From contig OZ038378.1 of assembly GCA_964036045.1 (NCBI GenBank), forward strand, positions 59,148,001 to 59,212,000: 64,000 nucleotides of DNA. The letters run 5' to 3'. Shown in pieces: positions 1 to 64,000 of this stretch. Source of the stretch: Eutreptiella sp. 'Long Island Sound 2002'. Its lineage: Eukaryota > Protista > Euglenida. The notes beneath the pieces were generated by a model, which did no database searches, was not told the DNA's origin, and worked only from the letters and a program-made list of their open reading frames with translations. Numbering within the stretch: the stretch's first letter is position 1; each line of letters starts with the position of its first letter. Both the position numbers and the translations under genes were made by a program.

Positions 1-112
1 ACATGACTGGAAGTTGAACTACATATAGATATACCATAAACCCAGGAGTAGAACCTGCATAATTGCCTTGGCTGATACCAACACCAAGTCTCAGATCGAA
101 CTGATTATCCAT

Positions 113-134
113 GTTGATGTTGTTGTTGTTGCGC

Positions 135-216
<82 letters not shown>

Positions 217-243
217 GGTTGTTGTTGTTGTTGTTGTTGTTGG

Positions 244-313
<70 letters not shown>

Positions 314-436
314 GCTGTTGATGTTGTTGTTGTTGTCGTTGTTGTTGTTGTCGTCGTTGTTGTTGTTGCCATTGTTGTCGTTCTTGTTTCTTGTTGTTGT
401 CGTTGTAGTTCTTGTTGTTGTTGTTGTTGTTGTTGT
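113..436. repeat. (GTT)n/(AAC)n trinucleotide microsatellite, about 105 units with variants
   Basis: Read directly; it explains the poly-V/L/Q/T ORFs at 68-497. Confidence 0.97.
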
Positions 437-1248
437 CATTGCGGTTACAGCCCGTTGTGCTGTCGCCAGAGCCGTTTGAAATAGACACAACCCGCATGAT
501 TGCGAAACACTACCCCGGATATAACACACTATCCCACCGCCACTACGAGCATTGTTGTCCATGTCCCTGTTCACTAACAATTTGGTCGCATTGTAAATCG
601 ACTACAGGAACTACGGGAAACACCACCGAGAACAACGATACGCGCATGGAAATAAAAGCGACCCTGAAAACATTAGTAATAATGGTTCCCTAATAGTTGT
701 GCATGGTAATGCACTAAAGATCCACATTTTGCAGCAACCCTTGTGCTCTGCATTTGCCTCGGCGTGGCACTCAATTTGCAGTTCCCTTTTAACATGGCAA
801 ATAAACCAAAAATGTTTCCCATGGGGACCCAACATAAAAATTGGATGGGTGTGCCTCCCGCCCTCTCGCCATATTATTTGCCTATAGCCATAGCTTTTGC
901 TTCCAACGTGTGTGGTCCAGCAATAGGTTGGGAAAATGTTGTTCATTTCGTTGGGAGTGGGGAGGAGGCTTCATGCACGCTAACGGGCAGCCAACGACTT
1001 AGATTGTCATGAAACGTTTACAAACAGCTCTTTGTGAGCAATTTTGCTACACTGTCCACCTGCTGGCTGCATTATTTGAAAATCCACTTCATACCTCTTG
1101 CATTATTTTGATAGTTGGTGAGGTCTGTTAGCGGCTTTTTGATAGCTTTCAACATTTTATGGCTTTCCACCTGTTTGCACTCCTACATTGGTGATCATGG
1201 GTGCATAAAACGACCGCCAACCCCCTTTTGGGCCACTTCTGACCCCTA

Positions 1249-2100
1249 GGCTGGTTTTATTCACCGGAGGGTGGTTTTCTCCCCCCTTTGTGGGGGGGGG
1301 GGGGGTTGATCCCCTCAAAGGGGTGGCTGTATCCCCGCAAAACGGCGGTTTCTTCCCACCCAATGGGTAGTTTATCCCCCATTGGCTCATTTGGGGAAAA
1401 AAGGGGGGGGTATCACCCCTTTTGGGTGGTTTTATCCCCCCTTTGTGGTGATTGTATTCCCCCATGGGACGGAGAGGGGGAGGTTGTCACCCTCTGAAGG
1501 GCGGAGGGGTATGGCCCATCAGTATGTTGACCTAGAACCACAGTCCTGGAAAGCAAGTTGCCTTAGGTTTATATGTTGTGTTGTAAAAAGAACACCCTTG
1601 GGGATGGGGGCGGGGGCTTCCCCCATTTCCATTTCCGATGTGGAGGTGAAAAAGTCAGCACGTCAGGGAACTACATATGGTTTCACACTCAGTATTTTGC
1701 TTCACATTGCTCTTTGTTGTGTGTTATAAGATGTTTGACCTGCCTTGGGACAATTTTGAAAATGGCGTCTGAGATGGGATTTCAGACATGGTTTGGGTTT
1801 GCTATTCATCCAGTTCGACATGCATTGCTTTCGTGGCAGCATTGCTCAGACTGCTTTTGTTTGCTGTGTTGTGTCATTTGTTGCTTTGGGGGCATAAAAA
1901 CACCCTGAGCTGGTTTTTTCATCCCGAAGGGGGTGGTTTCAACAGAGAGGGTGGTTTCTCCAAAGAGGTGGTGGTATCCCCCCAAAGGGGTGGTTTTATC
2001 CCCAAAAGGGGTGGCTTTATCCCCCTTAAAAGTGGGCATAAAAGCACCCGGGGTAGTTTTAAGGGTGGTTTTATCCCGCATTTGGGGGTAGTTTTATGCC
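1249..2100. repeat. Two clusters (about 1249-1445 and 1918-2100) of the degenerate motif GGGTGGTTTTATCCCC
   Basis: More than 10 degenerate copies, e.g. gggtggttttatccccc, ggggtggttttatcccc, gggtggctttatccccc. Confidence 0.7.
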
Positions 2101-3909
2101 CAGGACCACCTACACGGGAACGTGGTGTTGCCATTATGGGCTTCTGTGCCTAGGCATTGCATACACAGTGAGTATCATGTGTCCTCAGAGCGGTCCACTT
2201 CTATGAGCAAAATAATCTTGTAAGCCCATCCGCTTAGACTCTAAGGCCAGAAAAAGGCCAAAAAAAAATGGACAGCAGTTGTGGTTTTTAGTCACAACCT
2301 CCCATGAGTCTTCTTTCCAGGTGGGGTCCCAGATTGTTGTCATCCCTACAACCCCTGTACCTTGAACAAGGCATTGCTTGGAGAGGGGGCAGGGGTCTTG
2401 ACGGCACAGCACTCTGTGACGCTCTGTGGCCTCGACAGGGAGTGCTGTGCCTGGCCTGTGTATGTGCGGCAGCAGTAGTGTAGTTGCTGGGGGGGTTGAT
2501 CTGTGATTTGCATACCTCAGATTCAGGGGCATGAGGTAAGGAATGTTTGGGGCAGATTGGCCCTTTGCTTAGCATGTTGCCCGTGTGCAGGGCAGGGCGC
2601 AAACAGAGCAGAAACTGCAGCGGGGAGCAGCGATGATTGTGACATCAGGGAAAACATGGCACAGGTTTGTGTCATGTGTCCGATAACGGGCAACTCCTGT
2701 TCGAATAGTCCATAAACCGTTGCAGAATGGTATGGCTCATTTTCAGTGACACGCATTGATTTGGCTCTAAATCTGATGTGTCCACATCTCGGTATTGAGT
2801 GAATGCATTTTGCTGACATGCAACTTCATTGCCCCACAGGGGTCGACTGCCTCTTAGAAGGAAGGGCTCAACTCCGGCAGTCATCATGCCATCCGGCGCT
2901 GCAGCAGGCGCAAAACGGTGTGAAGAAACCAACTTGGCTCTGCATGGCAGTCAATGGGGAGCAACCAGGTCTGCGTGCACGACACATCCCTCTGCTCTGG
3001 GACCTGCCAGGCAGTATGCACCTGCCACCCTTCAATAGGGAGTATCTGAAAGGGAATTGTTGTCATTGGCACTTCTGCCGCGTTGCCCACAGAAAAAAGA
3101 TCGAAACGCAAGGTGGTCCTCATGCCTCGATCGACGTCTGTACTCAAACTTTTCAGCACCAAGGCCGCGGTACAATGGCCCAGCGGTTGTCAATCAGTGA
3201 CGAATGAAACACACCCACGCGGCTGGGAAAAACCGCAGTCTGCCCCTTGCGCCCCAGCACGACGGATCACACCCCCATAGAGGACACCTTTGGCCATTAG
3301 ACGCCACACTGTGGCATGGGTTGCCATGCAATCCAGTGCCCTGGCATGCCTTGACTAGTGCTAGTGACAGCAAACCCAAACACATTGCAGCCCCCTGTTG
3401 GCGGCAAAAGACCCATCCCTCGATGTAGCCTGAGTCCCCCATTTGGGGGGGCAGTCGGTCGCCAAGGCAACAAGCGCACCCCCTTTGCAGAGGCACGGGA
3501 AATCAGACCCTCTGCCTTTGCAGAGACTGTCCTGAGCAGTACACAATGGCATGCACAGAGGCGTTTCCTGGCCCCAAGTTGAAGCCTTGGTTGTGTAGGA
3601 GGAAGGCGGTGCGTGCAGCAGCAGACCATCCCTGGTATGGGTGCCTTGGGTCCGGCCGCCGGCAGCATACCAGGCAAAACACAGATGCTGCCACGCCCCC
3701 TCTTCTGCCACCACGCAGGCAGCCTAACCAGGAACATTAACAGAAAAGCCGCTTCCGAGACATGGCCCTGCAGGCGTCCCAGCGAACACAAAAACATGCT
3801 CAATGATTCCCAAAACAGTAGCACTGGCCTGGGATGCGGAAACCCTCTCTCTGCCGTCTTCAGGGTATCCAAGCGCAACCCCTTTGAGAATGGCAGCAGC
3901 CAGGGCCTT

Positions 3910-4300
3910 TTACTCATCGTGCTTTGCCTTCTTCTTCTTCTTCTTCTTTTCGCCGGCTGCAGCTGTCGGTGCAGGTGCTGGGGCAGGCTTTGGCTCTGGC
4001 TTCCCCTTCTCCTTCTTCGGCTCTGGCTTCGGCTGTTCCTTTGGCTGAGCTTTTTTCACGGGTGCTGATGCCACTGGCTGCTTTGGGGGAGGCTTCTCAG
4101 TTTGCTTGTGCTTCTTCTTGGGCGGCATCGGTGGCTCCTCCTCCTCCTCCTCCTCCTCCTCCTCCTCCTCCTCCTCCTCCTCCTCCATTTCCTCGTCCAT
4201 TTCCTCCTCCTCTGCTTCCTCCTCCTCCTCCTCCTCCTCCTCTCCGTCCAAATCAGGGGCGCCATCATCCGTTGGGATGTCGTCTGAGACCTCATAGTAC
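3910..4300 (-). CDS. Exon 2 (last coding exon) of a nucleoplasmin-like acidic histone chaperone: poly-Glu tract, Pro/Lys-rich region, basic tail ending KKKKKKKAKHDE*
   Basis: Acceptor ctgcag at 4302-4301 is followed by G TAC TAT GAG. Joined to exon 1 it gives VHLTGYYE, the conserved NPL C-terminal strand. TAA at 3912-3910. Confidence 0.88.
4135..4243. repeat. (TCC)n/(GAG)n coding microsatellite encoding the acidic tract
   Basis: Read directly; it lies in frame within exon 2. Confidence 0.9.
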
Positions 4301-4418
4301 CTGCAGTCAAATGAGACATTGGCTGAGGAGGCTGGGTGGGACCAGGGGGTTAGGATGGGTCTGGCATGATAGGGCTGGATTGGGTGGATGGGGCTGCGTA
4401 AGGCTGGTAAAGCACAAC

Positions 4419-6980
4419 CCCCCCCCCCCCCCCCTATTGACCAAGCAACCGTAAATGACCAGAAATTGACGGAACCAACGCCTAGTGTTGCTTGGACAAG
4501 GGTGTTGCTTACGCGCCGCAACTTGCGTGAACACGTGATGCACCGTTGATTTTGGCGGTGCGTTTTTTAATTCGTTCTACTGTGTGCCATGTGTGCTTCC
4601 TGATACCTTGGTTTTGAGAAGCACGTTGTTCATATTTTGTGTCAAGGCAGCTCTGTTGGCCAAGAGGGAATTTGTAGCGTGTTTTACCTCTTGGTTATCA
4701 GAATAGTACCCTGGTGTTGCTTGGACATAGGTGTTGCTTGGACATAGGCGTTGCTTGGCCAAAGAACAGTGGAAAGTTCAGCGATAGGTCCCCACCGACA
4801 GACCTACGCCCTCACTCATCAAGTATCACGCGGCGGAGCCGCGGCACACATTGTCCCATCTGTCCAGCAAGGCACCGTTAGGCGCCGTCACACATAGTTC
4901 AAAGCAGTCCAAGAGCGCCACTGGCGCCCTCTCTCGCTGGTTACGTTCTGGCCTCTTTACCCGACCCCCCCTCCCTTCGGCGCCTCTTTCTACTGTCACT
5001 GACATCCGTACTAAACTCGTCACTGTCACTCCCCATGGCCCTGCCCAACCGCGTATCACTGACGTCAGTACTGTATTGCTCCTCTCCGTCTGAGCCACAC
5101 AGGGACTCCCCAATTTCCAATGACGAGGAGCTTCTCGTGTCACTACTGGACCCCCCCCCCCCCTGAGTCCACCTCTGGACCCGCTTCCAGGTCTGACGTC
5201 TCTGATGGGCACCAGGCCCAGGGCATCCCACTCCGTTACTCGACGTCTCTTGGACAGGGGTAGCGGGTTATTCGGGTGCAGCTCCCTGCCCTTCCCTGCC
5301 AGTTCGTCTGCCGCCTCGTTACCCTCCACATCGAGGTGGGACGGCACCCACCGGACTTGCAGCTGTTCCCCCCCCATCCGTCGCAGCAGGTCAATTTGCT
5401 CCCATAAATCTCGATGTCCGACCTCCCCCGTGGACGTCCTCCACACGTGTCTCTTCCATTTTTCCATCCAGATTGTGATACCTTTGAACACATATTCTGA
5501 ATCCAAGACGATCACCATGTGTTCCCCCACCGCCCGGCTGAACATCGCGTGCAGGACCCCCCGCAGCTCCCCCCTGCTGATGCTCTGACGCTCATGGGCC
5601 GGCACATGCGCTGAAAAATTGCGGGTGTTGTGCGGCCCATGCCACACGCCATAGCCCACTTGCATCCAGCCCCGCACGCGTTTCGCTGGGCCATCCGTAT
5701 ACACCACCACCCACCCTTCCTGTCCCATGCGTTCCAGCTCGAGCAGGAGAGTTTTCTTGTGTTCTCCCCACTTCAACTCCTTTTTCTGCAATGTCCCCGG
5801 CTGCGTCGCCGGCGTTCGTGCCGTCGTGGGAGCCCCGGGCGTCCTGTGAAACATCACCCTGGACTCTCCCCAGGCCTGCAACTGCACAATCAGGTGCTGC
5901 AAGTCGGCCCGGTTGCAGGACATGTGGCGCTCACTGCGCCAGCTCTCCAGGCCCGCCCCCCACAGCACCACAAAGTCATGCAGCGACACCTGCTGCCGTT
6001 GGTACTTCACTTCACACCGTAACCGCCACTGCGCCCGCAACCCCGCCCCAGGGCCAGCCCCTGCGTGGTTTGCATCGACAGCAGGGGAGCGTCCAGCAAC
6101 AGTCTGCTCGGTTCCATTGACCCCCCCTCCCATGACACTAGGCCGAAGGCCTTCCGGACCGTGTCAAACATGAACCCCGAGAAAAAGCATCGCTTCAACA
6201 CGTGCTGGTGATCTTCCACCCGCCCATCCAGCGGGCACATCTTTCCTCCCATGCGCTCCTGCCGTACTCCCACGGGTAATTTGCGCCACAGGACACGTTT
6301 GATAAAGTCCATATCCCATTTGGGCAGGAACAGGTTGTTGTATACACGCCACACTTCTGGTGGCTGTCGCGCCTTTGGGCGCTTGCGCTGTTGCAGAAAA
6401 AGCAGCATGCGCTGTTTGGTCCACTGCACACCCCACTGGTCTAGCGGCGGGGACAACGGTGGCTCAAATCCCTCTCGATACATCGATGCCACAGACTTTG
6501 CTGCCGCTGCGTACACTGTCCGCCAGGTTGGTGCCAATTTTTCCTGAAAGGACTCTGGTATTTTCCGCCCATCTACCAAATCCACCCACCGTAACACTCC
6601 TTTTTTCAGCAGCGCTGGTGACACGTACGTCAGCCACAGGGAGTTGCGAAAAAGCACTGAATGCCATACCGGCAGGTTCGGGAGGTCGTGCAGGGGGGGG
6701 GGGGGTCACCCCCCCCCTCTCCGCGCCACTGAATAGCACTTGAGACTCCCCTAGAGAAAGGACGGCTTGGTTAGCGGGAGGTAAGGCAAGAAGACAGGGT
6801 CGAGGACCAGTCCCACCCCGCCTGCCCAACGCCGGAATGGCGCAGCGTGCAGCTCTGACACTGGCGCCGGGCGCACCACTGACTGCACAAACGCCTGGCT
6901 GTGCACCCACTGCGTGTACGCGCCCAGGCCCGCCTGCCCAAAACCCCCTTCCGTTGCTTGGACAAAGGGGGGGGGGGGGG
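4419..6980. mobile_element. Possible MITE-like element defined by inverted ends (C-tract + TTGACCAAGCAAC ... GTTGCTTGGACAAA + G-tract), interrupted by the L1-like fragment
   Basis: 4419-4451 and about 6951-6980 are imperfect reverse complements; GTTGCTTGGNCA also recurs at 4486-4512 and 4714-4762. No TSD identified. Confidence 0.35.
4826..6657 (-). mobile_element. 5'-truncated L1/Tx1-like non-LTR retrotransposon fragment: zf-RVT followed by a cellular-type RNase HI domain, frameshifted
   Basis: 6657-6007 has WRKLPVG..CPLDGRVEDHQHVLKRC. 6133-4826 has VYTDG, SRGELRG, LDSEY, WMEKWKRHVWRT, WVPSH..GNEAADELA (complete D-E-D-H-D set). Confidence 0.85.
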
Positions 6981-7559
6981 ATTGTTGGCTGGTTTTGGGT
7001 GCTGCTGCTGACTGCCCTGACCTCCTGTCACTGATCCGCCCTTATGGAGCCCCATTTAGCCCTATCAGGCCCTATCCGGCCCTATCCAACCCGATCGAAC
7101 GGCCTGATTCAGCCTTGTGCAGCCTCCTCTAGCCCTGCACCCTTCCACGTCTGTGGTGTGCAGCGGTCCGCCCCGTCTGCAGCAGTTTGTAAGATGTGTG
7201 TTGCCGCTGCAAAGCTGTTGAAGTTTGCATCCTCCTCCTTGTGACTGGCGAGTCACGGATCATGTGCCGCGGACACAATCTGTCGCCAGATCAACTTTCT
7301 TTTGTTCCTTGTCTGAAAGTAACCCCTTCCTCCTTGCCCTTAGATGAGAAAAATGCATCAAAAGCATGGTCCAACGGGATGCCCCTCTCTGGACAATCCG
7401 GTGTCTGTGCCCAATGTGCGCAGTGTTGTGTCCTGCCGAAGGCCCTTGAATGAAGACCCGAACCGAGCCCTATCCCACCTTATCCAAACCCATCCCTTCC
7501 ACCCAGCATGGGTTGGTAGAGGTTGTGCCTATGTCCAGCACACCCCAGCTCCAACCCAT

Positions 7560-8360
7560 GCGCACCCCACGAGCACGTGTGTGTGCCATGCATCCGGGTA
7601 CTTGTGCTACTTGGGTGTGTACAGGCATTTATTTTGGGGTGTTGGGCACATGAGCAAGTTTGCTCATGGGATGCGAATGTGTTGGTGGTTGGGGTATTCT
7701 ACATGGGTTTGTCTTGTTCTATTATGTGGTGTTGGTGTTCATGGTACATGGGCATGTGTGCTGCTACGGTGTGCATGGGTGCGTGCTAGACCGCACACAG
7801 CAAACAAGGGTGTGTTTTGGGTTGTGGTGGCACATGGGTATGTGTTAACCACCACAATGCCCATCACGATCCCGTAAACAGATGAACGGTCAAGAAACAT
7901 TCATGGCCCGTAGGCTGTGCTCAACATCATTTGTCACAATACTATTCCTTGATGCATTCGGGAGACATCCATTGATAGATTGTGGCTGAACTCGACTATT
8001 TCAATTGATTGACCATGGCCCTGGAGACAGTGAAAGGAGGCACACACATGCAGTCTTACAGGGTTACTGCAACCACAGGGGTGTGTTCATGGGTGCGCTG
8101 GGCTCATGGCAATATTGGTTGGGTGTGCATGGGTGTATGTTGATGTGTTCTTGGCACATGGGCACGTGTGCTGGTGGGGTGTGCGGGGTGGGTGCTACGG
8201 TGCAATGCACAAACAGGTGTGTTTTTGAGTGTGTTGTGCACATGGGTATGTGCTGCTGAGGTGTGCATGGATGTGTGCTCTGGTGTGCATGATACATGCG
8301 CATGTGTCCTCATGGAGTGTGCATGGGTGTGTGCTGGGGTGTTGCCTGGCACACACCCAT
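7560..8360. repeat. Degenerate GTGTGCATGGG/GCACATGGG low-complexity repeat in two related blocks (about 7560-7850 and 8075-8360)
   Basis: Repeated gtgcatgggt, ggcacatgggtatgtg and acaaacaaggtgtgtttt motifs in both blocks. Confidence 0.65.
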
Positions 8361-8723
8361 GCACTGCATTGGGGAGCGTCACTTGGTTCACCACCCAATG
8401 TGGTAGCTGGCCCCAAAGCAAGTGATCTTGGGGCTGTTCTTTCATTCTGCCCCAGCTTTCACAGGTCTGCATATACGGGACCTTGGCCCACATGAATCCG
8501 TTGCCACTGCCATAAGTGTGTGCACTCCCAATCCTGCACCACGGGTATCCCTTGGTGTATTGGTAGCATATTGGTAGCCCACCTCACACATCAGGGTTGT
8601 GCAGCCAGTTTGCTTTGGTCCTGGGGGGGGGGGGCACACGGCTGGGTACCACCTACTACGGAGTTGTTGCTCAGTGGTTCAGGATGTGCGTTGTACGTGT
8701 CAATATCCACAAGGGCACACAAT

Positions 8724-8880
8724 GGTGTGGTGTGGCGTGCTGGGGTGGGGTGGGGTGGGGAGGGGTGGCGCTTGGTGTGGTGGTGTGGTGGGGTGGGGTG
8801 GGGTGTGGTGGGGTGTGGTGGTGTGGTGTGCCGAAGGCGCTATTACCAAAAAGCAATGGCCAGGATGTCTTGCACATGGG
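8724..8880 (-). mobile_element. Old 3'-end remnant of the (ACACC)n-tailed LINE family: degenerate GGTGT tail plus terminal motif
   Basis: ggtgtggtgtgccgaaggcgctattaccaaaaagcaatggccaggatgtct aligns with ggtgtgccgaaggcgctgttaccaaagggcaaaaggccgggatgtct at 25158-25204. Confidence 0.7.
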
Positions 8881-8989
8881 AAAGTGCAAAATGGGTGCGC
8901 CCTGATCCTTCACCCTCAAATCAGACCGTAAGCCCTGTGCACCCGCGGTGGGACCCAGGGCCCCCATTTGAGCTGGGCGGCATATTAGT

Positions 8990-10100
8990 TCAAGGTCCCG
9001 CCAAGGCTAACCCCAAGGCCGCCATCAACATCATGGTGACCCATCCCACTAAATTACGGACATCAATTTGAGAGTGGACGCCGCCACACAAGATGAGCTA
9101 CAGGCGGACCTCATGTGTGTGCTCCGCCGTCCCTATTCTTTGAGGACCACTCTGAACTAGCCCTGCAGGACACAGTCCCGGGGCGAGAGTAGTACAAACA
9201 CCAATGGGGATTAACTACTTGCGCGACCTGGGGCTGCCCTTGGAGTGGTTCACGAGTGATCAGCAAAAGCTTCTCACAGCCCACCACATGCGCAACCGCC
9301 CCAACATGGCAGTGTTGTCAAAGCGCTCGGAGTATAGGAATGTACAATGTTGTGTTGTGCTTGTTGTGCAGCACCGGAGTCGGTGTAGCATATCTAGGAG
9401 TGCAAAGTGCGGCCCCATGAATGGAGGCCATACCAGCAGCGCCTCCACAAGGATGTCCCATGTGGGGCCGTTGGCAGCACCACTGCAACAGCCGTGGGAC
9501 CCGGCAGTCCTCAAGTAGTGGGCAAAAGCTGTGGCCAAGCATGACAACAAGGTGTGGTGACGGGGACACCCATTCCCAATACCGTTGAGCGGGCTACCCT
9601 CGGTGCCAAACCAATGTAGGGCCTTCAGTGCCACACTGTCGTAGTGCTCAGAGTGTGGATACCCGTTGATCCTCCTGCAAGCACGCATGCAGGATGGGCC
9701 TCCACTTGAACCTGCCAGTGTGTAGCCTACAAATGGTGGTGGACCATATGGGCTTAGCCATATGCCTCCCAAGCCACTACCGAGGAACCACCCAGGTCCT
9801 CGGATGGTGGGCCCAACAGCGGAGAGGGTAGGTGCCAGTGGATGTACCCCACAGATCATTGCACCTCGCAACCCGTACAGGGATGTAGCCCATGTCGAGC
9901 TACCCCTAGTCGTCTATGCAACCACTTGGGCAGTGAGATATCACCACCTAGGCAATTTCATTGCCTCGGATGGCACACTGCGCAGCGAGCACGACCTGCC
10001 CACACGGGCTACCAAGGGGAGAGCAGTGTCCATGATGCGGGAATGGCTCAATGGGCAACGTGCACATGTCCATCTCCTGGTGGCGTGGTCCCCTCCCTAG
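8990..10100 (+). pseudogene. Decayed fragments of the same LINE family: RNase H end and C-terminus (about 8990-9540), then post-RT linker (about 9640-10100)
   Basis: ITDINLRVDAAT..LRRPYS matches ITDLNVRVDAAT..LRRPYS; GLPLEWFTSDQQKLLTAH matches GLPLDWFDHDQQRHITAH; RYHHLGNF..MREWL matches GYHHLGDL..LRAWL of the 25331-30915 ORF. Confidence 0.8.
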
Positions 10101-10177
10101 TGGCAGCAAGCCCCCCAATCTTGGTTACCGGGCAAGATGTAAGGCACGTTGGCCATCGGGGGCTGCGAGGCCAAGAT

Positions 10178-10430
10178 CTTAGGAGGCCCATAGTGCCCCC
10201 TATCGTTTTTTCAAAAAAAAATTGATGTTGTGCACAGAGCCTAGCCTCTCTGCTGCATAGCCAAGCGTAATGGAGGGGTTGTTCCCAGCCAAGGTGTATG
10301 GGGAGGAGCAGTGAAGCGCGATTTAGGGGTGCGAAGCAGCAAAAAAGTAGCATTTTGTGCCCCCACAGCATATGAGCACAGCCACTGTTTTTTCCCATTT
10401 TGGAGGTATCAAAAACGGAAAATGGACCAG
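10178..10430 (+). repeat. Dispersed repeat of about 250-280 bp, copy 1 (SINE- or MITE-like; copy 2 at about 36974-37250)
   Basis: Both begin cttaggaggccca(t/c)agtgccccctatc..ttttcaaaaaaaaa..ttgtgc(a/g)cagagcc and share downstream blocks. Confidence 0.65.
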
Positions 10431-11204
10431 CACCACCGTAAAACTATGTTTCGCGTTCTGATATGACAAGTGGAGCACGTATTTGTCAACGGCACGTGGC
10501 GCGGTCGTCTTAGCAATCGCCATATTGTGACGCCAATGATGACCATACATCGACCGCCTATGAAGAAGGTGTACCCCAGAACAACAAATAACAGCACATG
10601 TGTGAAAGGAGGATGCAAACAAGCATTTTCGATAGGCTGGGCTCTGCAGAGGCCAGAACAAGGAAATTCACCAAAAACTAGGGTAATGTTACAGGGTTAT
10701 ATACCAACACAACAATGTATAGGCAAACGGGTAGTAGCAGGGCCTAAAGTAGGGAATTTCTATTGGTTGGGCTCCGCAAAGCCCAAATCAATAGAAACAA
10801 CAGAAAGCACCTCTGAAATACGATCATGATAAACACGCCGGACCACCGGTGTTGTAATGGATACCATAAGCGGCGCAGTGTATGCTCTTGCCCCCCCCCC
10901 CCCCCCCCCCCGAAATTGCCTTCACACTAATGCATTTAGCCAACCTTCTGGCCAGCTTGTGAATGTGAATGCGAATGGACTTGCGTGCAGATTTCGTGCG
11001 GATTTTGTGCGAAATTCCATGACTTACCATGAGACAACACACAAGACTTGCACAGTAGGCAACACAAGAGACACCACTTGCCGATATTGCCTCAGCTAAC
11101 GCCGCCTCTCCTAGGCGCCAAATACTTCTTGCAAAGTCTTGGCATAGGCTAGGTCACAAAGTGCCCTTCGGCGTGCTCGAGCAATAAGTAGTTGCACACC
11201 TACC

Positions 11205-12030
11205 ACCCCCCCCCCGTGTCAATGGCCCGGGCCATGTTTCTTCTTTCGAGGGGGGGGGGGGGGCTTTGGTAAGGGGGGCCATGTTTCTTCTTTCGAAGAG
11301 GGGGGTCCATTGACACACGCACGGGGGGTCCAGTGACTCAAATTCTCTCCTAAAAAATCCCAAAAAATTCTTTGTGTATGCATTTTCTAGCTTGTGCCAT
11401 CGGTGTAAGTGTGGTGGGGAGCCATGCTTGGTACCTCTTGCATCTTTGTGGTGGCTGTGGAGCTCACGTAAGCCACCTCTTGCAATTTTTTCACGCTTTT
11501 ACACCATTTTTCTTGTGGTGCTCAAAATTTGTTTCCCATGCCTTTCCTTCTTGGCACATGCAAGCACACAACAGCAAATACAAAGAAAATGTGTTGTGTC
11601 TGTGTTGTGTTTGTGTCTATGTTTGTATCTGTGTATTTAGGACTGCAACAATCAAAAGACCCAAACTAGCCCCTTTAGCTGCTTTGGGGCACAGCACCAG
11701 GCAAATTCTAATACTTAGGACTGCAACAATCAAAAGACCCGCACTAGCCCCTTTATCTGCTTTGGGGCGCAACAATAGTCAAATTCTGTGAGAGCAAAGC
11801 AAGGTGGAGAATTAGGCATGAGACACACAATGTCACACCCAGGCTAGGCAAAACGGCGAAACTAGGCAAAAAAGGGCAATTCATGTGCGATTTGGTGAAA
11901 AAATCTGAGAGTGGGGCCATGTTTCTTCTTTCGAGAGGAGGGGTCCATTAGCAAGGGGGGCCATGTTTCTTCTTTCGAGAGGGGGGGGGGGGCATTGGCA
12001 TGGGGGGTCCATTGGCATGGGGGGGGGGGG
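11205..12030. repeat. Composite repeat: GGCCATGTTTCTTCTTTCGA pairs at about 11231-11296 and 11915-11978 around a duplicated AGGACTGCAACAATCAAAAGACCC unit
   Basis: Four copies of the 20-mer; two copies of a unit of about 50 bp at about 11639 and 11717. Confidence 0.6.
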
Positions 12031-15000
12031 GGGTAATGGGCCTTGGCCTCGTATGATCCTGTTGGTGGGATTCCATCCCTCCCGGCGAAGGTTGTCATCA
12101 ATGGTGTGGTTATCAACAACCACTTGCGGGGCCATTATGCCCCGCAAGAGGCTTAGGCCCCCACTATTGCGCAGTAGGCACTTAAGTCGCCGGTGGCTCC
12201 CCTCCATTGCAAAACATGCAAATTTGGAGAGGATTACCCACTGCAGAACAAAAAAGTACATATGGTATATCCACAAGTGGGACCACAACACCCCCGCCCA
12301 CTACAAATGCAGATGGGCTTGGCCAATGTCCACACTATAGTCCCTCAACCGCTTAAGGTCCCCACTAGTGAACCACAGTGTCTACCATGCAAACACAAAC
12401 ATGGCACTAAGAGCGGTCTGCAGCTTACGGCAAACATCCACCCAAGGTTGTCCGGCTACATTGTGCTTCCAAGCCCCCCCCCCCCCCCGCCGCCACCTTT
12501 TGGACACAGCCATCAATATGGGTTTCCCACCCATCGTTCCACATGAGGTGCACTATTGCAGCACACTCAACTTGGATTTTCCCCTTTTAGTTCACCTTCT
12601 CTGTATTTACGGTGGCCTAGGCACATGTCTTGGCCGCTAAACGGGCGACATTAGTATGGGTTGGAAAAGGGTGCGGGCCACCACGGCTGCCAACTTGCCA
12701 GTGGCTGCCACTACGGCATCGCTAATTCCATCTATGCCACATGTACAAACTCGCTTAACAACTTGCAGCCCCGGATCACGAATGCGGCGTGTGGTTGTGT
12801 TGTGCTGGGAAAAGGCACCAGCTAACGAGAAGGTTGGCATACCACATCGCTTCTCATGTTTGCTTTGTGCCAAAGTTGGCCAAGCAATAAGCCCTATCAC
12901 AACTGGATACCCAACACACAATTACACGTGGGGATTCACCCTTCTAATTCGTGCACCCACTTAGTAAAATTTTTGTCTTTCATTCGGCACATAGGAAAAA
13001 GAGGGGCTTGTAGATTGCCTTGGGGTTCTTCAGGGTGGTGAGGGGCCACGGTCCACCATCCACAGTAGTACCCTTGCGGGCATCAACCACACACAACGAG
13101 CATGAGGCATTGCATAGATGATGCACTGCAGATTGGGCTGCCGTTCTTGTCCTCCACCAAGAATGCTTGAGAGGCCATTTGCACTAGTTGGTGTACGGTG
13201 CCGTACACGTCAGGCCATGTAATGCTTGTTGTCACTTGAGGTGTGGGGTTCCCAGCCGCATGGCACCATAGGTGGAGTGACCGGAGGCGCCAGACCGCGC
13301 ATACCATCTTGTCCCATTGGTTTGGCTCGCTAGATGGAGCCAGTGCACTGGTACGCCTCTCGGGAGTTAGCACTATTTGCCCCGATTCCGGGAGTAGTAC
13401 GGGCCCCCCAACTCTTTCCAAATTACTTCCTCCGGTGACTTCAGCCTATGGTTGACGTGTGTTCGTGCACGAACAGCATGGAAGGGGCTAGCACTCCTGC
13501 ACGTAGTTCCGCAGGGCATGGTGCAAAACGAGCCACTACCACACAGGTGAATGCACATCAGCGGTGTAAGACAACAGTTCAACACACCAGTGCTCCCCAT
13601 AGAGTTCATGATTGCACAGTACCAAAACTCGAGCATCACATCTAAAGATAATTGCGGAGTCGCACGAAATACGCAAGGAATGAACATTTACAGCAACATG
13701 CCACCACACATGTGAATATGCTGAGTATGTGATTTTCGTACAAAATTGACAAGAGGGTTGTGCAAAATAGGCAAGGTTCCAAAATCACAAGGCGGCAAAA
13801 TGATGCAAAGGGAGCAAATTGCCCACCTCATGGGCTGCCAGTCGCCTAAATACCCATCTACTGGCTCGCCCCTTGGCTACCCACCCCTCTACAGGCAGCA
13901 AGTGCACAGGGCAACTCAAAAGTGGGGTCAGTTGATGCATCGACAACAGGGTTGGGTGGGTGGGGGGGGGGGGTTACTGCACCACCACTGCTACATGAGC
14001 CTCCATTCGGGGCTACACCTGCGGAAAGGCGTCAAACGACACATTTTGCCCCGAGGTTTGCAACTGCAACCATACAGCCCCAAAGACCACATAGAGTTGT
14101 CCCCTGGCAGCCACCTGTTGGCTAATGGGGGTGCATGGGTGGCTCGGGTACGGAGCCACATTTAGAGGCCGTTTTTGCCCGGCCGGGGCTACGGGCTCTC
14201 CTTGGGCTACGGCCCCTGCAGAATGAAATGCCCCAGTTTGCCGTGCTCATCCTGTCATCATCTCCAGGTCCCTCGCCACCTCCCCCCTTTGTCCACCGCC
14301 ACATGGCTCACCCGTATAGCATAGTTGCGCATGCAAGATTATGCATTGTCCAACCAGTCAACATTGCGTGACCCCCAATACCTAATGGCATTGAGGGGTA
14401 GCACACCACCATGCGCCTCAACTCCATCCCCCCCAAATTCCGCCCGGGCAATGATTGGTTGCTTCCGGGCAAGTGAATTTGTGGCAACGGCACAGAGTCT
14501 CAATGTCATGACCCCAACCTAGGCAGACAATGATGCCTTCCACACCATCAGCTTCCCCTGTGTTGTGACCATGAAGGATGGTGTTGCCACGGTTGGGCGG
14601 GCAAACAAGTTGAGTTGGTGGCCCGCCTCAATGGAAAGTGCCCCCATCCCCGCGGACAACGCTGCCTTCCGCGCATATGGCGTGGACTGGTGTGGGCTAA
14701 GTCAAAGGGTGGCCCGTTTTACCCTATGTCCCCACTGCCATGATTGGGCATGGGGATGACATGGACCTGAGCAAGGGACACAGGGGGTTCGAAATAAGTG
14801 CCGAAATTGGGTGAAGTTGGTGGCAAGCAGACCGAGGAGATTCAAAGGTGGTCCCATGGGGCGTGTTGGTGTGGGTGTGGATTGTAGGTTTGTACCGCTT
14901 CACACTGTGGAAAGCGGGGTCGGGCCTCCAACATTTAAATCTCTCCTGTGAGAGTCATGAAAAATTCATGTGGAATTCACACGAAATTCGTGCGAAATTT

Positions 15001-16469
15001 GTGGTGATGCCTTGCTTAGCCGATAACAAGTTCAATCTCCGATGATGTGAAATTCGTGCGACATTCGTGCGAAATTCCGGCAAACACGGGCATTAATTTT
15101 CACAATTGAAACGGTGTGCCGGCAAAAGGCCCACCTACACCTCACAAGGCATGTCATTGCCCACAACCCCCATTTTGCCTTTTTGGGGGGGCCCACAAGG
15201 AGGTGCCGCGTTGGTCAATTGCCATGCCGCGGCGGCGCGGGTCTGGCTCGTAGGGGTCCCGCCAGAAAAAGACTTGCCCCTCGCCAACTGGGACAACGGA
15301 GACCTTTGGGCTGCTCCGAGAGAGCAACGCCTGGTGGAATTCGCAGGTGGGGCAGGTACCTAGGTCCAAAGGGTCAAAAATGGCATTTGCTATGTCCGTG
15401 TTAGCTAACCCAACTATTGCTCCCACCTCCCTCCCTCTTCTTGATTTAAAGTACCCGTAAAGTCTTTTGCCGCTGCCAGGGGAAGGAGGTTAAGATGAGG
15501 TGCATTCTTGACTACATGCCAATGTTGCTTGGGAGTCTCCACCGGGTAAACATAACCGCTTCGTGTGTCACACCAAGGGGTGGAGGCATGGCATGGTGCC
15601 TCTGTGTGGCCACCACGGCAAGCATATCACCTTGGCAAGAGCCGCTCATCAAAACGCATTTCACTGGCCTCATCATAAGCGGAGCCGACCGGTGTGGGAA
15701 CAACACCAAAAAGGGGGACTTGACGGCCAGTTCTCTTTGATTGAATGCCCCCACCCGCCATAGGCACTTTCAGCCATTTGTCCACATGTTCATGCATGCA
15801 GCAATTGGGGTTGATAGTGGCGCCACTCACATGTTGTACATTGCCAAAAGAAATCACATATGGCATTCTGAAAAATTGGCATCACTGGAGAGCAACAATA
15901 GAGGGTCACCGGGCATGTCAATGTGATCAAGCCGATCGGTCGTGTGCGAAGAAACAATGGCTAACGGGTGCATACGGTATAGTTCCCCGAACCCGGCAAC
16001 TTCACCAAGCAATCTATCAACAAATTTCACTAAAACAGCCCCACACATCGCTGTCGAGGTGCCGCCCTTCGACTGTTGCATTGGGGCGGTTCTAGAGACC
16101 GCCTTTGCCCTTTGGCACCTTTGCACATGAGAAATGTGGTCAAACTGTTTGAGGTTTTTCTTTTTCTTTTGCATCTTCTGCCATGTGGGCTTACACTCCG
16201 CGCTGAACAAAGGTCCTTTCACCAGCGTGTAGCCCAACGCGTTGACAATAGTGTTGGCCAAAGGTGGGGCAGCCCTATGATCATGCAATGGGGGATGGGT
16301 CGTGGCGTACGCTGAAGGGTCGGGCAAGGCACCCGCACGGAAGGGGGGGGGGGGGGGGCAGTTGTGATGACAGGAGAGGGGGCTCCGAGAACTATAGACC
16401 TAGCTTGGTTGGTTGTGTTGTACACGTTGCACCCGGTGAGGTCAGATAGAGGGTGCTGAAGTGTAAACC

Positions 16470-16600
16470 AGGGATGGGTGGAGGTGATTTGAACGTCATC
16501 AGACTAGCTTAATTGCGAAAGATGCCACTAGGAGGGGAGCGTTTAGAAGTCTTCCTTGTCATGGACTTCAAACTGCTACAAAGTGATCACATTGCAACTA
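16470..16600 (+). pseudogene. Very degraded APE endonuclease remnant of another LINE
   Basis: Translates to GGGDLNVI and, about 30 codons later, LQSDHI (GDxN and SDH motifs); the spacing is too short for an intact domain. Confidence 0.3.
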
Positions 16601-17389
16601 AGGGGGATTGTTCCTAACACATCGACGGTGTCAGCCCTGTACAACCCCCCCCTCGGATTTCCTTGGCCAAAGCCCCCATGATACCTAAAAGAGACTTAAT
16701 GGTCTCCCCTGGAACTAACGAAAGACGTGACACGCCCCGGATGACCTCCTGCAACCGAATCCAAAGGCGTGTGCTCTAACCCTTGCGACAATAGACCTCA
16801 TTGCGGTCATGTCCGCATATCTGACTGCATGCCAATGCGTACTATCGCAGGGGTTGCAGCTCGCTCCCATGCCCACCCTTGCAAAATGGACCCCGGGGAT
16901 AAGTCCTCAAAGGAGTACGTGGCCTCCTCAAGTTGCTGTTGGAGGATGGGGCGGGAGCGGTAGTGGGCGTGGATATCGGCGGAGACACGAGATACAAGAG
17001 GTGCTAGACATGGCCGTGAGAAATCTCTGTTCAACATGCGAAGCAATGTGAGAGTTTTGAGAAATGGGTGTGAAATTCATATCAATTTTGCGTGAAATTT
17101 ATACCAATTTTGATGTGAAATTCCCAATGAACTAAATTGTGTGAATGCACTATCAATGTGCGTGTGACTTCGATGTGAATGTACTTCTTTTTGATCAAGG
17201 TATGAATGTGAATGAGGTACCATGGTGCATTTTTGAAGTACATAATTTCGTGAATTTTTGCTGTATCATAGTGCATTTTTGAATTACATAATTTCATGAA
17301 TTGTTGGTGAAGAAAGCACAGCAAAAAGGCACAATAGCATAGTAGCAAGGCGCGAAGAGAAAAAAGGGTCTAAAATTGGCCAAATATTA

Positions 17390-19860
17390 CCTCGAGTCAA
17401 AAGGACGGTTCACAAAGGGTACAGACGGCCTACCGCGCTTGCACACCTTTCGGCATCCGCGGGCGTCCCACATGACGCGGCACAAGGTGTGGTGGTCGGT
17501 TTCCGAGAGGTGCCGATATGAGGTGATGTGATGGCAAACATTGGAATGCACGGGTGCCAAGTTAGACCCCGGCGCTTTGATTAACCCCGGCATGTGCACG
17601 TGGCCGGGCTCTAGATATTCCCCATTGCCCACAAGCGACAATTGGGTAGCAAGTGCAAATATACGCTTTGGACCACCTGCCACCGCTCGGGACATCTTGT
17701 GTTTCGTACTGATGACCCGCCACCAACATTATATGAAGAACCTGCATCAGCACCGCCAACTGCTGCCCCAATCCACGAGCAACCTATTGTTTCTTTTTAT
17801 CAAATGGGCCGATCGGAAAGTGCCATTGCCCGGAGGCTAGTTTCACGGTAATGCAGATTTTGACAGTGCCAGGGTCTGCATAGCGGATTCAGATCACGTT
17901 TGGTCCCCCATGGGTTCCCTAGGGACAAAGAAGTCACTGGTCCACAGCAGGTGGTGTTGCCTTGCTAGCAATTGGTGGTGGTGGAGATGGGCCTTAGTGG
18001 TTTGACGTGTGGATCTCCCATTTGTTGGGGCCCCAGTGTGCCTTGAGTCTCTTGGGTAGTGGCCACAGTGGTAGTTCCCAAGTAGTGGGGTCCCATTCTT
18101 GTCTGTGCCGTTTGCGGTGCAAAAACAGTTGTTCTCTTATCCGGCGTGTCGCGGTGTCGTATAGTGCGCGCATTGCCCGGTGGGCTTGAGAAGGCAGTTG
18201 TATGTGGAAGTCCTAGTGCAACGTGTGGCTCATGATGCTCTGCGTGTAGCATCGTCACATATAAGGTATAAGGTTTGCAATCTATTTACATGTTGTCCGT
18301 ACCGCCGCCTCAAGCCTACGACGGTCGCAATGTTGAGGTAACCTATTGCACATCCTAGAGTAACGGCGTGATGTGCACTGCCGCACCCGGGGTCTCCATG
18401 AGCGCTTCAACGAGATACCCCTGGCCAACCAATTCCCACTTCAACCTTGAGAGACGCCGGCCGCAATCCAGCCAATGGGGAGCACCCACAAGGCCTCTCG
18501 CAAAGCCACGAGTCCATGTGTCAATGCTGGTGCCTCTTGGAGGAAGCCACCCCAAATAGCCCAAACAACGTGAAGAAAACAACAAATTGATGGCCGCATG
18601 GTCTACGCTCAGAAACCCGTCCTCGCTTGTTCCGCTGGGCGCCGCCATGGGTGGTACAACTTAACCTTCATGTGGCGCACCATGCCTTGCTCATTCGCCA
18701 AATTGTACCTAGTTACAGCCGCTTGAGTCATTTCTCCGTCCGGGGGGTCGTGTCCTAGACGTGCAGACCGCAGGCTTGTGTTCTGCCAACTCCACCGTAG
18801 ACTGGGTAAATGCGCGCATATGGTGTTCCAACGTGCAGCGCACCGCATCTAGATGCAACTTCATGTCTTGGGCCGCACGGTGGATGACTACCACCAAGAG
18901 GGGGTGGTGGTTTTCCGAGAAGCTGGTGCTTCTGTTGAGGCGGAGCTAAGGACTCCCAAGCGTGGCCCCTTGAATTGCGGTTGAGGACTGCCCGGCTTCG
19001 TTGTGGCGCCTCAGGTTGGAGTTAGGGAATCCCATGCTTCGGTGTGGCCCCTTGAGTTTGGTTTAAGGACTGCCATTTTTCGGTGTGGCCCCTTCCGTTG
19101 GGGTTGTGGAGTCCCATGCTCCATCTTGGCCGCCCCAATGGTGATAGGAGGCCACCCTGAGCGGAGAGCCCGGATGGCGTGCCGCCATATCGATGCAGCT
19201 GTAGTCCCGCAGATAACACAAGTAGGTGCCCAAGTGCACGGCGTGCATATGGACTTCGTCTTGGAGCCCAAAAGCCGTCAAGAACACGCGGTAGCTAGCG
19301 TCCTCACTCCTGGGCATGCTACGGCCCTTGGGCACACAGCGGAGTTGGTATCTACTAACAACACGACGGAGGTGGCATCTCTCCACGAAAAGTGGCACCT
19401 CATCTTCGCCTACCACTGACCATACCGGCCCATACCCACCGAGTACCGCATGGGGAGCACATGATGCATCCCCTAGGGGATAATACGTCCGAGGGGGAGG
19501 CATTCCCGTCTCCCTTGTCCCAGAAGGGGATGGCCATGGTGGAGATGTCTTTCCGAAAACAAACTTCTATGCCCGTGCTGGCCAAGCCCCCATTGGTCAC
19601 GCACCCGTGGCGGCATTCCCTTCGAAGGAGGATCGTCTTCCCTCGTTGCGACATGCTTTAGGCGAGGATGATGACAAGTGGGCGGCGCGGCGCCATGTGC
19701 ACGCTTTGCGCCAACGGGTGACGGTCACAAAGTGCCCCCTAATGTTGAGACCAAGGTACCCATGGCGTGTGTCTCACCGTCCAACTTTGGGTGGTGTCGG
19801 GTGACCTCGATTCTGCTTGTGCACACCCAATGCTACGGCAGCATGCCGGCCCTGATTGCC
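17390..19860 (-). pseudogene. Decayed copy or copies of the APE-RT LINE family
   Basis: 19503-19063 PRSEDASYRVFLTAFGLQD..VASYHHW matches PRPEDTGYRTFLRAFNLRD..IASYHYW. 18897-18709 DMKLHLD matches HMKLDLA. 18258-17965 TPDKR..HYLGT matches TPDQR..RYMGT. 17695-17387 YRHLSETDHHTLCRV matches YRHLTEADQKTLCTV. Confidence 0.8.
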
Positions 19861-21639
19861 CCCAAAGCCTTGCATGAGGCTCTTGGTGCCCTTTGAGGGT
19901 TCCCCAAATAGGAGGGGCTACAGCCAGCCACGCAAGTCCTTCACTGGGCCCCCTCACAACCTGAAGGTGGCCAGCTTAGGAGGTTGGAGTATGCTTGTGA
20001 GCCGGGGCCTTAGCTTTCCACAGCGTGTCCAAAAGCCCTATGTGTACTGGAGTTGATGGAGTAAAGCCCTCCGCGTGCGCAACGGGTTTCTTCGCAAATC
20101 CCTTCGCCGCCCATGTGCAGGGGAGGAATGGCTCTGCTGCGCTACTTGGTTGTGGGTTGCATTGATCCTCTTCATCGTGCGCATCCGCCGCTGCTGCCGC
20201 TACTGGGTTATGTTTCTTGATGAGGACATGGATGGCCCGCACCACCGCTTACGCTTAGGCACGGGACCCTCACCAGGTGGTGAATCGCTATTAGCAAGGT
20301 GTGCTGGTGTGGCAACAGTTGCTGCCGCCGCGGTGGGCGATTTAGGCTCCAACATGAGGCAACGGATACTTAGCTACGGAATGCCGCCGTGTCACAGGCG
20401 ACCGGTCATAGCTCATGAATGTTCTGCTGCACTGCTCTCTCGGGAGTTTGGAGGGGTCGCTGCTTTCTGCAGTCTAGGCTGGACGGGGGGGGGGGGGGCT
20501 TGCATTGCACATGCACTTAGCACTACTCCCCCCAAAACAAACCCAAACACACCCTCTCCACATGCCTTGAAAATTAGGCGCCACCGGTGTCACCCTAGAC
20601 ACGGTTGCCAGTTATCTTCCGTTCCGATAAGACATCATGCGCAATGTCAGGTATTACCGAAGGCATGGGGTCTTCAACTCGCCTGAAGTGACGGGTGGGG
20701 TCGCCAAACATGCAACGCCCCTCAACGGGCCAAGGTGAGAGGATGAAGGCTTACGAAAGCGGCAAGCTGGTAGAGCAGAAGGTGATGTGGCATTCCTACA
20801 GCTACCTTACCCCCCCACCTCCTTGAAACCCCCCCTCCAAAATCATAATAGTCCCCCCTTGAGGATGGTGGTCACGAAGTGACCGCCACCCCCCCCTGTT
20901 GCACCACACAATGATAGCACTAAAATTGTCGCATTTCCCAGGAGGCGTAAAGGAAAATTTTATTCGGCGCCTTCACCGCCTGGTACCTGATATGCTTTTA
21001 GGGCCAAGTGACCGTTTCCCCCACAAGGGGCGGGTGGGGAGGGCAACGGGGCGATTTGAAGGGGGTGTTAAGGTACCACCGCTCCCCAGGTTCCAACAAA
21101 CAATTTGTCCTCTAAAAATGCGGTCCAAACGGGAGCGTTCGTTGGACACACCATTCCGTGTGTGCGACAAAAATTGCCGACCGGCGGCAAAACATCTGTA
21201 GGCACAAGACACCCAGCCCCTTCAAAGCCCACGAGTAGACCAATAGATGCCTCTTGCCCACCAAATGAAGCAACCAACAATCCGTGCACAACATTGAAAA
21301 ATCTGAATCACCTTAAGAACATTGTTCCACCAAATTTGTTCACTTAAATTGAACACGCAAGACTGCTCAATAACCAGTCTTGGCCCCACATGTGTGCGGG
21401 TCAATATATTCCGTGCAATTCACCAGATTCCTTCGTAGTGCGATTTTGATAGAACAATGCACATATATGAACCTCATCCCCGGCATCATCTTGCGTGGCA
21501 TCCTCAACGATTGCTTTGCTTCCAAACCTGAGGGGGAACATGTTCCCACGGTCCATACACGGGGTAACGGACCGACCTCCGGATGCAAAATCAGGCAAAG
21601 TGTAAGAAATGCGCGCTAATTGACGCAACTCGTTGGGAC

Positions 21640-22199
21640 CATCAGGCCAAATGTTCCAAATAAGCCCCAATGCCACAAATGAGCAAACAGTTGCTCAATT
21701 CGGGCCCTGTACCATCCATGCACGTTATTATATGACTGCTGCTGTGCCGATAGAGTGTCCTTCTTCCAACCAATGAACGGCACAATGACATGCACACGGC
21801 CCTTATAGGTCCATCATGGCCGCCCACCTCAATATCAAAGAAATCTCCTCGTGTGTGGGAAAATCCATAACCATCCCATATCAATACATCGGCAGGGGTG
21901 TCAGGAGGCAAAAGACAAATCCATACAATATTGCCCAACATATCAACGGCCACAATGACCATGAAAATGTGAGTGGCGTACTTTGGGTTCCAAAGGTCAA
22001 TAGACCACATCCCACCCATGAAGCTGATCGGCATGGAATCCGTAAAGTGTGTCATGAAATGTGGGAAGTGGGGACAATAGTTGAAACGATTCAACTTGTC
22101 AAACCACCTAATTTCTTGAAGAACATGATTTAAAAAATCGTGTACGCGGGCCACACTTTGCCGCCATGCGACCTCCGAGCAATCTTTATTGTGCGACAT
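21640..22199 (-). pseudogene. PIF/Harbinger or ISL2EU-type (DDE_Tnp_4, IS5-related) transposase remnant
   Basis: WNPKYATHIFMVIVAVDMLGNIVWI..ADVLIWDGYG, plus a frameshifted YRARIEQLFAHLW (third acidic residue motif) at about 21715-21675. Confidence 0.7.
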
Positions 22200-22359
22200 G
22201 AATGCACCACTACCCGATGGAGGAGTGTGCTTGATTCCAAAAAAAAAAAGAAAGAAAGAAAGAAACCAAACATCGACTCCCTACTTCCTTAACACTTGTT
22301 CCTAGAAGCGCACGGCATACGTACTTCGGCTTGCTTTGTCACTCAGTTCTTAGCTGCTT

Positions 22360-22710
22360 AGTTGGCTACATCACCCCTGCCTGCTCGGGGTCCCCACGCG
22401 GGGACAAATTCGGAACTAAACTAGCTATCTAACCCCCGCCTTCTCGGGGGCCCTAAAATGGGCGGAAGGGCTACATCAAACAATATGGTGACCTAATCCC
22501 TGCCTTCTCGGGGTCCCCATAGTGGGGAGAAATCAATTTGGCTACATCATGCCTGCCTTCTCGGGGTCCCTATGGTGGGGACAAATCAACATGGCTACAT
22601 CGCCACTGCTTTCTCTAGGTCCCCCATAGTGGGGAGAGAGTAATATGGCTACATCAGCCTGACCCTCTCAGTGTCCCCATCTTGGGGAAAAATTAATATG
22701 GCTACATGGC
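22360..22710 (+). repeat. Minisatellite of about 55-60 bp, 5-6 degenerate copies (GGCTACATCA..CCTGCCTTCTCGGGGTCCCCA..GTGGGGA)
   Basis: GGCTACAT recurs at about 22363, 22469, 22540, 22594, 22648 and 22700, with TCGGGGTCCCC cores. Confidence 0.8.
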
Positions 22711-23825
22711 CTAGGCAAAAAGTCCACCCACTCACCAATCTGACGGGTAGCATCTAGCCCAAAAATAGGGGTAAATGTCGAGGGGGGAAAAAAGCCCAAA
22801 AAGTTGCGCCGCGCGCACCCTGCGCACTAACACTCACTCTCAGTCATGGCGGGCAATAGAGGTCCTACAGCGGGGAACCCCATTCCGTCACATCGCTTTC
22901 CAAATTTACCCACAGTGACTCACTACAACACCTCATTTCCCCAATCCTTCAGCCTAAAACCTCAATTCTAAAGCCCACGTACATCATTAAGCATGTAATG
23001 AATTATGTTCTCAAAAAATATGGGAAGTGTTCGTTGGACACAGCATTCATTGGATAAGGGGGGGGGAGGTAGAGTGGAGCCTAGTTCATGTGCCCTCGCA
23101 ACCCATGCTACAGTGGAGAGGGGTTGGGATGTTCATTCCGTGGAGTGGAAGAAGATACACCAAAGATTGGGAGCGACAACACAGCAACATTCAGAGCATC
23201 ACCTACAAAAAGACATAGTGGGCAAAACCCACATCACGTGCCGCAAAAATGAGTAAAACAATCTGTGACAAAGGGTGAAAATGGGTGAAATTGGGTAAAA
23301 ATTCAAATCAGCCATATCCCCAATGCGGAAAAAGCATCAAAAACTTGATAATGCCCGTAGTATCACAAAGTATGGGTTTCTAGTACCACCACACACCCAA
23401 ATAGTTGCATTGCCCCCTCCTGCCCTAAAACTAGCCCACTACCCAACCCAGCTCTCTCGGCTCTCTAGCCCGGATGCCAACCCGCAACCAGCCCACAACC
23501 AACCCACAGCCTAGCCCTACATCTAAACAAAACCCACTGAACCCCATCCAACCCCCGGGCAGCGAGGCAAAGTAGAGCCCGGGCCTAGCCCGCTGACAAC
23601 GTCCCCAACGAGGTTGTGGGGCAGCACGGCAGGGCGGCAATCCCCCCAAAAAAGGGGGAGAGTGCACCTGCACCTCGCCCCTCGAGCACATCAACACCGC
23701 CAATGGGATAGGGGGCAACGAGGCAGGGCAGCTAACTCCCATGGGGGACGAGCGCCACAGCCCGGCTCCTCAACAACGTGGAGAACGCCGAGAAGAAGAG
23801 AAGAGCCCGCCGGGCAGCAGCCTCT

Positions 23826-25268
23826 AGCCCCTGCCTGCTAGGAGGCATGCAGCCGAAGCCCGACTCCTTCTTCCAAGAACATCAAGAACAACGAGGGGGT
23901 GGAGGGTAAGTGATAGGGGCTGCCGCCTCCCCAGCGTGGGGGGCACGGTACAAGATAGTCCTCCTTCCCCCTCAGTACAAGATAGTCCTCCTTCCCCCTC
24001 GCGAAGCATCAGCACAGCACAACACACAGCACATCACAGCACAGCACAGCATAACACAGCACAACACAGCACAGCACACAACACAACACAACACAACACA
24101 GCACAGCACAGCACAGCACAACGGCCCCGTGACCAAACCCAAGGACGAGTCCCGGGGACGCCCGTGTGGAGCTGAGGCCACCAGACCAACAGTTCTGGCG
24201 GCAGAGGTGAGTGCAGCACAGGACTCCCAAGCAGCAGAGCTGATAGCGGAGGTTTGCACACCACAGACCACCAGACCAGGCAGCAGTGGTGTGGTGTGGT
24301 GTGGTGTGGTGTGGTGTGGTGTGGTGTGGTGTGGTGTGGTGTGGTGTGGTGTGGTGTGGTGTGGTGTGGTGTGGTGTGGTGTGGTGTGGTGTGGTGTGGT
24401 GTGGTGTGGTGTGGTGTGGTGTGGTGTGGTGTGGTGTGGTGTGGTGTGGTGTGGTGTGGTGTGGTGTGGTGTGGTGTGGTGTGGTGTGGTGTGGTGTGGT
24501 GTGGTGTGGTGTGGTGTGGTGTGGTGTGGTGTGGTGTGGTGTGGTGTGGTGTGGTGTGGTGTGGTGTGGTGTGGTGTGGTGTGGTGTGGTGTGGTGTGGT
24601 GTGGTGTGGTGTGGTGTGGCATGGTGTGGTGTGGTGTGGTGTGGTGTGGTGTGGTGTGGTGTGGTGTGGTGTGGTGTGGTGTGGTGTGGTGTGGTGTGGT
24701 GTGGTGTGGTGTGGTGTGGTGTGGTGTGGTGTGGTGTGGTGTGGTGTGGTGTGGTGTGGTGTGGTGTGGTGTGGTGTGGTGTGGTGTGGTGTGGTGTGGT
24801 GTGGTGTGGTGTGGTGTGGTGTGGTGTGGTGTGGTGTGGTGTGGTGTGGTGTGGTGTGGTGTGGTGTGGTGTGGTGTGGTGTGGTGTGGTGTGGTGTGGT
24901 GTGGTGTGGTGTGGTGTGGTGTGGTGTGGTGTGGTGTGGTGTGGTGTGGTGTGGTGTGGTGTGGTGTGGTGTGGTGTGGTGTGGTGTGGTGTGGTGTGGT
25001 GTGGTGTGGTGTGGTGTGGTGTGGTGTGGTGTGGTGTGGTGTGGTGTGGTGTGGTGTGGTGTGGTGTGGTGTGGTGTGGTGTGGTGTGGTGTGGTGTGGT
25101 GTGGTGTGGTGTGGTGTGGTGTGGTGTGGTGTGGTGTGGTGTGGTGTGGTGTGGTGTGGTGTGCCGAAGGCGCTGTTACCAAAGGGCAAAAGGCCGGGAT
25201 GTCTACCCACGGGTACAGGTAAACGGGCTGGGCTGTGTGTGTTGTGTGCGCGCCGTGCGTAAGTGTGT
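23826..25268 (-). repeat. Downstream long direct repeat of the LINE: 106 nt of 3' UTR + (ACACC)n + about 460 nt of 5' UTR including the start codon
   Basis: Matches 30893-32114 apart from about 8 point differences and microsatellite length; shared from AGCCCCTGCCTGCTAGG to GTAAGTGTGT. Confidence 0.95.
24288..25162. repeat. (GGTGT)n pentanucleotide array, about 175 units, one GGCAT variant at about 24620
   Basis: Read directly. Confidence 0.97.
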
Positions 25269-25330
25269 AGGCCTCGGCAGGGGAAGGGGGAGTCGGGGAG
25301 ACCTGGTGTGTTCGCCTCTGGCGACCGCGC

Positions 25331-28300
25331 TTATTCCAGAAGCTCCCGCTGCACCCCTTCCCTTTCTGCTTGCTGGTGCAGGCGTAGCTCCTGCAACGCC
25401 CACGCCATCGTGCTGCCCGGGCCCAGGCGGGCCTTCAGCAGTGTGGCACGCGCCTTGGCGTGGGCGTACCAGATCCGTATGGACTCCTCCACGACGTGGC
25501 AGAGGAACTCCGTGCCCAGCGAGTGGGGCCCCGTACACTCCAGGTGGGCCAGCTGCATGGAGGGGGTCCGCAGGGCTGCCGCCCACTGCTCCAGCACAGT
25601 CGGTTCCCACAGCTGGTGACGCACTGGGGCCGCCCGTGGCCCCATCTTCTGGTCAAGCCACGCTGCGAGGCGCCGGCGGGCTGGCCCCCACTCGTGCGAT
25701 TGAGCCGAGCAGGCCCACAGGTGGGGCGCCGTCTCGGGCTGTGTCCCGCACAGGAGGCACGTTGTATCCAGCACCGTGCCCCGGTGGGAGGAACGGTGGG
25801 CCAAGACGGTCATGGTCGGGACGTTGTCCATGCGATGCGCCGTGATGTGGCGCTGCTGGTCGTGGTCGAACCAGTCCAGGGGGAGGCCCCCCCCTGGCAT
25901 GAAATTTACCCCCCAGCGGGCCTCGTAGATGGCTTGCGCCGGTATGGAGGCCCGGTCCTGCAGCCAGTCACTCAGCGCCGTCGGGGAGAGCTGGCACTGG
26001 TCGCGGAAGGGCACTGGGGGGATAAATGAGTAGGGGCGCCTGAGGAGCCACGTGAGGTCTACCTCTGGCGGCTCCCGCGTCGCTGCGTCCACACGGACGT
26101 TGAGGTCCGTGATCCAGTGCGACGGTGTGGTCACCACATTGATGGCAGACCTCGGGGAGAGGCGCTGCCCCCCCAGGACAGTGGCGTAGAGGTGGTGGAT
26201 GCCATCTCCGCAGTGCCCTCCTTCCTGGTACGTGCGGAGGGCCCGCACTGCTGCCTCCGAGTCCGGCACCAGCCAGTAAACCCCCTGCTGTGTCGCCAGC
26301 CGGCGGGCATACGAGAGGAGGGCCATCGCTTCCCCCTCCCCGGAGGTGCCCGGTCCCGAGGCCACCTGGGCCTGATACTCCCCAGGCCCGCTCTAGACGA
26401 CCCCGGCCATGGCCATACCCGCCTGCGTGGCCCCTGCATCCACCGCCACGACACTGCCTCGGAGGGTCGCCAGCGCAGGCAGGTCATGGAACCAGACGCC
26501 TGGGCGAGTCTCAGGGGCCAACACTCGCGGGGGGTCAGTCGCCCGGCCGTGGGGCGCCAGGAGGGCCATGTCCCCATGGTGCTCCCTGAGGTGGGTGCAC
26601 AGGGCCTGGTGTAGCTCCGCTGGCACTGTCCCCACCGTATCGAGGGAGTAATAGAGGGGTCCCTTGTGCGGGTGCCCCGGGCATTTGTGCGCCATGCACT
26701 CCGCTGGATATTGGAAGCGCGCCACCGCCGCCGGGGCTATGGCGATCCACGGAAACGGCGGCAGCGTGGAGGTGATCGTCACGAGAGGGGCCTGCGATGT
26801 GCTGGCCCAGTTCCAGTAGGCGGCAGTCGGGGGGGCTGTCGTCCACACGACGGTGGGCGCCCTGACCCCAGTGCGCTGGAGCTGGGCCAGGGACTCCTGC
26901 CGGTGGTCGCCCCACAGCTGGGCGTGCAGTGGCGCATCCACCTGCACTTGGATATCCAGGAGGGCCACCAGGAGGCGGTGGAGCCTGGTGTCGCTGGGCA
27001 GGGTGCCCGGGGGCTGCTGGCACACCCGGGGTTCTGACGCCCAGCCCGCGGTCTCCATGGTGTCCTGCAGGGCCGCGGTCATCCGGAGGGGCTGTCCCCT
27101 ATGGTATATCGTCTCCATCTGGGTTGTTTTGGCCGCCCGGCCCCCCACGATGACTTCCGCCTGATAGGTGGGCACGGCCCTCGGGATCCAGTCCTTGGGC
27201 GCCGCCTGCCATCGCGGCGTGGGTTCCCTCAGGAGCGGGACCAGTACCGCAGCGTGGCGGGCCAGCCACGCCCGTAGCCCCGGGATCCCCTTGCGGGCTG
27301 GCGCTCGTCTCTTCAGGGCTTGCTCCGGCAGCACCTGGTGAGTCTCTGTGTAGAGGTCGCCGAGGTGATGGTAGCCCAGGGCCTGTACCGTTTCGTACAC
27401 CGTCGGGGGGACGACCACCTGCGCGACGGCGCCATACAGAGTTGTGTACACCTCCACCCGGGGGGCAGGGGCCGCCGCCGCCGCCGATCGCGGCCCACCG
27501 GGACCTCGGACTACGATGGGGGTGGTCCCTGAGCACTGGCCCGGCATCCACATGGGCATGGCCACCTCATCCACGACCCGCTGCAGCGTGGCTATGAGGT
27601 GGGGGCACTTGGGGTGATGCGTGTACTGCCCCGGGGTAAGCACCGCCGGGCAGCCCCCTCTGAGCGCCTGGTGCGTTTGCAGGTACCCTGCCGAACCCAC
27701 TCTCGAACTACCGCCGCCTGCCACAAGTGCTCTGACCGAGTGAGACCCTGGCACCCATGCTCCCAGGGTCCCCAGAGCGCGTCGGTATGAGCGTGGCGGG
27801 AGATGCCCGTCACCTGCTTGTATGCTCGCACCATGAGAGCATTGTTTGCCGCGTGTACCTTGGCCGTGGGGCGGTACACGCTGGCTAGGGGGAGCAGCTT
27901 GCTCGGGAGCTTGGCCATGAGCACCATCATGGCCGCGTCCGGGGAGAGCCGCTGGGGGCGGAGCTGTGTCCAGAGCTCCGCCCTGACCTCCGGCAGGTTG
28001 CGGGGGGCCGTAGGCGCCCCCTGGAGGTAAATGTCGGTTCCCATATATCGGAGGACCCTGGAGGGCTGTATCTCCGGGGGCCCTGCCAGTGCCTCTCGCC
28101 GCTGGTCCGGGGTACTCGTCACCCACGCGCGGCCTAGGTGGCGGGCCACGGCTGCTGGCGTAGGCGACCGTAGGGGCCGTGGGTCTGACGTGGAGCCGTG
28201 CTGGATCTTGCGGTCAGGGACGTCCACCCGCAGGATTCCCTGGTAGTATACCCGCTGATCCAATAGGACCCCCTGTATGGGGTGGGAATCGCCCCGCTCC

Positions 28301-30915
28301 AAAAGGACGATCGTGTCGTCCACCCACATGAGTCCCGGGAAGCGGAAGGGCTCTACCGCCAAGGACCGGTATGCGATGTCCATGTATCGCAAGAAGGGGA
28401 GCGCCGCCGTCGCCCCCGCATGGACCCCTTGGACGGTACCCTGGGGCGTACCCAGGAGTTGCGTCAGGGTGTGGGACTGCCAGGGGCCCAAGGGCAGGGT
28501 GTAGGAGAAACCCTCGGTATGGGTGGCGAGGTGGTCGGCCTCTCCCAGGCCCACCTGGGCTCCCACTATAGGGTGAATGCCCTGCGCGATCACGTCGAAG
28601 AATTTTGCGAGATCCGTGATCAGGACGTCCACTATCCGGTTTTGAAGCCTGGCCAGGTCCAGCTTCATGTGCACCGTGCGGACGACCTCCTGGAGGGATA
28701 TCCCCCGCATGCCCCCCACTAGGCAGGGGCCCCCCAGGGCCCGCTCGTAGACGGCTGTCGCCACGGCATAGAAGGCCGTGGGCTCGAGTTTGGAGACGTG
28801 GGAGGAGATGGTTATCCCCCGGAGGTTCGCCTCCTGGACCGGCTGGTCCGGGTTTTTTAGGAGCAGGGTAACCCGCCCCCGCCTGCCCACCGTGCGGCTG
28901 ACCGGGGGGCTGCGCACCACGGTGCACAGGGTCTTCTGGTCCGCCTCCGTCAGGTGTCGGTACCAGGAGATATCGATGCAGATGTCCGCTTCGGGTAGGC
29001 GGAGGTCGGGGCCGCGGGCCTTCCCCGACTGCACCTCCCAGAGGTGGCGGGGCTGGACATAGTCGCCGCGGGCTGGCGGGGCATGCTGTGGCAGCAGCCC
29101 CAGGTACCTCTGGAAGTGGGCCCATCGGTCAGGGTCATCTCGGATCCGGTAGCTATGGCCCTGGAGCCGTAGGCGGTTCAAGTACAGGGCAGACAACGTC
29201 TCCCTGGGGTTGAGGAGCGCCTTGCTGTCCAGGGGGATTTCCGAGACATCGCGCGGGGGGCCCCTGCTACGACGCTGCACCTCCCTCCACTGCTCTGGGG
29301 TGCGTTTCAAGTTGAGGGTTTCCTGCTTGCGTCGGAGGGCCCTGCGTTTCACCCCCCGGAGGCTCTGCTGGCGCTGGGCTTCTCCCAAGGCCACGAGGCT
29401 CCGCTTGAGGGCGTGCCCCGCCGTCACTGAGGTGCCCAATATGCTCTGGGCCATCACTGTAAAACGCCCCACCGTGGGGAGCATGCTGCGCGCTGGGAAG
29501 GGCTGCTGGGGAGCCCGCGAGGGGGGAGCTCGCTCCGCCGGGCGCGTCTTGAGGCGGTACTGCCGGAAGCGGAGGGCTCGGACCCTGCCCGTGGCGTGGG
29601 CCCAATCGTAGATGGCCCTTTGCAGGCCTTTCAGCCACCGAATCGGGGCGAGCTGGGGGTCCACGGCCCTCCTGCGGAGTACTGAGTTGTGGAAATCGGC
29701 CGTGTCGGCCGGGGACAGGGCCACTGGGCCCAGGTGGTACTCCGGGGTGCGGGAGACCGTATGGGGGCTGGGCTTGTCCAGCCGGTTCACCGGGAAGGCG
29801 ATGGTGAGAAGGAGGGGGACGTGGTGGTCCGAGAGGAGGGTGCTCGCCCAGTAGTGGTACGAGGCGATGGTGAACTGCGCTTCGCTGTGACAGGCGGCTG
29901 TGTCGATGCGGGAGCGCGCGGCTCCCTGGAAGCAGGAGTATGTGTCCTGCGGGACCGGGTGAAGGTCCACCAAGTCCCTTAGGTTGAAGGCCCTCAGGAA
30001 CGTGCGGTAGCCCGTGTCCTCGGGGCGCGGGGTCCCTCTATCCGCCGGTCGGGCCGCCGAGTTGGTGTCTGCGACAACCAGGACGGTCGTCGGGTCGACC
30101 AGGCAGGTGACCTCCCTCCAGACGGCGGCCCACCATCTCACGTAAGGCTCCACGCCTATGCTGATCTGGGGGGCATGGGCTGCCAGCACATGATGCCGAC
30201 CCCACGGGGTGAGGACCTCCATGAGGAGGGCGTTGGCATCCTCCGCGCCCCAGAGGAGGGAAGCCCGGGTGGTTGTCCCGGTGCGGACGTATACTTCCAG
30301 GCCCGCCCCTGTCTTGCCGTGGGCGGGGAGCACGACGTGACGGGCGTAGTCCTGAAAGGGGGGGTCCTCGGGGCCTGCCCGGGACTGGGCCTCAGCCAGG
30401 ACGAGGAGGGTAGGGCGGCGCGCTGCCATGTGTAGGGCTTGCGCCAAGAGGCGTTGCCGGAGGTACCGGCCCCGGACGTTGAGCCACAGGTACCCCACAG
30501 CGTGCACGTCCTCCGGGGTGCCCTCAATTCTGGGACTGCGGGGGAGTGGGGTGCTCCGGCTCCGGGTCCGGCTCTGAGGAAGTGGGTCCGCCCTGGGGGT
30601 CGGCGTGTGTGGCCGAACCGCCACCTGCCCCCTGGGCCGCCCGCGGGTCACGCCCGATGAGGCCAAAAACCGTGGTCAGGGAGGGAGTCCCCGCTGGCGG
30701 TTCGCCCGTGAGCCTGGGGAGCACCCAGTCTCGCAGGGCCGGGGCCTGCGCCCCCAGGACCTTGAAGCCGACCGGCTTGGCCGGCTGGAGGGCCCGGGCG
30801 TAGCTGACCCACGAGGCGCTCCATCCCTTCCAGTCGGCGTCGCGGAGCTGCTGGGCCCCCAGGGCCGAGGGGACGACGACGAGTCCCCCCCGAGCCCCTG
30901 CCTGCTAGGAGGCAT
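25331..30915 (-). mobile_element. Near-intact single-ORF non-LTR retrotransposon (about 1860 codons): APE - RT - long linker - RNase H - CCHC zinc finger; two premature stops and one frameshift
   Basis: APE: WLNVRG, LAEAQ, VADTNS, SRIDT, SDHHVP. RT: NLRGITISS, DLAKFFDVI, TPQGTVQG, MWVDD, RYMGT. RNase H: AVDAG, GEGEA, PDSEAA, PSHW..NVRVDAA. Zn finger: CLLCGTQPETAPHLWAC. ATG at 30915 is in frame with the 30666 ORF through TGA at 30676; frameshift at about 27690; TAG at 26393 is in frame with the 26365 ORF. Confidence 0.92.
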
Positions 30916-32114
30916 GCAGCCGAAGCCCGACTCCTTCTTCCAAGAACATCAAGAACAACGAGGGGGTGGAGGGTAAGTGATAGGGGCTGCCGCCTCCCCA
31001 GCGTGGGGGGCACGGTACAAGATAGTCCTCCTTCCCCCTCGGTACAAGATAGTCCTCCTTCCCCCTCGCGAAGCATCAGCACAGCACAACACACAGCACA
31101 TCACAGCACAGCACAGCATAACACAGCACAACACAGCACACAACACAACACAACACAACACAGCACAGCACAGCACAGCACAACCGCCCCGTGACCAAAC
31201 CCAAGGACGAGTCCCGGGGACGCCCGTGTGGAGCTGAGGCCACCAGACCAACAGTTCTGGCGGCAGAGGTGAGTGCAGCACAGGACTCCCAAGCAGCAGA
31301 GCTGACAGCGGAGGTTTGCACACCACAGACCACCAGACCAGGCAGCAGTGGTGTGGTGTGGTGTGGTGTGGTGTGGTGTGGTGTGGTGTGGTGTGGTGTG
31401 GTGTGGTGTGGTGTGGTGTGGTGTGGTGTGGTGTGGTGTGGTGTGGTGTGGTGTGGTGTGGTGTGGTGTGGTGTGGTGTGGTGTGGTGTGGTGTGGTGTG
31501 GTGTGGTGTGGTGTGGTGTGGTGTGGTGTGGTGTGGTGTGGTGTGGTGTGGTGTGGTGTGGTGTGGTGTGGTGTGGTGTGGTGTGGTGTGGTGTGGTGTG
31601 GTGTGGTGTGGTGTGGTGTGGTGTGGTGTGGTGTGGTGTGGTGTGGTGTGGTGTGGTGTGGTGTGGTGTGGTGTGGTGTGGTGTGGTGTGGTGTGGTGTG
31701 GTGTGGTGTGGTGTGGTGTGGTGTGGTGTGGTGTGGTGTGGTGTGGTGTGGTGTGGTGTGGTGTGGTGTGGTGTGGTGTGGTGTGGTGTGGTGTGGTGTG
31801 GTGTGGTGTGGTGTGGTGTGGTGTGGTGTGGTGTGGTGTGGTGTGGTGTGGTGTGGTGTGGTGTGGTGTGGTGTGGTGTGGTGTGGTGTGGTGTGGTGTG
31901 GTGTGGTGTGGTGTGGTGTGGTGTGGTGTGGTGTGGTGTGGTGTGGTGTGGTGTGGTGTGGTGTGGTGTGGTGTGGTGTGGTGTGGTGTGGTGTGGTGTG
32001 GTGTGGTGTGCCGAAGGCGCTGTTACCAAAGGGCAAAGGCCGGGATGTCTACCCACGGGTAAAGGTAAACGGGCTGGGCTGTGTGTGTTGTGTGCGCGCT
32101 GTGTGTAAGTGTGT
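30893..32114 (-). repeat. Upstream long direct repeat of the LINE
   Basis: Second copy of 23826-25268; it contains the (CACAG/CACAA)n tract, the duplicated GTACAAGATAGTCCTCCTTCCCCCTC motif and the ORF ATG. Confidence 0.95.
31350..32009. repeat. (GGTGT)n pentanucleotide array, about 132 units
   Basis: Read directly; the junction sequences on both sides are the same as for the 24288 array. Confidence 0.97.
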
Positions 32115-32189
32115 TGTGGCATAGCCGGACCAGTGCACTCTCGCACTTGGCCGACACTGCCTTGCCGACGCCTGCGCGCAGTCACACAG

Positions 32190-32635
32190 GGTCCCATTGG
32201 CCCACTGCACCCTGCGTGCCGCGCTGCACCACCAGTGCCTTCTGTGTGGTGCCGCACTGCTTGGTGCTCTGCACCTCACTGCACTGTGTGTGCCCTGCTG
32301 CACTGTTGCTCACTGCCTGGGCGCAGTGGGCAGTGGACCTCCTTCTATGCACTGCCCCACTGCCTGGGCGCAGTGGGCAGTGGACCTCCTGCAACACACT
32401 GCCTCACTGCCGGGGGGCAGTGGGCAGTGGACCTCCTTCAATGCACTGCCCCACTGCCTGGGGGCAGTGGGCAGTGCAACTCCTGCAATGCACTGCCTCA
32501 CTGCCCTGGGGCAGTGGGCAGTGCAACTCCTGTAATACAGTGCCGCACTGCCTGGGGGCAGTGGGTAGTCGAACCCCTGCAATGCACTGCCTTACTGCCC
32601 CGGGGGCAGTGGGCAGTGGACCTCCTGCAATGCTA
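32190..32635 (+). repeat. Minisatellite of about 55-60 bp (GCACTGCC..CTGCCTGGG..CAGTGGGCAGTG..CTCCTGCAAT), 6-7 degenerate copies
   Basis: Repeated gggcagtgggcagtg and cctcctgcaa/gcactgcc blocks. Confidence 0.85.
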
Positions 32636-32647
32636 TGCACACCAGCA

Positions 32648-33475
32648 TGGGGGGACGGGGAGTCCAGCCCAGGGGGTGGTCGGAGTATTCTTCAGGGCCC
32701 ATGGGGAGGCGGCATCTTCGTAGAGCCGGGCACACCGGCCCGGGGGGTACAGGGAGTCCTGCCCAGGGGGTGGTCGGACTATCAGAGGGCCGGAGGGAGG
32801 GAAGGTTGGATAGGGTCACGGGCTTGTTTCAGGGCTGGAGGGGGAGAGGGTGGGAGGGTGGGCATCCTGCGCCGTGCTGTGCTGTGCTGTGCTGTGTCGT
32901 GCTTCGCTGTGTTGTGGGGTGTGCTGCGATGTGTTGTGTGTTGTGCTGTGCTAGTGCTGAGAGAGCTCAGGTTGGGTTATGGGCTTGTTTTTGAGCTGGA
33001 AGGGCTGAGGGGGGGGGAGCGCTGGTTTGCGCTGTGTGCCGGTTTGAGGGCAGGATAGGGGGAGGGAGAGAGGGCAAGTCAGGGTTGTGGGCTGGTTTCT
33101 AGGCCGGATGGGCGGAGGGAGGGGGGGCTGGATAGGGTTATGGGCCTGTTGTAGGGCTGGATGGGCGGAGGGAGGAAGGGTGGGCATCCTGCACTAGGCA
33201 AGGCATCCCACACCAGGCAGGGCATCCCGCACGTGGCAGGGCATCCCGCACCAGGCAGGGCATCTCACACATGGCAGGGTTGACGGTGTGCTTGATGGTT
33301 CGCTTGATGGTGTGCTCGAGGGCGTGCATGATGGCGTCCGGCCTGGGGGGGACGGGGAGTCCAGCCCAGGGGGTGGTCGGAAAAGCCTTTAAGGCCCATG
33401 GGGAGGCGTCTTCTTCGGAGAACCGGGCACACTGGCCTGGGGGGGACGGGGAGTCCAGCCCAGGGGGTGTTCGGA
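32648..33475 (+). repeat. Four copies of GGGGGACGGGGAGTCCAGCCCAGGGGGTGGTCGGA arranged as two pairs, with GGGCATCCC and GGGAGGGAAGG sub-repeats
   Basis: Copies at about 32650, 32743 (variant), 33347 and 33442; each pair is linked by GGCCCATGGGGAGGCG..CTTC. Confidence 0.75.
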
Positions 33476-33487
33476 GTCTCCTGTAAG

Positions 33488-33850
33488 GTGTGGTGTGGTG
33501 TGGTGTGGTGTGGTGTGGTGTGGTGTGGTGTGGTGTGGTGTGGTGTGGTGTGGTGTGGTGTGGTGTGGTGTGGTGTGGTGTGGTGTGGTGTGGTGTGGTG
33601 TGGCGTGGTGTGGTGTTCTGCGATTTCGTGGTGTGGTGGCGTGGCGTGGCGTGGTGGTGTGGTTTTGTGTGGGGCCATCTTGTGTTGCATTGTGTTGTGT
33701 CGTGCACGACACAACAGCACGACGCAATAGCACAAAGCACAACACAACAGCACAGCCTCACAGTATGGTAAGATGTGGTGTGCAGTGCAGTGCAGTGCGG
33801 TGCAGTGCAATGCCATGTTGTGTAGAACTGTGCTGTGGTGTGAGAGGGCA
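33488..33850. repeat. (GGTGT)n array (about 25 units) grading into GGCGT, TGTGT and GCAGT pentamers up to the exon 1 donor
   Basis: Read directly. Confidence 0.85.
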
Positions 33851-33856
33851 GCACAC

Positions 33857-34143
33857 CCTGTGAGGTGCACAATGATGGGATCCCCTTCCGTCATGAAGAC
33901 CACTTCCTGACTGGCAGAGAAATTCAGATCGAGCGGGGACTGATCGATGGTGCCAGCAACCAAAGTGCAAAGGCAAAAAGTCTTTCCATCGATTGTCACT
34001 TTCACTGACACTCTGCCATTGTTCTCGGGTGGCAATGCTGCTTGAGACAGATGCAAGTGCACGCCATCCGGCGGCGTCTGAGTGTACTTCTTATCCGGTT
34101 GGATCTCAAGGCCAAAAAAGCAGTTGGGGCTTTGCGACGCCAT
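33857..34143 (-). CDS. Exon 1 of the nucleoplasmin-like histone chaperone (NPL core domain, FKBP39/Fpr3/HD2-type fold)
   Basis: MASQSPNCFFGLEIQPDKKY..LHLSQAAL..VSVKVTIDGKTFCLCTLVAGTIDQSPLDLNF..EVVFMTEG..VHLTG shows the classic NPL pattern (FFG.E, LSQAAL, LCTL, LDL.F, VHL.G). Confidence 0.93.
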
Positions 34144-35065
34144 TGTGGACAAATGTGTAAAAGCAACCAAGGAAGTCCGGGACTGTGGTGGGAGATGGGG
34201 ATGCGTGGTGCTTCAGGATTATGGTCCCTTGGCTATTGATGCACCTGCTCACAGGCCGGCATGGCCACACCAGGACTGCCCCCATGCCCAAAATCCTTGC
34301 CCTATTTCATTCCATCAAAACATCAAGTAGTATAACCTGCGTGCAGTGGGCCCAAACAACTGGAAAAAAACTCCATAGCGATCCCATGTGCACACCATAG
34401 CTGCTATTTCCAGTGTTTCTGCCAACAGCCTGCAGCGTGCAGCCTGCTGGTAGTTGACGGTGACCTAATGGTGGTGGACCACCAACTGCTGGCCTCAAGT
34501 ACTAGACTTTCCATTTGAAAAAATGTTCTCTAAGAAAGCCTCTGGGCCACACAATTGATGATGGCTAATGGTGCAAATGGTGCAAAATCATGGGGGCATG
34601 CACGCACGGTGCCCATTATTTGGCTGCCTTTACCGGTGACGAAACCTCAAAAGCATGCACCACCAAACGCTGGCATGCGCAGGTCAACACAGCTTAATTG
34701 ATGGCTACACTCAGAGCATTACAGATTTTTCACTATCTGCCAGGTGAGAAAAGGTGCGGCGAGGCCATGGACTATGAAAATGGATTGGATGCAATGAACA
34801 AGTGCCTAATATTGGTCGATGGGTAAAACACATTGAGCTCCATAGACCTGGTAGGTACCGCCCACTTGCGTCATGGCTCCACAAATGTTTGACAGAGTGC
34901 CTCTGTGATGGCTGCGGTGGCTGCCGTCGCCCTGTCAGAGTGGGGTACAGCACTCCACCCCTGCGGGTTGTTGAACCTTCCTTTGCGCTGGAGGGGTAGA
35001 GTGGCCCAGAACTACAACTCATTTGTAGTTTTGGAAAACAATATGCAGACTACTTGGCGTACCGA

Positions 35066-35624
35066 ACTGATTCCTGTGCACACACAAAGGGTAAGCGGCC
35101 TTGGCTTGAAGGCCACAAAATGCACCTCAACTCTTCGACTCCACAAGGTCTACTTTTTTTCAGATTTTCTCAAGCACTGGCCTCAAGTATCTTGGAAGGA
35201 AATCATATTTAGGAGCTGAGCCCTTGGGCTGCTGGGCTTCTAGCTGCTCTCGTGCTCTCCCATACAAGAGTGCGTGAGATAAGCCACCCTTGATGCTGAC
35301 AGAGCAAGAGGTTGCAGCTCAGGGGCATCAGGTTGGATCCTTGGTTGCTCGGCTGTGGCCATCATTGCCCCTTGGCAAGGTCATGCTGTACACCATCGTG
35401 TGATGTATTGGGAGTGGGTCCTGCCCAAACTGACCCCGGACTACACCAGGTAGGATATGGCATTGCCTGCCCTGAGCAGGCTAGTTGCCCAACCAAACTG
35501 ATTCCTGTGCACGCACCACAGGGTAAGCGGCCTTGACTTACAGGCCAAAAAGTGCGCCTCAGCTCTTTGACTCCACAAGCTCTACTTTTTTCCGATTTGC
35601 TGTAGCACTGACCTCAAGTATCTC
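35066..35624 (+). repeat. Direct duplication of about 125 bp (35066-35192 and 35498-35624)
   Basis: actgattcctgtgcac..agggtaagcggccttg..actccacaag..tctactttttt..cactg.cctcaagtatct occurs twice. Confidence 0.8.
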
Positions 35625-36973
35625 CGTAAGTTTTGAGCCTTAACGTGTCAAGCAACCTCCAACCAGGGGGTGGAGGGAGACATAAAAGTGGGAGGGGGTG
35701 GCGGGAATGCTGTCTGTGTCCTTTGTCAGTTCAACTACCCACCAGCGACCATGGTTGGAGGCTGTGTGTGCTGGTTCGCCAACAAACCAGAAATGAATTC
35801 AATAGCCACATCCAAAAGTGTTCAAGATGATCACAACTGCCATAGAAATTGCAAGCATGGACCATGGACCAACCCAAGAGAGGCACACTCACAATGAGCA
35901 AGTGCATTCTGTGTCGCCCAATCATGAACACCAAAGGACGCGGACTATGTTCATTTTAAAAAGTACTTTGGCGCTGAGCCTGAGCCTGAGCCCACACTCA
36001 ATGTCGGCCCAAGGCCTTCATGTAGCCACATTATCTTGCACTCGGAGGACTTGGAGGGGAGGGGGCAGAATTGGTAATACGCTTGACTGAGACCGGATTC
36101 CTAGGCATTTAACTACCATCATTTACCATTTAACGGCTGTCCACTTCCCCATTCAATCACCGTTGCATGACCATTATCCATTGTCACGCATTTGCTGGTC
36201 TCAAGCCATTGCATAGAAGACGTGGTGGGCCATTCAACACTGGTTGCATAAACAGATGCTGACCAAACTGCAACTTAGGACGTTGAAAAAGGCTATTCTG
36301 CAGCTTCCCAATCCTGTGCGCAAAGCTCCATGAAGACAAAACACAACAGCATAACATCGACACGGAAACTTGTTGCATGCGCAGTGGTGCACCTCAGACA
36401 CTGTTCAGGAGCCAGAGAGGGCCCTCTGCAAGTCGCCCTGCGTTTTTTCTTTGCCATGAAAGCCCTCGGAAAAGAGAAATGAAGTCAAAATCAAAGCTCA
36501 ATGTGTCACGGCAAATGACCAACAACCAACCTAGAACAATCCAGACCCTCCGGGTAAGCCAGGTTGAGTTGGAGGCTCAAAGGGCAGAGATTGAGAAATT
36601 ACATTCCAAAGTGGAAACCCTTCAAAGGGAGAAAGCCGAGGCACAAGACAGTGCTCATAAGTGGCACAGAGGCCATGCACCTCTGGGAGTCTTTGAAGGA
36701 TGCTGCGCAACGGGCAAGAAGCCTTTTGCCAGGCAAGGTGGCAAAGCAAGGGCAGCGAAGCCAAGGGCCCGGCAGCTAGGGGTCCACCAAGGATTCACAA
36801 TCCCCAAGGCCAGGATGTGGAGCCCTTCCCCCAGACCCAGAGCCATAAATGGCACACCACACCTCCCCCACCACAACAAGAGCTCACTTGGCCTCATTTG
36901 CCTTGGACCTCCCCATAAGGTCCAAGTGCTTGTTTGACATGTGTTGCAGTTGGGAGCTATTGGAAAGCGTTCT

Positions 36974-37250
36974 CTTAGGAGGCCCACAGTGCCCCCTATC
37001 ATATTTTCAAAAAAAAACCAGCTTGTGCGCAGAGCCCAGCTTGGTGTTGGGCTAAACAGATGCAGATAAAGGGGTACTTTGAGGTGTGGTATATTGCGGG
37101 GTGCGATGGACCCCAGTTTAGGGGGGGGGGGGGGGGGATGGCGAAAGCCAAGCATTTTGCACACTGACAGCCCAGCAGCGCAGCCACTCTTTTTAACCCT
37201 TTTGGGGGGTGGCAAATACCAAAAGTGGACCGATGGGACAGCAAAACGGT
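36974..37250 (+). repeat. Dispersed repeat of about 250-280 bp, copy 2
   Basis: Shares its start and internal blocks with 10178-10430. Confidence 0.6.
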
Positions 37251-38367
37251 GTTTTGCACCAGTCCATGGCATCCGGGGGGATCGGTTCCAAGCATCACTT
37301 GGTGTGGCCTTTATGCCAACTTCTGGAAGGGAGTCACAACAATGACTTCACTAAAACACCCTATGAAGACAGTGTAGGGAAAGTGGGGGAGGATGCCCTT
37401 CTTGGATCGAACTTCTTGGACACCCAAATCAGGAGTATATCCATGCTCCAAATCATGGGTGTCGCGGAAGTTTAGCCCAAAAATTTTGGAAGATCCCTTC
37501 AACTTTCTGGTGGCCTGGGGCACAAATTGTGCACAGCATCCACCAGAAAGCGGAAGCGGATCGCCCGGATACTTGGATGTACTGAGTGCAACCTGCGGTT
37601 GACTCGTTACATCCACCCCTTGGCCAGAAGAATCTTATCAGCAACCCTAATATGGACCACATCTCGGGAAGAGGGAAGCTGCTGGGCCCATGTGTGCAGA
37701 GGCTCGAGGTCTTCAGTAGGCACGCCTGTGTGCCCAACTTCAATCAATTAAGTGGGACCACGGGGAAGCCAGAGAAAGTCCTCAAGACACTAAACACCCG
37801 TGGGGTCCGGTTGGGTTGGGCTTGCCATGGTGACAAACAAGGGATTTCAAAGAAATGGAGGGGTGGGGCAGGGAGACTAATGGGTGTGAATACATGGCAA
37901 AGCAACGAGGCAACTTGTGACGAGAAGGCGAAAAGGGGCGTGGGTGGAAGGAGTGGGAATGGTGGGGGTGGATGAAAGAAACCCGAGGGGGGGGGGGGGG
38001 GTTGGCTGTCTACAAATCGACTAACCCTGAGTGAACCTTCACTTCACCCTAAAGTAACAAATCTAGCTCTCACTGAAAACTAAGTGAAAGGTAAGTGAAA
38101 GCTAATTGAAAGTTCGGTGAAAGCTCAGTGAACCTTTCACTCAGAGTTAAGTGAGGGTTTGGTTGGGGTTCACTCGGTCGGCAAAGTCGAATTAACCTTC
38201 AAAAAAAAAGTACCCCCCACCCACAACCTTCACCAAATATCAATGCAAATCACAGGGAAAAGGCAAAGAAGGAGGAGAAGGAGAAGGAAAAAATGGTCAA
38301 AGAGGATGAGTAAGTCGATCGAAAGCTAAAAGAGGAGGAGGAGGAGGACAAGCGTACCACGGCGGCG

Positions 38368-41300
38368 TCTGCAAAGCCCCGGATGCTGCTTTCGTTGAAT
38401 TGACAGGGTGGTCAACCAGGTATGGCTTCATTTTTCTGTGAGTGTCATTGCACTGGGTATATTGCATCTGATTTCGTTTGGTCTGTGTCAAATTCGTCTG
38501 ATGTTGTGGGTATTGGTCTCCTCGTCTGTCCCTCGTTGACAGTGTGCATGTATTGCAATGTTTCCCCATTATTCAGTGTTTGTTGCTCGTTGTGGTGTGG
38601 CACATGACACCTACTTTCCTTCTTAAACACAACATAACATTTTGGTTCCGTCATACACAATAGATTTAGAAGGGGGAGTAGACAAGGTGTCCAGCCGTCA
38701 CACGATGCATGCACATCATGTGTCTGCAAATGCCAGTCTGCAGTTGCTATGTGCCCATGTTCACAAACTTGACGGACCTCCTACTACTCATGCAGGAGTT
38801 TGCCTTTTGACATTATTGCCTTGTGTGTCCTTATCAATATGGGCACGTCTACACTATACATGAAGTATTTAGGCATGCACTTGGGTACCCTTGAGGGGGG
38901 GGTGCTCGGGGTTGGGGTTGGGGTTGGGGGCTGTGCGGGGGGACAATACCATCAGCACTATTTCCGGTTCAACGCATGCGAGTTCAAGGGTACTGCCATT
39001 CCTTTATAGCTAGGCTCTGCAGGGCCCAACAAATAGGAGTTTTCATCAGACACCATGGGATTTCGGTTCGTTTGGTAACGTGTTGTGTTGTTGTACATCC
39101 CTTTAATATATACGTGGTTTCTAGCACTTTCTTTGTCCCGGGCTCTGCGGAGCCCGGCATGTCCTAAATCCTTTTTTGCACCCTCATTTGTCACAGGTGT
39201 AGTGGCCCTTCATTCTTAGGTGCGATGTGTGGCAGGGATGGTAGATGGCGATTGCTCGGAGAAGCTGCCGGTATGCCCAATCTTTTTCGAGTGGACCCAT
39301 CTTGTCCCGGACTTTACCACCCCCACGGTGTATACTACGGAGGAAAAGCATTTCCTCTGCGGGTGCAGTCTGCCCCGCCCCTTTATCTCACCGTCATCCC
39401 CAAGTTATTCGCAGGACCTCCTGACTCCTGAATTGGAGTCGGACGGGAACTTGTGATCCGGCATCTGCCAAGGATTGTGGACAAAGAGGAGGCCTCACAA
39501 TGGTACACCATTCTGAGTGCCTCCTTCTACATGGTGATAGACCTATGATTGAATTTAGTTGTTGGACTGTGTTGCAAGTCTGCCTAAATGGTAATCGTGA
39601 GCTGGTCCTGTGCAGCCCATGGAAGTTGTTTCAGCATTGATGCAGTAGCTAATGTGCCTGTCTTGTGTCTGCACATGTGTGTGGCTGGATTGAGATGCCA
39701 TTTTTCAATGATGTGCTGAGCTGGGCCTTGCAGGGCCCAGAGCCCACATGCAATTTTTGGATTGAATTTGGCCCTAATAGGAGGTAAATTGTATCACTAG
39801 GCCTTGCAGAGCCCATTATGCTGAATCAATCAAATTTGCAGGGTGAATTGACTGTGTGTTTCTTCATGTGCCTGTGATCAAGACTGCAATTGTCACCTTG
39901 ACTAGCCTGCTTTCATTTGTATGTTGCAATGGGTACGGTGCTACTGACATGTCCCTCGTTGACACTATGCATGTATTGCTATGTTTGCCCATGATAAGTC
40001 TAGACACGTAGTGCCAAGTTTGTGTCTCCATGTTTCTATAGTGCTATTGACCTGTCGATTTTTAATTTTCCGCTCAGCTGGGCACTGCACAGCCCAGGTG
40101 CATTGTTTTCAATGAATGCACATGTGCCACTATGTACTTTGCGTTTCTGGCCTCTGCAGAGCCCAGGATGCTGCTTTCGTTGAATTGTCAAGGCGGTCAA
40201 CCAGGTATGGCTTCATTTTTCTGTGAGTGTCATTGCACTGGGTAGAGTGCATTTGATTTCGTTTGGTCTGTGTCAAATTCGTCTGATGTTGTGGGTATTG
40301 GTGTCGTTGACAGTGTGCATGTATTGCAATGTTTCCCCATTATTCAGTGTTTGTTGCTCGTTGTGGTGTGGCACATGACACCTACTTTCCTTCTTAAACA
40401 CAACATAACATTTTGGTTCCGTCATACACGATAGATTTAGAAGGGGGAGTAGACAAGGTGTCCAGCCGTCACCCGATGCATGCACATCATGTGTCTGCAA
40501 ATGCCAGTCTGCAGTTGCTATGTGCCCATGTTCACAAACTTCACGGACCTCCTACTACCCATGCAGGTGTTTGCCTTTTGACATTATTGCCTTGTGTGTC
40601 CTTATCAATATGGGCACGTCTACACTATACATGAAGTATTTAGGCGTGCACTTGGGTACCCTTGGGGGGGGGGGGGGGGGTGCTCGGGGTTGGGGTTGGG
40701 GTTGGGGGCTGTGTGGGGGGACAATACCATCAGCACTATTTCCGGTTCAACGCATGCGAGTTCAAGGCTACTTCTTTTTGCGATTCCTTTATGGCTAGGC
40801 TTTGCAGGGCCCAACAAATAGGAGTTTTTCATCAGACACCATGGGATTTCAGTTTGTTTGGTAACGTGTTGTGTTGTTGTACATCCCTTTAATATATACG
40901 TGGTTTCTAGCACTTTCTTTGTCCCGGGCTCTGCGGAGCCCGGCATGTCCTAAATCCTTTTTTGCACCCTCATTTGTCACAGGTGTAGTGGCCCTTCATT
41001 CTTAGGTGCGATGTGTGGCAGGGATGGTAGATGGCGATTGCTCGGAGAAGCTACCGGTATGCCCAATCATTTTCGAGTGGACCCATCTTGTCCCGGACTT
41101 TACCACCCCCACGGTGTATACTACGGAGGAAAAGCATTTCCTCTGCGGGTGCAATCTGCCCCGCCCCTTTATCTCACCGTCATCCCCAAGTTATTCGCAG
41201 GACCTCCTGACTCCTGAATTGGAGTCGGACGGGAACTTGTGATCCGGCATCTGCCAAGGGTTGTGGACAAAGAGGAGGCCTCACAATGGTACACCATTCT

Positions 41301-44300
41301 GAGTGCCTCCTTCTACATGGTAATAGACCTATGATTGACTTCAATTGTTGGACTGTGTTGCAAGTCTGCCTAAATGGTAATCGTGAGCTGGTCCTGTGCA
41401 GCCCATGGAAGTTGTTTCACCATTGATGCAGTAGTTGATGTGCCTGTCTTGTCTCTGCACATGTGTGTGGCTGGATTGAGATGCCATTTTTCAATTATGT
41501 GCTGAGCTGGGCCTTGCAGGGCCCAGAGCCCACATGCAATTTTTGGATTGAATTGGGCCCTAATAGGAGGTAAATTGTATCACTAGGCCTTGCACAGCCC
41601 ATTATGCTGAATCAATCAAATTTGCAGGGTGAATTGACTGTGTGTTTCTTCATGTGCCTGTGATCAAGACTGCAATTGTCGCATTGACTAGCCTGCTTTC
41701 ATTTGTATGTTGCAATGGGTGCGGTGCTACTCACATGTCCCTCGTTGACACTATGCATGTATTGCTATGTTTGCCCATGATAAGTCTAGACACGTAGTGC
41801 CAAGTTTGTGTCTCCATGTTTCTATAGTGCTATTGACCTGTCGATTTTTAATTTTCCACTTAGCTGGGCACTGCACAGCCCAAGTGCATTGTTTTCAATG
41901 AACCCACATGTGCTACTATGTACTTTGCGTTTCTGGCCTCTGCAGAGCCCAGGATGCTGCTTTCGTTGAATTGACAGGGTGGTCAACCAGGTATGGCTTC
42001 ATTTTTCTGTGAGTGTCATTGCACTGGGTATATTGCATTTCATTTCGTTTGGTCCGTGTCAAGTTCGTCTGATGTTGGGGGTATTGGTCTCCTCGTCTGC
42101 CCCTCGTTGACAGTGTGCATGTATTGCAATGTTTCCCCATTATTCAGTGTTTGTTGCTCGTTGTGGTGTGGCACATGACACCTACTTTCCTTCTTAAACA
42201 CAACATAACATTTTGGTTCCGTCATACACTATAGATTTAGAAGAGGGAGTAGACAAGGTGTCCAGCCGTCACACGATGCATGCACATCATGTGTCTGCAA
42301 ATGTCAGTCTGCAGCTGGTATGTGCCCATGTTCACAAACTTGACGGACCTCCTACTACCCATGCAGGTGTTTGCCTTTTGACATTATTGCCTGTTGTGTC
42401 CTTATCAATATGGGCACGTCTACACTATACATGAAGTATTTTGGCGTGCACTTGGGTACCCTTGGGGGAGGGGGGGGGGGGGCTCGGGGTTGGGGGGGGG
42501 GTTGGGGTTGGGGGATGTGTGGGGGGACAATATCATCAGCATTATATCCGGTTCAACGCATGCGAGTTCAAGGCTACTTCTTTTTGCGATTCCTTTATAG
42601 CAAGGCTCTGCAGGGCCCAACCAATAGGAGTTTTTCATTTGACACGATGGGATTTCAGTTTGTTTTATAACGTGATGTGTTGTTGTACATCCCTTTAATA
42701 TATACGTGGTTTCTAGCACTTTCTTTGTCCCAAATCCTGTCCCAAATCCTTTTTTGCACCCTCATTTGTCACAGGTGCAGTGGCCCTTCATTCTTAGGTG
42801 CAATGTGTGGCGGGGATGGTAGATGGGGACTGCTTGGAGAAGCTGCCGGTATGCCCAATCTTTTTGGAGTGGACCCATGTTGTCCCGGACTTTATCACCC
42901 CGGCATGATATACTACGGAGTAAGAGCATTTCCTCTGCGGGTGCAATCTGCCCCGCCCCTTTATCTCACCGTCATCCCCAAGTTATTCGCATGACCTCCT
43001 GAATCTTGAATTGGAGTCGGACGGGAACTTGGAATCCGGCATCTGCCAAGGATTGTGGACAAAGAGGAGGCCTCACAATGGTACACCATTCTGAGTGCCT
43101 CCTTTTACATGGTGATAGACCTATGATTGAATTCAGTAGTTGGACTGTGTGGCAAGTCTGCCTAAATGGTGGTCATGAGCTTTTCCTGTGCAGCCCATGG
43201 AACTTGTTTCACCATTGATGCAGTAGTTGATGTGCCTATCTTGTGTCTGCACATATCTGTGGGTGGATTGAGATGCCATTTTCCAATTATGTGCTGAGCT
43301 GGGCCTTGCAGGGCCCAGAGCCCACATGCAATTTTTGGATTGAATTTGGCCCTAATAGGAGGTAAATTGTATTACTAGGCCTTGCAGAGCCCATTATGCT
43401 GAATCAATCAAATTTGCAGGGTGAATTGACTGTGTGTTTCTTCATGTGCCTGTGATCAAGACTGCAATTGTCGCATTGACTAGCCTGCTTTCATTTGTAT
43501 GTTGCAATGGGTGCGGTGCTACTCACATGTCCCTGGTTGACACTATGCATGTATTGCTATGTTTGCCCATGATAAGTCTCGACACGTAGTGCCAAGTCTG
43601 TGTCTCCATGTTTCTATGGTGCTATTGACCTGCCAATTTTTAACTTTCCACTCAGCTGGGCACTGCTTAGCCTAGGTGCATTGTTTTCAATGAATGCACA
43701 TGTGCTACTATGTAAATAGCGTTTCTGGCCTCTGCAGAGCCTAGGATGCTGCTTTCGTTGAATTGATAGGGTGGTCAACCAGGTATGGCTTCATTTTTCT
43801 GTGAGTGTCATTGCACTGGGTAGAGTGCATTGGATTTCGTTTGGTCTGTGTCAAATTCGTCTGATGTTGTGGGTATTGGTCTCCGCCTCCGTCGCTCGTG
43901 GACGTTGTGCATGTATTGCATTGTTTCCCCATTATTCAGTGCTTGTTGCTCGTTGTGGTGTGGCACGTGACACCTACTTTCCTTCTTAAACACAACATAA
44001 CATTTTGATTCCGTCATACACAATAGATTTAGAAGGGGGAGTAGACAAGGTGTCCAGCCGTCACACGATGCATGCACATCATGTGTCTGCAAATGCCAGT
44101 CTGCAGTTGGTATGTGCCCATGTTCACAAACTTGACGGACCTCCTACTACCCATGCAGGTGTTTGCCTTTTGACATTATTGCCTTGTGTGTCCTTATCAA
44201 TATGGGCACGTCTACACTATACATGAAGTATTTTGGTGTGCACTTGGGTACCCTTGGGGGGGGGGGGGGGTGCTCGGGGTTGGGGTTGGGGTTGGGGGCT

Positions 44301-47300
44301 GTGTGGGGGGACAATACCATCAGCATTCTATCCGGTTCAACGCATGCGAGTTCAAGGGTACTTCTTTTTGCGATTCCTTTATAGCTAGGCTCTGCAGGGC
44401 CCAACAAATAGGAGTTTTTCATCAGACACCATGGGATTTCGGTTCGTTTTGGAACGTGTTGTGTTGTTGTACATCCCTTTAATATATACGTGGTTTCTAG
44501 CACTTTCTTTGTCCCGGGCTCTGCGGAGCCCGGCATGTCCTAAATCCTTTTTTGCACCCTCATTTGTGACAGGTGCAGTTGCCCTTCATTCTTAGGTGCG
44601 ATGTGTGGCAGGGATGGTAGATGGCGACTACGCGGAGAAGCTACCGGTATGCCCAATCATTTTCGAGTGGACCCATCTTGTCCCGGACTTTACCACCCCC
44701 ACGGTGTATACGACGGAGGAAGAGCATTTCCTCTGCGGGTGCAATCTGCCCCGCCCCTTTATCTCACCGTCATCCCCAAGTTATTCGCAGGACCTCCCGA
44801 CTCCTGAATTGGAGTCGGACGGGAACTTGGGATCCGGCATCTGCCAAGGGTTGTGGACAAAGAGGAGGCCTCACAATGGTACACCATTCTGAGTGCCTCC
44901 TTTTACATGGTGATAGACCTATGATTGAATTTAGTTGTTGGACTGTTTTGGAAGTCTCACTATCTAGTGATCATGAGATGGTCCTGTGCAGCCCATGGAA
45001 GTTGTTTCACTATTGATGCAGTAGCTGATGTGCCTGTCTTGTGTCTGCACATGTGTGTGGCTTGATTGGGATGCGATTTTTCAATGATGTGCTGAGCTGG
45101 GCCTTGCAGGGCCCAAAGCCCACATGCAATTTTTGGATTGAATGGGGCCCTAATATTAGCTAAATTGTATCACTAGGCTTTGCACAGCCCATTATGCTGA
45201 ATCAATCAAATTGGCAGGGTGAATTGACTGTGTGTTTCATCATGTGCCTGTGATCAAGACTGCAATTGTCGCATTGACTGGCCTGCTTTCATTTGTATGT
45301 TGCAATGGGTATGGTGCTAATGACATGTCCCTCGTTGACACTATGCATGTATTGCTATGTTTGCCCATGATGAGTCTGAGCACGTAGTGCCAAATCTCTG
45401 TCTCCACATTTCGATAGTGCTATTGACCTGCCGATTTTTAATTTTCCACTCAGCTGGGCACTGCACAGCCCAAGTGCATTGTTTTCAATGAATGCACATG
45501 TGCTACTATGTAGTTTGCGTTTCTGGGCTCTGCGGAGCCCAGCATGCTGCTTCCGTTGAATTGACAGGGTGGTCAACCACGTATGGAGTCATTTTCTTTG
45601 GGTGTCATTGCACTGGGTATATTGCATTTGATTTCGTTTGGTCTGTGTCAAGTTCGTCTGATGTTGTGGGTATTGGTCGCCTCGTCTGTCGCTCGTTGAG
45701 AGTGTGCATGTATTGCAATGTTTCCCCATTATTCAGTGTTTGTTGCTCGCTGTGGTGTGGCACATGACACCTACTTTTGTGCGTCAACACAACATAACAT
45801 TTTGGTTCCGTCATACACTATATATTTAGAAGGGGGAGTAGACAAGGTGTCCAGCCGTCACACGATGCATGCACATCATGTGTCTGCAAATGCCAGTCTG
45901 CAGTTGGTATGTGCCCATGTTCACAAACTTCACGGACCTCCTACTACCCATGCAGGTGTCTACCTTTTGACATTATTGCCTTGTGTGTCCTTATCAATAT
46001 GGGCACGTCTACACTATACATGAAGTATTTAGGCGTGCACTTGGGTACCCTTGGGGGGGGGGGGGTGCTCGGGGTTGGGGTTGGGGTTGGGGGCTGTGTG
46101 GGGGGACAATACCATCAGCATTCTATCCGGTTCAACGCATGCGAGTTCAAGGGTACTTCTTTTTGCGATTCCTTTATAGCTAGGCACTGCAGGGCCCAAC
46201 AAATAGGAGTTTTTCATCAGACACCATGGGATTTCGGTTCGTTTTGGAACGTGTTGTGTTGTTGTACATCCCTTTAATATATACGTGGTTTCTAGCACTT
46301 TCTTTGTCCCGGGCTCTGCGGAGCCCGGCATGTCCTAAATCCTTTTTTGCACCCTCATTTGTGACAGGTGCAGTTGCCCTTCATTCTTAGGTGCGATGTG
46401 TGGCAGGGATGGTAGATGGCGACTACGCGGAGAAGCTACCGGTATGCCCAATCATTTTCGAGTGGACCCATCTTGTCCCGGACTTTACCACCCCCACGGT
46501 GTATACGACGGAGGAAGAGCATTTCCTCTGCGGGTGCAATATGCCCCGCCCCTTTATCTCACCGTCATCCCCAAGTTATTCGCAGGACCTCCCGACTCCT
46601 GAATTGGAGTCGGACGGGAACTTGGGATCCGGCATCTGCCAAGGGTTGTGGACAAAGAGGAGGCCTCACAATGGTACACCATTCTGAGTGCCTCCTTTTA
46701 CATGGTGATAGACCTATGATTGAATTTAGTTGTTGGACTATTTTGGAAGTCTCACTATCTAGTGATCATGAGATGGTCCTGTGCAGCCCATGGAAGTTGT
46801 TTCACTATTGATGCAGTAGCTGATGTGCCTGTCTTGTGTCTGCACATGTGTGTGGCTTGATTGGGATGCGATTTTTCAATGATGTGCTGAGCTGGGCCTT
46901 GCAGGGCCCAAAGCCCACATGCAATTTTTGGATTGAATGGGGCCCTAATATTAGCTAAATTGTATCACTAGGCCTTGCACAGCCCATTATGCTGAATCAA
47001 TCAAATTGGCAGGGTGAATTGACTGTGTGTTTCATCATGTGCCTGTGATCAAGACTGCAATTGTCGCATTGACTGGCCTGCTTTCATTTGTATGTTGCAA
47101 TGGGTATGGTGCTAATGACATGTCCCTCGTTGACACTATGCATGTATTGCTATGTTTGCCCATGATGAGTCTGAGCACGTAGTGCCAAGTCTCTGTCTCC
47201 ACATTTCTATAGTGCTATTGACCTGCCGATTTTTAATTTTCCACTCAGCTGGGCACTGCACAGCCCAAGTGCATTGTTTTCAATGAATGCACATGTGCTA

Positions 47301-50295
47301 CTATGTAGTTTGCGTTTCTGGGCTCTGCGGAGCCCAGCATGCTGCTTCCGTTGAATTGACAGGGTGGTCAACCACGTATGGAGTCATTTTCTTTGGGTGT
47401 CATTGCACTGGGTATATTGCATTTGATTTCAGTTGGTCTGTGTCAAGTTCGTCTGATGTTGTGGGTATTGGTCGCCTCGTCCGTCGCTCGTTGACAGTGT
47501 GCATGTATTGCAATGTTTCCCCATTATTCAGTGTTTGTTGCTCGCTGTGGTGTGGCACATGACACCTACTTTTGTGCGTCAACACAACATAACATTTTGG
47601 TTCCGTCATACACTATAGATTTAGAAGGGGGAGTAGACAAGGTGTCCAGCCGTCACAAGATGCATGCACATCATGTGTCTCCAAATGCCAGCCTACAGCT
47701 GGTATGTGCCCATGTTCACAAACTTGACGGACCTCCTACTACCCATGCAGGTGTCTACCTTTTGACATTATTGCCTTGTGTGTCCTTATCAATATGGGCA
47801 CGTCTACACTATACACACATGTGTAGACACAAGACAGGCACATCAACTGCATCAATAGTGAAACAAGTCCCATGGGCTGCACAGGACCAGCTCACGACCA
47901 GCAGATAATTAGACTTGCAACACAGTCGAACAACTGAATTCAATCATAGGCCTATCACCATGTAAAAGGAGGCACTCAGAATGGTGTACCATTGTGAGGC
48001 CTCCTCTTTGTTCACAACCCTTGGCAGATGCCGGATCCCAAGTTCCCGTCCGGCTCCAATTCAAGATTCGGGAGGTCATGCGAATGACTTGGCAACGACG
48101 GTGAGATCAAAGGGCGGGGCAGAGTGCACCCGCATAGGAAATGCTTTTCCTCCGCCGTATACACCGTGGGGGTGGTAAAGTCCAGGACAACATGGGTCCA
48201 CTCCAAAAAGATTGGGCATACCGGTAGCTTCTCCGAGTAGGCTCCATCTACCATCCCCGCCACACATTGCACCTAAGAATGAAGGGCCACTGCACCTGTG
48301 CCAAAGGCGGGTGCAAAAAAGGATTTAGGACATGCTGGGCTCCGCAGAGCCCGGGACAAAGAAAGTGCTAGAAACCACGTATATATTACAGGGATGGACA
48401 ACAACACATCACGTTCCAAAACAAATTGAACATCCATGGTGTCTAATGAAAAACTGCTGTTGGTTGGGCCTTGCAGAGCCTAGCTATAAAGGAATCGCAA
48501 AAAGAAGTACCCTTGAGCTCGCATGCGTTGAACTGGAAATAATGCTGATGGTATTGTCCCCCCACACAGCCCCCAACCCCAACTCCGACCCCGAGCACCC
48601 CCCCCCCCCACCTAGGGTACCCAAGTGCACGCCAAAATGCTTCATGGGCTGGATTGAGATGCCATTTTTCAATTATGTGCTGAGCTGGGCCTTGCAGGGC
48701 CATGCGCCCACATGCAATTTTTGGATTGAATTGGGCCCTAATATTAGGTAAGTTGTATTACTACGCCTTACAAAGCCCATTATGGTGAATCAATCAAATT
48801 TGCACGGTGAATTGACTGTGGGTTTCTTCATGTGCCTGCGATCAAGACTGCAATTGTCGCATTGACCAGCCTGCTTTCATTTGTATGTTGCAATGGGCAC
48901 GGTGCTAATGACATGTCCCTCGCTGACACTATGCATGTATTACTATGTTTGCCCATGATAAGTCTGGACACGCAGCGCCAAGTCTGTGTCTCCACGTTTC
49001 TACAGTGCTATTGACCTACCGATTTGTATTTTTGCACTTAGCTGGTCACTGCACAGCCTAGGTGCATTGTTTTCAATGAATGCACATGTGCTACTATGTA
49101 CTTTGCGTTTCTGGCCTCTGCACAACCCGAGATGCTGCTTTCGTTGAATTGACAGGGTGGTCAACCAGGTATGGCTTTATTTTTCTTTGGGTGTCATTGC
49201 ATTGTGCATATTGTATTTGATTTCGTTTGGTCCGTGTCAAATTCGTCTTGTGTTGTGGGTATTGGTCGCCTCGTCTGTCCCTCGTTGACAGTGTGCATGT
49301 ATTGCAATGCCTCCCCAATATTCAGTGTTTGTTGCTCGCTGTGGTGTGGCACATGACACCTACTTTCCTTCGTAAACACAACATAACATTTTGATTCCGT
49401 CATACACAATAGATTTAGAAGGGGGAGTAGACAAGGTGTCAAGCCGTCACCCGATGCATGCACATCACGTGTCTGCAAATGCCAGTCTGCAGCTAGTATG
49501 TGCCCATGTTCACAAACTTCACGGACCTCCTACAACCCATGCAGGTGTTTGCCTTTCGACATTATTGCCTTGTGTGTCCTTATCAATATGGGCACGTCTA
49601 CACTATACATGAAGTATTTTGGCGTCCACTTGGGTACCCTTGGGATGGGGGGTGGGGGGGTGCTCGGGGTTGGGGTTGGGGTTGGGGTTGGGGGCTGTGT
49701 GGGGGGACAATACAATCAACATTACATCCATTTCAACGCATGCGAGTTCAACGGTACTTCTTTTTGCGATTCCTTTATAGCTAGGCTCTCTAGAGCCCAA
49801 CCAATAGCAGTTTTTCATTCGACACCACGGGATTTCGGTTTCTTTTGGAACGTGATATGTTGTTGTACATCCCTTTAATATATACGCGGTTGCTAGCACT
49901 TTCTTTGTCTTGGGCTCCGCGGAGCCCGGCATGTCGTAAATCCTTTTTTGCACGCCTCATTTGTGACAGGTGTAGTGGCCCTTCATTCTTAGGTGCGATG
50001 TGTGGCGGGGATGGTAGATGGCGACTGCTCAGAGAAGCTGCCAGTATGCCCAATCATTTTCGAGTGGACCCATGTTGTCCAAGATTTTACCGCCCCCATG
50101 GTGTATACTACGGAGGAAAAGCATTTTTTTCAGCGGGTGCAGTCTGCCCCGCCCCTTTATCTCATCGTCAACCCCAATTCATTGGCATGACCTCCCCAAT
50201 CTTGAACTGGAGTCGGACGGGAACTTGGGATCCCGCATCTGCCAAGGGTAGTGGACAAAAAGGAGGTCTCACAATGGTACACCATTCTGAGAGCC
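38368..50295 (+). repeat. Tandem array (macrosatellite) of 1.79-kb units, 6.7 copies
   Basis: The anchor ATGCTGCTT(T/C)CGTTGAATTG marks unit starts at 38382, 40167, 41953, 43745, 45543, 47338 and 49131 (periods 1785, 1786, 1792, 1798, 1795, 1793). Confidence 0.97.
47814..48646 (-). other. 833-bp in-place inversion inside unit 6 of the macrosatellite
   Basis: The segment normally running CATGAAG..CACATGTGTG is present as its reverse complement between unchanged flanks (ctata| and |ggctggattgag); the unit length is preserved. Confidence 0.93.
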
Positions 50296-51870
50296 TTCTT
50301 GGAGTCCCCAGCCACCAAACGCGATGAATTGTGGGATCTGAATTCCCACCAAGACACACGCGAGCCCTAGATGACAAATTCCAAAATTTCTCGCCGTTGG
50401 CACACACGCCCGGGCAAGCTGAATACTGTTTTGGGTAAAGGCCCGTTGAAACGTGCCAGCGCGCAGTACTCTCCATGTTGGCCTCCATTAGACGATCTTT
50501 ACTCAACGCAGTGGTCAGCGCCGGCAGGTGGGGAGGACGGTAGGGTGCTCGGTTGGAACAGCGATGTTGATTAGTTGCTAGCCACACTCCCCAGCAATGT
50601 GAGCTGCCCAACCACCTCTCGATGATGCTTGTTGTATCCCACAAGTATAATCTCGAGGTGCACTTGGGCAGAAACCTCAAGGAGCAGGATGCGTTGGGCA
50701 CGCAAACTGTGGTGTTTGGTTGTGGCAATGTTGTGATATTCGCTTCCACGCTTGGGCACTGGAGTCTTTCTGCACTTCCAGTAGTGTGGAAGCAGATGGT
50801 GCTCTTTCGCTTCCTCACAGCGGATGCACGCCATAAGTGGGTGGACGAGAGTCGGTTGATCCTTGACGATCCTTGACCCTTTGGCACGGGCCAAGGAATT
50901 GGCATTGCCGCCTTCAGCTGCCCGGAGCAATTCTTGTAATGGTGGACCAAATTACCCAGTGAGTAGCCATGCTCGTTGCTGAAGAAGCTCTTCAGAATCT
51001 CGATGCATCGAACATGGTGCGCCGATCCGCCGAACTTCTCCTCCCTTGTCTGCCTAGTGGGGAGCTTGCTTGGCGGGCGTCCATGGGTCTCCACCAGGAA
51101 ATTGGGCTTCGCCCTCTCCTTCCCCTTCTCCAGCGCCTGCATCTTTGCCGCCTTCAAGGCCCCGTTCTGAAGCAACGGGCTCTTCTTAGCACTCTCGTCG
51201 CTCTCACTGCTGCTGCTTGAGCTGCCGCTGCTGCTACTCGTGCTGCTCTTGCTGCTGCCACTCTTGGAGCTGTTGCTGCTTGCACTTCCACATGGTGACA
51301 CTGGCTCATCCGGCACTACCAGGTGTGTAGAGCGTGGGGCGCACCGGGGCTGAGCAGCCATCCGCGTTGGCTCCGCCCACCTTGTCTGGATCATCGTCGT
51401 CTGCCCCGATCCTCCTTGCCTGCCCCTTCGGGTCCTTTTTGTTCGGCTTTGCTTCCTCTTTCCACTGTTCCCGCTTCTCTTCCTTCCTACCTTCCGGCTT
51501 GGCCTTGCTCTTGTCTTCGGTCTTGTGCTTCTTGTTCTCCTTTTTCTCCTTCTTGTGCCTTTTTTCCCCCTATAGGACACAAAGAACACGCAAAACACAA
51601 TCAACCTCACCAGGGACAGTACGAGGGACAACGCGCGCGACGCGCAAAACACATAGGACGGTTCGGAAAGGTTCCGGGGACGGATACAAAGACAACACCG
51701 CATACGTCCAGAACACGTAGGACATGTACCTTTTCATCGGGGACAAAACCCCAGAATGATCCAGCACGGATCTTGTCGACGCTGATGGACACTGTGCCCT
51801 GCAAAGAAGCGCGGGGGGCAAGCAGGAGGTGCAAAAACTCATCGTAATCAAACACTCCAAGTCGGGAATC
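50296..51870 (-). pseudogene. Degraded spliced gene of unknown function (Lys-rich and Ser-rich N-terminal region, Cys/His-rich C-terminal region), cut off by the macrosatellite
   Basis: The GT-AG intron FVPDEK|GTACAT..CCTATAG|GEKRHKKEKK joins in phase 0; one frame shift at about 51330 leads into SSSSESDES..; the frame runs into the satellite at about 50295. Confidence 0.5.
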
Positions 51871-53636
51871 AACCCAAATGTAGCCGTGATCTTGTGCCCT
51901 CGATTTTGCGGCCTTTCTCCTTGGTTGTACGAACCAAGTACAGGCAGGCCTGCGTCAGCGTCAAAACCCAGTGATTGCTTTTGGTCTTTTTGTCATACAC
52001 TTCTTCCATGCCAGAGACCCACCCGGCATGGTACCCGGCCGCAAAAAAGGTGTGTAGTTAGTAGGGACACAGGAAGAGGCAACGCGCGGAGCGTAGAGAA
52101 CGGTATGCACACAAGACTATGCGGCAAGAACACAACGAGAGGCTACAAATCGAACATTGCAAACATACATGTCTGCTGCGTCACTTGAAAAACCACCGCC
52201 GCATTCTGGTCCTTTGTGACGTCACATCACGACATGGGGTCGCACTTGGTGAGGTGGCTGTGGGGGAAATGGTACTGACTGGGGTACAAAGGCACCATGG
52301 CACATAGTGCTGCGCAACGAAATAAAGAGCCTGCACAGGTGCTGGGGGACACTGGGAACGTGCTGAACAGGCAATTACGCCTTAGGGACAAGAGCATAAC
52401 CACCACACACCACCCGCAGAGCAAGCCCTCTCAGGGCGTAACTGACGCCACTTGGACGTGTACACGCAGTTCTCCGAAGGCCCCCTGTGGGCCACGGCGG
52501 TGGCACGCTTAGGGCGTAACTGACGCGACTTGGACATGTACACGCGGTTTTCCGAAGGGGAAGGGGTCACACATGCATTGGTAGGCGTGCACAAGTGCTG
52601 TAGAACACGTAAAGCATACTTCACAAAGTAATTAGCACCGGGGACAATTGTGGAGCCAGACGACACACGCGACGTTGTTACTGACTTGTATGGGGTCATG
52701 CAAGACATCTAGGACACGTTCGAGAGTGGAGCCACGATCAGCAAAGGGGCTCTACACCCAAAAATGATGAAATTACAAAAAACGGACAATTACATTACGT
52801 TACTCGCCCTCAAAAACCCCTGAAGCCAACCTAACCTCCACGGAGACATGCAGGACAAATTGGGCTCCCCAGAGCCATAGACAAAGGAATGTACACATAG
52901 TTGTTTGCAGTGTTACCCAAACTTAGGCGTCACAAGTTGCCGAGCCCCCACCTGGCGCTATGGCCCACGGAAGTCCATGTTGTAGTGAGGGGAAAAGTAT
53001 GTGAAAAGGCTTGTTATTTTTTGAGTATCCAAACCCCCCTGGTGGCAACATGCAAAAACAAGGTGTGTATTTCAAATGTATGCCATTATTTGGATTTCTG
53101 GAAACACACAGATTTTCAAAATAAAGACATTCCATCACCAAAATATAGTGCTATTTTACATTTAGACCACTGCATACCAGTGCGGGGGGGGGGGGGGGGC
53201 TACCTATTTTTCTCTCCCCTTTGTTCCACGTTGATCACACAACCCCCTATACACCACAGATGAGGGAACCCCAAACGTACCTTTCATTGAAGCACACACA
53301 AAACTATCCCAAAGCATGTACTTGTATTTCCTATTTTAACCAACCTGGCCGAAATTTCGGCCGGGTCCATCGAAACTCGGAATATGAACACTGAAATGGG
53401 TACCTATGACAGTAGACATGAGCAAGGAACACAGGAGCAGTGACATTTGAGCAGAGTGTGCAACATAATATACTCAATTACAAGCAAATACTTGCCACCT
53501 GACGAATCAAAGCAGACTTTTGCAGTGCCTACGGGGAAACACAATAATAAAAGGCTGAAGAGGCTGAGGACTGCATGCTGGCCGAAATTTCGGCCAGACT
53601 TCATACTGACAGGCAATATAAGCAGCAGGACTGGCA

Positions 53637-56148
53637 TTAGCGCTTGCGCAGACCAGATGCACGGGGCTTCTTAGCATGTGTGTTAGCAGGACGCTTGGCA
53701 GGGGCAGCAGCACCAGGCTTGGCAGTGGCAGAGTTCTGTGACTGTGTGTTTCCACCCTGGGATGGTGAAAAATGATTCACAAAAGTATTCATACCTTTGC
53801 CAGTAGGGGCCACAGTGCCTGAGGAGGAAGCTGGGGTGGCCTGAGCGCACTGCGTGCCACTGGGTGAGGGGGCAGGGGCAGTTTTGGGTTTCTTCTTTGG
53901 AGTGTGTGTCTCTGGTTGCGACTCTGCCTCCCCATCTTGCTCCTCACGATCCTCATCTACATACCTAACCCCAGAACAATCCACAGGAACACCTGCCCCC
54001 AAGTCGTGGTACACATCCTCCCATGACTTACCCGAAAGGGCACACACAACATTACAGTCCTTGGAAAACGTGGTAGACATCATGCTTGCAAAATACACAG
54101 ACAGAGTCCCCAGCAAAACCAGTTGCCTGCCCGTTCTGGGACCGGAACCAGGCTCAAAAGAAATGAGAATATCTCAACAGGCATGACAGACGACATGGGT
54201 CCTTCAATAAAAGCCACGTAACGGGGCAGCCTGTTATCAAAGGCCGTGGCAGAACAAATGGAAATCAGATGGGATGTAGAACTGTACAGCGGGGTCTTGC
54301 TTGACAAATTGAAAATTGCAACATCACACTGATACATATCCTCAGCCACAGTGGCCTTCAAAGCAGCAACAGTGGCTTTCACATCAGCAGACTCACCCGC
54401 AACGAACACAGGCACACCGGACAAAAGCAGCTGCGCAACCATGTTATGCAAACCAGCTGTATAGAGGCGGGGCACCTCAATGACACAAGCAGCAAAGGGC
54501 AGTGAACTAATGATACTGGAAACAGGGACTCCACAACACATTGCCATCACTTCCACACGGCCTGACTCTGCAATGAGTTTGCCTGTGCTTGACTCAACGA
54601 GGGACTCCCTAGCACACTGGATACTGACCAGACCAGTATCGGATTTTTCACAAACAGGCTTAGCAACAGGTTTCGGCAACAATCCCCGCAACCCCTCATA
54701 TTTGGGTTCCTTCCAAAGAGGGGCCTTAATTACTGCTGACCACGGTGGCCAAGGGTTTTCTTCAGTCCAGGTCCAACTGCAATAGGCTACCTTTAGGTCT
54801 GATGCAATAGCGCACTGCCTTTTGGCCATCTCGATAGTACCAAGTGTAGCTGCACAGAGGTGGTGTCACAGGGTGGGCTCCTATTGTGCATTCATTGAAC
54901 GACACACAAGCTGGCCGAAATTTCGGCCACGTGGGTCAATTTATTCGAATACAAACCCCTTTTTGACCAAAACATACCTCTGGTGTTGTTCACAAGCCCA
55001 TTGGTAACCGCCTCGGGATGAAGAATGTGCCAGGACCACATCTGGGCCTTTTTAACATCTTTTGTAAGTTTTTTGAGACCAGGTAGGGTACTTTTTGTCC
55101 CATCCATGTAACCTACGATGTCGCGAATTCGGTCACGCGTGATGCCTTCCACTTCCTTGAACGTACCCAGTGCAGGATGTAATCCACGCTTCTCCATGGC
55201 TGCCATGGCGTCTACTGAAGCAAGACCCACAAATTTCACCAAACGCCCAACGCCGACCCACCGTTTGGCAACAGCACTCTGCACAGGAGAACATGTGGAA
55301 CACAGAAGCTGGCCGAAATTTCGGCCAGGTCGATCGACAAAACCGAATTAATAAACGAAACACACCGCAGTGCCTTCCTCGGCAGTAACACCACACTCTT
55401 CAAGCATAACAGTAATGTGATGGTACAGGGTGTACTCATTGGCATCCTCATCCTCAAGCCTATCCAGGAGTAGGGACATTCGCTCCGATGTGGTGGATGG
55501 TGAGCCAGCAGTGGTCTGGATTTGATGTAGGCCTGCAAGCCGGCGCCTAGTCCGCAGGGGGCAGTCCTGTTTGACTTCATAACCACCAAATACCAGGGTC
55601 CAATCCGGAGTCTCCATATTTTTCATCTCAAATTCCGTCTTGTGTTTTTGGGCAGCAGTGTAAACATGCTGACCCCCCAACAGAACCCAGCGAGTGGCTG
55701 TGCAACAGGAATATTCGTAACAGCAGGGTCGAAAATTCAGACGCGAAAACGGTACTATCGAGAAGAATACCACAACACACATACGAGTGACTTTATAAAA
55801 AAGAAGATCCTGGATGTTATCCACAAGCGGGGCTGCCTTCAGATCGTCGTAGCGGCGTTGCACGCGATCATTCGAAATCCTACGGACCTGCCCAAATTTT
55901 CGGTCGTGGTCGATAATAATCTCATCCCACCGAACCTTTATTTTCGTCGTTGACGTAGCCCAGTCGGATAACTTGATGGAGGATGATGAATTTTTCTTTG
56001 GTGCGGCCTTAGGCTTCTTTTGAAGTCCCTCTGTGCTCGCGTGGTCCTCTTGAGACTGGGATTGCACTTGAGATTGCCCGTTGTCTGCTGCAGGCTCACC
56101 ATCTGGCGAAACGGCCATGTCGTGTGATACCCCTCCAGGCTCAGTCAT
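53637..56148 (-). CDS. Multi-exon transposon accessory gene with an N-terminal ParB/sulfiredoxin-like domain; C-terminal half unassigned (possibly methyltransferase-like); one unresolved frame change at about 54130
   Basis: Three phase-compatible GT-AG introns (55784-55698, 55365-55279, 54977-54850). The spliced protein has GQVRRISNDRVQRRYDDLK..YKVTPTRWVLLGGQHVYTAA..AGLHQ, resembling ParB box I/II spacing. ATG at 56148 follows a CTGTAG acceptor-like site. Confidence 0.65.
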
Positions 56149-56644
56149 AAAATAAAGGGCTACAGGGCAACATTTCATGAAGGGGAGAGTTCCCAGATAG
56201 CAAATAACAAGCACAGATAAACCAAAAAAGGACCAAAACGGACTGCCTCACAAGAAAATCGGATAACTTGGCGAAATTTCGGCCAGTACTGCTCTGCATG
56301 TCAAACCACTGTGTACAAATACCATTCTGAGAGGCTGGCCGAAATTTCGGCCAAAACCTTATGTCATTTGTGTTCTGGGGGTAGCCATATGACAAAACAA
56401 CAAGTCTGGCCGAAATTTCGGCCAGAAAAACATGAAACAGCAAATAGACACACCAAAAGCACTGGCAATGCGTGGCAGAAGCCATACCACAGTGACAAAC
56501 ACAGTTGCAAACAGAAATCAGTCCCAGTCCTGGGTATCCACACCGATGTGTGCCGCCTCATCTAGGGCTTCAAAGGAGGCAACCCTGTCTGCATCACAAT
56601 CAATTTCCTGGTCACTAACACAAGAGTCGATGGCAATGGAATCA

Positions 56645-58726
56645 TCACGGGTGGGGGGGTACTGGGCGGGGGGGGGCCGGGGGGGGTACTGGGGGGCCTC
56701 TGGCTCGGGGCTTCGGGGGTGGCTTTGGGGGCAAGGCAATTCCAACCGGAGCAGCAGCAGGAGCAGCAGGCGGTGCACGGTTGGCAGCGCGGATAGAAGC
56801 ATGTGCAGTACACAACACCCCTTGCTGAGCAGCAGTGCGGGCAGGTGCATTTGTGTGTAGAAATTCCTCAACACCCTCAGGAACCCTGGTACGCGCAACC
56901 AGATTTTGCATTGCATGCAACAGAACCACTTTTAAACGGTCTGTGGTGATTCATGTTCTAGACATGGTACCGGGGAACGTCAAATCCTCAACTGCATCTA
57001 GTCTTCTCACCTCAACTTTATAGTCCGGAACGGGAACACAAATCGGCAGGCTCTGTGTGTGGGCTGTCAAGATGAATTGTTTAAGATTGGCAGAGAACAT
57101 TGCCACGGATCTCTCAGTCAGCAGACCACGCAAAACTTTCTCTCCCGGTTGGACAGGGGGAAGTGTCAGAAATAAATCAGACGACTATAGGACACTGGTA
57201 CAGGCAGTGTTGCGGCGACAGTGGGCTGAGAACCGACTCAGAAGTGCCTCACCCAGCTCCTCAGAGTGGATACACCCTAGGGAGGCGGAATGCCACTGAC
57301 TCCAAAACAAAAGAGCAACCGCACTGGTTTTCACATACTCCGTGGTTAACTGCTCCTTGGGCTTTAGGATGTTCAGCATGAGCAGTAGGGACATCTCAAG
57401 TGCCTGCTTAGCTACAATCCCGGAACCTGCCCCCCGGCCCTCCCAGTTGCACTCACGAACCAAAGTCCCAATGCTGAAAGCAGCTGGACAGTATGTGTAC
57501 AGCAAAGCCTTAAGGGCTAATAACATACGCAAACCCTTGCGCTGAATGGGTGTCAAGTCCCGCTGGCTATTGAGCAGGGAAGTGACGCGCTCATCTAGTC
57601 AGCCTCTATTGGACGATGTGGCTAGCATGAGTCCAAGCAACGTCTTCTCCATATGGATGACCTTGACCTTGCGAGGGAGGATAGACCCAACCTGAAGGCT
57701 GTTCCCCTGCTCCAAAACCTTAATGAACGGCACGAACGCTCTGTAGATCAATTCAACGCAATACTTATAGCTATGCCATACTCCGTACACCAAAGGAAAA
57801 CCCAACAGTAATTGTGGTACATTCCACGGAACATAAGCAGCACCATAACACAGCTTAAGTAGGGCAAAGTGTGTTTTCATGTCCACAAGCAGCGGAACAC
57901 AGTGTCTGGTGCGGTGTTCCACACATGACAAATCAACCACGAGTTGCAAAAGCTCTTTGTGTGTGCCGGAGCGGAGCTCAGACAGGAAAAAGGGTCTCCA
58001 GTTGAGGGAACGAACATTTTTTCTGGCAATATCCAAAGGAGCACGAACGAAAACTCTCTGAATACCTTGGTTGGCAACATCAATACGATCAAACAATGCT
58101 CTATGTGAGCGAAAGATGTCATCTGCAACCTTTGGTACCCTGGCCTCAATTTCGGCCAGCTCTGGCAGACCCCGGTATGCAGGTAGGGCAGTAGTGTGCA
58201 AAACAGCAACAGCTGTACAGTTTAGGGTTAAGTCGGGTGAATGGGGATCACCTCCCGACCTGTAACTCCTCAGGTTATCAAACCATATACAAACTTGCCT
58301 ACGGTGCATGGTGTTCCACAAGTTGTGTGCTGCTAGTCCAACGCGATGGTGAATGGACTCCTGCTTAGTGTTACACTGACCAAGGACTCCCACCTTACGG
58401 CGTTGGCGGCAGGACATAATACCCCAGTTGTAACCAGACCCACAGTTAGAGTATGGGAGGGCCATATGACGTAGCAGGCAGTATAGGGCATGGAACTGTG
58501 ACAAAGATGTCATGTACCATCGTGGGGGCTTCTTCTCAGTGGCGGTAGCCTTCAACTGTGTCAGGGAGTGCCGGCTGCTGCGATTCTTCCGCAACATGAG
58601 GCAGAATTGCAAAAGCTTTTGCAGAGTCCCACCACGTAATGCATTTCGCAACAGCCCTTTGGCTGTAGTAGCAAAAGCACCAGTAACTGCAGCATGTACA
58701 ACATTGACAGTAATAGCAGAAGACAT
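56645..58726 (-). pseudogene. DDE-type transposase of the TIR element (Academ/DUF6589-like signature), about 690 codons in one frame with 3 premature stops
   Basis: The ORFs 58726-57599, 57556-57185, 57133-56951 and 56929-56645 are all in the same frame. Motifs: IWFDN, PLLVD, GVWHSYK, HSEELGE. Confidence 0.7.
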
Positions 58727-59303
58727 TAATGCTGAGACAAGAAAACGGTTATGTAGGAGTGTATGGTGTACTACTCATGAACAACGACAATTGCAAGCTG
58801 GCCCAAATTTCGGCAAGGTGTGCTCAAAGGGGAAATAATTGCTTAAATGTTCAAAAATAGGAAAAGCGTGCCGAAATTTCGGCCAGACCGCCCAAAAACC
58901 AGAATATAAGTGCTTGAATAGTGAACACACCAAAAAGCTGGCCGAAATTTTGTCGAGCCCTGAGAAAAACCAAAATAACTATGCCTATTCACTAGGAAAC
59001 CAAAAAGCTGGCCGAAATTTCGGCCAGAAGGGTCAAAAACTGCATATACACATAGTTGTTTGCAATGTTATCCAAAAGCTGGCCTCATTTTCGGCCAGCT
59101 TCACAAAAACGTCAAATACAACACACTAGAAGACGGGGATACACAAGGCTAACACATCAACACGTATTTCAACGGGTGTCACACAGCTCTGTCAACAACT
59201 TTGGTCACATACGTCAAATAACATACTCAAAGTAGAAATGTAGAATATTGTCACATCGCGCGTATACGGGGTCCTAGAGGGTGGGCAACTTGTGACGCCT
59301 AAG

Positions 59304-59536
59304 CCAAAAGCTGGCCTCATTTACTGCCCGCTGCAGAAAAACGTCAAATATAACACACTAGAAGAAGTGGATACACAAGGCTAACACATCAACACGTATT
59401 TCAATGGGTGTCACACAGCGCCGCCAACAACATTGGTCACATATGTCAAATAACATACTCAAAGCAGAAATGTAGAACATTTCTCACATGGTGCGTATAT
59501 GGGGTCCTAGAGGGTGGGCAACTTGTGACGCCTAAG
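59304..59536. mobile_element. Right terminus of an older related element into which the 6.4-kb transposon inserted
   Basis: Near-copy of 59072-59303 ending in the same TIR (59517-59536). Joined to 52892-52921 across the TSD it rebuilds the internal sequence cacatagttgtttgca.tgtta.CCAAAagctggcctcattt. Confidence 0.85.
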
Positions 59537-60889
59537 CGTTTGTCATGGAGATGGGTACCCCCATCTCCCGTGCCCGGTCCCGCACCACCACCACCACCAC
59601 CATTACCACCACCACCACCACCCCTACGAACTCCACCATCAAACCCAAGAGTAGATGTCGGAGCCTGAGTAGGACTCGTACGTCAAGATGGAGGAGGAGT
59701 GGGAGTGGGAGTGGCGGGGCAAGGAAGGGGCGTACGTGGGGCCAGGGAAAGCGGAAGAGACGGACTGGTTGTAGCAGTACGAGCGACCACTCGCAAGGGA
59801 GGAAGCAATGGCCGGATCCGGTCCAATGCAAACCGAACCAAGTAGGGCCCCTGTGTGTTCCGTGTTCTGCAAGTCCCCCCACTATGATTTGGATCAGGCT
59901 TCCAGAGGCGCCGGGTGCGTTTTCCGCATCATCCTCGTCCCGTTTTTGTGCTTCCGGTCATGCCTCTGGGAGCGGTTGCACTGTCCTGCACCACGCTTTT
60001 GGCGTCCCCGCTACAGGCTCCCGCGCCAACAGGGACCGGAGCATCAAGCTGGTGGAGCAGAGGAGGTCGCCGGTTCCCGTGAAGACTGAAGAGACTGTGA
60101 CGGAATCTGCCGAAGAGAATGTGATGTTGGAAGTAGGTGTGACTTCGTGTTCTGTCGGCGGGCACTTTGCGCGGGTTGCATTACTGTGCCTCTGACCAGG
60201 CTTCTGGGAGCGGTCGCTGCATTATGCGCGTGATCCGCGTCATTTTCGCCCTACTTTGGCCATGCTTCTGGAATTGTTACGCTCGTTATTGCCATTCTGC
60301 GCGTTCTGTGTGCTGTCCACATTCTGCAGTAACACCCCAGAAGAAGATGACGGCCGTCGGGACCTACTTTCGAGAGTCAAGTGACCTGGCCAACGCCGGG
60401 TTCAACAGAGTCCGCGGCCTCCTGGCCGGATGCCGACGAGGACGTCGGCCGTAAGCCTGCATGGGGCAGCCCAATGCCAGCACCCCTTACCCAACAGCCC
60501 CCCCACTGGTGGCAACGCGGGGGTGGTGCTTCATCGACTGTCCCTTGGACCGGCCACAAACGGCCCCACAGTGCTGTGAGTTGATTATTACACGACCAGA
60601 GGTCCCAGCCAACCCGCATGGCGGGAAGGGGGAGAGACAACATTAACAGATACATGTTTTCTTTGGAAAAAGAATGTGACCCACCGCTTTCTGCGCTGTC
60701 TGTGTTTTGTGTGCTCTGTTTTGTGCGCCTCTCCCATGCTTTTGAAAGCTAATGGGTGCGTTGTACGCGTTTTCCGCGTTATGTACATTCCGGTTAGTGT
60801 GCCTCCCAACGTGCCTCTAGAAGCTGCACAACCTGTGTTCCGCGTATTTCCCGTGTACTGTGTCTCTCATCATTGTTATCAACATCATT

Positions 60890-61495
60890 GTAGTGCACTT
60901 TGAAATGCCCCTTAGTCTCGCAGCTGGTCGCCTCCGCAAGAAGGATTGTGCTGCTTCAATCGAGTACGGTTTACGACCTAGGGAGTCAAAAGTTGATGAG
61001 CTGGACACGGATGGTATATGGAACTACATGATGAAGCCCATTGTGGATGCCTAGGAGGCCGTCCTCTGAGCGCGGGAAAGGGACGACCTCATCCGCCTGG
61101 TACCACGGTACAACACCTTCTTGCTATTGCTAGGCATGGTGCGGCCCATGCAGGTAGATGGTGTTTGGGACAATGATGGGTTGGTGTACAATGCCTATCT
61201 AGCACGCTTGCTATCTTGGGGGCAATACTATGATCTACACAAACATTGTCACCCGGACGCGCTGGACATCATTGAGGCGGCTAGTGCCCATTGGGCTGCA
61301 CCATGGACCATGGGTGGCGCGGCCACAGGGGAGGAAACCCCAGTGCCGCATACGGGCCTTAGGGCAATCCCCCTCAAGATGTACATTGTGCGGAAACAGC
61401 ACAACACCGGCATCAAGCTCTATTGCTTGGCTGATGCCGGTACGGAGTACATCGTGGACGTCCACCTTTACACTGGGCGCCGCGTGGGGTGCGTC
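60890..61495 (+). pseudogene. piggyBac-family (DDE_Tnp_1_7) transposase remnant
   Basis: FLLLLGMV..VW..LSWGQY, TGEETPVPHTG (degenerate DE.MV.F.G), YIVRKQHNTGIKLYCLADAGTEYIVDVHLYTG; in-frame stops are present. Confidence 0.78.
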
Positions 61496-61679
61496 GGTAG
61501 AAGGTGTGCGCAAGAAGCCCCCCGTTCTAGCGCCCTTTTTGCATGATTACCCGAGCCACACCACCTTGTGTGGTTGCAAAGTGGTCCGAGGCCAATCACC
61601 ACATGTTTACGCCCCTTTTGGTGGCTGATTTCCACTTTTGTCCGAGGCGGTCTGTGTTGCCGGATTTTCTACACCCCCC

Positions 61680-61830
61680 CCTTTTGATGCCCCTCTAGCA
61701 CCTTTTTGCACCCTTTCTGCACCCTTTGTGCGCCCTTTGTGCGCCCCCCTTTCTGCGCTAGAACCCCTTTGTGCACCCTCTCTGCACAGCCTTTGTGCGT
61801 TGGAACCCCCTTTTCTGCACCCTTTCTGCG
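61680..61830. repeat. Short CCCTTT(G/C)TGC(A/G)C degenerate tandem repeat
   Basis: About 8 related 11-12-nt units. Confidence 0.6.
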
Positions 61831-62464
61831 GGGGGGGGGGTTTGCGCCAAGGAATTTTGCAAGAGTGGCACCAAATGCATCCACCGGGTTCAAATTTGGT
61901 TTCTCAAGGGTACATACAGTGCCTTTTTCTTTGGTTCTGTGTGGCCTCGCCAAGGGCAAGCCTTTGCCGGGCCGCTCGGTGTCGTAACCCCGGGTCAAGG
62001 GTCTCCATGTTCAATACATGGGTGAGACCACGTCGTGAAACGCGTGGGCGGCGAAGGCACCGCCCACGCATGCTGTTTTTGACAGCAAGTTTGAAAGGCT
62101 TATGCCTGTGTTCCGCATCATCGTCGTCTCCTTCCACCTCAATCACAGCTTCCACCTTCCAGCTTCCACCTTCATGCCGCTCGTTGTCGCCACATTGAGC
62201 TCCAGAACCTTGTACCACGGCGTTTGAGTAGACTGGTACATGAGCTCGGCCATGGCCCCCGGCTTCGCTGCTGCACTCGTTGGCCAAGTCACCACCTCGC
62301 GGGCCTGCCACGTGACCCACACGCTATCCACCACACATGCTGCACTGTCCCCTCGCGCCCGCGGCTCGGCCACCGAGTCGTCCCGCTGTACCAGTTGCGG
62401 CCAGATATCCACAGTAGCTTGAAAGAGGACGGAATGCAGATGAAACGGGTGATACGATACTTGC

Positions 62465-62670
62465 TGGAACCCCTGCTGGAACCATTGCTGGAACCCCTTT
62501 CGGTGATGGAACCCGTGGCTGGAACCCTGCTCGAATCCCCCTTCCAGCTCTGGAACCCCTTCCAGCGGACCCTTCCAGTGCTGGAACCCCTTCCAGCACC
62601 TTTCTGGCACACTTCCAGTAGACCCTTCGGGCGCTGGAACCCCTTCCAGCGACCCTTTCAGGCAACCTTC
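62465..62670. repeat. CTGGAACCCCTTCCAG degenerate hairpin-like tandem repeat, probably intronic
   Basis: About 10 copies; they lie between a minus-strand donor CAG|GTATGAG (about 62737) and the candidate acceptor TTTCAAG (about 62419). Confidence 0.75.
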
Positions 62671-62876
62671 CAGCACCCCCCCCCCCCGACGCCTGGTTTG
62701 CCCAAAGGTTCCGCCCCACCACACTGCAGGCTCATACCTGTTGGCAAGGGCACCAGTACTCCTTCGGGCGCTGAGGGTTGGCCACCAGAAGCCCCGATTG
62801 GACCCGGATAGACGTGTCAACGATGCGCGGGTGCGTGCCGGCAACATCCCATCGAAGTACTTGGGCGACCGGGGGG

Positions 62877-64000
62877 TTAGCGGTGTCTTTCACCTCTGCC
62901 ATCCCACCCAAGGGCATCATCACCAGAGCCGCAAACGCGCAAAGATCCTCCCACGATCTTCTGCGTCCCCAGGTCCTCATCGTCTTCTTGTGCTCCCTCG
63001 GCTGACATCGCCACGGCCTCCACAGCACGTCCAAGGGCGGCCTTCACAGCAGGTCCAGGGGCCGCCTCCATAGCAAGATCCTCAGAATCCCGCTCACAGT
63101 CTTCACAGAGTTGCCAGACATGTACAGCACAAAGAGGACGTTCGTCACAGGCGAAACACTTCGCTGGCGGGTCGGCCTTCACCACGCGGTTGCACGGCGC
63201 TGCTGTACAGTGCACGACCTTCGGGGACGGTAGCGACGGTTGTTGCGCGGGCCTTCAGCCCAGGGTGGCAGATAATCGGCACGGTGGTCTCATAGTTGAC
63301 GCGGCGTGTGGCAATGGCGGCAAAGGCGATGATACGGGTTGATCCAGGCAGCGCATCTCGCGGGACCATCCCACCACGGTGAATGACGTAACTGCTCAGG
63401 ATCCATAGGTCGCCCGCCAGCATACTCATGGAGACCTCCTGCCACGGATAGGGTACACAAGAGCTAGAACCGTATTCGAACATGTTCTCGCGGCCGTCCA
63501 TGGGGCAGTCCCAATTCACAGGCATGAAGCAGGAGAAGGTGTGCTCCACCCCAACGGTTTGCAAATCCAGCGGCAGATCCCGATGCCATAGTTCTGGCTG
63601 ATCCGACGTTGCCCGGACGTACCCAACCTTCACCAAGAACAGCCCCGGGTACTTCGTAGAGAGGCCTTGCAGAACTCTTTGCGCCCAAAGTACAATGTGA
63701 GGAAGCTGAAGACCTTCTTGACCCCTATTGGCCGTCGGAATCACCGCGTACACCGCAGCCCTGTCACCTGGATCGGGTGGCGGATTTGGGCTTGGCCATG
63801 CCACGTTGAAGATGCCGCCCCACCTCTGACCCACGTTGTCCGCCTCGATCTTCATGTTCGCCAGCATGTCGCCATCCCTCGCCAGGAACTCCTCCTTGAA
63901 CACGTGCCCCGTCCAACCAAACTCCGAGAGTTCCTCGTTTGCTTCCCGGAAGATGTCCGGCTCCTTCTCCGGTTCGCTTGTCCCAATGAGCGGCAAGGCG
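62877..64000 (-). pseudogene. 2OG-Fe(II) dioxygenase (PhyH-like double-stranded beta-helix) followed after frameshift(s) by a Cys/His-rich Zn-binding domain; 5' end lies beyond the window
   Basis: QPELWHRD (HxD), FSCFMPV, AGDLWILSSYVIHRGG (distal His), TRIIAF (2OG-binding Arg), then CTAAPC..CFAC..LCAVH..LCEDC. Confidence 0.72.

Follow-up and report, generated by a model that had tools for sequence, protein, structure and literature searches.

The window analyzed here, a 64-kb stretch of DNA, contains a defunct copy of an autonomous DNA transposon of the cut-and-paste type (52922-59303, 6,382 bp; ~6.5 kb when intact), which belongs to a real, abundant and probably undescribed lineage. The best explanation for the organization of this element, and one we consider reasonably probable, is an autonomous two-gene transposon whose second protein reads family-specific palindromes for the transposase. 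Class II cut-and-paste elements of this type are recognized by terminal inverted repeats (TIRs), a target site duplication (TSD) of fixed length and an RNase H-fold DDE transposase, all of which were found here (Table 1). The window copy itself is dead: its transposase gene is interrupted by three stops and one frameshift, and the second gene (gene 2) is frameshifted once and has lost 75 bp.

The sequence-only reading of this DNA had described perfect 20-bp TIRs starting CTTAGG together with a 5-bp TSD, and both were borne out when further insertions were compared. The two TIRs of the window element are exact reverse complements, with the inverted repeat continuing to 25 nt at 92%, and the same TIRs, flanked by perfect 5-bp TSDs (AGCTA, ATATG, TGACA and CTAGG), are found in four other full copies. 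Thus, the TSD is 5 bp in 5/5 full copies, at different loci and with differing sequences. A sister family with 30% identity (L005) likewise shows CTTAG termini together with a 5-bp TSD (AAGCA). The insertion site of the window element is the subterminal part of an older copy. The remnant on the right shares 91% identity with 59072-59303, and the target sequence to the left of the element (52889-52921) matches 59044-59076; a third TIR copy, overlooked in the sequence-only reading, is the end of this older copy. Since the element is nested in the subterminal part of the older copy, its own 59044-59100 could be used as an empty-site control, and this paralogous uninterrupted site has one CCAAA only, at 59072-59076.

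Table 1. Features of the transposon copy and its insertion site (window positions; exons and introns of gene 2 are predicted)
Feature	Position	Strand	Details
Left TSD, CCAAA	52917-52921		Read directly; repeated directly after the right TIR
TIR CTTAGGCGTCACAAGTTGCC, element 3´ end relative to genes	52922-52941	+	Same in L001, L011, L012 and L013
Two palindrome sites downstream of gene 2	53346-53596		Non-coding; 53346-53363 and 53579-53596
Gene 2 exon 4, including stop codon	53637-54849	-	1-nt frameshift at 54114; 75-bp in-frame deletion at 54029/54030
Gene 2 intron 3	54850-54977	-	128 nt, GTATGT..TGCAG; palindrome 54912-54929
Gene 2 exon 3	54978-55278	-	Weak winged-helix hint (Pfam HTH_47, E 0.072, below cut-off)
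Gene 2 intron 2	55279-55365	-	87 nt, GTGTGT..TGCAG; palindrome 55310-55327
Gene 2 exon 2	55366-55697	-	Conserved GGQH (candidate ParB/Srx-like core); frame analysis, conservation
Gene 2 intron 1	55698-55784	-	87 nt, GTATGT..CACAG; in frame and stop-free in the window element's family
Gene 2 exon 1	55785-56118	-	ATG at 56118; conserved GQxR; frame analysis, conservation
Three intergenic palindrome sites	56268-56424		56268, 56336 and 56407; spacing 68 and 71 bp
Transposase pseudogene	56518-58726	-	Three in-frame stops; homopolymer frameshift near 56659; predicted catalytic residues kept
Degenerate palindrome	58141-58158		Two mismatches; in transposase coding sequence
Five-palindrome array upstream of transposase	58799-59097		58799, 58868, 58939, 59009 and 59080; spacing 69-71 bp
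TIR, element 5´ end relative to genes	59284-59303	-	Perfect 20-nt partner of 52922-52941
Right TSD, CCAAA	59304-59308		Read directly
Terminal 233 bp of older copy (insertion target)	59304-59536		Ends in its own TIR, 59517-59536

The large ORF runs in a single minus-strand frame interrupted at 57599-57601, 57185-57187 and 56951-56953, and contains the motifs WFDN, LLVD, GVWH and EExxE. The earlier description of a single-frame transposase of ~690 codons with three stops and these four motifs therefore stood in part, but it had overlooked that a C-run near 56659 differs in length by 4 nt, shifting the frame ahead of the conserved acidic C-terminus; the true end of the ORF is at 56518. The transposase of the family is intronless and ~722 aa long, and an intact copy (P0217) is 722 aa. 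The AF2 model of the intact 722-aa copy (pLDDT 88.5, pTM 0.82) predicts an RNase H core broken by an all-helical insertion domain, together with a 140-residue helical N-terminus. Upon comparison with solved structures using VIA-align, the best 37 matches were all DDE transposases or recombinases (Z = 9.9 for P element, 9.2 for Hermes, 7.8 for Transib, 7.5 for Tn5 and 6.8 for RAG1). Among 56 relatives, D150, D232, D282, W317, H318, K321 and E360 show little or no variation, and E489/490/493 were found in 42-44 of 46. With a confident model, DDE proteins as the top 37 PDB matches and conserved acidic residues, the large ORF product is, as judged from its predicted fold, an RNase H-fold DDE transposase, in agreement with the sequence-only reading. 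Its active site likely comprises D150, D282 and one glutamate of the EExxE helix (489-493), and the enzyme would cleave at the CTTAG ends and join these to the two target strands with a 5-bp stagger.

We searched Pfam with all window pieces and 10 long relatives without obtaining a match, and relaxing the threshold to E 5 for the 56 aligned relatives produced noise only. Matching no Pfam model, the transposase family is therefore annotated as hypothetical protein wherever it is present. The nearest recognizable relatives are DUF6589 proteins (PF20231), a kinship that had been proposed for checking and was borne out by structure only. Foldseek matched DUF6589 proteins to the transposase at E 5e-9 to 1e-6 with probability 1.00 (E 1e-7 for named DUF6589 entries), and they aligned over 560-570 residues, the whole length of the transposase fold, at TM 0.63-0.65 (0.63 for one cluster composed 100% of DUF6589 proteins), but the DUF6589 HMM matched 0/56 family members even at E up to 5. 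What is shared with these proteins, which occur in cnidarians, Glomeromycota, rusts, amphioxus and diatoms, is the full-length fold, in which a helical domain is inserted into the RNase H core; as a difference, many of them are longer, and RING-, PHD- or C2H2-type domains are annotated in some of the matched entries.

The transposase had been called Academ-like in the sequence-only reading, in which DUF6589 proteins were presumed to be Academ transposases. In the literature searched, DUF6589/PF20231 was tied to no transposon superfamily and was not found together with Academ in text or supplements. Academ elements (AcademX and AcademH) resemble the window element as eukaryotic DDE TIR transposons with coding capacity beyond the transposase. 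The cargo of Academ elements is an XPG nuclease or SF2 helicase, and the TSD of AcademX is 3-4 bp. The TSD here is 5 bp, and neither XPG nuclease nor helicase gave a Pfam or NCBIfam match in the gene-2 pieces of five families. For AcademH, PMC10045372 (citing Kojima 2020) gives a TSD of 9-10 bp. Judged by these two described features, duplication length and cargo, Academ membership fails and is not established. Transib and RAG1 share with our element the 5-bp TSD and a DDE fold with an insertion domain, but Transib termini are CAC versus CTTAG here, and the fold match falls below those to P element and Hermes and far below those to the DUF6589 models. The invariant H318 after beta-5 lies in a GVWH motif that has G where the hAT/P/MuDR/Kolobok/Dada signature, as defined in PMC10045372 and PMC9587614, has C/D. 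As the sequence-only reading had supposed, the combination of termini, TSD and cargo fits no described superfamily that could be found.

The family is present in hundreds of copies in the source genome. The cluster of the intact transposase has 267 member sequences and that of the gene-2 ORF has 248, and thousands of contigs from a host DNA run match the element, with many internal-deletion joints. The transposase family as a whole forms 592 clusters at 50% identity across protist and metagenome data. A search for relatives in metagenome contigs detected only 5 short loci, the same search in viral contigs detected none, and an Rfam search of the window gave no match. We also considered whether the short (~3 kb) relative contigs might stem from RNA viruses or transcripts but rejected this, given that these are DNA metagenome contigs and that two contigs of 6.5 kb have the full two-gene layout.

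Gene 2 was conserved in every relative examined. It is predicted to have four exons and a product of ~751 aa, with intron calls based on frame logic and conservation. The three proposed GT..AG introns are retained in 5/5 copies, and when they are taken out of the L001 copy, gene 2 becomes one open frame of 751 aa, consistent with the intron-containing second gene of the sequence-only reading. Most other copies have one extra base after 54114, and L001 has 75 extra bases at 54029/30 compared to the window copy. In four related families (L002-L005), exons 1 and 2 are in separate ORFs and all gene-2 exons are conserved, with identities that parallel those of the transposase (57% for exon 3 in L004). 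Splice evidence was sought in contigs of three estuary metatranscriptomes covering the element; these were unspliced and of low depth.

The N-terminus of the gene-2 protein is probably of a ParB/Srx-like type, as weakly hinted by shape and language-model comparisons. Using an alignment that was shallow and fragmentary, AF2 modeled the read-through of exons 1 and 2 at pLDDT 46.5, and an Atlas shape search with this model returned ParB_N, HTH_ParB and DGQHR clusters at TM 0.27-0.43; PDB Foldseek and wide VIA-align searches with the same poor model were uninformative. Language-model neighbors of the gene-2 N-terminus include ParB_N and DUF6551 clusters (0.88-0.89), and a search with exon 4 returned nothing related. 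Pfam, NCBIfam and PHROGs gave no meaningful match to the gene-2 pieces of five families. A profile of the N-terminus gave only a chance match (acetone carboxylase) among PDB sequences and a probability of 0.13 against P1 ParB in hhalign, and the single phage match that tblastn returned for the gene-2 pieces was due to chance. Thus, of the ParB/Srx-like second gene described from the sequence alone, the GGQH is present and the assignment finds weak shape and language-model hints without a Pfam, NCBIfam or PHROGs match; because of the poor model and missing HMM match, it is plausible but unproven. A methyltransferase in exon 4 was also considered and rejected, as there was motif resemblance only, with no model support.

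ParB-like and DNA-methyltransferase accessory proteins are known in algal transposons, for example Sola1-1_Ec32 of Ectocarpus (PMC12477816), so that cargo of the ParB-like type would in itself not be novel; what is new here is the transposase lineage and the palindrome arrays. Sola1-1_Ec32 is likewise an algal/protist DNA transposon, and its accessory protein has been proposed to bind the element that encodes it via a ParB-like domain, but this transposon has a Sola1 transposase, a clear methyltransferase domain and the accessory gene on the opposite strand (PMC12477816). In contrast, the window element has gene 2 on the same strand, no methyltransferase match and prominent private palindrome arrays.

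The palindrome is 18 bp long and was found at 13 sites versus 0.01 expected, nearly all of them in non-coding DNA of the element and none outside the element in 64 kb. The units of the five-palindrome array are tandem duplicates, and the same array is present in L001, whose flanks have no palindrome sites; the intron-resident palindromes share a conserved unit of ~31 bp. Each related family (L002, L003, L005 and L009/L010) has its own palindrome in the same layout, and among the families with differing palindromes are two more from this genome, along with several found in other samples. The finding of a different palindrome but the same layout in every related family suggests co-evolution with an element-encoded factor. 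Given these observations, we find it highly improbable that the palindromes derive from a miniature mobile or hairpin sequence of independent nature that colonized the element and its introns and is bound by neither protein, even if the ~31-bp unit common to the intron copies, and the ability of short palindromic repeats to spread alone, are in keeping with such an origin.

In hAT, CACTA and P elements, the transposase binds to arrays of subterminal repeats. The palindromes might similarly be bound by the transposase, as for the subterminal repeats of Ac/Ds, En/Spm and P, with gene 2 having another role, which could be element regulation, countering silencing, or that of a degenerate ParB-methyltransferase descendant. 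The regular subterminal array of five palindromes adjoining one TIR is in line with this possibility, and the 140-residue helical N-terminus predicted for the transposase could itself bind DNA. However, palindromes are also found in introns 2 and 3, the spacer and the 3´ region, a long way from the ends, where end recognition needs none, and their exact dyad symmetry suggests a symmetric dimer, typical of helix-turn-helix proteins. We view this reading as unlikely. A degenerate accessory protein would have precedent in the ParB-like and methyltransferase proteins of algal transposons (PMC12477816), and exon 4 has a WPPW-like motif and what looks like an alpha/beta sequence pattern, but methyltransferase models searched at E up to 10 matched gene 2 in no family, including the exon 4 products of four families.

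Our favored reading, in which the second protein serves the transposase, is that the gene-2 protein, probably with a ParB/sulfiredoxin-type N-terminal fold followed by a helix-turn-helix-like segment, would bind its family's own palindromes as a dimer and mark or condense the element DNA. Marking of this kind may allow the transposase to recognize and pair ends belonging to its own family, as opposed to ends of sister families that share the genome. Such an arrangement would be akin to PIF/Harbinger, in which a separate DNA-binding protein serves the transposase; the functional analogy is that of a conserved second gene possibly supplying sequence-specific DNA binding. PIF/Harbinger elements differ in having an unrelated transposase lineage, a TSD of 3 bp and a Myb/SANT protein as partner, and they are not known to have dispersed palindrome arrays.

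The pairing of many 16-18-bp dyad-symmetric sites with an adjacent gene for a possibly ParB-fold protein also resembles ParB-parS and SopB-sopC, raising the possibility of a partition or tethering module through which excised or extrachromosomal copies would segregate or stay attached to chromosomes, comparable to ParB-parS for plasmids or EBNA1 for viral episomes. Dyad-site arrays with a 70-bp period are similar to plasmid centromeres such as sopC, and ParB_N and DGQHR were among the weak shape matches of the poor gene-2 model. However, the two genes of the element include no ParA-like partner, GGQH stands where ParB has the CTP-binding GERRxR, and the sites are spread over 5.7 kb, introns included, of a eukaryotic nuclear transposon. 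Moreover, cut-and-paste elements do not need episomal maintenance, and every copy examined was chromosomal with TSDs. A partition function is thus very unlikely.

We more tentatively suggest, at somewhat less than even confidence, that the element represents an unnamed superfamily-level DDE lineage with CTTAG termini and a 5-bp TSD, in which a ParB/Srx-fold protein would bind a private palindrome array extending over the entire element, forming a family address that prevents cross-mobilization between sister families of one genome. Few groups of eukaryotic DNA transposons need a second protein, and how sister families in one genome avoid cross-mobilizing each other is poorly understood. This lineage makes the question testable, since it combines a conserved partner gene, an exact palindrome that differs from family to family and several divergent families in one genome, and private 'address tags' read by a transposon's own DNA-binding protein are open to binding and transposition assays. 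If the partner protein has a ParB/Srx fold, it would be a second, methyltransferase-free type of ParB-like accessory protein in algal transposons. Given that the transposase family is large (592 clusters) and has no Pfam model, naming it would improve the repeat annotation of protist and algal genomes.

The 20-nt terminal inverted repeat (TIR) CTTAGGCGTCACAAGTTGCC at 52922-52941 has its exact reverse complement at 59284-59303, and CCAAA directly flanks both ends of the element. The end sequence occurs a third time at 59517-59536; since 59304-59536 shows 91% identity to the final 232 bp of the element itself and 52889-52921 matches 59044-59076, we infer that the element inserted into subterminal sequence of an older relative. 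The element's intact 59044-59100, with one CCAAA, served as an empty-site control and fixes the target site duplication (TSD) at 5 bp. Four more full copies, traced through their protein products in this assembly (ENA ERZ25074135), have identical 20-bp TIRs and perfect 5-bp TSDs, each different (AGCTA, ATATG, TGACA and CTAGG). L005, which represents a sister family within this genome and whose transposase is 30% identical, has termini CTTAG[A/T]CGAACCAAGTGTCCACCC and AAGCA on both sides; CTTAG termini and a 5-bp TSD thus characterize the lineage and are no peculiarity of a single copy, and the TSD length proposed in the sequence-only reading proved consistent across insertions. The metagenome relative L003 has 23-bp TIRs and flanks GTAAG and GTATG, with 4/5 bases agreeing, an ambiguous case. 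The L005 element (7061-14260) is itself enclosed by a longer inverted repeat, with arms at L005:6792-6890 and 15375-15473, and appears nested within another inverted-repeat element.

Thousands of contigs in the host DNA run match the element and reveal many internal-deletion joints, the pattern expected of a DNA transposon that has given rise to deletion derivatives, and the sequence is also present in estuary, sediment and urban metagenomes. We regard the identity of the element as a transposon as near certain. Elsewhere in the window, a degenerate TIR match (37909-37928, 16/20 bases, GGCAACTTGTGACGAGAAGG) may be the relic end of another copy. It lies just ahead of approximately seven tandem units of roughly 1.79 kb (38364-50232, 91-100% mutual identity), either a large satellite or an element duplicated in tandem, immediately upstream of the studied region. 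Also observed were a very long GTGGT/GTGTG-type microsatellite with extreme GC skew (24126-26000 and 8712-8850), located within a GC-rich block at 24-34 kb, and a 47-bp tandem repeat of at least 6 units (32294-32622), each with a short inverted repeat (CACTGCC...GGCAGTG).

The transposase frame runs on the minus strand from 58726 and has three in-frame stops in the window copy, where a homopolymer run near 56659 differs in length by 4 nt, shifting the frame ahead of a conserved acidic C-terminus ending at 56518; these defects are absent from most other copies. An intact 722-aa transposase copy (P0217) heads a 267-sequence cluster, and an exhaustive profile-free search returned relatives that fall into 592 clusters at 50% identity; most are 650-820 aa long and ~30% identical. 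No Pfam domain was found in the relatives checked (10 long relatives; 56 aligned relatives at E up to 5). The AlphaFold2 model from 56 relatives was confident (pLDDT 88.5, pTM 0.82), and the top VIA-align ranks were all DDE enzymes: the P element (Z 9.9 over 348 residues), Hermes (9.2), Transib (7.8), Tn5 (7.5), ISCth4 (7.1) and RAG1 (6.8). Among predicted structures, DUF6589 proteins matched best (Foldseek E 5e-9 to 1e-6; TM 0.63-0.65 across 560-570 residues), with bacterial ISKra4, IS66 and IS701 far weaker. D150 (WxDN), D232, D282 (LLVD), W317-H318-K321 (YGVWHxYK) and E360 show little or no variation, and 42-44 of 46 sequences have E489, E490 and E493. Judged by the order of secondary-structure elements in the model, the catalytic triad would comprise D150 and D282 together with a glutamate from the helix at 489-493, and the insertion domain would be a helical block at roughly 356-480. 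Model, matches and conserved acidic residues together bear out the earlier assignment of the large ORF as a DDE transposase.

Gene 2 consists of four coding segments downstream of the transposase on the same strand, with three proposed introns. Intron GT donors and lengths are identical in all five copies, and the last base of the intron 2 acceptor is altered in two. Introns 1 and 2 measure exactly 87 nt in each of the five. After intron removal, gene 2 of L001, another full copy, forms a single open frame of 751 codons, assembled from exons at L001:10611-10944, 11032-11363, 11451-11751 and 11880-13168. Metatranscriptome contigs matching the element are thin and unspliced, and the introns are therefore based on frame logic and conservation; the earlier proposal of a spliced gene thus stands on the open frame and the retained introns, but splicing itself was unseen in these contigs. 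In the window copy, gene 2 is frameshifted by 1 nt at 54114 and is missing 75 bp at 54029/30. Conservation extends to all four exons in the sister families L004 (41-57% identity) and L005 (about 31-34%), and is partial in L002 and L003, two elements from metagenomes. These identities parallel transposase divergence, and the order and strand of the two genes are constant across every locus. In L004, a 45%-identity sister family, gene 2 is split by a nested insertion (L004:11552-14641) with a ~1,030-codon open frame (called gene 976 aa) and a weak MULE transposase match. L001 combines its open gene 2 with a frameshifted transposase, and the full copy L011 an intact 722-aa transposase with a broken gene 2. 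None of the copies examined had both genes intact, and copies may thus have to complement one another for activity.

Proposed introns of gene 2 and distribution of palindrome sites in the window copy
Feature	Position	Strand	Sites	Detail
Gene 2 proposed intron 1	55784-55698	minus		87 nt, canonical
Gene 2 proposed intron 2	55365-55279	minus		87 nt, canonical
Gene 2 proposed intron 3	54977-54850	minus		128 nt, canonical
Palindromes	upstream of transposase		5	69-71-bp period
Palindromes	intergenic spacer		3	
Palindromes	introns 2 and 3		1 each	
Palindromes	downstream of gene 2		2	
Palindrome	within transposase CDS		1	degenerate

Gene 2 had also been read as ParB-like. Two of its motifs are conserved: exon 1 carries GQxR, and in exon 2 a predicted helix opens with GGQH. 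The strand/helix order around them is the one expected of the ParB/Srx and DGQHR fold. Clusters of ParB_N and DUF6551 are among its neighbours by language model (0.88-0.89). When the AF2 model, itself poor (pLDDT 46.5), was searched by shape, ParB_N, HTH_ParB and DGQHR clusters came within the top seven family sets (TM 0.27-0.43); PDB fold searches with this model were uninformative. HMM libraries (Pfam, NCBIfam, PHROGs) gave no match, a profile search of PDB sequences no ParB-type match, and hhalign no match to P1 ParB. On balance, we lean towards a ParB/Srx fold. A true partition or tethering role was judged less likely and is improbable. Exon 4 encodes a domain of ~300 aa, the C-terminus is basic and of low complexity, and no methyltransferase, helicase or XPG domain was detectable in Pfam/NCBIfam searches.

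Allowing up to 3 mismatches, the 18-bp palindrome TGGCCGAAATTTCGGCCA occurs 13 times against 0.01 expected, with every site between 53346 and 59097, inside the element. Introns 2 and 3 have in common a conserved ~31-bp unit around the palindrome. The layout is common to relatives and the sequence differs family by family: ATCGAAATTTCGAT in L005 (17 sites), TTCGCTCCATGGAGCGAA in L002 (13), TGCGCGCCnnGGCGCGCA in L003 (13) and GTCCCGTnnACGGGAC in the further related family L009/L010 (3-4). That the palindromes are family-private and confined to elements argues for recognition by an element-encoded DNA-binding protein, probably dimeric, and either candidate protein could serve. Set beside this distribution, an independent palindromic parasite was also judged less likely, and is very improbable. 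In the main rival, the palindromes would be bound by the transposase, with some other role for gene 2; we consider this rather unlikely. The reading we favour, and hold to be reasonably probable, is a two-component cut-and-paste system: the gene 2 protein would read its family's palindromes and, as partner, would assist or direct the transposase.

To our knowledge, Transib is the sole DDE superfamily in Repbase that typically makes 5-bp duplications. The element resembles Transib in TSD length but differs in its termini. Repbase recognizes 20 DDE superfamilies (PMC9587614). The Academ-like label given earlier fared poorly, as TSD length and cargo are both unlike those of Academ (PMC10045372), and no paper connecting DUF6589 with Academ emerged from the literature searched. 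ParB-like accessory proteins are already known in algal transposons (PMC12477816), and a ParB-like partner would therefore not be new. What appears new is the transposase lineage, together with a partner lacking a methyltransferase match and palindrome arrays private to each family, and there is a fair chance that the lineage constitutes a new superfamily.
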